From NCBI RefSeq assembly GCF_036365525.1, contig NC_090399.1, positions 51,988,430 through 52,052,429 of the forward strand: a DNA stretch of 64,000 nt. The letters are read 5' to 3'. Below are positions 1-64,000 of the stretch, one piece after another. The DNA is from Heterodontus francisci (lineage: Eukaryota). The notes under the pieces were generated by a model that saw only the letters and a list, made by a program, of their open reading frames with translations, ran no database searches and was not told where the DNA came from. How positions within the stretch are numbered: position 1 is the first letter of the stretch; every line of letters begins with the position of its first letter. A program made the translations under genes and the position numbers.

Positions 1-961
1 TACATCCTAGGGTTCTAAAAAAGATTGCTGCAGAGATAGTGGATGCACTGGGTATGATTTTCCAAAATTCCATAGATTCTAGAATGGCCCCAGCGGATTG
101 GCAGTTAGCAAATGTAATACCGATATTCAAGAATGGAGGAAGAGAGAAAACAGGAAACTGCAGCCCTGTTAGTCTGACATCAGTTGTTGAGAAAATGCTG
201 GAATCCATTATTAAGGAAGACTTAACAATGCACTTAGAAAATCATGGTATGATCAGACAAAGTCAACATGGTTTTATGAAAGGGAAATCATACTTGAGAA
301 ATTTATTCGAGTTTTTTGAGGATGTAACCAGTAGGGTGGATAATGGGGAACCAGTAGATGTAGTATACTTGGATTTCCACATGGCATTTAATAAGGTGCC
401 ACACAAAAGGTTAATATGAAAGATAAGGGCTTGTGGAGTTGGGAGTAAAATATTAGCATGGATAGAGGATTGTTTAATGGACAGAAAGCTGAGAGTACAG
501 ATAAATGGGAGATTTTCAAGTTGGCAAACTGTAACTAGTGGAGTGCTGGGGCCTCAACTATTTACAATCTGTATTAATGACTTAGATGAAGTGACCGAGA
601 GTAATGCATCCAAGTTTGCTGACAATACAAAGTTAGGTGGGAACATAAACTGTGAGGACACAAAATAGCTGCAAAGAGATATAGATAGGGTACGTGATTG
701 GGCAACAAGGTAGCAGATGCAGTATAATGTGAGGAAGACTGAGGTTCTTCTCTTTGGCAATAAGAATAGAAAAGCAGAGTGTTTTTAAAAAGGCATGACA
801 TTTTTAAATGTCGATGTTCAGAGGGTCTTGGGTGTACTCGCATAAGAAACACAGAAAGTTAGCATGTTGATACAGCAAGCAATCAGGAAGGCAAATGGCA
901 TGTTGGCTTTTATTGCAAAGGAACCAGAGTACAAGTCAAGAAAGTTTTGTTACGGTTACAA

Positions 962-1300
962 GGGTGGCGCAGTGGTTAGCACCGCAACCTCACAGCTCCA
1001 GCGACCCAGGTTCGGTTCTGGATACTGCCTGTGCAGAATTTGTAAGTTCTCCCTGTGACAGCGTGGGTCCCCTCCGGGTGCTCCAGTTTCCTCCCACGTG
1101 CCAAAGACTTGTGGGTTGATAGGTAAATTGGCCATTGTAAAAAAAAAAAATACTTCCCCTAGTGTAGGTAGGGGAAGGTGGGGATGTGAGAGGAAACAAT
1201 GGGATTAATATATAGGATTAGTATAAATGGGTGGTTGATGGTCGGCACGGACTTGGTGGGCCGAAGGGCCTGTTTCAGTGCTGTATCTCTCTATGACTCT
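962..1300 (+). mobile_element. tRNA-derived shark SINE (HE1/V-SINE-like)
   Basis: A-box TGGCGCAGTGG, B-box-like GGTTCGGTTC, central GGGTGCTCCAGTTTCCTCCCAC, tail GGGCCGAAGGGCCTGTTTCAGTGCTGTATCTCT; four more copies in the window. Confidence 0.85.
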
Positions 1301-1737
1301 GAGTTGTGCAGGGCTTTGGTGAGTTTTGGTTTCCACATCTAAGGAAGGATATACTTGCATTGGAGACAGTACAGCGAAGGTTCACTGGATTGGCTCCTGG
1401 GAGGAGAGGGTTATCCTATGATGAGAAGCTGAGTAAATTGGGCCTGTATTCTCTTGAGTTTAGAAGAATGAGAGGTGATCTGATTGAAACATACAAAATT
1501 CTGAAGGGATTTGGCAGGGCTAACACTGAGAGGTTGTTTCCCTGGCTGGGGAATCTAGAACATGGGAGCACAGTCTCAGGATAAGGGGTGGATCATTTTA
1601 GACTGAGATGAGGAGAAATTTCTTCACTTAGAGGGTTGTGGATGCTCCACCATTGAGTATATTCAAGGCTGGGATAGACAGATATTTTGGTCTTTCAAGG
1701 AATCAAGTGATATGGGGAGTGGGCAGGAAAGTGGAGG

Positions 1738-1980
1738 TTTTTTTTATTTGATCATGGGGATGTGGGTGTCACTGACTAGGCCAGCATTTATTACCCATCC
1801 CTAATTGCTCTTGAGAAGGTGGTGGTGAGCTGCCTTCTTGAACCGCTGCAGTCCATGTGGGGTAGGTATACCCACAGTGCTGTTAGGAAGGGTGTTCCAG
1901 GATTTTGATCCAGCGACAGTGAAGGAACAGTGATATAGTTCCAAGTCAGGATGGTGTGTGACTTGGAGGGGAACTTGCAG
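1738..1980 (-). mobile_element. 3' end of a second CR1-like LINE family
   Basis: Minus ORF ...GSKSWNTLPNSTVGIPTPHGLQRFKKAAHHHLL; its 3' tail matches the tail of the SINE at 17366-17755. Confidence 0.7.
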
Positions 1981-2072
1981 AGGCAGTTGAGGCAGAAGAT
2001 CAGCCATGATCAGACTGAATCACGGAGGAGGCTCGAGGGGACTTATGGTCTACTCCTGCTCCTATTTATGTT

Positions 2073-2676
2073 CTCCCAATCTCCTCACTTACACCCCAAC
2101 AGCCACCATTCATCCCAATCTTATCACTCCTTTCTCCCGCAAACTGCTATTCGTCCACTCCCAATCTCCTCACTCCCTTCCTCCCAGTCTCCTCCCTCCT
2201 TTCTCCCCCCAGCCACCATTTGTCCCCTCCCAATCCCCTCGTCCTCCTTCCCCCAACAGCCACCACTTATCCCTCCAAATCTCCTACCTACCCCGTCCAG
2301 ATATTTCTCATTCACTCCTAATCTCTGTCTCTCCCACTCAGTCATGATAAGACCCTCCCAATCTCCTGCCTCCCCTCTCCCCAGCTTCCACTTGTTCCAT
2401 CCCAATACCCTCCCCTCTCCATCCTTGACCAGACACAGTTCACCCCCTACTGATCTCCCCTAACCATTGCTCCCTCCTCTCAACCTCTTCACCCAGCAAC
2501 GCCTCCTCTCCCAATTTCCCCCTAGCTGTTGTACCATCACTCCCAATCGCCATCGCCTCCCTCTGCCCCAGACACTGCTCACCCCCCACAATCTCCTGCC
2601 CCTTCCTTCCCCCTGACACCATTCCTCCCTCACATCTCCTCCCCTGGGCCCCTCCCCCTCCATTGCCACTCCTAAT
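2073..2676. repeat. Pyrimidine/C-rich low-complexity tract
   Basis: Degenerate CCCAATCTCC/CTCCC motifs with strong C/T skew. Confidence 0.75.
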
Positions 2677-3237
2677 TTCATGTAAAACCTTGTTCATTTT
2701 GCGATATCAAGGGGAATTTCTTTCAATGCAAGACTGCAGCTAGAACTGGATTACAGAGAGACATCTGCTGTCAATCCAACCCCACCGTGACCTAACCCAT
2801 TTTTCCTAAGTTGAGATCAATTAGATATGTGGGGAATGATCTTGGCACTTCATTGGGAGACCACCACTGCTGGTGTATAGTGAAGCATTCACTTTTGCAC
2901 ACAAGATGGGAAGGCTGAAGTTTGAAGAAGACATAAGCCTCCTCAAAATGTCAGACCAGAAACTGGCTTTGAAAAAGAACAAGCAGTTTGAGATGTTGGG
3001 AGGGGGAGAGGTGACCATTTCTCCTATCTCCAGTTTTGCCACCATAGCGCCCTCACCACTTTCTTTCCTTTGTGCTGTTCCTCTATCAGCAATGAAGGAG
3101 AATTGGCCATTGTACTTTTCCAAACTCCCACTGCAGTGTCATTTAAAGGTAAAATTGGAAAATTGTAGTTTCTCAAGGAATCAAGGGGTATGGTGAGCAG
3201 GTGGGAAAGTGGAGTTGAATCCCAAGATCAGCCATGA

Positions 3238-3557
3238 TCTTTCCCAGAGTGGGGGATTCAATTACAAGGGGACACGAGTTCAAAGTGAAAGGGGAAAAGT
3301 TTAGGGGGGATATGCGTGGAAATTTCTTTACGCAGAGGGTGGTGGGTGCATGGAACGCTTTGCCAGCGGAGGTGGTAGACGCGGGCACGATAGCGTCTTT
3401 TAAGATGTATCTAGACAGATACATGAATGGGCAGGAAGTAAAGAGATACAGACCCTTAGAAAATAGGCGACAGGTTTAGATAGAGGATTTGGATCGGCGT
3501 AGGCTTGGAGGGCCGAAGGGCCTGTTCCTGTGCTGTAATTTTCTTTGTTCTTTGTTC
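3238..3557 (+). mobile_element. 5'-truncated young CR1 3' end inserted into an older CR1 tail
   Basis: Near-identical to 23460-23775 (FFTQRVVGAWNALPAEVV; TTCTTTG-repeat tail). Confidence 0.85.
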
Positions 3558-3929
3558 TATGATTGTTTTGAATGATGGAGCAGACTCGATGGGCCATATG
3601 GTCCACTCCTATTTCTTGTGTTTGTGTATCAGAAATAGTGCAACTGAAAGATCCCAGTCACTGATTCCAGCAGTGAGGATTCGTTAGGAGGCATCATCAA
3701 CCTATTTCTGCAATTTGCCATTCTCCTCCAATCTGCTTTTTATGGGCAGTAATTGAGGAAAACCCTCCTCAGGGTTTGCAGCAACACAAATCTAAAAATA
3801 AATGTCGATGGTATGAGTGAACAATTAATGTGTTTTTATAATAGTCCTCTATTTCAGTGGAAGAGTTTAAAAAGTGGGCAGGGAAGTGTCATACAAACAC
3901 ATTTACCACTAATCTGCCATTAGAACGAT

Positions 3930-4745
3930 TGACATTTACAGTGCAGGAGGAGGCCATTTGGCCCATTATATCTGTGTTGACTCTCCAACAGAGCAATATC
4001 CAATGAATCCCACTTTCTCCCCGTAGCCCTGTATCAATTCCAAACGAATTCCACTGCCCTGCACTCTTCCTAAGTTCCTGTATCTTCCTCTGCTTTAAAT
4101 ATTTTCCAATTTTCACTTACCTAATACAATGATTGCTGCCTCAACCAGTCCCTGTGACAAAGTATTCCACACTACAACACCCCTCTATCTGAAGAAACTT
4201 CCTAACCTCACTGCTCACTCTTCTAGTTATCATTTTAAATTGATCCTTCATCACTGATTTTCCTAGTAGAGGCACAATGCACTCCATCAAAACCCTACAA
4301 AATTTTAAAATCTTGATTAAACCTCATTTTAGCCATCGCTGATCCAGTGGAAATAGTCTCAATGTCCTTTAAGAGGGAGCAGAGGGGAGATCTAATAGAG
4401 GTTTTCAAAATTATGAAGGGTTTTGATCAGACTAAATACAGAGAAACTGTTGCCACCGGCAAGAGGATCGGTAACCAAAGGTCACAGGTTAAGGATAATT
4501 GTCAAAGAATCAGAGGAAAGGTGAGGAGAATTTTCTTAATACAGTGAGTTGTTGTGATCTGGAATGCACTGCCTGAAAGGGTGGTGGAAGCAGATTCAAT
4601 GTAGCATTCAAAAGAGAATTGGATAAAAACTTGAAGTAGAAAAAAAATTACAAAGCTGTGGGGGAATGGGACTAATTGGATAGCTCTAATGAGGGCAGAG
4701 TAACAGGCAGGATAGGCCAAATGGCCACCTTGTGTGTATCATTAT
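3930..4745. mobile_element. Two old CR1 3' fragments (minus ~3930-4330, plus ~4365-4745)
   Basis: RGDLIEVFKIMKGFD motif on +; reverse-complement CR1 tail on -. Confidence 0.65.
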
Positions 4746-4891
4746 ATGAATATCTCAAATTCCTGCTTGTAACTAATTTCTTATTCCTGTTAGCATCCTG
4801 GTGAATCTACACTTACGTTCTCTATGGGTTTAATGTCCTGCCTATAAAGGGACATCCATTACTGCAATGGTGCTCTAACTGGGCAAAGCAA

Positions 4892-5091
4892 TATTGTGTT
4901 TAATTGTATGCATGTGGTATCATTAATTGGGGTTTCAGTTGAGCACATATAAAGCGACACTTAATGAAACTATGTAGTGGTTGGGTTAGGAGGTGTATGC
5001 TTTTAATGTTTCACTCTGTAAATAAATGTGAAACTGAGTAAATATTGGCTCCAGTATCGTCCTTCACCAACTGACCTTCCAGATTAGAACA
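4892..5091 (+). mobile_element. Possible short solo LTR
   Basis: ~200 bp with TATAAA, AATAAA and terminal ...AACA; no clear TSD. Confidence 0.35.
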
Positions 5092-5310
5092 TTTGTCACC
5101 AGCAATAGCTCCCAGCCTATAGAACCTCAGGTGTGTGACTGACTGTAGCCCACAGTGCTATGGACATTTGTGGTCAGTGGGTATCCAAATTGTTGATGTG
5201 TGCGAGGCTCCCACCAGCAGTGTGAATTTGTTAACTAGTCTCTCGATAGTTGTATTCCCCTTGTGTTTCACTGTGAGACACTCATTCCTTTCTTGTATTT
5301 TTCTATACAG

Positions 5311-5456
5311 AACCTGAGGTACCTGAGGAAAAGTCTGGTCCTGGGACAGTGATCTGTGCTCTGGGACTCACCCTGGGAATCATCAGCGCTGTTGTAGGGA
5401 TCATCTTACTGATCAAAGAGAGACAACGGCTGCAAGCTCAGCAACAAGGGATCTAG
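5311..5456 (+). CDS. MHC class II alpha chain, connecting peptide/transmembrane/cytoplasmic exon (last coding exon; upstream exons lie outside the window)
   Basis: Acceptor ...tcttgtatttttctatacag|, phase 1. Translation (E)PEVPEEKSGPGTVICALGLTLGIISAVVGIILLIKERQRLQAQQQGI* has the class II alpha TM signature C-x-L-G-L-x-x-G-x(6)-G. TAG at 5454-5456 is followed by donor GG|GTAAGT at 5458/5459. Matches shark class II alpha C-termini as I recall them. Confidence 0.93.
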
Positions 5457-5839
5457 GGGTAAGTACATGAGACAGGAACATTTCACTGTCTGTGTATATT
5501 GTTAATGCTACTGGATGACACTCTCAACCTGGTCCCTACTCATGATTGTTGGCCATTGAACCCTGCTGCAAAGTGTACATATGTGGACAGGATTGAGCTA
5601 GGCTGTTGGACACCCGTCAACACTCACTGACACATGAAGAGTCAGTACTTTGATAAGGTGCAGGATGGAGTCCCAGCAAGTGCTAGCACCTTCAGGACAG
5701 GGAGACATCTTCACCATCTAAAGTTACTTTAGAGCTGCACATAGCATTTCAATACTTAATTCAGTTTTGAAGCCTTTCAAGCCATTCTGTTGAGCACGTT
5801 CATCCCCATTGGCACTGTCTCTGACCACCAATTAACTCG

Positions 5840-6230
5840 CAGAAGAACAGTAACAATCTCTATCTTCTGATAACAGTATCCTCAGAAGAACAGTAACAAT
5901 CTCTGTATCTTCTGATAACAGTATCCTCAGAAGAGCAGTAACAATCTCTGTATCTTCTGATAACAGTATCCTCAGAAGAGCAGTAACAATCTCTGTATCT
6001 TCTGATAACAGTATCCTCAGAAGAGCAGTAACAATCTCTGTATCTTCTGATAACAGTATCCTCAGAAGAGCAGTAACAATCTCTGTATCTTCTGATAACA
6101 GTATCCTTAGAAGAGCAGTAACGATCTCTGTATCTTCTGATAACAGTATCCCCAGAAGAACAGTAACAATCTCTGTATCTTCTAATAACAGTATCCTCAG
6201 AAGAACAGTAACAATCTCTGTATCTTCTAA
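5840..6230. repeat. 45-bp minisatellite, ~8.7 copies
   Basis: Unit CAGAAGA(A/G)CAGTAACAATCTCTGTATCTTCTGATAACAGTATCCT starting at 5840, 5883, 5928, 5973, 6018, 6063, 6108, 6153, 6198. Confidence 0.95.
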
Positions 6231-6344
6231 CTGCAGTTATATTGTGCTGTCAGTCACTGTTAATCTTTGTCAATCTCTGGCCATTGATATCTTTGGAAAC
6301 TCTCTCAGGAATATCCTAATCTGATAAAATAAAAGCACACAAAC

Positions 6345-7405
6345 ATGAGAAATAGGAGCGAAAGTAGACTATATGGCCCGTCGAGCCTGTTCCATCATTC
6401 AATATGATCATGGCTAATCTTGGGCTTCAATTCACTTTCCCGCCCACTCGCCATACTCCTTGATTCTCTGAGAGACCAAAATCTGTCTATCCCAGCCTTA
6501 AATATATTCTGTGATGAAGCATCCACACCCTTTGGGATAGAGAATTCCAAACATTAACATCTCAGTGAAGAAATTTCTCCTCTTCTCAGTTGTAAATGAT
6601 TGACCTCTTATCCTGAGACTGTGCCCCCATGTTCTAGATTCCACAACCAAGGGAAACAACCTCTGTATCTACTCTGTCAAGCCCCTTCAGAATCTTGTAT
6701 GTTTCAATGAGATCAGCTCTCATTCTTCTCATTCTCCAGAGAATATAGGCCCAATTTACTCAGCCTCTCAACATAGGACTACCCTTTCATGTGCACCTTC
6801 GCTGCACTGCTTCCAATGCATGTATATCCTTCTTGAAATATGGAGACCTAAACTGCACACAGTATTCCTGGCGTCGTCTCATCAAAGCCCTGTACAATTG
6901 TAGCAAGACTTCTTTATTCTTGTACTCCAATCCCTTTGCAATAAAGGCTAACTTGTCATTTTCCTTCCTAATTACTTGCTGGACATGTATGCTAACTTTC
7001 TGTGACCTGTGTACGAGCACACCCAAGTCCCTCTGAACATCAACATTTACAAGTTTCACACCTTTACAAAAAATATTCTGCTTTTCTATTCTTACAACCA
7101 AAGAGAATAATCTCACACTTTGCCACATTATATTACTTCTGCCATCTTGTTGCCCACTCACTTAATCTGTCTATATCTATTTGCAGCCTCTTTGTGTCTG
7201 TCTCGCAGCTTACATTTCCATCGAGTATCGTATTGTCAGCAAACAGTTTATTACTCTCTGTATCTTCATCTCAGTCAACAATATAGAGTGTAAATAGATG
7301 AGGCCCCAGCACTGATTCTTGTGGCACTCCACTGTTCACTGCCTGCCAAGTTGAAAATGCCCGGTGTGTCCTTAATCGCAGCTTCCTGTCTGTTAATCCA
7401 TTGAC
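6345..7405 (-). mobile_element. Decayed CR1 LINE 3' portion, truncated at the satellite
   Basis: Minus ORFs SGVPQESVLGPHLFTLYI, QRDLGVLV and LYRALMRRRQEYCVQFRSPY. Confidence 0.88.
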
Positions 7406-7425
7406 AAAACCAGATTTAGTGCAAT

Positions 7426-10400
7426 GCATTCGGAAACACCGGGAAACGGCATTCGGAAACGCCGGGAAACGGCATTCGGAAACGCCGGGAAACGGCATTC
7501 GGAAACGCCGGGAAACGGCATTCGGAAACGCCGGGAAACGGCATTCGGAAACGCCGGGAAACGGCATTCGGAAACGCCGGGAAACGGCATTCGGAAACGC
7601 CGGGAAACGGCATTCGGAAACAGCATTGAAAAACACTGGGAAACAGCATTCAGAAACAGCATTCAGAAACAGCATTCAGAAACAGCATTCAGAAACAGCA
7701 TTCAGAAATACCGGGAAACAGCAATCGGAAACAGCAATCGGAAACAGCAATCGGAAATACTGGCAAACAGCATTCAGAAACAGCATTCAGAAACACCGAG
7801 AAACAGCATTCAGAAACACCGGGAAACAGCATTCAGAAACACCGGGAAACAGCATTCAGAAACACCGGGAAACAGCATTCAGAAAGAGCATTCAGAAACA
7901 CCGGGAAACAGAATTCAGAAAGAGCATTCAGAAACACCAGGAAACAGAATTCAGAAACTGCATTCAGAAACACCGGGAAACAGCATTCAGAAACACCAGG
8001 AAACAGCATTCAGAAACACCGGGAAACAGCATTCAGAAACACCGGGAAACAGCTTTTAGAAACAGCATTCAGAAACACCGGGAAACAGCATTCAGAAACT
8101 CCAGGAAACAGCGTTCAGAAATACCGGCAAACAGCATTCAGAAACACCGGGAAACAGCATTCAGAAACAGCATTCAGAAACACCGGGAAACAGCATTCAG
8201 AAACACCGGGAAACAGCATTCAGAAACAGCATTCAGAAACACCGGTAAACAGCATTCGGAAACAGCATTCAGAAACACCGGGAAACAGCATTCAGAAACA
8301 CCGGGAAACAGCATTCAGAAACAGCATTCAGAAACACCGGGAAACAGCATTCAGAAACACCAGGAAACAGCATTCAGAAACAGCATTCAGAAACACCTGG
8401 AAACAGCATTCAGAAACACCGGGAAACAGCTTTTAGAAACAGCATTCAGAAATACTGTGAAACAGCATTCAGAAACAGCATTCAGAAACTCCAGGAAACA
8501 GCGTTCAGAAACACCGGGAAACAGCATTCAGAAATACCGGCAAACAGCATTCAGAAACACCGGGAAACAGCATTCAGAAACACCGGCAAACAGCATTCAG
8601 AAACACCGGCAAACAGCATTCAGAAACACCGGCAAACAGCATTCAGAAACACCGGCAAACAGCATTCAGAAACACCGGCAAACAGCATTCAGAAACACCG
8701 GCAAACAGCATTCAGAAACACCGGCAAACAGCATTCAGAAACACCGGCAAACAGCATTCAGAAACACCGGCAAACAGCATTCAGAAACACCGGCAAACAG
8801 CATTCAGAAACTGCATTCAGAAACACCGGGAAACTGCATTCAGAAACACCGGGAAACTGCATTCAGAAACACCGGGAAACAGCATTCAGAAACACCGGGA
8901 AACAGCATTCAGAAACATCGGGAAACAGCATTCAGAAAGAGCATTCAGAAACACCGGGAAACAGAATTCAGAAACTGCATTCAGAAACACCGGGAAACAG
9001 AATTCAGAAACTGCATTCAGAAACACCGGGAAACAGCATTCAGAAACACCGGGAAACAGCATTCAGAAACACCGGGAAACAGAATTCAGAAACAGCATTC
9101 AGAAACGCCGGGAAACAGCATTCAGAAACACCGGGAAACAGAATTCAGAAACAGCATTCAGAAACGCCGGGAAACAGCATTCAGAAACGCCGGGAAACAG
9201 CATTCAGAAACACCGGGAAACAGCATTCAGAAACACCGGGAAACAGCATTCAGAAACACCGGCAAACAGCATTCAGAAACACCGGCAAACAGCATTCAGA
9301 AACACCGGCAAACAGCATTCAGAAACACCGGCAAACAGCATTCAGAAACACCGGCAAACAGCATTCAGAAACACCGGCAAACAGCATTCAGAAACACCGG
9401 CAAACAGCATTCAGAAACACCGGCAAACAGCATTCAGAAACACCGGCAAACAGCATTCAGAAACACCGGCAAACAGCATTCAGAAACACCGGCAAACAGC
9501 ATTCAGAAACACCGGCAAACAGCATTCAGAAACACCGGCAAACAGCATTCAGAAACACCGGCAAACAGCATTCAGAAACACCGGCAAACAGCATTCAGAA
9601 ACACCGGCAAACAGCATTCAGAAACACCGGCAAACAGCATTCAGAAACACCGGCAAACAGCATTCAGAAACACCGGCAAACAGCATTCAGAAACACCGGC
9701 AAACAGCATTCAGAAACACCGGCAAACAGCATTCAGAAACACCGGCAAACAGCATTCAGAAACACCGGCAAACAGCATTCAGAAACACCGGCAAACTGCA
9801 TTCAGAAACACCGGCAAACTGCATTCAGAAACAGCATTCAGAAACGCCGGGAAACAGCATTCAGAAACGCCGGGAAGCAGCATTCAGAAACGCCGGCAAA
9901 CAGCATTCAGAAACGCCGGCAAACAGCATTCAGAAACGCCGGCAAACAGCATTCAGAAACGCCGGCAAACAGCATTCAGAAACGCCGGCAAACAGCATTC
10001 AGAAACGCCGGCAAACAGCATTCAGAAACGCCGGCAAACAGCATTCAGAAACGCCGGCAAACAGCATTCAGAAACGCCGGCAAACAGCATTCAGAAACAC
10101 CGGCAAACAGCATTCAGAAACACCGGCAAACAGCATTCAGAAACACCGGCAAACAGCATTCAGAAACAGCATTCAGAAACACCGGGAAACAGCATTCAGA
10201 AACACCGGGAAACTGCATTCAGAAACACCGGGAAACTGCATTCAGAAACACCGGGAAACTGCATTCAGAAACACCGGGAAACTGCATTCAGAAACACCGG
10301 GAAACAGCATTCAGAAACACCGGGAAACAGCATTCAGAAACACCGGGAAACAGCATTCAGAAACACCGGGAAACAGCATTCAGAAACACCGGGAAACAGC

Positions 10401-13400
10401 ATTCAGAAACACTGGCAAAGTGCATTCAGAAACGCCGGCAAACTGCATTCAGAAACGCCGGCAAACAGCATTCAGAAACGCCGGGAAGCAGCATTCAGAA
10501 ACGCCGGCAAACAGCATTCAGAAACGCCGGCAAACAGCATTCAGAAACGCCGGCAAACAGCATTCAGAAACGCCGGCAAACAGCATTCAGAAACGCCGGC
10601 AAACAGCATTCAGAAACGCCGGCAAACAGCATTCAGAAACGCCGGCAAACAGCATTCAGAAACGCCGGCAAACAGCATTCAGAAACGCCGGCAAACAGCA
10701 TTCAGAAACGCCGGCAAACAGCATTCAGAAACGCCGGCAAACAGCATTCAGAAACACCGGCAAACAGCATTCAGAAACAGCATTCAGAAACACCGGGAAA
10801 CAGCATTCAGAAACACCGGGAAACTGCATTCAGAAACACCGGGAAACTGCATTCAGAAACACCGGGAAACTGCATTCAGAAACACCGGGAAACTGCATTC
10901 AGAAACACCGGGAAACAGCATTCAGAAACACCGGGAAACAGCATTCAGAAACACCGGGAAACAGCATTCAGAAACACCGGGAAACAGCATTCAGAAACAC
11001 CGGGAAACAGCATTCAGAAACACTGGCAAAGTGCATTCAGAAACACCGGCAAACTGCATTCAGAAACACCGGCAAACTGCATTCAGAAACACCGGCAAAC
11101 TGCATTCAGAAACACTATTCAGTAACACCGAGAAACAACATTCTGAAACACCGGGAAACAGCATTCAGAAATACTGTGAAACAGCATTCAGAAACACTGT
11201 GAAACAGCATTCAGAAACAGCATTCAGAAACACCGGGAAACTGCATTCAGAAACTGCATTCAGAAACACCGGGAAACTGCATTCAGAAACACCGGGAAAC
11301 TGCATTCAGAAACACTGTGAAACAGCATTCAGAAACAGCATTCAGAAACGCCGGGAAACAGCATTCAGAAACAGCATTCAGAAAGAGCATTCAGAAACAC
11401 CGGGAAGCAGCATTCAGAAACTGCATTCAGAAACACCGGGAAACTGCATTCAGAAACACCCGGAAACTGCATTCAGAAACACCGGGAAACAGCATTCAGA
11501 AACTGCATTCAGAAACACCGGGAAACAGCATTCAGAAACTGCATTCAGAAACACTGTGAAACAGCATTCAGAAACAGCATTCAGAAACGCCGGGAAACAG
11601 CATTCAGAAACTCCGGGAAACAGCATTCAGGTACAGCATTCAGAAACAGCATTCAGAAACACCGGGAAACAGCATTCAGAAATACTGTGAAACAGCATTC
11701 AGAAACAGTATTCAGTAACACCGGGAAACAGCATTCAGAAATACTGTGAAACAGCATTCAGAAATACTGTGAAACAGCATTCAGAAATACTGTGAAACAG
11801 CATTCAGAAACACTGTGAAACAGCATTCAGAAACAGCATTCAGAAACTGTATTCAGAAACACCGGGAAACAGCTTTTAGAAACAGCATTCAGAAATACTG
11901 TGAAACAGCATTCAGAAACAGCATTCAGAAACTCCAGGAAACAGCGTTCAGAAACACCGGCAAACAGCATTCAGAAATACCGGCAAACAGCATTCAGAAA
12001 CACCGGGAAACAGCATTCAGAAACAGCATTCAGAAACAACGGCAAACAGCATTCAGAAACACCGGCAAACAGCATTCAGAAACACCGGCAAACAGCATTC
12101 AGAAACAGCATTCAGAAACACCGGCAAACAGCATTCAGAAACAGCATTCAGAAACACCGGCAAACAGCATTCAGAAACACCGGCAAACAGCATTCAGAAA
12201 CACCGGCAAACAGCATTCAGAAACACCGGCAAACAGCATTCAGAAACACCGGCAAACTGCATTCAGAAACACCGGGAAACTGCATTCAGAAACACCGGGA
12301 AACTGCATTCAGAAACACCGGGAAACTGCATTCAGAAACACCGGGAAACAGCATTCAGAAACATCGGGAAACAGCATTCAGAAAGAGCATTCAGAAACAC
12401 CGGGAAACAGAATTCAGAAACTGCATTCAGAAACACCGGGAAACAGAATTCAGAAACTGCATTCAGAAACACCGGGAAACAGCATTCAGAAACACCGGGA
12501 AACAGAATTCAGAAACAGCATTCAGAAACGCCGGGAAACAGCATTCAGAAACACCGGGAAACAGAATTCAGAAACAGCATTCAGAAACGCCGGGAAACAG
12601 CATTCAGAAACACCGGGAAACAGCATTCAGAAACACCGGCAAACAGCATTCAGAAACACCGGCAAACAGCATTCAGAAACACCGGCAAACAGCATTCAGA
12701 AACACCGGCAAACAGCATTCAGAAACACCGGCAAACAGCATTCAGAAACACCGGCAAACTGCATTCAGAAACACCGGCAAACTGCATTCAGAAACACCGG
12801 CAAACTGCATTCAGAAACAGCATTCAGAAACACCGGGAAACTGCATTCAGAAACACCGGGAAACTGCATTCAGAAAGAGCATTCAGAAACACCGGGAAAC
12901 TGCATTCAGAAACTGCATTCAGAAACACCGGGAAACTGCATTCAGAAACTGCATTCAGAAACACCGGGAAACAGCATTCAGAAACTGCATTCAGAAACAC
13001 CGGGAAACAGCATTCAGAAACAGCATTCAGAAACTCCAGGAAACAGCGTTCAGAAACACCGGCAAACAGCTTTTAGAAACAGCATTCAGAAACACCGGGA
13101 AACAGCATTCAGAAACAGCATTCAGAAACGCCGGCAAACAGCATTCAGAAACGCCGGCAAACAGCATTCAGAAACGCCGGCAAACAGCATTCAGAAACGC
13201 CGGCAAACAGCATTCAGAAACGCCGGCAAACAGCATTCAGAAACGCCGGCAAACAGCATTCAGAAACACCGGCAAACAGCATTCAGAAACACCGGGAAAC
13301 AGCATTCAGAAACACCGGGAAACAGCATTCAGAAAGAGCATTCAGAAACACCGGGAAACTGCATTCAGAAACTGCATTCAGAAACACCGGGAAACTGCAT

Positions 13401-16400
13401 TCAGAAACTGCATTCAGAAACACCGGGAAACTGCATTCAGAAACTGCATTCAGAAACACCGGGAAACAGCATTCAGAAACAGCATTCAGAAACTCCAGGA
13501 AACAGCGTTCAGAAACACCGGCAAACAGCTTTTAGAAACAGCATTCAGAAACACCGGGAAACAGCATTCAGAAACAGCATTCAGAAACGCCGGCAAACAG
13601 CATTCAGAAACGCCGGCAAACAGCATTCAGAAACGCCGGCAAACAGCATTCAGAAACGCCGGCAAACAGCATTCAGAAACGCCGGCAAACAGCATTCAGA
13701 AACACCGGCAAACAGCATTCAGAAACACCGGGAAACAGCATTCAGAAACACCGGGAAACAGCATTCAGAAACACCGGGAAACAGCATTCAGAAACAGCAT
13801 TCAGAAACACCGGCAAACAGCATTCAGAAACACCGGCAAACAGCATTCAGAAACTGCATTCAGAAACACCGGGAAACAGCATTCAGAAACAGCATTCAGA
13901 AACACCGGCAAACAGCATTCAGAAACACCGGCAAACAGCATTCAGAAACAGCATTCAGAAACACCGGGAAACAGCATTCAGAAACACCGGCAAACTGCAT
14001 TCAGAAACACCGGCAAACTGCATTCAGAAACACCGGCAAACTGCATTCAGAAACACCGGCAAACTGCATTCAGAAACACCGGCAAACTGCATTCAGAAAC
14101 ACCGGCAAACTGCATTCAGAAACACCGGCAAACTGCATTCAGAAACACCGGCAAACTGCATTCAGAAACACCGGCAAACTGCATTCAGAAACACCGGCAA
14201 ACTGCATTCAGAAACACCGGCAAACTGCATTCAGAAACACCGGCAAACTGCATTCAGAAACACCGGCAAACTGCATTCAGAAACACCGGCAAACTGCATT
14301 CAGAAACACCGGCAAACTGCATTCAGAAACAGTATTCAGTAACACCGAGAAACAACATTCTGAAACACCGAGAAACAACATTCTGAAACACCGGGAAACA
14401 GCATTCAGAAACACTGTGAAACAGCATTCAGAAACACTGTGAAACAGCATTCAGAAACACTGTGAAACAGCATTCAGAAACACTGTGAAACAGCATTCAG
14501 AAACACCGGGAAGCAGCATTCAGAAACTGCATTCAGAAACACCGGGAAACTGCATTCAGAAACACCGGGAAACTGCATTCAGAAACACCGGGAAACAGCA
14601 TTCAGAAACTGCATTCAGAAACACTGTGAAACAGCATTCAGAAACAGCATTCAGAAACGCCGGGAAACAGCATTCAGAAACAGCATTCAGAAACAGCATT
14701 CAGAAACAGCATTCAGAAAGAGCATTCAGAAACACCGGGAAGCAGCATTCAGAAACTGCATTCAGAAACACCGGGAAACTGCATTCAGAAACACCGGGAA
14801 ACTGCATTCAGAAACACCGGGAAACAGCATTCAGAAACTGCATTCAGAAACACCGGGAAACAGCATTCAGAAACTGCATTCAGAAACACTGTGAAACAGC
14901 ATTCAGAAACAGCATTCAGAAACGCCGGGAAACAGCATTCAGAAACTCCGGGAAACAGCATTCAGGTACAGCATTCAGAAACAGCATTCAGAAACACCGG
15001 GAAACAGCATTCAGAAATACTGTGAAACAGCATTCAGAAACAGTATTCAGTAACACCGGGAAACAGCATTCAGAAATACTGTGAAACAGCATTCAGAAAT
15101 ACTGTGAAACAGCATTCAGAAACACTGTGAAACAGCATTCAGAAACAGCATTCAGAAACTGTATTCAGAAACACCAGGAAACAGCATTCAGAAACAACAT
15201 TCAGAAACACCGGGAAACAGCATTCAGAAACACCCAGAAACAGCATTCAGAAACACCCAGAAACAGCATTCAGAAACAGCATTCAGGTACACCGGGAAAC
15301 AGCATTCAGAAACTCCGGGAAACAGCATTCAGAAACTCCGGGAAACAGCATTCAGGTACAGTATTCAGAAACACCGAGAAACAGCATTCAGAAACCGCAT
15401 TCAGAAACACCGAGAAACAGCATTCAGAAACCGCATTCAGAAACACCGGGAAACAGCATTCAGAAACACCGGGAAACAGCATTCAGAAATACTGTGAAAC
15501 AGCATTCAGAAACAGTATTCAGTAACACCGAGAAACAACATTCTGAAACACCGGGAAACAGCATTCAGAAATACTGTGAAACAGCATTCAGAAACACCGG
15601 GAAACAGCATTCAGAAACACCGAGAAACAGCATTCAGAAACGGTATTCAGAAACACCGAGAAACAACATTCAGAAACACCGGGAAACAGCATTCAGAAAT
15701 ATTGTGAAGCAGCAGTCAGAAACTCCGGGAAACAGCATTCAGAAATACTGTGAAACAGCATTCAGAAACAGTATTCAGTAACACCGAGAAACAACATTCT
15801 GAAACACCGGGAAACAGCATTCAGAAATACTGTGAAACAGCATTCAGAAACAGCATTCAGAAACACCGAGAAACAGCATTCAGAAACACCGAGAAACAAC
15901 ATTCAGAAACACCGGGAAACAGCATTCAGAAATACTGTGAAGCAGCAGTCAGAAACTCCGGGAAACAGCATTCAGAAATACTGTGAAACAGCATTCAGAA
16001 ACAACATTCAGAAACACCGGGAAACAGCATTCAGAAATACTGTGAAGCAGCAGTCAGAAACTCCGGGAAACAGCATTCAGAAATACTGTGAAACAGCATT
16101 CAGAAACAACATTCAGTAACACCGAGAAACAACATTCAGAAACTCCGGGAAACAGCATTCAGAAATACTGAGAAACAGCATTCAGAAACAGTATTCAGTA
16201 ACACCGAGAAACAACATTCTGAAACACCGGGAAACAGCATTCAGAAACACCGGGAAACAGCATTCAGAAACAGCATTCAGAAACACCGAGAAACAGCATT
16301 CGGAAATACTGTGAAGCAGCATTCAGAAACACCGGGAAACAGCATTCAGAAATACTGTGAAACAGCATTCAGAAACAGCATTCAGAAACTCCGGGAAACA

Positions 16401-16705
16401 ACATTCAGAAACACCGGGAAACAGCATTCAGAAATACTGTGAAACAGCATTGAGAAACAGCATTCAGAAACTCCGGGAAACAACATTCAGAAACAGTATT
16501 CAGAAACACCGGGAAACAGCATTCAGAAATACTGTGAAGCAGCATTCAGAAACTCCGGGAAGCAGCATTCAGAAACACCGGGAAACAGCATTCAGAAACA
16601 CCGGGAAACAGCATTCAGAAACAGCATTCAGAAACACCGGGAAACAGCATTCAGATACAGCATTCAGAAATACTGTGAAACAGCATTCAGAAACACGGAG
16701 AAACT
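7426..16705. repeat. ~9.3-kb complex satellite of 13-bp (GCATTCAGAAACA) and 10-bp (CCGG[G/C]AAACA, CTGTGAAACA) monomers; dominant period 23 bp
   Basis: Directly visible; hundreds of monomers; explains the 1429-, 875- and 828-aa ORFs. Confidence 0.98.
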
Positions 16706-17095
16706 CTGAGGGTTGTCGGGCTGGTGCAGATTTCAGTGATAGGGAGGGGCAAGGCCATGGAGGTATTTGAAAACAAGGATAAAAATGTTTAAAATTGAGG
16801 CTTTGCCTGACTGGGAGCCAGTGTAGGTCACAGGGGTGATAAGCAAGCCAGACTTGGTTCAAGCTAAGACGTAGGCAGCAGAGTTTTCGATTAGCTTAAA
16901 TTTATGGAGGGAGGAATGTGGGAGGCCTGCCAGGGGTGCATTTCAATAACCAAGTCTTAAGGTAACAAAGGCATGAATGAGGGTTTCAGTGCAGATAGGC
17001 CAAGGCAGGGATGGAGTCGAGCAATGTTAGAGGTGGAAATAAGCAGTCTTAGCGATGGTGTTAATATGTGGTCTGAGACTTATCTCGGGGTCAAA
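16706..17095 (-). mobile_element. L2-clade LINE fragment
   Basis: Minus ORF ...DLHWLPVRQSLNFK; homologous to 18270-19100. Confidence 0.75.
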
Positions 17096-17365
17096 TGCAA
17101 CATTCAGCAACAGTGAAAAATGACATTCCGAAACACGAGGCACGACTCACCTCTTCCAGGCTTGTGAATTGCAGTCTGGTTTATGAAAGATAGCAGTCAG
17201 TCGGGTAGATCTTGAGTTAGAGGATCTCATAATCCAACCCTATTAGTCATGACATTACAACAAGGTGGCTGTTTTGCCCATTGTATATTGTGGCACTGCT
17301 GAAAAAGATGTTTTGATATCTAATTACATATAAATCCTATAAATTATACATATTATACAATGGAA

Positions 17366-17755
17366 AGGCGGTGACGTAGTGGTAATATCGCTGGACAAGT
17401 AAGCCAGAGCCCAGGATGTTGTGCTGGGGTCATGGGTTCAAATCCTGCAAGGCAGATTGAATTCAATTAATAAAATTTGGAATTAACAAGCTAGTCTAAT
17501 GGTGACCATGAAACCATTGTCGATTATTATGAAACCCCATCTGGTTCACTACTGTCCTTTAGGGAAGGAAATCTACTGTCCTTACCTGATCTGGCTACAT
17601 GTGACTCCAGACCCACAGCAATGTGGTTGACTCTTAAATCTCCTCTGAAATGGCCTAGCAAACCACTCAGTTCAAGGATAATTAGGGATGGGCAACAAAT
17701 GCTGGTCCAGTCAGTGACGTACACATCCCACAAAAAAACGAATTTAAAAAAAGGA
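17366..17755 (+). mobile_element. tRNA-derived SINE with a CR1-like tail
   Basis: A-box TGACGTAGTGG, B-box GGTTCAAATCC; tail matches the reverse complement of 1745-1815; ends in A-rich tract. Confidence 0.8.
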
Positions 17756-17845
17756 TAAGCCCAAGTTACTGATTGTCTGAATGGGCAGACAACAAGACAA
17801 GAAATGAATGTGCCCAGTTTTTGATTACTCTTTTTTTCAATTTAG

Positions 17846-18165
17846 GTGGGAGGCAGAGAACATTTTGCCGCACCGCATCCTGTCATCACATTGTGTTTTC
17901 TCATCGTCGTACCGTACCCTCTTGTCGCTTGGTATAAAGCAGCAGTGAATTGCAACTCATTTCTGAAGTCACGGGACATTGATTTTATTCTCGGTTTGAT
18001 ACAATTACGTCTTCATAATGCGTGATCATTTTTTTAAATCATCTTTTTCAAAGATAAACTAATTTGTTAGTAACATCTCCTGTTCTTGTGCCAGATGAAC
18101 AATGTCAGCTCATTAAGATGTTTGTGGTGTCAGAGATTTCATTAAAAGTTGTACAAATCTCCAGA
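17846..18165 (+). other. Probable terminal 3'-UTR exon of the MHC class II alpha gene
   Basis: Acceptor ctctttttttcaatttag| at 17845; non-repetitive sequence; ATTAAA at 18141 followed by a T/GT-rich element at ~18170-18185. Class II alpha genes typically have a separate 3'-UTR exon, and the donor at 5459 needs a partner. Confidence 0.6.
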
Positions 18166-18269
18166 CTAATAGTTTTTTGATGTATTGCACTTTCACCATC
18201 ATGTCCCAATAGTCAATTCCCGATAATGTTCCGTACAGTTCTGTTTAATTTCCTCGGCAACAACAGAGC

Positions 18270-19100
18270 AGATGACCAAATTTTTGGTCAAACAGGTAGG
18301 TTTTAAGGAGTGCCTTGAAGTAGGATTGAGAGGTGTAGGGAAGGGATTCCAGAGTTTAGGGTTTTGGCAACTGAAGGCACAGCCACCAATGATGGAGTGA
18401 TTAAAATTAGGGATGCTCAAGAGGCCAGAATTAGATGAGCACAGCTATCTTGAAGGGTTGTGGGGCTGGAGGAGATTACTGAGATAGGGAGGGGCAAGGC
18501 TATGGAGGGATTTGAAAACAGGGATGAGAGTTTTTAATCTTCAGACGTTACTTGACCAGGAGATAATGTACATCAGTGAGCACAGGCGTGGTAGATGACC
18601 AGAACTTGATGCAAGTTAGAGCAAAGGGCAGAGTTTTGGGTGAGTTTGGTGAGTTTCAGTTTATGGAGGGTGGAATGTGGGAGGCCAGCCAGGAGTGTGT
18701 TGATCAAGTCTGGGGGTAACAAAGGCAAATATGAGGGTTTCGGCAGCAGATGTACTGAGGCAGGGGCAGAGTTGGGTGATGATATGGAGGTGGAAACAGC
18801 TATCTTCATGATGGTGTAGGTATATGGTCAGAAACTCATCTTGGGGTTCAATATGACCCAAGGTTGTGAACAGACTGGTTTAGTCTCAGATAGTTACCAA
18901 GGGGAAGGATGGAGTAGATAGCTGGGCAATGAGGTTTGGAATGGGGAATGAATAAATGGCTTCAATCTTCCCAGTATTTAATTAGAGATAGTTTCTGCTC
19001 ATCCGCTAACAGATGTTGGATAAGCAGTCTGATAATCTATGGGCAATGAAGAGGTCAAGAAAGTTGATGGTGAGGTAGAGCGGGTGTCGTCAGAAAGAAG
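18270..19100 (-). mobile_element. L2-clade LINE 3' fragment
   Basis: AETLIFAFVTPRLD...LAGLP, GGCAFSCQNPKLWN motifs. Confidence 0.8.
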
Positions 19101-19419
19101 GCAAAGCCCTGCTGGATAATAATGGAGGTCCCTATCGCACAAGCCTCAATGTTAACTCTGAGCAGCAATCCAGCTGGAGGGGCTCGAGGTGAGCAGCAAG
19201 TCCCCCTAACCTCAGCAGCATGAAGCCCGGGAAGCTTTAACACCCAGACCTCCTTTGCATCTCCACTGAACCTGGTAGCAGATGGAATTAAGTATGGCAA
19301 AAAACCTCCAGCCAGAGCCATAGATCTTCAGCAGTTGGGTAAGTTCCGGGGAGCAGGTTTTGGAAGGGTCATGTGATCAGTCTCTCCTGATTCCCCGATG
19401 CTTTACTGCGTAGAGGTCC

Positions 19420-20275
19420 AGATCCCCAATCTGTGCTGATTCCTGATGGTTTACTGGGTAAAGGCCCCGATCCCCAGTCTGTGCTGATTCCTGATGGTTT
19501 ACTGGGTAAAGGTCCCGATCCCCAGTCTGTGCTGATTCCTGATGGTTTATTGGGTAAAGGTCCCGATCCCCAGTCTGTGCTGATTCCTGATGGTTTATTG
19601 GGTAAAGGTCCCGATCCCCAGTCTGTGCTGATTCCTGATGGTTTATTGGGTAAAGGTCCCGATCCCCAGTCTGTGCTGATTCCTGATGGTTTACTGGGTA
19701 AAGGTCCCGATCCCCAGTCTGTGCTGATTCCTGATGGTTTATTGGGTAAAGGTCCCGATCCCCAGTCTGTGCTGATTCCTGATGGTTTATTGGGTAAAGG
19801 TCCCGATCCCCAGTCTGTGCTGATTCCTGATGGTTTACTGGGTAAAGGTCCCGATCCCCAGTCTGTGCTGATTCTTGATGGTTTACTGGGTAAAGTTCCC
19901 GATCCCCAGTCTGTGCTGATCCCTGATGGTTTACCGGGTAAAGTTCCCGATCCCCAGTCTGTGCTGATCCCTGATGGTTTACCGGGTAAAGGCCCCGATC
20001 CCCAGTCTGTGCTGATCCCTGATGGTTTACCGGGTAAAGGCCCCGATCCCCAGAGTGTGCTGATTCCTGATGGTTTACCGGGTAAAGGCCCCGATCCCCA
20101 GTCTGTGCTGATCCCTGATGGTTTACCGGGTAAAGGTCCCGATCCCCAGTCTGTGCTGATCCCTGATGGTTTACCGGGTAAAGGTCCCGATCCCCAGTCT
20201 GTGCTGATCCCTGATGGTTTACCGGGTAAATGTCACGATCCCCAGTCCGTGCTGATCCCTGATGGTTTACTGGGC
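19420..20275. repeat. 48-bp minisatellite, ~18 copies
   Basis: Unit GATCCCCAGTCTGTGCTGAT[T/C]CCTGATGGTTTA[C/T][T/C]GGGTAAAGGTCCC; produces the 16-aa repeat ORFs on both strands. Confidence 0.97.
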
Positions 20276-20309
20276 GGAATAAAGAATGAAAGGGAGGCAG
20301 GCCTCCATG

Positions 20310-20470
20310 TATCCCAAAGTTCTTTACACCAATCAAGTACTTTTGGCAGCCAATTTGCACGCAGTAAACTCTCACAAACAGCAATGTCATCAGATAATTT
20401 GCTCTTGTGATGTTGATTGAAAGCTTAATATTGGCCTGGGCCATAGGGATAACTCCCGTTCTCTTCTTCA
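20310..20470 (-). mobile_element. DeuSINE-like (SacSINE1/AmnSINE-type) fragment
   Basis: Reverse complement reads GAAGAG...GGAGTTATCC...GGCCAATAT...CATTGCTGTTTGTGAGAG...GTGCAAATTGGCTGCC, resembling the Deu domain as I recall it. Confidence 0.55.
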
Positions 20471-21556
20471 GTTTTGTATCATGGGCTGTTTTATTTCCAC
20501 TTGAGTGGGACTCTCCCGCTCCATAACCTTCATACAGCACACTGTTTCTCCAGATTGTCCCCACAGTATTTCATTACCTCTCTTCCTGTGTATGATCACT
20601 CTCTATTGGGTTATTTTAATCTGAACAGGTTAGGATGTATGCTACACATCTGTAAATGAAGCACTTTAGTTTTCTTGGACCCATCACAGTTCTGATGCCT
20701 ATAAACATCTCACCACTTGCAAAATTGCAAAGAATCCTGCAGAATCACAAGTTAAAATTCCTTACAATGATTTTATAAATGCACAGCAGGTGCTCACTCC
20801 TTGTTTACATATCCTGCTGAAAAAAAACCTTATTTATGCACTCAATCTTTAAATAAAACCGTTCCAGCCGTGAAACAAACAGACCTCAATGTATCCGTAA
20901 GCTCACATGCACTGCTGTGTGTATTGAGGTGGTGGTGAAGTGTGAAGTGGTCTAGCAAGCCACTTCTTCAAAGATTAAAAAGTATTAAACTGAAGAGACC
21001 AGTCGGCTGCAACCTAGGCATCAGATCAGGACATGACAAAAGCTCAACCATCCCAGTCGGCACTTCAAGGTCCTCCTTTGGGGATTGATCTCTGGGGACA
21101 GGTGCAAACATTAAGAGAGCTGATGTGCAACCTGAAATAGTTATTCTCACAGAATCATATCGACCTGCTAACATTCCAGACTCCTCTATCACTAAACCTG
21201 GGCAGTTCCTGACCCATTAAAGAGGCAGCACCGTAGTATATAGTTGAGTGGGAGTGGCCGCTGGATTACTTATCAATGACTCTGGACCTCATGACGTTCA
21301 GGCAAACATGGGCAAGGAAACCTACTGATTAGCACCTACCGCCTTCCTCAGCTGATAAATCAGTAGTCCTCCATGTTGAACAGCACTTGGAACATGCACT
21401 GAGGGTGGCAAGCGACAGACTGTAATCAGTCAATTCAATTCACTCCACATGATATCAAGAAACAGCTGAGTGCACTGGACACAGCAAAGAGTACGGAGCC
21501 TGACAACATCCTGGTTGTAGTGATGAAATCCTGTGCTCTAGAACTAGCTGCACTTC

Positions 21557-23908
21557 CAGATTGAGTGAATGGACAAAACTGTGGAAAAAGGATTACAATG
21601 TAAGTGTGAAGCTATCCATTGCAAAACAAAAGAGGATAGATCCAAGTATTATTTAAATGGTGAAAAGCTAGGAACAGTAGAGGTCCCAACAGATTTCTGC
21701 GTCCATGTGCATAGATCATTAAAGTGTAGTAGTCAGGTGCAAAAAGTAATCAGAAACGCGAATTGAACTAGAGGACCAGAATGTAAAGGGGAGGAGGTTT
21801 TTCTACAGCTATACAAAGCCCTGGTTAGGCCACATCTGCACTACTGTGTACATTTCTGGGCACCACACCTTTAGAAAGGATATATTGGCCTTGGAAAGAG
21901 CACAGCATAGATTCAGCAAAATGGCACCAGGACTCCAACGGTTAGAGTATGAGGAACGATTAAATAAATTAGCCTTTTATTCCATGGAATATAGAAGGTT
22001 AAGAGGCAATTTAATTGAGATTTTTACGATTTTGAAAGGATTTGATAGGGTCGATAGAGAGAATTGTTCTCCACTGGTGAGGCAGTCTAGAACAAGGAGA
22101 CATAACCCTCAAATCAGAGCCAGGCCATTCAGAAGAGAAATTAGGAAACACCTCTTCACACAAAGGCATAAGGAGGGAGGAAGTGTTGGGTATTCTAAAA
22201 GGCATTACGGTGGACAAGTCCCCAGGTCCGGATGGGATCTATCCCAGGTTACTGAGGGAAGCGAGAGAGGAAATCGCTGGGGCCTTAACAGATATCTTTG
22301 CAACATCCTTAAACATGGGTGAGGTCCCGGAGGACTGGAGAATTGCTAATGTTGTCCCCTTGTTTAAGAAGGGTAGCAGGGATAATCCAGGTAGTTATAG
22401 ACCGGTGAGCCTGACGTCAGTGGTAGGGAAGCTGCTGGAGAAGATACTGAGGGATAGGATCTATTCCCATTTGGAAGAAAATGGGCTTATCAGTGATAGG
22501 CAACATGGTTTTGTGCAGGGAAGGTCATGTCTTACCAACTTAATAGAATTCTTTGAGGAAGTGACAAAGTTGATTGATGAGGGAAGGGCTGTAGATGTCA
22601 TATACATGGACTTCAGTAAGGCGTTTGATAAGGTTCCCCATGGTAGGCTGATGGAGAAAGTGAAGGCGCATGGGGTCCAAGGTGTACTAGCTAGATGGAT
22701 AAAGAACGGGCTGGGCAACAGGAGACAGAGAGTAGCAGTAGAAGGGAGTTTCTCAAAATGGAGACGTGTGACCAGTGGTGTTCCACAGGGATCCGTGCTG
22801 GGACCACTGTTGTTTGTGATATACATAAATGATTTGGAGGAAAGTATAGGTGGTCTGATTAGCAAATTTTCAGACGACACTAAGATTGGTGGAGTCGCAG
22901 ATAGTGAAGGGGGCTGTCAGAGAATACAGCAGAATATAGATAGATTGGAGAGTTGGGCAGAGAAATGGCAGATGGAGTTCAATCAGGGCAAATGCGAGGT
23001 GATGCATTTTGGAAGATCCAATTCAAGAGTGAACTATACAGTAAATGGAAAAGTCCTGGGGAAAATTGATATACAGAGAGATTTGGGTGTTCAGGTCCAT
23101 TGTTCCCTGAAGGTGGCAACGCAGGTCAATAGAGTGGTCAAGAAGGCATATGGCATGCTTTCCTTCATCGGACGGGGTATTGAGTATAAGAGTTGGCAGG
23201 TCATGTTACAGTTGTATAGGACTTTGGTTCGGCCACATTTGGAATACTGCGTGCAGTTGTGGTCGCCACATTACCAAAAGAATGTGGATGCTTTGGAGAG
23301 GGTGCAGAGGAGGTTCACCAGGATGTTGCCTGGTATGGAGGGTGCTAGCTATGAAGAGAGGTTGAGTAGATTAGGATTATTTTCATTAGAAAGACGGAGG
23401 TTGAGGGGGGACCTGATTGAGGTGTACAAAATTATGAGAGGTTGGATAGCAAGAAGCTTTTTCCCAGAGTGGATGATTCAATTACTAGGGGTCACGAGTT
23501 CAAAGTGAGAGGGGAAAAGTTTAGGGGGGACATGCGTGGAAAGTTCTTTACGCAGAGGGTGGTGGGTGCCTGGAACGCGTTGCCAGCGGAGGTGGTAGAC
23601 GCAGGCACGATAGCGTCTTTTAAGATGTATCTAGACAGATACATGAATGGGCAGGAAGTAAAGAGATACAGGCCCTTAGAAAATAGACGACATGTTTAGA
23701 TAGAGGAGCTGGATCGGCGCAGGCTTGGAGGGCCGAAGAGCCTGTTCCTGTGCTGTATTTTTCTTTGTTCTTTGTTTTTTTTGTTTGTTCAAAGGATGGC
23801 AGAAGTGTGGAGCTCTCTCTCACAAAAAAGCAGTATATGCTAGCTCAATTAATAAGTTTAAATCTGAAATGGATAGATTTTTGCTAGACAAGCATATAAT
23901 GGGATATG
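21557..23908 (+). mobile_element. Old CR1 3' portion (21557-22166, resuming 23790-23908 and 24628-24710), host to nested insertions
   Basis: RKDILALERAQHRF and RRLRGNLIEIF; continues after the insertion. Confidence 0.8.
22167..23789 (+). mobile_element. Young 5'-truncated CR1 with an open 441-aa RT region
   Basis: ORF 22183-23508 with KSPGPDG, YRPVSLTS, YMDFSKAFD, GVPQGSVLGP, KFSDD; TTCTTTG tail; CAAAGG at 22161-22166 and 23790-23795 is a likely TSD. Confidence 0.93.
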
Positions 23909-24627
23909 GGCCGGAATTTTAAAGTGGGCGGTCGGGAGCTGGACTCCCTCGTAAATGTCGATGCCGAACCTGATTCTGCCCAGCCTGGGCATCCATCCTG
24001 TATTTTATGGATCACCAGGCTTTAATTGGCCCGAGGCAGAACTTCCGCCCACTTGAGGGAGGAGGTCCCGCCTCAGTCAGCGGGCCAGCAGCTCTTGGTC
24101 TCAGCAGCGCCACCGAGAGTGGACTGCAGCCCAGCCGATACCATGGACCCGAGAGAGTGGGTAAGTTTAAGTTGCGTCACCAGGGGGATGGTGAGTCGTT
24201 TGGGGGGGGGTGGCGTCTTGGATCCTGGGAGTGGTTTGGGAGGCGGGGGCGGCCCTCAATTGGGCACCCTGTGCCCGACTGCCAAGTCCCCGCCCCACCC
24301 CCTGGGGCGCAGAAAGGCCGGCAGCTTTCGCTGGTCAGCCTTTCACACCCCCGGCACACCTGCTTGCCACGGGTAAAATACCCGTGGAGTCGGGCAAGGG
24401 CCCTTAAGTGGCCGTTAAGTGGCCACTTTGGGATATTGATTGGCCTCGGGCTGGCGAGCCGTTTCCCACCCCCGGCAACCAGCATCCCCCCCAACCCCCC
24501 CGCCGGACCTCTGTAAACTTGTTCAGAAGCAGAATCAAGGCGGGTAGGCCTCCCGGAGCCTGCCGTTCAATTTTATGCCGCCTCCACACCACCATCCGAC
24601 CCGCTGGGGCGGCTTAAAATTCCGGCC
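23909..24627. mobile_element. Non-autonomous DNA transposon/MITE (PIF/Harbinger-like)
   Basis: 14-bp TIRs GGCCGGAATTTTAA...TTAAAATTCCGGCC; 3-bp flanking duplication ATG (23906-23908 and 24628-24630); GC/CpG-rich interior. Confidence 0.75.
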
Positions 24628-24711
24628 ATGGAGTCAGGGCAAGTGGATGGAGTTAAGATACAGATTAGTTATGATTGCATTGAATGGTGAAACAATCTCA
24701 AGGGGTTGAAT

Positions 24712-25130
24712 GAGCAGGCTGGGCCTATACCCATTGGAGTTTAGAAGAATGAGAGGTGATCATATTGAAACATAAAAGATTCTGACCGGGCTTGACAGGG
24801 TAGATGCTGAGAGGATGTTTCCCCTTGTCGGGAATCTAGAACTGGGGGCCACAGTTTCAAAATAAGGTGTTTCCCATTTAAGACGGAAATGAGGAGGAAT
24901 TTCTTCTCAGAGGGTGGTTAATCTTTCAACTTCTCTTCCCCAGTGGAGGCTGGGTAATTGAATATTTCAAGGCTGTTAGGTTTTTGATCTACAAAGGCAT
25001 AAAGGGTTATGGGGGGGGGGCAGGCAGAGAAGTTGAGGTGACAATCAGATCAGCAATGATCTTATTGAATGGTAGAACAAGCTTGAGGGGCTAAATGGCC
25101 TACTCCTGTTCTGATCTCTTATGTTCTTAT
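24712..25130 (+). mobile_element. CR1 3' fragment
   Basis: GAGTTTAGAAGAATGAGAGGTGAT motif and CR1 tail ending TTATGTTCTTATG. Confidence 0.8.
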
Positions 25131-25839
25131 GACGCCTATGTTCCGATGTAGCCAAGCTGCTTTAGTACAGCTGCAACACTGGCATCTACCCAACAATATT
25201 GAATACTCCCCAAGTAAACCCACCATCTTCATTTGTGCCAGGTATGACTCCAGTCACTGAAGTTTTCCCCCTTATATCCATGTTTGCACCAAGACTATAA
25301 TGAAGTCTAGACCTGACTGCTTCCAGCAGAACACAAACTGAGCAGCGGTGAACAGGTTATTGGCGAGTAAGTGCTGCTTGATAATACTATCAACGACACC
25401 TTCCTTCACTTTACTGATGATTGAGAGTAGACTGATGGGAGTGCAAATTGGCAGAATTGGATTCTTGGACAGTATGTACCTGGGCAATTTTCCATATTGT
25501 CGGGTAAATACCAGTTTTGCAGCTGTACTGAAGGAGCTGGTTCTGGAGGTCTCCTGTGGTTAATCAGGGATTATCTCTGATCATTTTTCCTCCTGATGGA
25601 GCTTACCAATCACCTCTAGAGGATAAATCGTGGCCTCCCTGTCACCCACTGCCCTGTCTCCATCATAAATCATCTCTCACACATTGGAACTTTAAATAAA
25701 CTGTCAGCTTCTGCCTGACAACGGATGATAGTTGGTCATCCCTGGCTTTAATTAATCCATTTAAGTCATGTGATAACTGATAATTGGTTGGCCCAAGCTC
25801 AGATTAGTCTACTGACCTCAACTCAGCAGATCTTCTGTC

Positions 25840-28548
25840 CCTGCGGCCTCCAATCTTCGTCCCCTACTGCCTTCTTCCTATGATCCACAAACAAGACTGT
25901 TCTAGGAGTCCCATCATTTCAGCCGGTTCCTGCCCCACTGAACTGATTTCTTTCTGTCTTGACTCCATTATTCTCCCCTTGTCCAGTCTCTTCCCACCAA
26001 CATCCGTGACTCTTCTGTCACTCCATCACTTTAACAGTTTCCCCAGTCCTGACCCTAACCATCTCCTCTTCACTATGGACGTCCAATCTATCTACACCTC
26101 CATCCCCCACCAGGATGGTTTGAGGGCTCTCCACTTCTTTCTTGAACAGAGGCCCAACCAGTCCCCATCCATCATCACCCTCCTCCGCCTGGCTAAACTT
26201 GTTCTCACATTGAACATCTTCTCCTTCAACTCCACTCATTTCCTTCAAATAAAAGATGTTGCGATGGGTCACCACATGGGTCCCTGTCATTTTGTGGAGT
26301 ATGTCAAACATTCCTTGCTCCAGTCCGACTCGGGCCCCCTTCCCGAACTTTTTTTCCAGTACGATGATGACTGTATTGGTGCCAAATCCTGTCTCGCTGT
26401 GAACTGGAAAACTTCATCAACTTTGCTTCCATAGTCCACCTTCACATAGTTCATCTCCGACACTTCCCTTCCTTCCTCAACTTCTTGTCTCCATCTCTGG
26501 GGATAGTCTGTCCACTAATATTCATTATAACCCCACCGACCCCCCCCCCCACAGCTACCTCGACTACACTTCCTACACCCAGCTTCCCAGTAAGGACCCC
26601 ATTCCATTCTACATACATATGAATTAGGAGCAGAAGTAGGCTATTTGGCTCTTCAAGCCTGCTCCACCATTCAATAAGATCACGGCTGATCTGTTTGTGT
26701 TTCGAATTCCGCACTCCCATCTCCTCCCAATAATCTTTGATTCCCTTGTCTAACAAGAATCTATCTACCACCGCCTTAAAAATATTCAATGACCCCACCT
26801 CCAGCACCTTCTAAGGCAGAGAGTTCCAAAGTCGCACAACCCTCAGAGAGAAAAAAAATTATCCTCATCTTTGTCCTAAAAGGGTGACCCCTAATTTTAA
26901 AATAGTGCCCCCTAGTTCCGGACTCACCCACAAGAGGAAACATCCTTTCCAAATCCACCTTATCAAGAATGTTCAGGATCTTATAAACTTCAATCAAGTC
27001 TGCCCTCACTCTTCTAAACTCCAGTGAAAACAAGCCCAGTCTGTCCAACCTTTCTTCAAAAGACAACCCGATCTTTCCAGGTATCAATCTAGTAAACCTC
27101 CTCTGAACCACCTCCAACACATTCACATCCTTCCTTAAATAAGGAAACCAAAACTGCACACAGTTTTGTGGATGTGGTCTCACCAATGCCTTGTATAACT
27201 GAAGCATAACATCCTTACTTTTATTTTCAATTGCTCTTGTAATAAAGGATAGCATTCCATTTGCCTTCTTTATTACCTGCTGTTCTTGCATACTAACTTT
27301 TTGTGTATCATGCACTAGAACACCTAAATCTCTCTGCACCTCGGAATTCGGCAGTTGTTCTCCATTTAAGTAATACTCTTCTTTTTTATTCTTCCTGCCA
27401 AAGTGAACACTTCACATTTTCCCACATTATACTCCATCTGCAAGATTTATGTCTACTCATTCACCCTATCTATATCGGTCTGCAAGCTCCTTATATCCTC
27501 TTCACAATATACTTTCCTACCTATCTTCGTGTCATCTACAAATTTAGCTACCATGCCATCGCTCCCCTCATCTAAGTTATTGATATAGATTGCAAAAAGT
27601 TGAGGCCCCGGCACAGACCCCTGCGGGACTCCACTCGTCATATCCTGCCACTCAGAAAAGGACCCATTTATGCATACTCTCTGTTTTCTGCCAGCCCGTC
27701 AATATTCTATCCTGGCTAATATGTTACCACCTACACCATGAACTCCTACTTTGCGCGTTAACCTTTTATGTGGCACCATGTCAAATGCCTTCTGGAAATC
27801 CAAGTACAGTACATCAACGGGCTCCCCTTTATTCACAGCGCATGTCACTCCTTCAAAGAACTCCAATAAATTGGTTAAACATGATTTCCCATTCACAAAA
27901 CCATGCTGACTATTCGCAATTACATTCTCCCAGTTTCTCTGTCACCGAGGGTTCCCCCCTACTGTGGTTGATAGGGCTCTCGACCACGTCTAACCCATTT
28001 CCCCACCCTCTTAGAACCACGATAGGGTTCCCCTTGGTCCTCCCCTTCCACTCCACCAGCCTCCATATTTGATCATCCTCTGCCATTTCTGCCACCTCCA
28101 GTGTGATGTCACCACCAAACACATCTCCCCCTCCCCTCTCAGCAGTCTGAAGGGACTGTTCTCTCCGTGATACCCTGTTTCACTCCTCCATCACCCCAAC
28201 ACATCCTACCCTTTCCATGGCACCTTTCCATGCAAGTGCAGGAGATCCCCTGCCCTTTTACGTCCTCACTTCTCAGCGTCCAAGGCCCCAAACACTCCTT
28301 CCAGGTGAAACAGCGACTAATGTGTACTTCTTTCAATTTAGTATTCTGTATTCATTGCTCACAATGTGTCTGCTCTACGGTGGGAGGAACACCTCTATTC
28401 AGTATGCAAGTGTGACCCTGAGTTTCCAGTTGCCTGTTATTTTAATTCTCTGCTCCAATCCAATGCTGACCTCTCTGCCCTTTGCCTGTTACACTGTTCC
28501 AAGATGCTCAACGTAAGCTCAAGGAACAGCAACTCATCTTTTGATTAG
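25840..28548 (+). mobile_element. Penelope-like element (RT and GIY-YIG remnants), split by a CR1
   Basis: LLFTMDVQSIYTSIPHQDGL, FSFNSTHFLQIKDVAMG, FFQYDDDCIG; downstream CTSFNLVFCIHCSQC. Confidence 0.85.
26611..27910 (-). mobile_element. CR1 LINE 3' portion
   Basis: KSCLTNLLEFFE, SGVPQGSVPGP, KFVDDTKIG, QRDLGVLV on the minus strand. Confidence 0.9.
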
Positions 28549-29465
28549 TGTTATGATCGGGTGATGGGCGGCGGTCAAAGGGCTCCCCTCTTTTCCATCT
28601 CCTTGTTTGACCACAACAGGTTTATGTCTTTTTGAAGTGAATATACTTGTCAACTCAGTGAGTGTTTAACTGTTTAAATGCGTGATCATAAAAAGAACCA
28701 ATCAGACAGGTTTTCTTGAGTTTAACAAATAAAGAGGTGAGCTTTATTGTACTTAAAGCAATCTAAGAATTATAATAAGCTCTAATTCAGTTGACACCTA
28801 TGGATACATGACCCACCCACACTAGCATGCATACGCATTACATACATGCAGATAAAGACAGAACAGAGCAGAAGAAATAAAGTGGAAAAGTTTGAGGCAA
28901 TATCTGTAGAGTTGTTGTTCCGGTTCTTCAAGCTCACTGCAGAGTCCTTGATTGTAGGTAGATCTTGCTTTTCGGTGGGGCCCAGTATTCTTCTTAAACC
29001 ATGTTCGCTGCAGGAGACTTTTCTCTCTTGGGGTTCATGTGTCTTCAGTGAACTCAATGGCTTGTGAGAAGGAGATGGGAGCAGACAGGACAGAGATCTT
29101 CTCAGTCCAGGAGCAAACAGCTTTCTGTTCAAACTGTTTGTACAAATTCAAAAAACTCAGATGGTCCAGCAGGTTAGTCATGTGACTGCCTGGTTTGACC
29201 ATGTCCGTTTGTGTATTCGGCCGTCTTAGCAGTCAACATGGAATGCAAGCTCCCCCACCTTCAATGTCTGGTGATCAAAAGTCAATTGTGGGTTGAATAT
29301 CAGGGAATGGCTGCTTCGTCCTTCCAAACATCATCTGTTAATATGCAAATGTCTTTTCTAGCCACGGCTGATCTGTTCAACAAGTCCTCACCCCACTCCT
29401 TAAGATCAATGTTCATGACAAAATTAATATGCCTCATTCTTGGCAGGTGGGGGCCTAACATAACA
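28549..29465 (-). mobile_element. 3' LTR of the outer Gmr1-like Gypsy element
   Basis: TGTTATGA...CATAACA termini; adjacent CCTCCTCACCC is a PPT on the minus strand; ~650 bp shared with 38022-38898. Confidence 0.88.
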
Positions 29466-31059
29466 CCTCCTCACCCAGTGGAATGAAATACGACTTGAGA
29501 AAAGGGGCATTTCATTAAAAGGGTTGAGAAAAATGTAAGATACAGAAAAAACAAGCGTTTCTCTCATTTATTCCTATTCATTCATAAATCCTAAAACTTA
29601 TTACAGCCTGTCTTCTCTTGGTGCCAGTGCTGCTTTAATTGCCCCCTTTTTGGCATCCCAATGAGCATGTGGTAATTTTTTTGGAGAAGTTTCTCTTCCG
29701 TTTGCCCATTTCCATGGCTGCCTAGGGTCTTTGTTCCTGGTGAGGTATTTTTTTTTTTAAAAGAGTCAGTAGAGTGCGGATCTATCCTGAACTCTCTATC
29801 AGTGCTTTGCTGAGTCATGCAAAGGCTTTTGAATTCAGGGGATGGGTGGTTCGCTTTTTTTCTGACTGTGGGTAAGTTTCATTGCTAATCTCCCCTTTGT
29901 CCCAGAGGACACTCCTGCCTGCAGGTATTTGTGCAGACTCTACTGCACTCCCCTGTGGTACTTCAACTAGGTGAGGCATCACTCTCACTGTGCCTCTGCG
30001 CCCTAGAGGTCTGTCTTTGTCTCTGCAGGTTCCTGTAAATGCTGTTAGCCACTCTGGTGGGGTGCTTCTAGTGTCTGCATTTATGTAGGAGGATGTGGGT
30101 TCTAATTTTTCAAATGTTTCGGGGTTGGCTGACTGGACGGTAGGGGTTTTCATCCAAGATTCCTCCCAGACTTCCTTTAACCTGCCCTCTTTGTCACTTT
30201 TTCCCCTTCTCAGTCTAACGTTTTGCCAGTCTTGTGCCTGCCTCTCGTTTTTGTTCTTGGCAGGGGTCCCTTACAGTTCACCAACCCTCTGCTGGAGGGT
30301 CCTCCTAACACCAGTACAGAATTTAGAGATGCAGGTTTCAAGTGTAGGTTGGGGTTTCCCCTCAACCTGGTACATGTGGCAACTCCACAACATACATCTT
30401 TGTGGAGTTTTGGCCAGTCAAACTGCTGTCTTCTGTGGGCTTTGGTCTTTCATATACAGGCATGTACAGCCACTGTAGTCTTGTGGGCCCTTCTTAATAT
30501 TTCTGTCTGGTACCTCTGTGGCACCACTAACTGGTGAACTACTGTCAACTCCTTGCTCTCAGGTCTGTGAAGAGAACTCCATTTCCTCATCAGTACCACA
30601 TTCTTTAAATAGTACCAATCAGGGACTCCCTCTGCTTCACTTTCAGACTGGGCAGCCTGTGCTAACTCTCGCAATACTGGGTCAGCTCACTGAGCCTCAG
30701 CTAGGGAAAATCCATTTAATTCATTCCCTGAGTCTCCTAACTTTCCAAAGAAAGTCTCGGACAGGCAGACCTCATAGTCATCTGCTTGCAGTGTCAATGC
30801 AGTCTCCTCCAGGGGAGCTGGTTTGATTATGGCCCGATCCACTACACATTAAGGGAAACTGCAGGGGTCAATTTCCTGCCACTGCCCTGTCTCTCTGACC
30901 TCCTGCGGTCTTTCTTCCACTACTGGGGCGGCTATCACCTTCACTCCCACCAGATCATTACCTAGGAGCAGGTCAGCCCATCCACAGTCAAACTAGGGAC
31001 ACTCCCTACGATCACCAGTCCCGAAACAAGGTCGCACTCCAAGTGCACCCGGTGTATAG

Positions 31060-34000
31060 TGTTATGACCGACTGCTTCTGTCAAAGCCCCCAATCAAAAT
31101 GTACGATTTTGAATGTGATGGGAGAAATGCACTGATAAGTCAATCCCGTTGCTCCACAGATTGGCTAACATCATTTAAAAATTTCCAAATTAATGAAAGA
31201 CCCACCAAATTGTACCATCTATTAACCCCCCCAAATGAGGCTAACCAAACCAGGTGTCTATAAATCAAAAAATGAATTCTTTAATTAGAAGAACTAAATT
31301 CTTAAATACTATGAACATTTAAAAATAGAAAATTTTGAGTCCTTTCAAATTTACAGTCCAATGCTGTTCGAAGTCCTTGCCGAATGTTGTTCGAAGTCCA
31401 GCGAATTCCATCAGAACATTTCAGCTTTAAATTTTCAAAAGGTTGTTCCAATTAACCCACTTTTAAATTTCCAAGCATAGTCTTCCAATTGTTTCATGTT
31501 TTCCTTCCAAGTGTCCCTATTGTCCGTAACCTCAGCCAGGTGAACTGCACAGCTAGGAGCACTGACCACCACTGGGTTCACTATTCTCTGAGAAGTTTCT
31601 CGAGTACACCTTAACATGTGTGGCATCACATGGCACTGGAAAGCCCTGTCCGGTGTAACAGAAGCTGATTTTTTTCTTACCCTGGGGCGTCAAAGGAATT
31701 TGACAGTATCCTTCCAACACATCTGTCTCTTTAAGACATATTGTGTTGCCCACTCTGTCCATACAGTCCTTTAAATGAGAATTTGGGTAGAAGTCTGCCT
31801 TCTTTACCACAGTGACTTTTCTAGAGTCTATGCAAGTTTGAGCCGTCCCACCAGGTTTAGACATCAAGACCATCTGTGAATTCCAGCTGTCCTGACTAGG
31901 TTCAACTAAGCTGCCCTTCAGCATGCATTGTACCTCTTCTTCCACTTGGGTCTGTCTGTCTGGACTTAAGCAACAAGGATGTTGTTTTAAAGGAATGTCT
32001 CTCCCTATACCCACATCATGTGTGACTAAGGTTGTACATCCTGGCTTATCCCTACAAACTATTTGAAACTTTGTGGAAATCCTGGTCAGGACTTCATGCT
32101 GTTTTGCCTCTAAGTGTAAAAGCCTATTGTTTAATTTTCCTAGCCGTTCTGCATTCGCTAATCGGATAGTTGGAGGTTCAACCTGAGAATTTCCTAGGCT
32201 TACTTCTGCCTCATCCTCATTATCCTTTTCCTTCTCCACATTCCCGATTACCTGACATACCTGCATTGGCTTATCCTCATCCCTGCAGGAATATGTTTTG
32301 AGCATATTAATGTGATACAACTGGTTCTTCATCAGTGATCAGGGGTGTCAATCAAGTAATCTACCTTATCCACTCTTTTGATCACTTTATATGGGCCACT
32401 GAACCGTGCTTTCACTGGTTCTCCCTGTGATGGTAACAACACTAATAGCTCATCCCCTGATTTTATGGTAGGTTGTGGATTTCCCACCATTTGGCAGGTG
32501 TGGCATGCCCTTGAAAATTGTCTCACATCCTTTGTAAGACCTGGCCAGTAATAATGTTTGCTTATGTGTGATTATGTGAAACCACATCAGCAGTGAGAAT
32601 GGTGATTAAAACTCCCTACCTACCCATAGTGCAAATTAAAAAGTGCAAAGAACATCTTAAAACTATGTACAGCAGCTCGAACGTCGTTATTTCAGTCCAG
32701 TTTCTAATCCATAAATCCACACCATTCCCCTATGTCCTACAAAAGGAATGTCGTGTGCTATCCTTAATAATCCTTGTTGATATTTCGGTGGTAACACTAT
32801 CTGTTCAACAACTGTCCAGTCTTCGTCGGCAGGTCTATGAGACGGTCCCCATTTTCTCCTCAAAACCCCATTTGCCATATAATAGCCTTCTGGAACTCCT
32901 TTCAGCTCAGCTTCTAACAGAGCCGTCTGTTCTATTCGGTGTATCTCTGGATCAGCTTGCTGTGCTGCAATGATAGACGATCTGTTAAACATCTCATTTG
33001 GATTATCTAAATCCCCAAATAAGGTTCCAGATTATCTATTTGTGGTGCCCCTTTTACCTCTGACAATGGATCCTGTTTAGCCATTGCTCGGGTAACTACA
33101 CATGCAGGAAATATTCCCAGAACTTGCTCCTGTAATTGCTCCATTTCCTTAATTTCACATGGTTCCTCTGTAACCATAGGAGAAACTGACATTTTTGATC
33201 CAGCCAAATCATTTCCTAGGAGTAGATCAATTCCCTTTACTGGTAAACTGTGGACAACACCTACAGTTACTATCCCAGTTAGAAAGTCACTCTCCAGGTA
33301 TACTTTATACAAAGGTATGGGTATATACTGCCCGCCAATTCCATTAACTAAAACTTTAGTGTTCAAGCCGCTCTCTGTTGGAAACCTCATATCTTTCCTC
33401 AGCAAGAGCATTTGGGTCGCTCCTGTGTCCCTGAGTATAATGATAGGTTTTCCTGCCTCACTTACAGGAGTTAGTCTCCCCTTTGACAAAAAGTCATTAT
33501 AACTCTCAGGTATTTGATTCTTAACCTCTACACTCCTCTTAGTTTTAGTATCTGGTTTCACATTCACAGCTGTCATTAAAGCTATAGCCTGGTCTCTCAT
33601 ACCCTCAGTCAGTATTTTCCTATGCACTAACTTTGCGCTCCCCAACAAGTCCTATGGATTTACCTCGCAATTTCCAGCACTCTGAACCAAGATGACCTGT
33701 TTTGTTGCAGTGATAACACTTTGGCTTGCAAACCTCACTTCTACCCTCAGCACCTTCCTTTCTGACCTGAGGAGGTGATCCTGGGGCATTCCCAGCTGTT
33801 CCTTCTTGTCCCTGGCTACCTGCTTTCCTTTCACTCTCCCACTTTCTATCCTTCTCGGGTTTATGGGGGTGACGGAGAAAATAGGTTGGCTTATTCACAA
33901 GCTTAAAATCATCAGCAATCTCTGCTACTTGCCTAGTTTTCAAAACTTTCAGGTTATATATTTGAGTTCTCACTACTGAAGGAAAGGAGTTTTTAAACTC

Positions 34001-36085
34001 TTCTAACAGAATCAATTCTTGAAGGTTCTCATCTTTGGTTTCTGTCTTTAATGCCTGTATCCAACGGTCAAAATTCATTTGCATCACCCTCTCAAATTCT
34101 AAATATGTCTGCCCAGTCAATCTCCGTAAGTTCCTAAACTTCTGACGGTAAGCCTCAGGGACTAACTCATATGCAGCGAGAATAGCCTTTTTTGCCATCT
34201 CATAATCTGCAGAAGCCTCTTCAGAAAGCATGGCATAAGCTTCACGAGCTCTGCCTACCAAACTGCTTTGCATGAGCAATGTCTAGCTTTCTTTAGGCCA
34301 TTTCATCTGTTTGGCTATTTTTTCAAAAGAAATGAAAAATGCCTCTACATCCCTTTCCTCAAACTTAGGAAGAGCCTGTCTAAATTTAAACAACTTCTCG
34401 TTGGGTCCCGATCTAAATTCAGATTCTTCCTGACCCAAATATTTCCTGGATTTAAGACTACCCCTTTGTCTTAGTTCCATCTCTTTTAATTTAAATTCCC
34501 TCTCTTCTCTTTCACTCTCTCTCTCTGAAGTTCAAGTTTTCTTAATTCTTTTTCCTGTTAAAACTCCAGTTTTTTCATTTCTAACTGAATCGTAGCAAAT
34601 TCCACTGCATTACTCTCGGACCTACTGCCTTCATGCCTCTCGTATTCCCTTTCTTGTTCCTCGTATTGCCCTTCATCTGTATTACCCTCATCATGATCTT
34701 CTCCTACTAATTCCAGATGTTTGGCTATTATGTTAATAATCTCTGCTTTTTTTGGCATCTGATTTCAATTCTAACCCCAATTTTGTGGCCAATTCTTTTA
34801 ATTTGTTCTTAGTTAAAGTTATCAAGTCATTCAGGGAAACATTCTGCTTTCCCAAAAACTCTGCTACAACCATTAGTGCCATAACAATGATATAGACTGT
34901 ACCGTATTATACAAGAGACCTGGTTCTTTTAATTTCTTTGTAATTGGTGTCAGATTTAGATTCCAACAATCAAGTTTCCAATTGATAAGATCCCAGACTC
35001 GAGAGCAATTAATCTGATGCCAAACGCAAGACCCCAATTTAAATATGTTATCCCAGTGATGAGTAATTACTATGATTCCAAATGTGAGCCCTCCAGATTA
35101 GTCTGATTCTGATCCCAGACGCGCGCCATCGAATTAAATATGATTCAACTGCATGAGAGCCCCCAATTATGATATGATTCAAATACAGAAACCCAATTAA
35201 TATGTGATTCAAATCGCAAATGAGCCCCCAATAAATGTTATGACCAACCACTCCAGTCAAAGCCCCCAATCAAAATATACAATTCTGATTGTAGTGGGAG
35301 AAATGCACCGATAATTCAATCCCGTTGCTCCACAGATCAGCTAACATATCATTTAAAACTTTCCAAATTAAAGAAAGACCCAGCCAAATTTTACCATCTA
35401 TTAACCCCCTGAATGAGGCTAACCAAACCAGGTGTCTTTAAATCAACAAATTAACTCTTTAATTAGAAGAACTAAATTCTTAAACACTATGAACATTTAA
35501 AAATAGAAAAATTAGAGTCCTTGCAAATTTACAGTCCAATGTTGTTCAAAATCCTCACAGAATGTTGTTCGAAGTCCAGCAAATTTCAACAATTAACGAC
35601 TTGCAAACACTTTCAACAGAATCAATCTGACTTTCGAGTTTTTAAGGGATAAAAGATTGTCACAGTCTAACTTCCCTTTCTTCAATTTAAATTACCAGAG
35701 ATCTCTGTCTTTGCTTGATGTTTTTAGAATTTTGAGAGATAATAATTAAACAAAGATCCTATTTCCTTCAGTTTAAATGGTTGCGAGCTCTTTTTCAGTG
35801 CTGACATCACAGCTGTCTGTGTGTTCAGACTGTCTTATTAACTGCCAGTTCAAACTGAATTGTAACAAATGTATCACATCAGGCTCACTCCCAGTGGCTG
35901 TTTCCATCGTATCAAGAATGCACCTTTTGAATCTAAGTCTCCAAATGGCTGTTCCTAAGGCAACGAAAATGCACCTTCCCATAACTCCTAAGGCTTGCTG
36001 GCTCTTAAAGCAATACTGATCCCTTGCAAGCCTTAACGGCAAACTGCATATTCCGAAAAAAAAAAACTACAGGACCAAGACAACA
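31060..36085 (-). mobile_element. Inner Gmr1-like Gypsy element: 5' LTR 35236-36085, truncated 3' LTR 31060-~31410; order gag(SCAN, CCHC)-PR-IN-RT with IN core and RT/RH deleted
   Basis: Matching LTR starts TGTTATGACC; ALPKFEERDVEAFF, EAYRQKFR, CYHCNKTGHLGSEC, ILRDTGAT, IAHDIPFVGH...CHTCQ, FSGPYKV, then RT N-terminus (IPLKQHP, EGYCQIPLT). Integrase before RT is diagnostic of Gmr1-like elements. Confidence 0.9.
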
Positions 36086-36689
36086 GGTACAGACATGCAC
36101 GGTCCTCCAATACCATTCACCACCATTCTGGTGTTCACTGCACTCTCTGGGGGAAAGATCAGGCCTTTTCCCAGCAAAAGTGGCCCCTGTGTCCCTGAGA
36201 ATCACTATGGGTGTGTTGGCCCCACTGGATGGTTATGGGGTTACTTTTCCTTCAAACACAAAACACGTTAACCTTCAGGAATCTTGGTAAATTTTCCTGC
36301 ACTTGTAATCGTAAGCTTCCTGGGTCTCACTCTTATGCAGTTAAAGCCACAGCTTGTTCTGCTTTGATTTCCATAGGTTTGCCTCTTCACTGAGTGGGTG
36401 TGCCCTGATTAACTCTACTGGTTTTGCCTTTAGTTTCCAGCAATCAGTTTTTAAAGGCCCTGCTTTATTACAATAGAAGCACACAAGTCTCCGGGTCTCA
36501 CTCTTGCTCACAGCACCTTCCTTTTTGGCTAGAGGAGGGCCCCCTGTGTCTCCTGCTTTCCTTTCTCTCCCTGGACGGCTGAGGCTTCTATCACCTTCCC
36601 ACCCTTTGTCCTTTTCAGATTTGTGGGGGTGATTAGGAAAGGTTCTGTCCTGGGAAACTGACTTATAAATTAAAGCTTACTCATCGGCC

Positions 36690-36929
36690 CGGTTTTCTCT
36701 GGGTGCTCCGGTTTCCTCCCACAAGCCGAAAGACTTGCAGGTTGGTAGGTAAATTGGCCATTATGAATTGTCACTAGTTTAAGTAGGTGGTAGGGAAATA
36801 TAGGGACAGGTGGGGATGTTTGGTAGGAATATGGGATTAGTGTAGAATTAGTATAAATGGGTGGTTGATGGTCGGCACAGACTCGGTGGGCCGAAGGGCC
36901 TGTTTCAGTGCTGTATCTCTAATCTAATC
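36690..36929 (+). mobile_element. 5'-truncated HE1/V-SINE-like SINE
   Basis: Same central domain and tail as 962-1300. Confidence 0.85.
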
Positions 36930-38021
36930 AGAATGACCACATGCCTGGCTCTCTGGACCCGCTGCTCCTCTACATGGGTCTTTATGGAGAGTGGGAGAGA
37001 GCATTTAAATTCCTCTAACAGAATTACTTCTCTGAGATTCTCATAGCTGAGCTGTACTTTAAGCACCTCGCCCACTGGTCAAAAGCCAGCTGCTTACTTC
37101 TTTCAAACTCCAGATAAGTTTGATTAGCTTGCTTCTTGAGGGATCTAAACTTTTGGTGATAGGCTTTGGCGACTAATTCGTATGCCCCGAGGATAACACT
37201 TTTTGTCAGTTCATAATTTGATGAACTATCATCTGGCAACAGGGAATAAACCTTATGGGCTTTTCCAGTTAGCTTGCTTTGTAGTAAAAGAGGCCAGGTC
37301 TCAGCTGGCTATTTTAGCTGCCTTGCCAGTTTCTCAAAGGACACAAAAAATGACTCTACATCCTCCTCATTGAATTTTGGAATTATTTGAGCTAGTTTTA
37401 ACAATCATGTACCCAGCTCTGAATTACATTCCACCGTATTGGCCATGCTTTCACTGGGGTTACTCTGCCACTCCCTAGTTAACTCAAGCCGCTTCAACTC
37501 TCAATCTTCGCATTCTTTCTGGAATATTCTCTCTCTCTCTCGTCCCTTCTCCTGTCTTTATTTTTCTCCACGTTCCTTCTGGAAGGCTCTCTCTTTCTCC
37601 CACTCCTGTCTCTCTCTCTCTTTCTCTTTCTTCTAATTCAAGTTTCCTTTGTTCCAATTGTAACTTTGTCTGGGTCTGCTTCTAACCCTGTTTCTGCTAC
37701 TTCAGATTCAAGGGAAAAATGGTTAGCCACTAAACTTAGGAGCTCAGACTTCCTAGCCTTGCCACATACAGTGATCCTACACTGCTCAGCCATTTTTCTC
37801 AACTCCTCCATAGACAGTGCTTTTAACTTATCCCAAGTTGCTTCACCCTGGCTTAGAGAGCTACCAGCTTCAGTTGCAGACATGTTATTCAATCACACAC
37901 AACCACAAGAAAACCTGTATTGAAATCTTGCTCTTTTTTTGCTTGGGAACAATTTGGCTTCTCACTTCCAATTTCTTTCATTTGACTGTGGGTCAATTCC
38001 GGATGCTGGCACCCAAATTTC

Positions 38022-38898
38022 TGTTATGACCAGATGAGAAAGAGGTCTAGGGGTCCCTTTCAGCCTTCACCTGGTCTTACTGAAACAGGGTTTAATTTTT
38101 AAACACACCGTGTTTTTAGCTCCCCCCCCCCACCCCCCCTTGGTGAATCCTTGTTCAACGCTTTCTAATTATAAGGCAGAGAAACCAACACAAAAAGGCT
38201 TTCTTAAGATTAATGAAGAAAAGTAGAAATTTACTAAACTTAAACTTACCACACTAGCATGCATACACGTTACACACATGCAGATTGAGACAGAACAGAG
38301 CAGAAGAAATAAAGTGGAAAAATTTGAGGCAATATCTGAAGAGTTGTTGTTGCGGTTCTTCAAGCTCACTGTAGAGTCCTTGATTGTAGGTAGATCTTGC
38401 TTTTCATTGGGGCCCAGTATTCTTCTAAACCCATGTTCACTGTAGGAGACTTTTCTCTCTTGGGGGTTCATGTGGCTTCAGTGGATTTGGAGTTCCATGA
38501 GAAAGAGATGGGAGCAGACAGGACAGAGATCTTCTCAGTCCAGGAGCAAACAGCTTTCTGCCCAAACTGTTTGTACAAATTCAAAAAACTCAGGTTGCCC
38601 AGCAGGTTAGTCATGTGACTACCTGGTTTGACCATGTCCATTTGTGTATTCGGTCATCTTAGCAGTCAACATGGAATGCAAGCTCCCCCACCTTCAACGT
38701 CTGGTGATCAAAAGTCCATTCTGGGTTGAATGTCAGGGAATGGCTGCTTTGTCCTTCCAAACACACCCTGTTAATATGCAAATGTCTTTTCCAGCCACAG
38801 CTGATCTGTTCAACAAGTCCTCTCACCACTCCTTAAAATCAATGTTCATGACAAAATTAATATGCCTCATTCTTGGTAGGTGGGGGCCTAGCATGACA
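38022..38898 (-). mobile_element. 5' LTR of the outer Gmr1-like element
   Basis: TGTTATGAC...CATGACA; homologous to 28549-29465; abuts the PBS. Confidence 0.88.
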
Positions 38899-40735
38899 AT
38901 ATGAATGTAAACTAGCAAAAAACATAAAAACGGACTGTAAAAGCTTCTATAGGCTTGTACAAAGGAAATGTTTGGTGAAGACAAATATGGGTCCATTACA
39001 GGCAGTCAGGAGAATTTAAAATGGGGAAAATACAGAAATGGCAGAGAAGCTAAATGATTACCTTGTGTCTGTCTTCACTGAGGAAGATACAAGAAATCTC
39101 TGAGAATTAGAGATCTAAAGGACTAGGCAGAATGAGGACTTGAAGGAAATTAGTATTAGTAAGAAGGTTCTATTGGAGAAATTAATGGGGCTGAAGGTTG
39201 ATAAGTCCCTGAGACCTGATATACTACATCCCAGAGTGTTGAAAGAGGTAGCTATGGCGATAGTGATGCATCTTCTAAAATTCTCGAGATTCTGGATTGG
39301 TTCCTGCAGATTGGAAGGTTGCAAATGCCATCCCACTATTTCTGAAGGGAGGGAGAGAGAAAACAGAATTACAGACCAATTAGCCTGACATCAGTAGTAG
39401 GAAAATTGCTGGAATCCATTCTTAAGGAAGTAATAAATAGATACTTGGATGATAATGATCTGATTGGGCATAGTAAACATGGATTTATGAATGGGAAATC
39501 ATGTTTGACGAACCTGTTGGAGTTTTTTGATAAAGGGGAGTTGCTGGATGTGGTATACTTGGATTTTAAGAAGGCTTTTGATAAAGTCCCCCACAGGAGG
39601 TTGGTTAGCAAAATTAAAGCACATGGGATAGGAGGTAATATAGTGGCATGGATTATGGATTGGTTAACAGGTAGAAAGTGGAGAGTAGGAATAAACAGGT
39701 CATTCTCATGTTGGCAGGCTGTAACTATTGGGATACCACAGGGATCAGTGCTTGTGCCCCAGCTGTTCACAATATATATCAATGGTTTGGATGTGATGAC
39801 CAAATGTAGTATTTCCAAGTTTGCAGATGTCACAAAATTAGGTGGGAATGTGTGTTGTGAGGAAGATGCAAAGTGGCTTCAAAGGGATTTGGACAGATTT
39901 CATGAGTGGGCAAGAATGTGGCAGATGGAATATAGTCTTAAAAAATATGAGGTTATCCACTTTCATAGGAGGAATAGATGTGCAGAGTATTTCTTAAATG
40001 GTAAGAGATTAGAAAGTAGATGTACAAAGGGACCTGGGTGTCCTTGTCAATAAGTCACTGAAAGCCAGCATGCAGGTGCAGCAAGCAATTAAGAAGGCAA
40101 ATAGTATGTTAGCCTTTATCGCAAGAGGATTTGAGTAAAGGAGTAGTGAAGTCTTGCTTCAATTGTATAGAACCTTGGCTAGACTGCACTTGGAGTACTG
40201 TGTGCAGTTTTGGTCCCCCTACCTTAGGAAGGATATGATTGCCATCGAGGGAGTGCAGCAAAGGTTCACCAGACATGGTCCCGGGATGGCGGGACTGTCA
40301 TATGAAGAGAGATTGGGGAAACTGGGCCTGTATTCTCTACATTTTCGAAGAATGAGAGGTGATCTCACTGAAACCTACAAAATACTTAAAGGGATAGACA
40401 GGGTAGATGCAGGTAAGATGTTTCCAATGGTTGGGGAGTCTAGAACCAGGGGATACAATTTCAAAATAAGGGGGAAGCCACTTAGGACAGAGATGAGGAG
40501 AAATTTCTTTACTCAGAGGGTTGTGAATCTTTGGAATTCTCTACCCCAGAGGGCTGTGGAAGCTCAGTCTTTGAGTATGTTTAAAGCAGAGATTGACAGA
40601 TTTCTAAATACAAATGACATAAAGGGGATATGAGGATAGCGTGGGGAAAAGGCATTGAAGTGGAAGATCAGCCATGATCATATTTAATGACGGGGCAGGC
40701 TCAATGGGCTGAATTGCCTGCTCCTACAACTATGT
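38899..40735 (+). mobile_element. Decayed CR1 LINE
   Basis: ORFs 39406-40053 and 40154-40633 with LDFKKAFDKVPH, GIPQGSVL, RMRGDLTETYKI. Confidence 0.92.
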
Positions 40736-42135
40736 ACCTAAAACTGCACATAATATTCCAGATGCAGTCTCACCAAAGCCCTGTACAATTTTAGTAAGAC
40801 GGCTTTATTCCTGTACCCCAATCCCCTTGCAACAAAGGCCAACGTGCCATTTGCCTTCCTAATAGCCTGCTGCACCTGCATGTTAAGTTTGTGCGTTCCA
40901 TATACAAGTATCCCCAAGTCTCCCTGAACATCAATACTTAGCAGTTTCACACCTTTTAAAAAAATATTCTGCTTATCTAAATGAGAACAGTTTCTCCCTA
41001 TCTACTCTGTTCAGACCCCTCATGATTTTGAATGCCTCTATCAAATCTCCTCTCATCCTTCTCAGGGAGAACAGCCCCAACTTCTCCAACCTATCCACGT
41101 AACTTAAGTTCATCATCCCTGGAACCATTCTTTTCTTTTCTGCACCCTCTCTAATACCTTAACACCCTTCCTAAATTGCAGTGCCCAGAACTGGATGTAT
41201 TACGACAGTTGAGGCTGAACCAGTGTTTTATAAAGATTTATCATAATTTCCTTGATTTTGTACTCTGTGCCTCTATTTATAAAGCCTCGGATCCCATATG
41301 CCTTTCTAACCACTTCCTCAACCTGCCCTGCCACCTTCAGTGATTTGTGCACAAATACCCCCATGGCCCTCTGCTCCTGTACCTCCTTTAGAATTGTATC
41401 CTTTATTTTACATAGCCTCTCATTGTTCTTCCTAAAAAAAAATGAATCACTTTTCTGCATTAAGTTTCTTCTACCACATGTCTGCCCATTCCAAAGCGTT
41501 TCTCTCCCCACAGATGCTACCAGACCTGCTGAGTATTTCTGGCACTTTCTATTCTTATTTCAGATTTCCAGCATCCGAAGTATTTTGCTTTTATGCCTAT
41601 GTCCGCTTGCAGTTTATCACTATCCTCCCCACAGTTCATAATACCTCTCCAAGTTTTGTGCCATCCGCAAATTTTGATTTTGTGCCCTGTCCACCCAAAT
41701 CTAGGTCATTAATAAATATCAAGAAAAGCAGGGTCATAAGAGTTCTGATGCAAGGTCACCAAACTGAAATGTTAACGGGCCCCCCTTTTTATTTTTAGCT
41801 ATTTTTTATTTTTTCTTTGTTAATATTATCTCATTTTATTTCATCATTCATTTTTTTACTATGTGCCTACCCACTGCTATTTTTGTCATGTTTGTGCTTT
41901 GGGCCAGGGTTGTTTTATTTTTTTGTCAATTAACATCTTCTTTCATGACCTTCTGGTCAGTTAATCTCAGTGACTTTGTCCTATCAACACCCTCTCTTTT
42001 GTTATCTCTTGCCCCACCCCCACTTTACTTGCTTAAAACCTTTTACATTTCTAGCCTCTGCCAGTCCAGTTCTGAAGAAGGGTCACTGACCCGAAACAAT
42101 AACTCTGCTTCTCTGTCCACAGATGCTGCCATGTA
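40736..42135. mobile_element. Mosaic of minus-strand CR1 fragments and Penelope terminal pieces
   Basis: CR1 motifs on -; Penelope ends CAGATGCT...ACCTGCTGAGTATTTC and TCTGAAGAAGGGTCACTGACCCGAAAC. Confidence 0.7.
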
Positions 42136-42139
42136 TTTA

Positions 42140-43938
42140 TAGGAAGATAGGAACAGGAGTAGGCCATTCAGCCCCTTGAGCCTGTCCCGCCATTCAATGA
42201 GATCATGGCTGATCCGCGGCCTAACTCCATATACCTGCCTTTGGCCTATGTCCCTTAATATCTTTAATTAACAGAAATGTATCTATCTCAGATTTAAAAT
42301 TAACAACTGTTCGAGCTTCAACTGCTGTTTGTGGGAGAGAGTTCCAAACCTCTACCACCCTTTGCGTGAAGAAGTGCTTCCTAACATCTCTCCTGAACGG
42401 TCTGGTCCTAATTTTTAGACTATGCCCCCTGGTTTTAGAATCTCCAACCAGTGGAAATAGTTTATCTTTATCTAGCCTGTCTTTTCCTGTTAATATCTTG
42501 AAGACTTCGATCAGATCACCCCTTAACCTTCTAAATTCTAGCGAAAACAGGCCGAATTTGTGTAATCTCTCCTCATAACTTAACCCCTGTAATCCAGGTA
42601 TCATTCTTGTAAACCTACACTGCACTCCCTCCAAGGCCAATATATCCTTCCTAAGGTGTGGTGCCCAGAACTGCTCACAGTACTCCAAGTGGGTTCTAAC
42701 CAGGGTTTTGTACAGCTGCAGCATAACCTCTGTGTCTTTATACTCCAATCCACTAGATATAAAGGCTAGCATTCCATTAGCCTTTTTGATTATTTTCTGC
42801 ACTTGCTCGTGGCATTTTAAAGATCTATGCACCTGAACCCCCAAGTCTCTTTGGACATCCACTGTACTTAACCTCTTCCCATTTAGAACGTACCCTGCTC
42901 TATCCGTTTTTGGTCCAAAATAGATAACCTCACACTTACCCACATTGAAATCCATCTGCCACTGTTTTGCCCATTCACCTAGTCTGTCAATATCTCTTTG
43001 CAATTTTATGCTATCATCTAGACTGTCTACAATGCCGCCTAACTTTGTATCATCAGCAAATTTGGATAAATGACTTACTATGCCATCATCCAAGTCAATA
43101 ATGAATAATGTGAATAATTGAGGCCCCAACACAGATCCTTGTGGACACCACTAGTCACATCCTGCCAATCGGAGTACTTACCCATTATCCCCACTCTCTA
43201 TCGCCTACCACTCAATCAACTTCCTAACCATGTCAATAATTTGCCCTCAATTCCATGGGCTTCTACCTTAGTTAACAGTCTCTTATGTGGGACTTTATCA
43301 AATGCCTTCTGGAAGTCCATATAAATAACATCCATAGACATTTCCCTGTCCACTACCTTAGTCACCTCTTCAAAACAGTCAATGAGATTTGTCAGGCATG
43401 ACCTTCCCGTCATGAATCCATGCTGGCTGTCCCTGATTAACTGAAATTTTTCTAGGTGTTTAGTCACCCTATCCTTGATTATAGACTCCAGCAACTTCCC
43501 CACCACAGATGTCAGGCTAACTGGTCTGTAATTTCCTTGGTTCCCCCTTTCACCCTTCTTAAAAAGTGGAGTGACATGTGTAACTTTCCAATCCAGAGGG
43601 ACCACTCCTGAATCTAGAGAACTCTGAAAGACTATAGTTAGGGCATCTACAATGTGCTCCCCTACTTCCTTTAACACCCTCAGATGGAAACCGTCAGGTC
43701 CTGGGGATTTCTCACTCTTTAGTTCCATTAATTTCCTTGTTACTGATGTTTTATTTACGTTAATTGTATTAAGTCCCTGTCCCCTAGCGGCTATTAATTT
43801 TTTTGGGACTTCCAGCAAGTTATCCTCCTTTTCAACTGTAAATACTGAGGCAAAATAATTGTTCTACATGTCTGCCATTTCCCCATTATCAATGACAATA
43901 TCTCAATTTTCAGCTTTTAGTGGGTCTACATTGCTCTT
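42140..43938 (-). mobile_element. CR1 LINE with a well-preserved RT region
   Basis: ORFs 43216-43818 and 42221-43132 (KSPGPDG, YMDFQKAFD, KFADDTKLGG). Confidence 0.93.
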
Positions 43939-44694
43939 GAGATCAATGAAAGCAATGTAGAAGGGCATCTGTTGGCCAAGAGAGTGTGGGAAAATGGCGC
44001 ACTGACACAGAACATAAAAGTCCGAGTGTATCAAGCCTGTATCCTCAGTATCTTGCTCTACGGCAGCGAGGCCTGGACAACGTGTGTCAGCCAAGAGCAA
44101 CATCTCAATTCATTCCAGCTTCGCTGCCTCTGGAGAATCCTTGGTATCAGGTGGCAGGACTGTATTTCCAACACAGAAGTCTTTGAGGCAGCCAACATCC
44201 CCAGCATATACACCCTACTGAGCCAGCGGCGCTTGAGATGGCTTGGCCATGTGAGCCGCATGGAAGATGGCAGGATCGCCAAGGACACATTGTACAGCGA
44301 GCTCATCACTGGTATTAGACCCACCGACCGTCCATGTCTCTGCTTCAAAGACATCTGCAAACGCGACATGAAGTCCTGTGACATTGATCACAAGTTGTGG
44401 CAGTCAGTTGCCAGTGATTGCCAGAGCTTGCGGGCAGCCATAAAGGCGGGGCTAAAGTGTGGCGAGTCGAAGAGACTTAGCAGTTGGGAGGAAAAAAGAC
44501 AGAAGTGTAAGGAGAGAGCCAACTGTGTAACAGCCCCGAGAACCAATTTTATCTGCAGCACCTGTGGAAGAGCCTGTCACTCTAGAATTGACCTTTATAG
44601 CCACTCCAGGCGCTGCTTCACAAACCACTGACCACATCCAGGCACTTACCCATTGTATCTCGAGATAAGGAGGCCAAAGAAGAAGAAAAAAAAT
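43939..44694 (+). mobile_element. RTE-clade LINE 3' end with an inverted 5' piece
   Basis: KVRVYQACILSILLYGSEAWT, LRWLGHVSRMEDGR, C-terminal CxxC...H; GAA/A tail; CTCTT on both flanks. Confidence 0.88.
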
Positions 44695-44807
44695 CTCTTT
44701 AGTTGTCCATGGCTGCTTTTTCTGTGAAGTGGAGCTTTTTCCTCTAAGGGGTTTACTTGTTTTTATTTCAGATTTCCAGCATCTGCAGAATTCTGATTTC
44801 ACTGAAA

Positions 44808-45184
44808 CTTTTTTTTTTATTTCCAAAATATACTTTATTCACAAAAATCTGTAAAAATTACATTCCCAAACAGTTTCAAACAGCACCAAAAAATACAAAC
44901 ATTGCAAGGCAGATCAGTTTCCTTCAGTACAATCATGGGTTGCTCCACAACCCTTCGATTTCACCTTTGTCATGCCAATTACATTTTTACATTCACAGCA
45001 AATGAAAATTTTCCCGATACAGTTCGAGGGGTTTCCCATGGATCCAGCCCCGCAGTTCACCTTGGTGGGGGAGGGGAACCTTACACAGTGGTCTTTCCCC
45101 ATTGAGCCTTTGCTGCGGCTGCCCCAAGCTTTAGTGCGTCCCTCAGCACGTAGTCCTGGACCTTGGAATGTGCCAGTCTGCAAT
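44808..45184 (-). mobile_element. Tx1/L1-like LINE 3' end with poly(A)
   Basis: Minus translation CRLAHSKVQDYVLRDALKLGAAAAKAQWGKTTV*; AATAAA and poly(A) on the minus strand. Confidence 0.65.
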
Positions 45185-45270
45185 TTTACTGAAACGTTAA
45201 CTCTGTTCTCTTCCCCACAAATGTTACATAACCTGTCGATAATGAATTGACTTCGGTTCTTATTGCTTCA

Positions 45271-45580
45271 GTTCCGCCAGGTAACAGGTGACGAAAATTC
45301 CAGAATTCTTATTGGTTCTTCATGCCGCCCCTGGCTATGGTTGGTCACTTTTCGTCTACTCCTGACATTGATATTTTTTCTTCGGCCGAGCCTGATTGGT
45401 CACGGTTTGCCTTTTCCTGATTGGTCACCTTTCTCAGGGCTCTGATTGGCCTTTGTTTTTCTCGTCCTGATTGGTCACTTTCCCTGTCACTGCTTGGTCA
45501 CTTTTTTGCTGTATTTGATTGGTCACTTTGTGCTAGACGCTGATTGGTCGCTCCATGTCCGCTCTTTATTTAAAGGCCGT
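45271..45580 (+). promoter_or_regulatory. MHC class II-type promoter: X1/X2-like box, array of Y (CCAAT) boxes, TATA box
   Basis: CCAGGTAACAGGTGACG (45277-45293); ATTGG cores in units at 45308, 45392, 45417, 45442, 45467, 45515, 45540 plus degenerate units at 45337, 45364, 45490; TATTTAAA at 45567-45574; CpG-rich. Confidence 0.8.
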
Positions 45581-45619
45581 TCCATTTCCCGCTTCCGCAT
45601 TTACATCTCCAGTCCCGCA

Positions 45620-45722
45620 ATGTCTGTGTTCCAGGCTGCTCAACTGCGCTCCTTGTGGATCAGGATCTCGCTCATCATCTGTACTGCGATCATCTTCAAT
45701 GGAGAGAGGGAGAGCGGGGTCG
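45620..45722 (+). CDS. Exon 1 (signal peptide) of a probable MHC class II beta chain
   Basis: ATG 45 bp after TATA; MSVFQAAQLRSLWIRISLIICTAIIFNGERESGV(G) hydrophobic leader; phase-1 donor G|GTAAGT at 45722/45723; IFNGER resembles shark class II beta leaders as I recall them; Y-box promoter and neighbouring class II alpha gene. Exon 2 not found in the window. Confidence 0.75.
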
Positions 45723-45871
45723 GTAAGTAACCGAGGGGATGCCCGGGGCTGGGAAGGAGCGGGGTCGGGAAGAAACCGAGGGGATGCCCGGGGCTGGGAA
45801 GGAGCGGGGTCGGGAAGAAACCGAGGGGATGCCCGGGGCTGGGAAGGAGCGGGGTCGGGAAGAAACCGAGG
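45712..45871. repeat. 45-bp GC-rich tandem repeat, ~3.5 copies, spanning the exon 1 donor
   Basis: GAGCGGGGTCG starts at 45712, 45757, 45802, 45847. Confidence 0.95.
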
Positions 45872-46370
45872 AAAGTAAGTGAGGTCCAGTAATAATCCTC
45901 TCTCGGGGCCAGGCTCCGGAGCTTTGGGCTATTTGCCAGCAATCCTGATGTTTTAACCTTGGATGTTCCTGATTTTTGTAAGTTGGTTTATTGGTCGTGT
46001 ACATTCTCATAACAATCCTCCTTTAAAAGAGACCTCATTTCCTACACTGCACAGTTAGGATGAAGTGTTTCCCCTTGATAGTAAGAAACTTGAATCCATT
46101 TCGCATGAGTATTTTGGTTTAACTTGTATTGCTTTGCCAAAGCTATTGTGCAGGTACAGCAAACAATTAAGAAGGCAAATAGTATGTTGGTCTTTCTTGT
46201 AAGAGGATTTGAGTGCAAGAGTATAGATGTCTTATGGCAATTATATAGAGCCTTCATGAGACTGCAACTGGAGTATTATGTACAGTTTTGGTCTCCTTCT
46301 CCAAAGGATATACTTCCCATAGAGACAGTGCAATGATTGTTCACCAGCCTAATTCCTGGATGAAGGGATT

Positions 46371-46698
46371 ATTTATTTATTTAGAGATACAGCACTGAAA
46401 CAGGCCCTTTGGCCCACCAAGTCTGTGCTGACTGTCAACCACCCATTTATACTAATCCTACACTAACCCCATATCCCTACCACACTCCCACTTGTCCCTA
46501 TATTCCCCTACCACCTACCTATACTAGGGGCAATTTACCTATCAACCTGCAAGACTTTGGCTGTGGGAGGAAACTGGAGCACCTGGTGGAAACCCATGCA
46601 GACACAGGGAGAACTTGCAAACTCCACACAGGCAGTATCCAGAATTGAACCTGGGTCACTGGAGCTGTGAGGCTGCGGTGCTGACCACGGTGCCACTG
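46371..46698 (-). mobile_element. HE1/V-SINE-like SINE
   Basis: Reverse complement of the 962-1300 family. Confidence 0.88.
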
Positions 46699-46720
46699 TT
46701 CTGCCCAAAATGGACATTGC

Positions 46721-46792
46721 CTCCCTGTTGGGGAATTGAACCCCAGTCTCCCATGTGACAGGTGGGGATACTGACCACTATACTAATGAGGA
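46721..46792 (-). pseudogene. tRNA-Asp(GTC) pseudogene
   Basis: 72 nt TCCTCATTAGTATAGTGGTCAGTATCCCCACCTGTCACATGGGAGACTGGGGTTCAATTCCCCAACAGGGAG, colinear with vertebrate tRNA-Asp-GTC, with CpG-type transitions. Confidence 0.9.
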
Positions 46793-47109
46793 AATGATCT
46801 TCTGAGAAGAAATTAAGTAGACTGTGCCTTTATTCTCCTTTTACAAGAATGAGGTGATCTCATTCTAACATGGAAAATTCTTACAGGGCTTGATGAGGAG
46901 GATGATTTCCCTGGGCTGGGGAGTCCAGAACCAGGGGACCTGGTCTCAGAATAAGGGGTAGGCAATTTAGGACTGGGATGAAGAGGAATTTCTTCACTCA
47001 GGGTGTGCTTGGAATTTTCTGTCTGAAGGCTGTGGCAGCTCAGTTGAGTATGTTATGCTTGATTTGTTTCTATGTATTTAAAAACATCCAGGTATATGGA
47101 AATAGTGCA

Positions 47110-47442
47110 GGGTGGTGCAGTGGTTAGCACCGCAGCCTCACAGCTCCAGTGACCTGGGTTCGATTCTGGGTACTGCCTGTGTGGAGTTTGCAAGTTCTCC
47201 CTGTGTCTGTGTGGGTTTCTGTTGGGTGCTCTGGTTTCCTCCCACAGCCAAACACTTGCATGTTGATAGGTAAATTGGCCATTGTAAATTGCCCCTAGTG
47301 TAGGTAGGTGGTAGGAGAATGGTGGCAACATGGTAAGGAATATGGGATTAATGTAGGATTAGTATAAATGGGTGGTTGTTAGGCCCTTCAACCCACTGAG
47401 TCTGTGCTGACTGTCAGTGCTGTATCTCTCTGACTATGACTA
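47110..47442 (+). mobile_element. HE1/V-SINE-like SINE (rearranged tail)
   Basis: A-box, B-box GGTTCGATTC and central domain. Confidence 0.85.
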
Positions 47443-47859
47443 AAATGGTTTTGAAGTAGATTGGTTATGATCTCATTGGTGAACTTGTATTCTTGTGTTG
47501 CTTGTTGGGTTCAGTTAGCAATAGGTTAAGAGTTGAAAAGAAATGGGCAGCTATTTGGATGTTTAGGGCAAGTTATTTGGTTTCAAGGAGTATGTTGAAT
47601 TCCTATCTCTATCACCATGGTTGGTAGCTCAACTTTGGACATGTTGTGCCAGGAATCCTAATGGGTCTTTGCTCCCCCTCCAGCCAGGAAGAGTTGTCCA
47701 TCCAGATTAAGGGATGTATGCAGCCATGAGTAGGTGCTTGCCGATTTCAAATGTGGTTATGTTGTAGTAGGCTATGCAATTGCTTGTATTCTACTGAAAA
47801 CTGTATTCTCAAAGCTTAAACAAGATAATGAGAAATAAGTTTTTAATGGTTTATAGAAC

Positions 47860-50800
47860 ATATCATTACAGCACAGAAGGAAGTAATTTGGCCTGTTATA
47901 TTTGCTAACTGTAAGAGTAACACAAATACAACAGCCCTGCCCTTTGCCCATAGTCCTGCAATTTCTTTTCAGGTTTGTGTCTGATTCCCTTTTGAAAACC
48001 ATGGTTGAATTTGCCTCCCCCACTTTCAGGCAGTGCATTCCAGATCTTAACCACTCTCTGTTAAATTTCCTCATCTGTTGGTTCTTTTGCTGTTAACTCA
48101 GTGTTGTCTATTTCTTGACCCTTCTGTTACTGAACACTTTCTCCCTACATACTCAGTCTAGACCTCATGATTTTGAACACCTCTGAAATTTCTCAACCTT
48201 CTCTTTAAGAAGCAATCCCAGCTTCTTCAATCTATTGACATAGTTGCGGTCCCTTATCCCTAGAACCATTCTCATAAAGCTCTGCTCTCTTTCCTAAAGT
48301 GTGGTGCCCAGAATTGGACACAATAGTCCAGTAGGGGCCAAAACTCTGTTTTCTCTGCCTCCATTTATAATGCTCAGGATCCAAGATACCTTTAATCAAA
48401 TCCTCAACCTTCCTTGCCACCTTCAAGGGTTTGTGCACATATACCCTGGCTTTCTGTTCCTGAACTTCCTTTAGAATGTAACCCTTTTTGTATTGCTGCT
48501 TTGTAAGAATTAAAGATGAATCATTTCACATTTCTCTGAAACTGGATCTGCCATACATTCACCCATTTCACTAGCTTGTCTACATCCTTGTGAAATCTAT
48601 CACTATCCTCCTCAGTTCCAACTTTTGTCACCTGCAAACCTTGGGTGTGCAGGCACATTCTAAATTAAGCTATTAATATAGATCAACAAAAGCAACAGTC
48701 CTTGTACTGACCCCTGCAGAACAAAACTATCTTCCTCCAGTCCAAAAAATCAACTGTTCACTACTGTTTCTTGTCCCTCAGCTAACTTCATATCTATGCT
48801 GGTCTGGCAGCATCTGGAGAGAAGCAGAGTTAGTGTTTCAGGTCTATGACCTTTCATCAGAATGGTCAAAAGTTAGAAATGTATCGGTTTTAAGCAAGTG
48901 AAGGGCTGGGGATGTACACAACAAAAGGGAAGGTGTGATAGGGTGGAAGAGATTAAATGACAAAGATCTTGAGGCTAATGGTTGTGGTGAAGGACAAAGT
49001 ATTCCAGAGTGTTATAATGGCAGAATAATGAAGCTTTGTCCAAATGCACAAATATGAAAAACCAAGTTTAAGGTGGGCACATGGTTTTTAAAAAAAAAAT
49101 GGCCAGTCATGCTCTAAAGTTGAACTGAGTCTAGCAGGCTGTCGAGTGCATAATCAGAAGTGCTGTTCCTCATGCTTGTGTTGATTGCTGGAACACTGCT
49201 GCAGGCCAAGAACTGGCTCACCCTGAACTGAAACTTCAATTTTCCTTCCAATTTCCACCCTTCTCTCCTTTTACATGGTCCATTTCTGACACTTTCCTTT
49301 CATCCCTCAATTTCTGGGATAGACTAATCATTATAAGCCCACTGACTCCCACAGCTACCTTGGCTACACTTCCCCTCTCCCTGCTTCCTGTAAGGACTCT
49401 ATTCCATTCTCCCAGTTTTTCTCTGCCACATCTGTTCTGATTATGCATCCTTCCACAAAAGTGCTTGACATGTCTCCTTTTTTCCTCAACCAAGGATTCC
49501 TTGGCACTGTGGTTGGCAGGGCCTTCAACTGTTTGACCTATTTCCTGCCCTCACCTCTTTACTGCCTCCCTCCAGAACTGTGACAGGGTTACCCTTGTCT
49601 TCACTTTCCAGCCCACCAGCCTCCATGTCCAAAGGATCATCCTGATATTTCCACTACCTCTAGCATGATGCCACTATCAAACACATCATCTCCCCTCCCC
49701 TGTCAGCATTCCAAAAGGATAATTCCCTCTGATACCCTGGTCCACTCCTCCATTGCCTCAACACTTCCCCTTCCCATGGTACCTTCCCATATGATTGCAG
49801 GAGGTGTAATACCAGCCCTTTTACCACCTCCCTCCTTACCATTCAAAGCCCCAAACACTCCTTTCAGATGAAGTAGTGATTTACCTGTACTTTCAATTTA
49901 GTATATTGTATTTGCTGATCACAATGCAGTCTCCTGTACATTGGGGAGACTGACCAGATTGGGTGACTGCTTTGCAGAACACTTCTGCTCAATCTGAAAG
50001 CATGACTCCAAGCTTCCAGTTGCTTGCCATTTCAATTCACCATCCTGCACTCATCCCCACATTTGTTCTTGACCTGTTATGTTCCAGTGAACATAATACA
50101 AGCTTGAGAAACAGCACCTCATCCAATTAGATACTCTACAGCCTTCTGGACTGAAGAGTTCAATAATTTCAAAGCATGTGAATTTTAATCATGTGACTAC
50201 CTTTAAACTTGGGTTTTCATGTTGGTTTTTGGACCGAGCTTGTTCATTATTCTCCCATTATAACACTCCCTGGGCTAATACTTTGTCTTTCATAACTGTT
50301 AGCATTCCCTTTGCCTCAAGACATCATTGTCACTTAATCTCTCCTACCCTCTGTCCTTTCACATGCTTATCTTTTGTTCTCTTCCCCATTTCTTCTTGCT
50401 TAAAACCTATTACATTTCTAACCTCTGCCAGGTCTGATGAAAGATCAGACCTGAAACATTGCTGCTCTCCATAGATGCTGCCAGTCCTGAGTATTTCCAG
50501 CATTTTCTATTTCCATTTGGTTTCCAGCATCTGCAGCATTTTGCTTTTTATATCCATGCCACTGTTGCTTTTACTCCATGGGCTTCAGCTTTGCTGGCAA
50601 GCCTAAGTGGCACTATCAAATGCCTTTTGAAAGTCCATGTACATCACATCAGCTGCCTGTTAACTCATCAAAAAACTCAATCTAGTTGAAGGCATTTGTC
50701 TTTAACAAATTCATGCTGGCTTTCCTTAATCTGCATTTGTCCAAATGACTTTTATCTAGGACAAAATTAACAGCTAAGGTTAAACTGACTGACCTGCTGC

Positions 50801-51600
50801 TGGAATTATTCTTGTACCCTTCTATGAACTGGGGTGTAATGTTTGCAATTTTCCAATCCTCTGGCACTGCCCCAGTTGGAGGATTGGAAGATTATGGTCA
50901 GTGCCTTTGCAATTTCCACTCTTGCATCCAGCCTATCTATACTTTGTCAACTTTTAGCCCATCCAATGTCTCAACTACCTCCTTTCACTTTGACTTGGCA
51001 GCAACATCTTCCTTAGTAAAGACAGATGTAAAGTACTCATTTAGTACTGCAGACATGCCCTTTGTCTCCATACCTAGCTCTCCTTTTGGTCCCTAATCAG
51101 CCTTGTTCCTCCTAACATTTTACTTTTGTATGCCTGAGACTGATTCCCTTTTAGCTGCCAGTCTGTTACAATCGTTGTCTCTTATTTTTTTTCCTTTCAC
51201 TTCCCCTCTGAACTTTCTATTCAGCCTGATTCTTGTATTATCAACCCAATAACTGTCATATGCACCATTTTTCTGCTTCATCTTGCATTCTCATTGTCGA
51301 GGGAGCTCCAGAGTTGTTTACCCTCCATTTCCCCCCACCCCCCTGAAGAATGTAGCTTGACTGTACCTGAACCATCTCCTCTTTAAAGGCAGCCCATTCA
51401 TTGATGTTTTGGTTGCCACTTTTTTGATTCCAATTTCTGGGCCAGATAATTTCTTGCCCCACTGAAATTGGCCGCCTTCCAATTAAGTAGTTTTACCCAA
51501 GATTGCTCCTTGTCCTTGCCATGGCTCACATAAACATTATACTATGATTCTGTTCCCTAAATGTTCCACTTGACTCATTCATTCCCCAAGTCCAGGAATA
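47860..51600 (-). mobile_element. Old CR1 (47860-48799 and 50550-51600) split by a Penelope insertion
   Basis: MPEDWKIANITP and other CR1 motifs on -. Confidence 0.7.
48800..50549. mobile_element. Penelope-like element with an inverted terminal segment (48800-~49230 minus, ~49235-50549 plus)
   Basis: Penelope terminal motifs in opposite orientations; flanks ATATCTATGC and ATATCCATGC. Confidence 0.7.
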
Positions 51601-53186
51601 CCCCTTGTTGGGTCAGAACTATACTGATCAAGAAAATTCTCCTGAACACATCAGAAACTTTCCCCTCCCCACTCTGCCCTTTTACAATTGACTTGCTCTC
51701 AGTGATCAGTCCAGCTTCAAAAGGCAGAGATCAATTTTCAGTGCATTTGTATAGTGCACACATGATGCATTTGTATAGTGCTTTTAATGTGAAACATTGA
51801 ACTAATGTTACAATAAAACCTGAACAACTTTAAAATGTTAGCTTGGAAAATGTCTCAATGGAGGATGATCTGGTTCACAATTGATGTAAACATTCATCTG
51901 ACTGGACTATTTCAAATGTTCTTTCCCTGCTCTACTCCACCAAAACAACCCATTACTCCAGGACTAAACTGTAGAGGAGAAAAATCCCACTACCAACTGT
52001 CTCCATTAGCCTTTCACCTGCTCCCTCCATCCCCTGACAAATGCTTGTGGGCTTCTCCAAGATTAAGCATTGATTCTCTTTCATCTCCAGTAGTCTTGAA
52101 ATTTGTCTCCAGCTTCTTTCATTTCTCCTTGTGCCCTGAGCTTGTGCATGACTGACCTCTGCTCCCTTGTCCCCACTAAACTGCTCACATGCAACTTCCT
52201 TTCCTGGACCTATGCTGGTAGACATTGTAATGGTTCCTTCTCCTCCCTCCCATTTGATAAGAATGGGGACAATACCTGCCACCCCTCTATCAACTAAGTG
52301 CCCTAACTCTGTCCTTTTTAAATGTGTTGCCTCCAAATCTATGCAAAACTTTCCTACAACTCCACATTTGAATCTCCTTTTTCCATCACAGCTAACAAAA
52401 GTCACAATTACATATTGTAGCTGTGGTCCACTATCCTTCCTTGACCTATCTGCAGCTTTTGACAGTCAACTTCATCCTCCTCCAACACCTCTCTCCAGAT
52501 TTCCAACACTGGGACTGCACTGCCTGTTTTATTCTATCATCTGATCACAGCTGAAGCATCTCTACCAATGAGCCCATTACTACTGCCCCAGTTATCTTGA
52601 TTGATTGTGTTGATCCATCATGCATCCTATCCTCTGCATCAGCAGTCATTGAGCCAGCTTCCAAATGGTGTTAAATGCTGGGGTGGTGAAGAATAATCAC
52701 TCACTCAGTAAGGGACCTCCACTCATCACCATTAACAAATTAAGTGCTAGCTGTCCTGGGTCTGAAATTGCTGGGCTGGGTGGATATAAACATTCTAGTG
52801 TTAGTGACAAACCTTGGGTATGGGATATTTCTGTTGGGAGATTTTTATTCCATCATAACATAGAAGGCCATTTGGCTGATCAAGTCTGTGCCAGCACTCC
52901 AGTTAATCCCACTCCCTGGCTTTCCCTATATTTTTCCAATTCCCTTTTTAAAGGCTACTATTTTTCCCCACTCTAACGGGCAGTACATTCCCAATCCTAA
53001 CCACTTGTTACATAGTTTTTCCTCATGTCATCTCTGGCTCTTCTGCTAATCATAAATCTGTTCTCTCTGGTTACTGATCCTTCAGCCATGGAAATGAGTT
53101 TAGATGCTCTTATTTACCTTCATAATTAAACACAGCAAATTTTCTCTTGGCATTCTGAGGCTACATAAGGAAATTATTTTTTTAGG

Positions 53187-53202
53187 TGGCACCTCTAGTG
53201 GT
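53187..53202 (-). promoter_or_regulatory. Candidate CTCF site
   Basis: Minus strand ACCACTAGAGGTGCCA matches the CCACTAGAGG core. Confidence 0.4.
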
Positions 53203-54012
53203 GGAGAGTGTTAATGTTTAAGTGGATGGGGTGCCAATCAAGTAGGCAACTTTGTACTGGACTTTTTGCTGCATCCTACTCTAAGTATAATTGCAGGGAG
53301 CTCTGGCTTTGGTTGCTGTCACTTCCCCTGTGGAAGTGTACTTGGACTGGCAACTTTTTTAAAAGTTGCCCATTGCTCATCTACACTTCTACTTGCCAGT
53401 CTTTAAGCTCTAAACAAGGAATCTTCAGGGATGGGGGTGGAGGAGGGAAGTGTTTATCCCTTGGGACCTCCACTGAGCTGGAACTGGTGTAATGACAGTC
53501 AATCTTGCTAAATGTCATTCACTGAAGATGAGATTTCCTTTTTGCTTCAGACTTTATTCTGTCATCTTGACTTTACAGATCCTGTCCTTCATGTGCTATC
53601 TGACCCTTGAACCCCCAGGTCAGATGAGCTAATTAGTACAGCATACACAATCAGTCATAACTTTTTAGACTTGTAATTTTTTTCTGGCATTACACATGCA
53701 TGCACATTCAATCCAATCCTTGCATCTTTGGTCTGACATTTGTCTCCCTGCCATCTCACTATTTTCCCTGGACTTGAGGGTGTCCACTTCCTTTCATGAG
53801 CCTTCATTTGTGCCACTGAACTGCAAACTGTCAACCTGCTGTCAAATTCTGGAGTCTGATTCCTGATCTGGTACCTCATCAGTCCCTGCTGCCATCTGAA
53901 CCTCCATGTCAAACTGCTATTTGCTGTTCTTGATCTGGAATCCGATTTAGTTCACTCTGGGTTCTGCATTGCATCTGATACTGATATTTCTTAACACATG
54001 ATTTTATTTCTG

Positions 54013-54026
54013 TCGCCACCTTCTGG
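54013..54026 (-). promoter_or_regulatory. Candidate CTCF site
   Basis: Minus strand CCAGAAGGTGGCGA, one mismatch to CCASYAGRKGGCR. Confidence 0.4.
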
Positions 54027-54797
54027 TGATCTGTCACCTTATTTCTAGTGTTGGAAGTAACATGTAACTCAAGAATTGTTCAGCCTCATCTAGCCAGCAC
54101 CATCTGTCATGTCCCATTTCAGGCATGTCCTCTGAACATTGGACTCTATTCAGCATAGAATCTTCAACTTTTTCCATCCAAAAATAAATTGGACAAGATG
54201 CTGCAAAGATGGCTGCCAAAAGTCAATGACCTGACCTGTGCATTAAACTGTCAAGAATACATTCTAGTGTAATGTCATCAACACTTATCCTAGAACCATC
54301 AGGACATTCCTGAATTGAATGAGTTTCTTTAACAGAAGTGATTGGTTTAACCCACTCCAACCCCCAGGGTAAATGACTTGCAATAAACCACAATGTGGCT
54401 CATCAACCTATGACCACCCATTTTTGGAAAAGGAACTCTATGCACATAGTAGGATAGCCATGTTTGTCTCCTTTGTAGTCTTTAAAATACTGACTGCAAA
54501 GAAACAGCAACAGACAAGGCAGTACCATCTGTGACTTAAGAACTAGAGGCTGTACCTTTTGTATTTTCTCCAAGCCTGCACCATTTCAGGTCCACCAATA
54601 CAGTAAACTGACCTCCTGGCAATGAATGCAAACAACCATCTTCATGACCTGCTGAAAGTCCACCACTTCAAGAGAATCCTGAAAACCACATTGGCATATG
54701 ACCTTTTGGCTGTTGAACTTGCCTAAACTACACTTCTACACTGCCTGCAATGTTTCCAGAACAAGGATCACATTGCAAACTATTCTTGTTTTTGACA

Positions 54798-57403
54798 TGT
54801 CATGAAAACCATATATAACTAAGGGGAAATATTAATTCATCAAGTCAAATTTTACATTAGACTTTTAATAAAATCCTGCAAGTAACTGGCCACCACAAGT
54901 TTGCATTTGAAACACCAAACTGGAGACATCAAATCTCACCCAGCTTAGCACAAACAATGGGGTGCTCTGATTTAAATTACCTAGAATGGCCTTAACATGG
55001 TCATAAAAGCCATCTACACCCATTTTCTTTGAAAGCCAACCCCTTCCAAGTGTGACAGGACATCTTGAGGCATGTAGCACCTTGAATCTGAAGATTCCAG
55101 AAGAAACCTCATTAAAGGGCATTGATAGTTGAGTGCCTGCACAGCTGTAGAGTAAGCTGTGTCTCAGATCAGCCAACAAAGCAGGTCTCTCCAGAAAGTA
55201 TCAGATTCAGCTGTGACTGGAAACACTCTCAAACCTATAGACTGCCACAGCTAACAACCAGGGGACAAGAAGCAACACTTTCTCCTCCCAGGAGCCCTAA
55301 GCAAAGCAAGTCCACTACTATGCACATGGCCCAGCAAGAACTTCAGGAATGCAATTTTAGCTGACTACTATTGGACTTGCTGATTATATTGAAGTTCCAT
55401 TTATTCTGGACTTTAATCCAACCACCAAATCTGTTTTCCCTCCAATCTATTTTTAAGACTTGTGTGAATGTGTAGTGTTTAGTATTGAGTAATAAACTTG
55501 CATCTATCTTAAACTCAAACCTGTCTGGTTCTTTTGCAGTTACATTAGAGGAACTGGAGCAAGCACTGAGGTGGTAAGCTGTTAAAGAATAAACCCTGTT
55601 GCAATCAAATCAGAAGGGGAGCCTGAGACCCTTGCATCTGGCCATAACACAAATTTGGGGGCATCATCCAGATTGTAACTGAGATGAGAAATTGGAAGTG
55701 GGGAAATAAAATTGATCTCCAAAAAAAACTTCAGGTTTTCTTCTGGCTTTTGCTGCTGGAGTAATGCCTGCATCCAAGGCCAGTACCTTCCCAAGCCAGG
55801 GTTAAGTAGCTTAGGGCCTTGAACTTTTCTCCCATCTTCCATAGATGGGATTTGTAGCTGGGCAGTTTGAGACTACTCCCTGTACAAAAGCTAAGACATC
55901 TGAAATCTTAAGACTTGTGGCCAACCATTCTTCACTTGAACTTGAAAATTCAAACTGGGTTGGAGTCAGATTCACAGGGTAATGTTAGCTAAAATATAAG
56001 AGGAAACTCAAATTGGAATTCTGGGGAAAGAGGGAGCACAATCTAGAAGGAAAAAGCTAAGGTGGTTTGAATTAGCTGGGGGGTGACAATAGCTAGTGGG
56101 GAAGCTACCCTTAGCTCAAGGCTGTGTGCTGAGCTCAAAGTTCTCCCAGTTGATTCCAAAATTCAATGAGGAAGATGTGGAAGCATATTTCACTTTTCAA
56201 AAGCTGAACAGTTGAAATGACAAGTTGAGAGCTGGACCATGTTACAAAGCAAGCTAACTGGAAAAGCCCATGCAGTTTATTCCACTGCCAGATGGAAGTT
56301 CATCAGATTATGAACTGACTAAAATTGCAATCCTTGGCATGAGCTAGTATTGGAAGCATACTGCCAGAAATTCCGAAGCAGTCTGATCAAACTTGCCTCT
56401 AGTTTGAAGTCAGCAGCTGGCTTTTGACCAGTAGCTAAGGGTCCTTAAAGTACAACCAACAGATGAAAACTTCAGGTGATTGTTCTGAATTTAAAAAAAC
56501 ACTCCCTTTTCTATTTAAAACTTACATAGAACAAAAGATTCAAAGAGCCAGGCAGGTTGTGGTGCTGACTGATGAATTTACACTTGTACATTCTCACCCC
56601 AAGGAAAACCCTTGTCACCCCCACAAACCAAAAAAGATAAAAGGTGGGAGGGTGATAGGAGCCCAAACAGCCCTGGATGAGATTGGAAAGCTGGATGCAC
56701 AGGGGGCCCTCAAGAGTAAATGTGCTGAGCTGGAGGGAGATCAGAGATTGATGTTTCCACTAACAAGGCAGGTCACCTCTGAGCTGATTGCTGGAATTGC
56801 AGGGAAAGTCTGTAGGATTAATCAGGACACCAGACCAGTGCAGGGGAAGGGGCCCTGATTGAAGACCAAGCAGTACAGGCTGTGACTTTAACAGCAGTAA
56901 GACCCAGAAAACATAACTGCTGTGGGTGCAGGAATATTTAATGAGATCCCTGAAGGCTATCAGGATTTTCTATCCCAAGGGAGAGTAACCCCCATGCCCC
57001 TAAAGTGATGCAAGCAAGTCCATTGTTATAACTCAAATACAGGGGCCACCAGATCCCTTCTGGGGAAAAGGCATGACCTTCCTTTAGTTCAGTGAGTGCA
57101 AGTGTTAATGAATGGTATTGGAAGGCAGGGTCTGCCCATACCTATATATCAGGTGCTCTTGGAGTACAGCCCAGTTTCTGGAGTGGTGAATTGTCCCTAG
57201 TTTACCTGTGGATGGGGTCAACCTGCTCCTGGGTAATCTGGTGGGGGCAAAGGGAGTAGCTCCCCAGTAGTGGAGAGTGAAGGATTTCAGATGGTGCCCT
57301 GGTTGTGCTGCAGGCAGATGACCCTACTGTCTGGTTGTCTGAACTCTTCCTTAGATTTAGAGGACCCAAGGAATGGGTTAAACAAACCTTCCCTCGTTGA
57401 GGC
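54798..57403 (+). mobile_element. Third Gmr1-like element (5' LTR 54798-55649, PBS-Pro ~55655-55673, decayed gag and PR), interrupted by the ERV
   Basis: TGTCATG...CATAACA; TGGGGGCATCATCCAGAT; gag homologous to the reverse complement of 36100-37900. Confidence 0.8.
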
Positions 57404-57879
57404 TGTTGGATCCCATTAGTTGCACGAAGACTAAGTCTGACTGTAGCTTTAAGAAACTTTATTGCAGTATGAAATAGTTACATCAGCAAAGCGAACAACT
57501 CCTGGGCTCTCCTCTCTTCTCTCTTCCTCCTTCTCTCCTGCCTGAGCAGTGAAAATCAAGCCCTTCATATAGTTCATACACATCAGTGACAGCCACTTTG
57601 TTCCCAATTGGTTTGCAAACTTTGCAGGTTCTTGGTGTCATGGCCTGATTGGGGTACTGCTTTGTCAATTTGTCTCACCACCTTATTCTAGCAGTTTCTC
57701 ATCGTCCTATCTCCTTGAACTGTTGGGCTGATAAACAATGGGTTATTAAAGTCTGCAGCTGTTCTGTTAGTTTCTGCTTCTACTGATGAGCTGTCTGTAC
57801 AGCACTGAAGTTACTTTATTATTTCTGATAAGCTTGAGCTGCAGCTCACTTTAAATGTTCCCATTGTTCTGTCCCCACA
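57404..57879 (-). mobile_element. 3' LTR of the endogenous retrovirus
   Basis: Minus strand: PPT AAAGGGGAG then TGTGGGG...TCCAACA; CCAAT boxes (~57608, 57645), TATA-like TATATGAA (~57565), AATAAA (57458-57463). Confidence 0.85.
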
Positions 57880-58016
57880 GACTCCCCTTTGATTCTTCAA
57901 ACACTTTTAAGAATCATTTCCCTTGATCCCACCTAGGTGTCTTTAATGGTCTCTTTTTGTCGAGAAACAGCCTTCAACACCCGAAGGGGTCACACTCAAT
58001 ATGTTGCCTGCTTGTG

Positions 58017-58616
58017 CTACAGGAGGGGCCCGCGGGGGCTCTGTAAAGGCATAAGTTTTGCAGGGGCTTCATTTACTTGTTTACAACAACACTTAAGCAA
58101 AAACATCAAATACAGAATTACAATCATCACTAAAAACACCAAACCCTGTACCACTGAGGTCCCTATTGAGCCCAACCAACTGGGTGCCCAACTCCATAAG
58201 GTGTGTTGGGGGTTGTTTTAGCTTTTTCACTTCCTTTCAGATGTGTTCTGCCAGATTAAAGATTTCTTTGGAGCTATTGGGACCAGAATGCTGCACCTAC
58301 ATTCTGATCAGGACACATGTACCCACCCCCTGCCTTTCTGCTAGGAAAGAATCTAAGGCCATTCAGTTCTGGAGTCCTACTGTGTGGATAGCTACCAACT
58401 GGCACGTGTGCACATACCCAACAGCTGGAGAGGTTAGCTTCTTTGGTATATGTATAGGTCATATAAAGGAGAGTTAACATGTAATTCCCTGGACACTTGA
58501 TTAGTTCCCCCATGTGGACAAGTTTGGTTAGTCAAAAGTGAGCGACTACTTAAAATACATGCAAAGAAGATAATAAAAATTCTGAACATAGCAGCAATTA
58601 ATTGGCATTCAATCAC
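58017..58616 (-). pseudogene. env: ERV env remnant (gamma-type SU start fused to the TM anchor; large internal deletion)
   Basis: Signal MFRIFIIFFACIL; ANLSSCWVCAHVP; then LWSWAPSWLGSIGTSVVQGLVFLVMIVILYLMFLLKCCCK. Confidence 0.8.
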
Positions 58617-61600
58617 AGGTCGCTCATTTTATGTGAGGCGTGTAACCAGGCTTTCTTTCCTTCCACCTTAACTGCTGACTGGGTGGTCAGTAGCACTTGG
58701 AAAGGTCCCTCACACTTGGCGCCCAAAGGTTCTTTGTGTATTTTCTTCACGTAGACCCAGATTCCTGGGACGATGTCGTGCCCTCCTTCTGGGTCACCCC
58801 AGGCTGCCAATACCTGTAAGGAAGCAGAACTGATGGAGTTTGTTAGGTTCTGGCTATATTCTAGTAAAGCATCGCTCATCAGGTGACTATCAGCTTTTCG
58901 CAGATCAATTGTTCCTGGTAAAGACATGGGGCTCTGTTATTTCAAATGGGCTCAGGCCTGTAGTTCTGTTTGGGGTCGTTCTGATACTACACAGAACTAT
59001 CGGCAATCCCTGAGGCCACTTTATTCCTTCCTGGTGATACTTGGATAGTCGCTGCTTTAGAGTCTGATTCATTCGTTCCACTTGGTCTGATGACTGGGGA
59101 TGATGAGGACAATGTAAATCCCACGTAATGTTCAGTAGTCAACTGATTTCCTGACACTGCCTGTGAAATGAGTTCCTTGGTCAGTCGTTGCTGACCAGTA
59201 CTCCCCATCTGGGGATGTAATCCTTACACAGAACCTGAGCGGTGTGGTTGGCTGTGGCTCTTCTGGCTGGGATGCCCTCTACCCATCTAGAAAATTTGTC
59301 AACGATGACTAAAATGCCAGTGTATCCCTGGCAAGGTGGGAGAGTGATATAGTCGACTTGTAAGCACTGGAATGGGCTGGCTGGAGCAGGGGCTTTTAGT
59401 TGAGGCATCATCATGGTGGGTCCTGGATTGTTTCTCTGACAGACCACACAGCAGTCAGCTACCAGCTGTGTGTTTTTTGAACCCTTGGCCCCACCGGCTT
59501 TTCTGGAACCGTGTGGTCATCTGTTGCGGGGCTAGGTGTGAATTTGTTGGGCTAAAAAGGGCATCAGCGCCTGTGGTGCGACAGGTTTCTCAGTGTCCTT
59601 TTTGTCTCCAGATGCTGTCGCCACATATCTTCATCCCTGCTTCTATCCAGATCCATTTTTCATCTTTGGAACATTCACTCTGCATCACTTGTCGGTCTTG
59701 TCAGATGGGACGCATTCAGTTTACATATTTTGTGTCTGGGGGATCACCCTGTGAGGCGGCTGCCTTGTCAGCCAGGGCATTCCCCTTTGCCTCTATGGTG
59801 TTTCATGTGGGCTTTCTATTTCAAGATAGATACCTTTTGTGGCAATTGCATGGCCTCCAGTACGTCTCTGACCTCTTTCCCATTTCAAATAGGTGTACCA
59901 GCAGCAGTGAGAAATCCTCTTTTGCGCCACAGCTGACCAAAGTCATGAGAAACTCCAAAAGCATACTGTGAGTCTGTGTAAATATTAGCTGTCTTCCCCT
60001 CTGCTATTCGACATGCTTCTGACAGGGCTCACAGGTCGGCTTGTTGGGCTGATGTCCCTGAAGGCAGGCATCCCACTTCACAACTTCATGTAAGGTTGTA
60101 ACTGCCCATCCTGCTTTCTGTGTACTGTTATCAACAAAGGATGAGCTGTCTGTGAATAGGATTAAATCTGGGTTGAGCAATGCTTCCTATGCCATTAGGG
60201 TTACCTCCTCTGTTTCTTCCATAGTCTCCACACAATAATGTTTTTCCGTCTCTTCAGGCCATGGGAGCATAGTCGCCGGATTTACCGGGCTGGCCTGGAC
60301 AATGTGGAGATTGGGAGCCTCTAGGACTGTTGTCCATTGGGTCCATCTGGCTGCTGTCACTTGGGATAGTCTGTTCATAGCAGTGTGCGGACACTTAACG
60401 GTTAACTTTTGATCTAATACTAGACCTGCAGTAGCCATCACCACTTGGCATGTAGCTTTCTTAGCTCTTAAACAACCATCCCATCCTAGGGTGACTGTCC
60501 AGTTTTTTTGAATAGTATCCAATAGGGTGGCGCAGTGGTTAGCACCACAGCCTCACAGCTCCAGCGACCCGGGTTCAATTCTGGGCACTGCCTGTGGAGT
60601 TTGCAAGTTCTCCGTGTCTGTGGGTTTCCTCTGGGTGCTCCGGTTTCCTCCCACATGCCAAAAGACTTGCAGGTTGATGGGTTAATTGGGCATTATAAAT
60701 TGCCCCTAGTATAGGTAGGTGGTAGGGAAATATAGGGACAGGTGTGGTGGGAATATGGGATTAGTGTAGCATTAGTATAAATGGGTAGTTGGTCGGCACA
60801 GACTCGGTGGGCCGAAGGGCCTGTTTCAGTGCTGTATCTCTAAACTAAACTCAAACTCTGGTCTCTGTTTGTCCCCGTGCTCCTGTGTCAGTATGGCAGT
60901 CATATATCCCTCTTTTTTTCGTGTACAAACAGGGTAAATGGTTTCCTGTTGGGGATTCCCAGGGCTGGCGCTGAGCACAAAGCCCTCTAAGTTTTTGAAA
61001 GCTTCTTGTTCTTTGGTTAGGGTAACTGATTCTTTAGAGGCCCACTTTCCCTTCAAGAGATTGGTTAATGGTCGAGTCAGCTGGGTGTAGGAGTTGATCC
61101 AGTTTCTGTTGAAGTTACACAAACCCAAAAAGGACTTAAGCTCCTGGATAGTGGTGGGCAGTTTGGCAGCTCGAATGGCGTCGGTCCTGTCCTGTCCTGG
61201 GTGAGTTCTCTCCTTCCTTTTGCAATCTTTTGTCCCAGGTACATGACCTCTCCTTCTGCTATCTGTGCTTTGTCAATACTGGCTTTGTGTCCTCTCTGAT
61301 GAAGGTGGTTCAGCAGGGTACGCAGATCTTGTTCGTGCTGTTCTTCTGTCTCAGAGGCTAACAGAATGTCGTCCATGTACTGAATGACCATGGAGTACAT
61401 GGAAGGTAACTCCCTCAAATGGTTTTGTAGGGCCATATGAAATACCGTGGGGCTGTTGTGGAAACCCTGTGGCAGGCAAGTCCAGGTGTACTGTTGTATG
61501 GTAAAGGTGAACCACAGTTGAACCTTGGGTGCCAGTGGCACCGACCAAAATCTGTTGGCTATATCGATAACAGAGAACCATTTGTGTTCTGGCTTCAGGG

Positions 61601-62310
61601 CATTAAATACCGTGGAGGGGTCAGCTACCAGAGGGGCCTTTTGATCAATACGCTGGTTAGCCTTTCTATAGTCGACAGTAAGCCACCAGATCCTGTTTGG
61701 TTTCTGTACTGGCTACACAGGGCTGTTTGAGGTACTGTGTGTTTTAACCAGCACGCCTCGCTCCTCTAGCTGTCTAATTACAGGTAGGATTCATGCAATA
61801 GATGTTTGACTGGGGTATTTAGTACAGGGTGGAGGAATCTTGTCAACGTTGCTGGTTCCATCTGGAGTAGCCCACAATCGTTCTTATCCTGGGCCCATAT
61901 TGGGTGCTCCCTCAGCTGCTCTTTCTTCAAACTTCTGATAGACCAAGTTACCTGGCTGCCTTCGAAATGCAACGAGGAGTTCAGCTAGGTGAGAACATAC
62001 ATACTGAGAAGGGCTTGTCCACGGGACCTATCCAGACCAGTGTTATCAATTCATGTGGACCAAGACCAATGCGTACGGGCTGGGCCCTCTTAATTACCAA
62101 CCCATTGCCCCCAGCTCCGTGAGCTGTTTTAGTCTTACCGTCCATCGGTAGGGAGTTTCTGTATTGAGGGAGGCACATAAATTCGGCTCCGGTATCCAAT
62201 CGGCATTCTACGTCTTGGTCGCCCACCCTCGCATTTACATACAATCCATCTTTTCTATGTTCTATTAGAGCCAGGAGAGGTGCCAAAAAAGTGAGGGAGG
62301 GCTCCTCTAG
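58613..62310 (-). pseudogene. pol: ERV pro-pol (PR, RT, tether, RNase H, IN) with multiple frameshifts and stops
   Basis: LDTGA; LPQGFHNSP...QYMDD; LILFTD, ANIYTDSQYAFG; LQVDYI...IVDKFSRWVE; EGPFQVLLTT. Confidence 0.92.
60524..60857 (+). mobile_element. HE1/V-SINE-like SINE inserted in the ERV pol
   Basis: Splits the ...KQRP|IGYYSKKLD motif. Confidence 0.9.
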
Positions 62311-63861
62311 TTTTTTGTCACATCGAGTAAGGAGGACATCTTCTGTTGCTGGGGTGTCAACTCTTTGAACTTCTCAGAGGTCGTTGCCATCAGTGGAGGG
62401 AGCCAGTTTGGGTGCCGGGTTGCATCCTTGGCGTCCTCTGCTTCGTCCTCTCTCTTTACATGTCTTAGCCCAATGGCCTTCCTTCCCGCAGTAATAACAG
62501 GGGCCGGATCGCCTATCTTGTTCTTTGTCAGGATCTTTCGGTACTCTATCCGTCTGCAGGGCTTGAAGCTTGACTCCCATATCCCTGTCCAGCTGAGCGC
62601 ATCTGTCAATTAACTGAGTATTTTACTCTTACTGCGTCCCACTCCGGTAGGGTGGCCTGCAGTATTTTAGACAATTCTGGCTTTAGTCCAGCAACAAAAG
62701 CCTGTTTTTAAGGGTCCAAAACTGGTGTCGTCTCGATCCTCTGGAGTAGGGTCATCCATCCCTGAGTATTCCACCCAGGTGGACCTAAACCTCTTCATAC
62801 TCCTGCACTTCGAGTTCTTCTGACAGGCTGCAATTTTGCCCCAGTCTGTTTTTGCAGGACAAAACTCTTGCAACCATGTGTTAATCACCATCCATCTGGC
62901 ATCTAGTAGTTGACAATCTTCACCCAAAGCAGTTTGGACCTCTCTCCTTGGCTTTCGGCTCGCTCACCTGGGCACCATTACGGTCAGAATCTGTACCCTG
63001 TCCCATGGATGGAGATTGTAAATTCCTTTTTAATTGTTCCAGCTGCTCCCATGTTTTCAGACCCCCTTTCTTCAGGTCAGGCAATCTTGTGGACCACTTG
63101 TCGATTTTTCTCGGGCAGCCGGGAAGTGTGTCCAGTACGTGTTGTGCTCGGCCGCGGTGACCTTGTTACCGTCCACAGTCCTCTTTTCTGTCTTGACCTT
63201 AACGCACTTCTGTTTAAGGGGAGCTAGTCACAGAAAAGGTAACCCATCATTGTCACTTTCTTCGCTGGAGGACTCTGCTTCCACTAGACCTGCTTCACGT
63301 AGTTGCATCTTCCGTTCCTTTTGTAACGACTTCAAACTCTGATACAAGTTAGTTGGAGGTGGTCGGCAGGGTTCGCAGAGCTGTCCCAATTCCTTCGGTT
63401 GGGTCGTCTGCTGGTCTTGTTTGTAGTTCTTTAATTTCAATCTCTAGCCTTTCCTTTTTCAGATTTTTCAATTTCTAACTGTTCCGATTTAAGCTTTTCC
63501 TTTTTCAGTTGTTCGCAGACTGCCTTCAGTTGATCCTTTGCACTAGTTAGGTCGCGATCATATTGGGCTTGTCACATAATCTCATTACGCTGCCGGATCT
63601 GGCCCATTACAGCTTGGGACCATTGGGTCTGTTCTCTCTCTCCTTTTTTAAATGGGTTGTTTTTCCCCAGACTCCCTTTATATCTTCCAAGGACCACTGT
63701 CCTGTGGAGGTGCCATATTTTTGCCCAATTTCGGTGTATATTTTAACCAGATTAAACTGTTGCTCTACATATTCTTTTAACTGCCGAAGTATTTCATCTT
63801 TGGGAACGTCAGGTGGGGCCCGCCCCCCCTTTGATGGTGGTTGGTTGCCTTCGACTGTCAT
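62307..63861 (-). pseudogene. gag: ERV gag remnant
   Basis: Charged coiled-coil-like N-terminal part, LHPWD..QIL, TDWGKIAACQ capsid-like motif, single zinc knuckle CYYCGKEGHWAKTC; 5' LTR and PBS lie beyond the window. Confidence 0.85.
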
Positions 63862-64000
63862 TTTATCAATTCGAGTAGGGAAGTAGGTCTCGAGCCATTA
63901 GGCTTTTCGGCCGAGTAGGTATTTCGTCAAATACCGCCAAGTTAGACTCCTATAAAAAGGCCTCGAGCTGCAAAAGAATTCTGAATCGCGTGGCAGGGAA

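What the first reader, a model, noticed from the sequence alone, without database searches (positions are those of the whole stretch)
45308..45574. Phased array of ~10 Y-boxes (25-bp period) in a shark MHC class II beta promoter
Seen: CTGATTGGTCAC-type units start at 45308, 45337, 45364, 45392, 45417, 45442, 45467, 45490, 45515 and 45540; the last six spacings are 25, 25, 25, 23, 25, 25. Five units are perfect CTGATTGG, and the array ends 19 bp before TATTTAAA. The spacers have diverged while core and period are kept, unlike the homogeneous minisatellites elsewhere in the window, which suggests selection. Known: mammalian class II promoters have a single Y box bound by NF-Y, whose footprint is roughly 25 bp. 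Inference: a close-packed NF-Y array that could exclude nucleosomes, give strong or partly CIITA-independent expression, or act as a copy-number rheostat. This is my best candidate for an undescribed regulatory system here.
Basis: partly seen in the sequence, partly recalled or inferred. Interest (0 to 1): 0.85.

Follow-up and report, generated by a model that had tools for sequence, protein, structure and literature searches.

The report
Phased CCAAT-box array, shark class II promoter
Just upstream of an expressed shark MHC class II beta-type gene lies a row of strong binding sites for the general transcription factor NF-Y, spaced 25 bases apart and kept intact while the DNA between them has scrambled. 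This is an unusual, probably functional elaboration of the single "Y box" that such promoters normally carry.

Summary
CTGATTGG occurs exactly at 45392, 45417, 45442, 45467 and 45540, with spacings of 25/25/25/23/25/25, ending 19 bp before TATTTAAA. The count of about 10 Y boxes is generous. Seven units keep the obligatory ATTGG pentamer, two have one broken base (45337, 45490), and one (45364) is not credible.

The 12-nt core CTGATTGGTCAC is 86% identical between units. The spacers are 36% identical, which is what their composition alone predicts (p<1e-5 allowing for how the core was chosen).

A unique X1/X2-like box (45277-45296) sits 17 bp upstream of the first Y box. RNA-like contigs from the source animal leave the array uncovered. 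They cover exon 1 (ATG 45620), splice at 45722/45723, and run on into letters resembling the catshark class II beta exon 2 start. A class II alpha CP/TM exon lies at 5311-5440.

A contig from a second organism spans seven units at 96% identity with no indel.

Best reading: a selected multi-CCAAT NF-Y platform grown from the Y box of an S-X-Y promoter. The 25-bp pitch matches the preferred 24-27 bp double-CCAAT spacing in human ChIP-seq. NF-Y binding and function are untested. The copy-number rheostat idea is not supported. This is a new variant of a known kind.

The parts
45257..45269 (+). Y-like copy (TTCTTATTGCTTC) at the position where an S box would lie, upstream of the X box. Its status is uncertain.
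   Evidence: It is a direct repeat of 45306-45318, matching 12 of 13 bases, 49 bp apart. A match of this size is only borderline above chance.
45277..45296 (+). X1/X2-like box: CCAGGTAACAGGTG overlapping TGACGAAA (an RFX-type RGYAAC half-site followed by a CRE half-site).
   Evidence: RGYAACNGRTG occurs once in the window on either strand, at 45280-45290, with about 1 expected per window. TGACG is at 45289. The box lies 17 bp upstream of the first Y box in the canonical orientation.
45308..45319 (+). Distal Y box (CTTATTGGTTCT), the partner of the X box. The pentamer is intact but the flank is suboptimal.
45337..45348 (+). Degenerate unit ATGGTTGGTCAC. The pentamer is broken (GTTGG) but the flank is kept.
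45364..45375 (+). Putative decayed unit GACATTGATATT. It is not a credible NF-Y site.
45392..45478 (+). Four consecutive optimal inverted CCAAT boxes at 45392, 45417, 45442 and 45467, exactly 25 bp apart (CTGATTGGTCAC three times, CTGATTGGCCTT once).
45490..45501 (+). Degenerate unit CTGCTTGGTCAC, with a broken pentamer (CTTGG).
45515..45526 (+). Unit TTGATTGGTCAC, with an intact pentamer.
45540..45551 (+). TATA-proximal unit CTGATTGGTCGC, about -56 from the inferred transcription start.
45567..45574 (+). TATA-like box TATTTAAA.
45599..45606 (+). Inferred transcription start zone (initiator-like TTACATC). The position is inferred, not mapped.
   Evidence: RNA-like contig ends at 45606 and 45623 are preceded by tagmentation adapter letters, depth is 0 in 45300-45499, and the zone is 30-36 nt after the TATA box.
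45620..45722 (+). Exon 1 coding part: 34 codons plus 1 nt (phase 1), a signal-peptide-like leader. The donor is G|GTAAGT at 45723.
   Evidence: A 131-nt contig of run X7 lies on 45622-45723 with 0 differences and then runs on. The loose end behind 45723 reads GGCTTACTCCGGAAAT, which is absent from the window.
5311..5440 (+). Context: connecting-peptide/transmembrane exon of an MHC class II alpha gene, same strand, about 40 kb upstream.
   Evidence: phmmer against PDB chains: the seven best hits are all class II alpha chains, aligned at their CP/TM residues, with E from 2.8e-5 to 7e-4.

Best explanation
Positions 45208-45619 are the proximal promoter of an expressed, MHC-linked gene that is very probably a class II beta chain. 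At its distal edge it carries an X1/X2-Y module of the class II enhanceosome type.

Between that module and the TATA box, the Y box has been multiplied into a head-to-tail row with a 25-bp pitch. The row most likely arose as an ordinary 25-bp minisatellite whose unit contained the Y box. Since then the spacers have scrambled, while the 12-nt core CTGATTGGTCAC (GTGACCAATCAG on the other strand, a near-optimal NF-Y site) has been held by purifying selection in six units of the row, in addition to the distal Y box.

The proposed mechanism is inferred. Several NF-Y trimers, each a histone-fold complex, would bind side by side at the pitch that NF-Y favours for paired sites. They would coat roughly -50 to -210 and keep that stretch free of nucleosomes. 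They would fix the start site next to the TATA box and offer several docking surfaces for RFX and the class II transactivator.

Shown: the anatomy, the contrast between core and spacer, transcription and splicing of exon 1, and persistence of the array in a second organism.
Inferred: NF-Y occupancy, simultaneous binding, and the effect on chromatin and expression.
For: - Anatomy and statistics are. Core pairwise identity is 86% and spacer identity 36% (35% expected from composition). The ascertainment-aware p is below 1e-5.
- On the CCAAT strand the flanks are purine at -1 and -2, C at +1, A at +2 and G at +3. The mammalian NF-Y matrix is 10 bp, every CCAAT base is mandatory, and it prefers a purine at -1, C at +1 and a purine at +2 (PMC6843132).
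- Distances between intact pentamers are 25, 25, 25, 48 and 25. In human NF-Y ChIP-seq, double CCAAT boxes peak at 24-27 and about 36 bp, and RFX5 lands on such double modules (PMC4889920).
- The X1-type motif is unique in the window and lies 17 bp upstream of the first Y box.
- Promoter function is supported. RNA-like runs of the same animal have depth 0 over 45300-45499 and thousands over exon 1. There is an exact splice at 45722/45723, and contig 5' ends at 45606 or further downstream.
- Gene identity has four supports. Exon 1 is a 103-nt phase-1 leader. Reading the loose end by eye gives G-L-T-P-E, and its letters G+GGCTTACTCC resemble the catshark II-beta intron 1/exon 2 junction primers ...CAG|GGGCTCACA and ...TAG|GGGCTCATACC (PMC9992475). 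A class II alpha CP/TM exon lies upstream. [quoted passage not shown]
- A 205-nt contig of organism B covers 45367-45561 with 7 differences and no gap.
- A natural contrast exists. An unrelated 25-bp minisatellite with the same 12-mer in a marine contig diverges equally in core and spacer (8.3% against 7.1%), and 5 of its 13 pentamers are broken.
- NF-Y's role in nucleosome-depleted regions and start-site choice is described in PMC2677874 and PMC6624317.
Against: - There are no binding, chromatin or reporter data for any shark.
- Only one other organism was seen, at 96% identity. That conservation could simply reflect recent divergence, and the positions of its 7 differences were not listed.
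- Two units inside the row have lost the pentamer, so not every position is protected.
- The spacers are almost free of A (5 of 77). They are therefore not fully randomised, and the age of the duplications is uncertain.
- The conserved GT at -4/-3 and the T run lie outside the 10-bp NF-Y matrix, which could point to another factor.
- The beta1 and beta2 exons are not in the window. Three protein searches with the leader found nothing.
- In mammals the X-Y geometry is strict, and it is unclear how extra Y boxes 84-232 bp further on would join one enhanceosome.
Confidence: 0.6

Rival explanations
1. The array is a relic minisatellite in which only one or two boxes work. The X-linked Y box at 45308 and the TATA-proximal CCAAT at 45540 would do the job, as in the Y box plus CCAAT arrangement of mammalian beta-chain promoters (recalled, not checked). 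The other boxes would be neutral leftovers.
For: Two units have already lost the pentamer and one is unrecognisable. A 25-bp minisatellite with the same unit exists elsewhere by chance. The spacers keep a shared T/C-rich composition, so the duplications may be younger than their scrambled order suggests.
Against: Four consecutive internal units keep a perfect 8-mer while their spacers are at the random level of identity. The contrast between core and spacer survives a test that allows for choosing the best block. The neutral control array shows no such contrast.
Confidence: 0.17
2. The conserved 12-mer is read by a factor other than NF-Y, or by NF-Y together with a partner. Candidates are a protein recognising GGTCAC/GTGACC (a nuclear-receptor-like half-site), a TALE-type factor on TGATTG, or the single-strand Y-box protein YB-1.
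For: Conservation extends to TCAC and a following T run, beyond the 10-bp NF-Y matrix. Both pentamer-broken units keep GGTCAC. Composite CCAAT elements read jointly with TALE factors have been described (bioRxiv 10.64898/2026.02.16.706105, abstract only).
Against: The best-conserved columns are the pentamer and its immediate NF-Y flanks. The pitch equals the known NF-Y pair spacing. The context is an X-Y module, whose Y partner is NF-Y.
Confidence: 0.12
3. The array is a variable-number tandem repeat acting as an expression rheostat between alleles.
For: The layout is tandem, and MHC promoters are polymorphic in other species (PMC6155461).
Against: The spacers show no recent homogenisation or unequal exchange, and TRF cannot even detect the array. 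Organism B has the same seven units with no indel.
Confidence: 0.05
4. The array is part of a transposable element or LTR promoter, like the CCAAT-bearing U3 repeats of human ERV9/LTR12.
For: The window is full of LINE, SINE-like and ERV sequence, and a repeat ends at about 45207 just upstream. LTRs with paired CCAAT boxes are known (PMC4889920).
Against: There is no other copy in the window. In runs where flanking repeats draw hundreds of contigs, 45300-45499 draws none from the RNA-like runs and a single contig from organism B. No LTR ends or target duplications were noted.
Confidence: 0.03

Closest known systems
Mammalian MHC class II S-X-X2-Y enhanceosome promoter (RFX, CREB, NF-Y, CIITA)
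   Same: It has an X1-type RGYAAC..GRTG motif overlapping a CRE half-site, followed at about the canonical distance by an inverted CCAAT Y box in the same orientation. It lies upstream of a class II-type leader exon, and the proximal box sits near -56.
   Different: Mammalian promoters have one Y box, with the module within about 150 bp of the start. Here the X-Y module sits at about -290 to -320, and six further intact Y-type boxes (plus three decayed units) fill the gap at a 25-bp pitch. A clear TATA box is present. No convincing S box was found.
Multi-CCAAT NF-Y promoters (paired CCAAT boxes 24-27 or about 36 bp apart, typical of cell-cycle genes; PMC4889920)
   Same: The sites are same-strand, high-quality CCAAT boxes at 25 bp within 200 bp of the start. 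In human cells RFX5 is among the factors found on such modules.
   Different: Known cases have two boxes; I recall examples with up to about five, but did not check this. This one has six intact sites in one phased row, in an immune gene with an X box, and it is evidently born from a tandem repeat.
ERV9/LTR12 U3 tandem repeats bound by NF-Y
   Same: Tandemly repeated units each carry a CCAAT box and act as a promoter.
   Different: Those repeats are part of a dispersed retroelement and have homogeneous units. This array is single-copy at the level tested, not within an LTR, and has scrambled spacers.
Motif duplications in cetacean class II promoters (14-bp T box in dolphin DQA; PMC6155461)
   Same: A regulatory motif of a class II proximal promoter is duplicated in tandem.
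   Different: The cetacean case is a single recent duplication of a different motif. This is a many-fold, old multiplication of the Y box itself.

Membership tests
MHC class II S-X-Y promoter module | X1 box (RFX site) with an adjoining X2 (CRE-like) box | tested here: met
   GGTAACAGGTG at 45280-45290 is the only RGYAACNGRTG in the window, and TGACG overlaps it at 45289. The motif definition comes from my recall of the consensus, and the test was made after seeing the sequence.
MHC class II S-X-Y promoter module | Inverted CCAAT Y box downstream of X2 at a fixed distance (about 18-20 bp; RFX5 site to CCAAT peak at 29 bp in PMC4889920) | tested here: inconclusive
   CTTATTGG starts 17 bp after the X1 motif ends, and the middle of the pentamer is 26-28 bp from the GYAAC(AG) end. 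This is close to the mammalian spacing but 1-3 bp shorter.
MHC class II S-X-Y promoter module | S box 15-17 bp upstream of X1 | tested here: inconclusive
   Only a Y-like 13-mer copy lies at that position, at 45257-45269. There is no recognisable S consensus.
MHC class II S-X-Y promoter module | Drives an MHC class II, invariant-chain or related gene | tested here: met
   The support is indirect. Exon 1 is a spliced phase-1 leader, and the spliced-on letters resemble the catshark II-beta exon 2 start. A class II alpha exon lies 40 kb upstream. The beta1 and beta2 exons were not seen.
MHC class II S-X-Y promoter module | Occupied by RFX, CREB, NF-Y and dependent on CIITA | not testable with these tools
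   This needs ChIP and reporter assays.
Multi-CCAAT NF-Y promoter | Two or more CCAAT boxes with NF-Y-type flanks | tested here: met
   Seven pentamers are intact, and five have the full RRCCAATCAG flank pattern, judged against the matrix described in PMC6843132.
Multi-CCAAT NF-Y promoter | Inter-box distance of 24-27 or about 36 bp | tested here: met
   Distances between intact boxes in the row are 25, 25, 25, 48 and 25, against the spacings in PMC4889920.
Multi-CCAAT NF-Y promoter | Lies within about 200 bp upstream of the transcription start | tested here: met
   The boxes are at about -56 to -204 from a start inferred between the TATA box and 45606. The start site is bounded, not mapped.
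Multi-CCAAT NF-Y promoter | NF-Y bound in vivo | not testable with these tools
   No shark ChIP data are within reach.
Neutral minisatellite / VNTR | Divergence spread evenly over the unit | tested here: not met
   Non-consensus cells are 7% in the core and 43% in the spacer. The control array L001 shows 8.3% against 7.1%.
Neutral minisatellite / VNTR | Copy number varies between individuals or close species | tested here: not met
   The organism B contig spans seven units with no gap. This is a single comparison, and no population data were laid.
LTR/transposon-borne CCAAT repeats (ERV9/LTR12 type) | Part of a dispersed, multi-copy element | tested here: not met
   There is no second copy in the window. 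The RNA-like runs give no contigs over 45300-45499, although neighbouring repeats draw thousands. The whole genome was not searched.

The most novel reading that the evidence does not exclude
The row is an ancient, selectively maintained NF-Y 'pseudo-nucleosome'. Six to seven high-affinity CCAAT boxes, packed at the tightest pitch NF-Y favours, would by themselves keep a class II promoter open and fix its start site. This would be an elasmobranch solution in which an NF-Y array does part of the work that the single-Y enhanceosome plus CIITA does in mammals. It would be shared by class II beta genes across sharks and rays.
Probability: 0.25. Interest if true: 0.75.

Novelty: new variant of a known kind. 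Interest (0 to 1): 0.55.

Why it matters
Class II promoters are described as conserved in motif content and spacing across vertebrates (PMC6155461, PMC2192087). A cartilaginous-fish class II promoter that keeps the X-Y module but multiplies the Y box six-fold at the NF-Y pair spacing would show that the enhanceosome design is more plastic at the base of jawed vertebrates.

It would also offer a natural test bed for how many NF-Y trimers can sit side by side, and for whether NF-Y alone can exclude nucleosomes and set the start site. Both questions are raised but left open for human class II genes (PMC2677874). Finally, it is a clean example of a minisatellite being captured by selection as a regulatory array.

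Tried and rejected
- The beta1 and beta2 exons were sought in the window with a six-frame scan for the Ig C1 motif and for stop-free stretches. None was found. The exon 2 start read from RNA is also absent, so intron 1 exceeds 18 kb.
- phmmer of the 34-aa leader against 1.84 billion representatives gave no hit.
- A word-index search with a 41-aa reference (7 untranslated-region codons plus the leader) and with the 94-aa stop-free stretch over the array and exon 1 gave nothing.
- A text search for the leader peptide in papers gave nothing. The two shark class II papers have no useful supplements.
- Literature searches for shark or fish class II promoters with multiple Y boxes found no description. 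This shows absence from that library only.
- The scan's own notes on this genome gave titles only. None describes another Y-box array.
- The one metagenome scan for two cores 25 bp apart found a single unrelated minisatellite. I use it as a contrast, not as a relative.
- The TE/LTR origin and the rheostat idea were rejected, as set out under the rival explanations.
The reading across the exon 1/exon 2 joint was made by eye from the loose-end letters.

Full report
**What is in the sequence**

Between 45308 and 45566 the + strand carries ten roughly periodic units of the type CTGATTGGTCAC plus a T-rich spacer. An exact search finds CTGATTGG at 45392, 45417, 45442, 45467 and 45540. These are five of the nine matches in the whole window on both strands, where 4.2 are expected.

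Start-to-start distances from 45392 onward are 25, 25, 25, 23, 25 and 25. The three upstream units are spaced 29, 27 and 28. TATTTAAA follows at 45567, 19 bp after the last 8-mer.

The obligatory pentamer ATTGG (CCAAT on the other strand) is intact in seven units: 45308, 45392, 45417, 45442, 45467, 45515 and 45540. It reads GTTGG at 45337 and CTTGG at 45490. The unit at 45364 (GACATTGATA) is not a recognisable box. So 'about 10 Y boxes' should read seven intact, two broken by one base, and one decayed.

No other 300-bp stretch of the window holds more than the 7 same-strand ATTGG found here.

**Is it more than a decayed repeat?**

Tandem Repeats Finder does not report the array even at its lowest score. 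It does report the window's true minisatellites at 95-99% matches.

Among the seven phased units 45392-45540, 6 of 84 core cells depart from the consensus, against 33 of 77 spacer cells (Fisher p=1e-7). The core was chosen because it is conserved, so I also redistributed the same number of changes at random and took the best 12-column block each time. None of 100,000 trials reached the observed contrast.

Pairwise identity is 86% in the core and 36% in the spacers. The spacers' own composition predicts 35%.

A natural control turned up by accident. There core and spacer have diverged alike (8.3% against 7.1%), and 5 of 13 pentamers are broken. That is what a neutral array of this unit looks like, and the shark array looks different.

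One reservation remains. The shark spacers are almost free of A (5 of 77; the array is 10% A against 28% for the window). They are therefore not compositionally randomised, and I do not claim great age for the duplications.

**Surroundings**

A repeat that draws many contigs ends near 45207, so the unique promoter is about 410 bp long.

At its distal edge lies CCAGGTAACAGGTGACGAAA (45277-45296). The X1-type motif RGYAACNGRTG occurs only here in the 64 kb on either strand. It overlaps a CRE half-site TGACG and ends 17 bp before the first Y box, in the canonical order and orientation. That motif definition comes from my recall of the mammalian consensus, and I applied it after seeing the sequence.

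A 12-of-13 copy of the distal Y box region sits where an S box would be (45257-45269). I leave its meaning open.

Downstream of the TATA box an ATG at 45620 opens a 103-nt signal-peptide-like coding stretch. It ends in phase 1 at a consensus donor, G|GTAAGT, at 45722/45723.

**Is it a working promoter, and of what gene?**

Three small runs from the same animal as the assembly behave like RNA. Their depth over unique intron bins is 0 to about 2, and over exon 1 it is in the thousands.

- They give no depth at all over 45300-45499.
- One contig lies on 45622-45723 without a difference and then runs on.
- The loose end behind 45723 reads GGCTTACTCCGGAAAT, which is nowhere in the window.
- Contig ends at 45606 and 45623 are preceded by tagmentation adapter letters.

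The start therefore lies between 45500 and 45606. That fits a TATA-directed start near 45599-45606.

Primers that a catshark study placed on the intron 1/exon 2 junction of its class II beta genes read ...CACAG|GGGCTCACA and ...TCTAG|GGGCTCATACC (PMC9992475). Our G+GGCTTACTCC matches 7 of 9 and 8 of 11 of these exon letters, and both encode G-L-T or G-L-I-P.

Upstream on the same strand, 5311-5440 encodes a connecting-peptide/transmembrane exon. Its seven best PDB matches are all class II alpha chains, aligned at exactly that part (E from 2.8e-5 to 7e-4). Shark class II alpha and beta genes occur as linked pairs (PMC8010645).

Together these make a class II beta gene very likely; I put it at about 0.85. 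The beta1 and beta2 exons are beyond the window, and protein searches with the leader were blank.

**A second organism**

A run labelled as another organism holds a 205-nt contig that lies on 45367-45561 with 7 differences and no gap. A second contig lies on 45647-45723 with 5 differences in 77.

The seven phased units therefore exist there with the same number and spacing.

The tool did not list where the 7 differences fall. Whether they avoid the cores is unknown, and the evolutionary distance is unknown too.

**Mechanism**

On the CCAAT strand the core reads GTGA-CCAAT-CAG. The mammalian NF-Y site is a 10-bp matrix in which every base of CCAAT is mandatory, with a purine at -1, C at +1 and a purine at +2 preferred (PMC6843132). 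Five units fit this fully.

In human ChIP-seq, NF-Y-bound regions with two CCAAT boxes show preferred distances of 24-27 and about 36 bp. RFX5, the X-box factor of class II genes, is among the factors that land on such paired boxes (PMC4889920).

NF-Y is a histone-fold complex that bends DNA, competes with nucleosomes and keeps the stretch upstream of start sites nucleosome-free. At human class II promoters the enhanceosome evicts nucleosomes and thereby sets the start site, with NF-Y proposed as the key player (PMC2677874, PMC6624317).

The intact boxes here lie at about -56, -81, -129, -154, -179, -204 and -288.

The best-supported reading is a multi-NF-Y platform grown from the Y box, filling the space between the X-Y module and the TATA box. 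Its function would be to hold the promoter open and to strengthen recruitment of RFX, CIITA and the basal machinery. Everything from 'NF-Y binds' onward is inference.

**Rivals**

- Only the X-linked and the TATA-proximal boxes work and the rest are relics (0.17). The perfect internal cores argue against this.
- Another factor reads the 12-mer, suggested by conservation of TCAC and the T run outside the NF-Y matrix (0.12).
- It is a copy-number rheostat (0.05). This is contradicted by scrambled spacers and by the indel-free contig of organism B.
- It is a transposon or LTR promoter (0.03). No other copy was found in the window or in the laid runs.

**Comparison and novelty**

It works like two known things at once: the class II S-X-Y module and the multi-CCAAT promoters of cell-cycle genes.

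It is not a plain member of the first, because that family has one Y box close to the start, and here the S box and the exact X-Y distance are inconclusive. It goes beyond the second in the number of sites and in its tandem-repeat origin. ERV9/LTR12 repeats are the nearest example of tandem CCAAT units acting as a promoter, but they are transposon-borne and homogeneous.

My searches of the open literature found no description of a multiplied Y box in any class II promoter. The closest case is a single T-box duplication in dolphins (PMC6155461).

I rate it a new variant of a known kind, of moderate interest. It is real and probably selected, but it is functionally untested and the gene identity is indirect.

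The scan's earlier notes on this window (class II alpha and beta in tandem; a satellite in the alpha gene's last intron) agree with what I found. None reports this array elsewhere.

Noticed in passing
window 45712-45871: A 45-bp minisatellite (3.6 copies, 98% matches) starts inside the end of exon 1, so it duplicates the last 11 exon bases and the splice donor. Only the first copy reads GGTAAGT; the later copies read GGGAAGA. RNA-like contigs use the first donor. A further GTAAGT at 45875 would be out of phase.
   Followed up: partly
window 5311-5440 (+): Connecting-peptide/transmembrane exon of an MHC class II alpha gene (EPEVPEEKSGPGTVICALGLTLGIISAVVGIILLIKERQ). The best PDB matches are HLA-DQ and HLA-DR alpha chains at the same part. 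The alpha1 and alpha2 exons must lie before the window's start.
   Followed up: partly
window 7426-16705: A 9.3-kb satellite of 23-bp units (GAAACAGCATTCAGAAACACCGG) with higher-order 46-, 69- and 82-bp periods lies just downstream of the class II alpha transmembrane exon. Two homogeneous minisatellites lie at 5840-6228 (45 bp) and 19378-20274 (48 bp).
   Followed up: no
window 46369-46700 (+) and 47112-47400 (-), also 871-1116 and 60486-60714: These are copies of one short repeat family (peptide-like ...GRTCKLHTGS...), two of them inverted in intron 1. They draw extremely deep contigs in the RNA-like runs (summed depth 3e5-9e5), and a contig joint links the two inverted copies. Most listed differences are T in this DNA against C in the contigs. 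That pattern fits CpG decay of this copy or differences from paralogues, so I make no claim of RNA editing.
   Followed up: no
window 45019-45207: A repeat seen in many contigs at 90-95% identity ends about 45207 and bounds the unique promoter on its upstream side. Contig joints link 45207 to about 50473-50488, where another copy ends.
   Followed up: no
L001 4635-4966 (marine metagenome contig, - strand relative to the pattern): A 13-copy, 25-bp minisatellite (CTGATTGGTCACCATAACATCATTT) sits next to a cysteine-rich exon (…GCTYTCVCIDGMTGNYRCTEK) in an AT-rich eukaryote-like contig. It has the same 12-mer and period as the shark array but is homogeneous. I take it as a coincidence of a search that required both features.
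   Followed up: partly
window 22081-23505 (+), 42221-43818 (-), 58000-63900 (-): There is a long stop-free LINE reverse-transcriptase stretch of 475 aa, further reverse-transcriptase fragments, and retrovirus-like pol/gag open frames. The class II region here is heavily loaded with mobile elements.
   Followed up: no
window 45308-45566: The array is 10% A and 42% T on the sense strand. The spacers hold only 5 A in 77 positions, a composition bias that the NF-Y reading does not explain.
   Followed up: partly

Follow-up and report, generated by a model that had tools for sequence, protein, structure and literature searches.

The retroviral element and its gag/pro junction

The window, by which we mean the whole 64,000-nucleotide stretch of Heterodontus francisci DNA analysed here, carries near its far end a decayed endogenous retrovirus (ERV) that reads on the minus strand. 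Its recognizable parts are the following:

57404..57879, minus strand: 3' LTR (TG...CA), lying 3' of a purine tract
57997..58589, minus strand: remnant of a gamma-type env, CWVC retained; ends approximate
58613..62316, minus strand: decayed pro-pol, with the protease DTG at 62196, reverse transcriptase (RT), RNase H as well as an integrase with an MLV-type C-terminal domain
62307..63861, minus strand: decayed gag, with several stops and frameshifts in the window copy
62458..62499, minus strand: single CCHC zinc knuckle of the nucleocapsid (PF00098, E 2.5e-6)

The 5' LTR lies just outside the window end, and the two LTRs differ at 35 of 454 aligned sites (7.7%). Behind the 5' LTR (L031:95-75, just beyond the window end) is a primer-binding site that we take to resemble the 3' end of tRNA-Ser, and the element is flanked by what is probably a target duplication of 4 bp. 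At about 60850-60525, pol is split between RT and RNase H by an insert of about 320 nt, which in our estimation resembles a SINE. The env remnant has lost about 660 nt of SU/TM, and beside this deletion a short inversion over the CX6CC region (58303-58280) has left GPECCTYI of that region on the opposite strand (plus-strand ORF 58097-58477). The original prediction had called this env gamma-type, a label that was upheld by the CXXC, ISD and CX6CC motifs of the family copies: among 13 other loci, CWIC or CWVC was found in 12, an ISD of the QNRMALD type in 10 and CX6CC in 11. Elsewhere in the window, ARAGORN reported a tRNA-Asp(GTC) gene or tRNA-derived repeat at 46719-46793 (minus strand), and a strong AT skew (0.5-0.6) extends over 8 kb at 8000-16000, suggesting a simple-sequence array.

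Three short features lie at the junction between gag and pro:

62374..62376, minus strand: TGA that stands in the knuckle frame only in the window copy, adjoins a private 2-nt deletion and mimics a read-through junction
62310..62316, minus strand: slippery heptamer A AAA AAC, in phase with the family's gag frame
62307..62309, minus strand: gag stop TAG, directly 3' of the heptamer

A -1 ribosomal frameshift signal had been predicted here. We indeed found A AAA AAC at 62316-62310 on the minus strand with TAG (62309-62307) immediately 3' of it, and from the heptamer the -1 frame runs without a stop via LEEPSLTF... to the protease DTGA at 62196, as had been claimed. The motif by itself is not rare, since the minus strand of the window contains AAAAAAC 9 times and 232 heptamers of the form X XXY YYZ. 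The caveat that accompanied the prediction, namely that gag is decayed with its knuckle in another frame and that a single indel could mimic such a signal, also turned out to be justified: private indels disturb the knuckle and pro frames of the window copy. The knuckle ORF (62622-62374) and pro share one frame there, split by the TGA at 62376-62374. This shared frame is a consequence of deletions private to the window copy, which lacks two bases near 62377 that are present in all 46 other subfamily-A copies (subfamilies are described below) and three bases near 62342 that are present in 44 of these 46. The private deletions also put the window heptamer out of phase with the knuckle. Read-through of the TGA, as the window copy alone might be read, was rejected on the -1 frame of the family together with these deletions. 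Contigs from four sequencing runs of three organisms covered the junction piecewise; among the matches listed, there was no difference or indel inside the heptamer or the TAG, which is weak evidence of their integrity. The sequencing runs listed on record as containing the sequence included no RNA run.

Reading frames, slip site and RNA structure across the family

At least 298 candidate copies were found in the 6.0-Gb genome. We worked with 104 distinct loci, which fall into four subfamilies (A-D) with 75-87% identity between subfamilies, and took the frame count on the 102 loci that cover the region from the knuckle to DTG. Relative to gag, pro lay in the -1 frame in 74 loci, in the +1 frame in 19 and in frame in 9; since some loci are near-identical duplicates, these copy counts are not fully independent. 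The -1 state was the commonest in each subfamily (43/48 in A, 12/22 in B, 10/20 in C and 9/12 in D). The heptamer was intact in 94 of the 102 loci and phased on gag in 87, and the TAG was kept in 92. Thus, neither of the two findings that the original prediction had named as speaking against it, an unconserved heptamer or a family in which one frame runs from gag across the TAG into pro, was what the copies showed. The 29 other loci nearest to the window copy gave a more uniform picture: in 28 of them gag ran to ...KN* and pro was -1 relative to the knuckle, and the heptamer and the TAG were each intact in 28. Of 50 loci in another set, which overlapped the first in part, 15 were unscorable; in the 35 others pro was -1 in 28, +1 in 4 and in frame in 3.

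Some of the 9 in-frame copies retain the TAG, and several of the frame exceptions accompany one-base changes, in both directions, in the length of a C run 3' of the stop. In subfamilies B and C this run lies just 3' of the TAG (corresponding to 62301-62295 in the window) and has both gained and lost single bases. In some copies these changes put the TAG in frame with pro, and mutation could possibly convert a frameshift layout into a read-through layout, or the reverse, by this route.

The column analyses used 99 of the 104 rows, five that were partial or misaligned having been removed. All 10 columns of the heptamer and TAG are fixed across subfamilies, as against 56% of the gag columns, and the 20 nt directly upstream of the heptamer are among the most variable positions. 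At the silent third positions of the gag frame, fixation was found at 3 of 3 within the heptamer versus 29 of 68 elsewhere in gag. In subfamily D the codon that precedes the heptamer encodes Ala instead of Thr, its final A being retained. Further downstream, RT was in the pro frame in 15 of the 26 scorable copies, which is the commonest state and indicates a -1/0 plan.

We then considered RNA structures that could stimulate slippage, for which the coordinates are:

62303..62309, minus strand: 7-nt spacer from the heptamer to the candidate stem
62291..62302, minus strand: candidate stimulatory stem, 5' arm (predicted)
62221..62232, minus strand: candidate stimulatory stem, 3' arm (predicted), closing a 58-nt loop
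62276..62308, minus strand: hairpin of the original prediction, disfavoured (1-nt spacer, broken in subfamily D, absent from folds)

It is possible to draw the hairpin originally proposed, but its start is only 1 nt from the heptamer, and its pairing probability was about 0 in 30 of 30 folded copies. It is disfavoured as a stimulator: one compensatory change occurs in subfamily C, but the pairing is lost in D. The other candidate is a GC-rich stem of 12 positions with one mismatch, which was predicted in 29 of the 30 folded copies and of which 11 of the 12 pairs are retained in 89-99 of the 99 rows. A distance of 6-9 nt between slip site and structure is given as typical in the available portion of PMC3835772. 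No compensatory change or covariation was seen in this stem among the 99 aligned rows, and the fixation of its third positions was not significant (7/8 versus 131/219, p 0.11; range p 0.09-0.22). The junction region folded little better than shuffled sequences (mean z -1.0, with 5 of the 30 copies below -2 and the window at -1.16), and inspection of the folds revealed no second stem that could form a pseudoknot. From these folding models, the GC-rich stem 7 nt downstream would be a better candidate for a stimulator than the hairpin first proposed. A 10-nt block in the loop of the candidate stem (62251-62242) is conserved across subfamilies as strongly as the heptamer.

Distant relatives and competing explanations

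A word-index protein search with the family Gag gave no matches; a full HMMER search with it gave 126. Among the 23 knuckle-bearing matches at E<=1e-10, 11 carry [KGLP]N at their C-terminus or one residue away from it, the reported endings being KN, GN or LN where 2.5% would be expected; the other 12 of these closest Gags have no ending of this type. The same ending was found in 3 of 44 weaker matches (Fisher p 2e-4), a comparison in which the p values overstate independence because the Gag matches are mutually related. Named hosts of the Gag relatives include the cyprinids Pimephales and Onychostoma, Callorhinchus and Scyliorhinus, with catsharks providing the best named relatives, and RT relatives with 50-62% identity were found in carp, characiforms, clupeiforms and gar. 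An Atlas search returned only chordate knuckle proteins and mixed Gag families, and scans of viral and metagenome contigs yielded no relative.

In one distant element, the end of Gag (...QQDQEKN*) and the leader of pro (...TTRPGKKL) fit frames 0 and -1 of one DNA over 16 residues, the next-best run in 244,524 comparisons being 7. The inputs to this test were the Gags P0178/P0181 and the protease-containing record P0106, which is identical to P0181 at 218 of 241 residues in Gag. The 16-residue overlap fixes A AAA AAC before the gag stop of the distant element. In an Astyanax Pol, FKL stands 38 residues before DTG and is the -1 reading of U UUA AAC; the distance from KKL to DTG is 38 residues in P0106 and 40 in the family of the window element. 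The G GGA AAC and U UUA AAC sites of the relatives were deduced from protein sequences only. Taken together, the comparisons make it appear that the slip site is common to a wider fish lineage, beyond the family to which the window copy belongs.

These observations can be set against three other accounts of the junction. That the family relied on read-through of an in-frame stop, as gamma- and epsilonretroviruses do, with the -1 offset a product of decay or the TGA of the window the true junction, we find hardly credible. It could appeal to the knuckle and pro of the window copy, which are in frame across a TGA, and to SSSV and ZFERV, which use UGA according to the accessible part of PMC13517186; it could also appeal to the 9 of 102 copies that are in frame and to the 17% of gamma-like ERVs with an apparent -1 offset, for which caution about indels is advised in the portion of PMC1224870 available to us. 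Yet the TGA state hinges on a deletion private to the window copy, and the in-frame copies are scattered, several of them with the bidirectional changes in C-run length. The -1 state, in turn, is commonest in all four subfamilies and the same -1 overlap is present in the distant element. Read-through is thus largely refuted by the frames of the nearest loci, the count on 102 copies and the overlap in the distant element.

Slippage of RNA polymerase or reverse transcriptase on the A run, rather than of the ribosome, is a recognised alternative mechanism (PMC5009743, in the part available) and has a run of six As to act on. We regard it as very improbable here: A6 is short, the length of the run is nearly invariant among copies, and the apparent G GGA AAC and U UUA AAC of the relatives suit tRNA re-pairing and not homopolymers. 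Expression of pro-pol in a foamy-like manner, from a spliced message or a start codon of its own, with the heptamer kept merely for the end residues of Gag, is improbable as well. There is indeed, 3' of the TAG in subfamilies A and B, a tract rich in pyrimidines with AG at its end, and the predicted Pol of some relatives starts at a Met 11-50 residues before DTG. The offset of the AG varies, however (+44 in 39/47 copies of A, +43 in 15/21 of B), the AG is missing from C and D, and the pro frame upstream of DTG has no Met in 77 of 90 copies. As for a constraint on the last residues of Gag, the synonymous positions of the heptamer are fixed, and K, G or L before N is the pattern predicted by a slip site.

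We conclude that the window contains the gag/pro junction of a decayed ERV and that its family very likely used programmed -1 ribosomal frameshifting on A AAA AAC to produce Gag-Pro-Pol, a reading suggested by enzyme genes that are one base out of step behind a conserved slip site. Most ribosomes would terminate at the TAG and give Gag. In a minority, the Lys and Asn tRNAs would slip back by one base and the ribosome would continue through protease, RT, RNase H and integrase in one frame, an HIV-like -1/0 plan, and the predicted GC-rich stem 7 nt downstream would probably assist the slippage. Evidence to the contrary includes the 28 of 102 copies that are not -1. At the family level, the frameshift interpretation of the original prediction is supported by this comparison of sequences.

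Placement of the family and comparison with known retroviruses

The RT of the window copy scored 110 bits to MLV, 90 to foamy virus, 43 to HERV-K and 38 to HIV, and the Pol of an intact relative (P0001) scored 458 bits to MLV versus 224 to foamy virus, a ratio of about 2. In controls, an epsilon-like Pol gave a similar ratio (392/203), which was not shared by a coelacanth sequence (231/233). In an RT tree the family formed a clade (support 100/99) that joined a group with Gag_p30-bearing gamma-like RTs as its sister (99/94), a position that is not secure because the tree, built on 61 of 123 RT domains, held no named reference virus (lokiretroviruses and SnRV were also absent) and because two sequences placed outside the class I group were equally MLV-leaning in PDB scores. 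FastTree on all 123 RT domains gave the same clade and the same join. The integrase has the MLV-type C-terminal domain (PF18697) and the nucleocapsid one knuckle (PF00098). For Gag, a single-sequence model was unusable (pLDDT 41); a model of a family copy (pLDDT 83) predicted a retroviral capsid for which MLV CA was the best match, with lentiviral capsids barely behind. The Gag profile search of the PDB gave a mixed result, and the family Gag has no Gag_p30 Pfam match.

The family thus shows the RT grouping, the gamma-type env, the one knuckle and the MLV-type integrase C-terminus of class I (gamma/epsilon-like) elements. We did not file it in Gammaretrovirus or Epsilonretrovirus, because it has a -1 junction instead of one-frame read-through. 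Three other assignments were rejected: class II (beta/delta/lenti) on RT scores of 38-43 bits to HIV and HERV-K versus 110 to MLV; lokiretrovirus because the env motifs are gamma-type rather than Mononegavirales-fusion-like; and class III ERV-L/ERV-S because a knuckle is present, gag-pol is not in frame and the RT joins the gamma-like group.

With the gamma- and epsilonretroviruses and related fish viruses (MLV, WDSV, SSSV, ZFERV) the family shares one knuckle, pro and pol in one frame and a gamma-type env; its Pol scores about twice as high to MLV as to foamy virus, its integrase C-terminus is of the MLV type and its capsid fold is nearest that of MLV. It differs from all four in that gag and pro are in different frames behind a slippery heptamer, and its Pol is about 33-39% identical to gamma-like matches. 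In the accessible text of PMC13517186, PMC3835772 and PMC1224870, these four viruses use in-frame read-through of UAG or UGA. A 2026 review (PMC13517186, seen in extracts) places all gamma-, epsilon- and unclassified fish retroviruses under read-through, with UGA in SSSV and ZFERV, UAG in SnRV, and read-through also in a toad ERV. Clades Jin and Mu of PMC6001957 also count among these nearest known systems. Likewise, gag-pol is in frame in XtERV-S (PMC8278194), anuran ERVs (bioRxiv 2024.07.05.601823) and Ovex1 (PMC2717909), as far as the excerpts of these papers go. Translational strategy has been treated as a global marker, with one frame in gamma/epsilon versus frameshifting in beta, in the portion of PMC1224870 at hand, in which the authors also caution that the apparent -1 offset of 17% of gamma-like ERVs may reflect post-integration indels.

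The signal itself resembles that of MMTV and HTLV-1/2, with A AAA AAC, a stop just after it and a predicted downstream structure at typical spacing, and the gag/pro slip site of MPMV is G GGA AAC (both from the available sections of PMC12789967 and PMC3835772). A AAA AAC, as well as G GGA AAC and U UUA AAC, ranks among the shiftiest heptamers in mammalian ribosomes, according to the part of PMC5009743 accessible to us. MMTV, HTLV-1/2 and MPMV are beta- and deltaretroviruses with a second frameshift between pro and pol, whereas pro-pol of our family is one frame; its Pol is also far from the class II RTs, as the HERV-K and HIV scores above indicate. The primer-binding site, which we presume to be tRNA-Ser-like, is a likeness to XtERV-S. 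That class III element, with a gamma-type env and a Ser primer-binding site, further resembles the family in an env with CWIC and a short SU, and differs in that its TGA is in frame, that it lacks a zinc knuckle and that it has a dUTPase (PMC8278194, as excerpted); the family, by contrast, combines a knuckle with a -1 junction and a Pol that leans towards MLV. Fish hosts, separate gag and pol genes and a dual RNase H region are shared with the lokiretroviruses and snakehead retrovirus; the env of the former is Mononegavirales-fusion-like in the available text of PMC7947760 and that of the family gamma-type, and SnRV uses UAG read-through (PMC13517186, same extracts) as opposed to a -1 junction. 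In the literature covered we met no description of a -1 gag/pro signal in a retrovirus on the class I side, although supplements, Repbase/Dfam and subscription papers may hold one; none appeared in the accessible portions of PMC7947760, PMC4422223, PMC5210030, PMC6001957, bioRxiv 2024.03.25.586437, PMC4255032 and PMC12789967.

The mechanism of frameshifting is textbook; what surprises is to meet it on the gamma/epsilon side of the tree. We consider it somewhat probable that the family belongs to an undescribed, deep-branching lineage on that side, present in sharks, chimaera, gar and teleosts, which uses -1 frameshifting on three interchangeable heptamers. If so, the textbook split between read-through in class I and frameshifting in class II would be broken. 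A conserved -1 signal in a lineage on the class I side would mean that the strategy switched at least once on this branch or that read-through came later, and read-through may be derived if the lineage and the other class I viruses are sister groups. The fish slip sites and candidate stimulators form a natural series that is reporter-ready. For annotation, a Gag ending in KN, GN or LN flags the lineage, and single decayed copies, such as that in the window, can mimic read-through. The NCBI protein cluster P0019 contains 3,937 near-identical Pol proteins of the clade of the window element, which points to a relative that was very active in recent times and had the same A AAA AAC at its junction.
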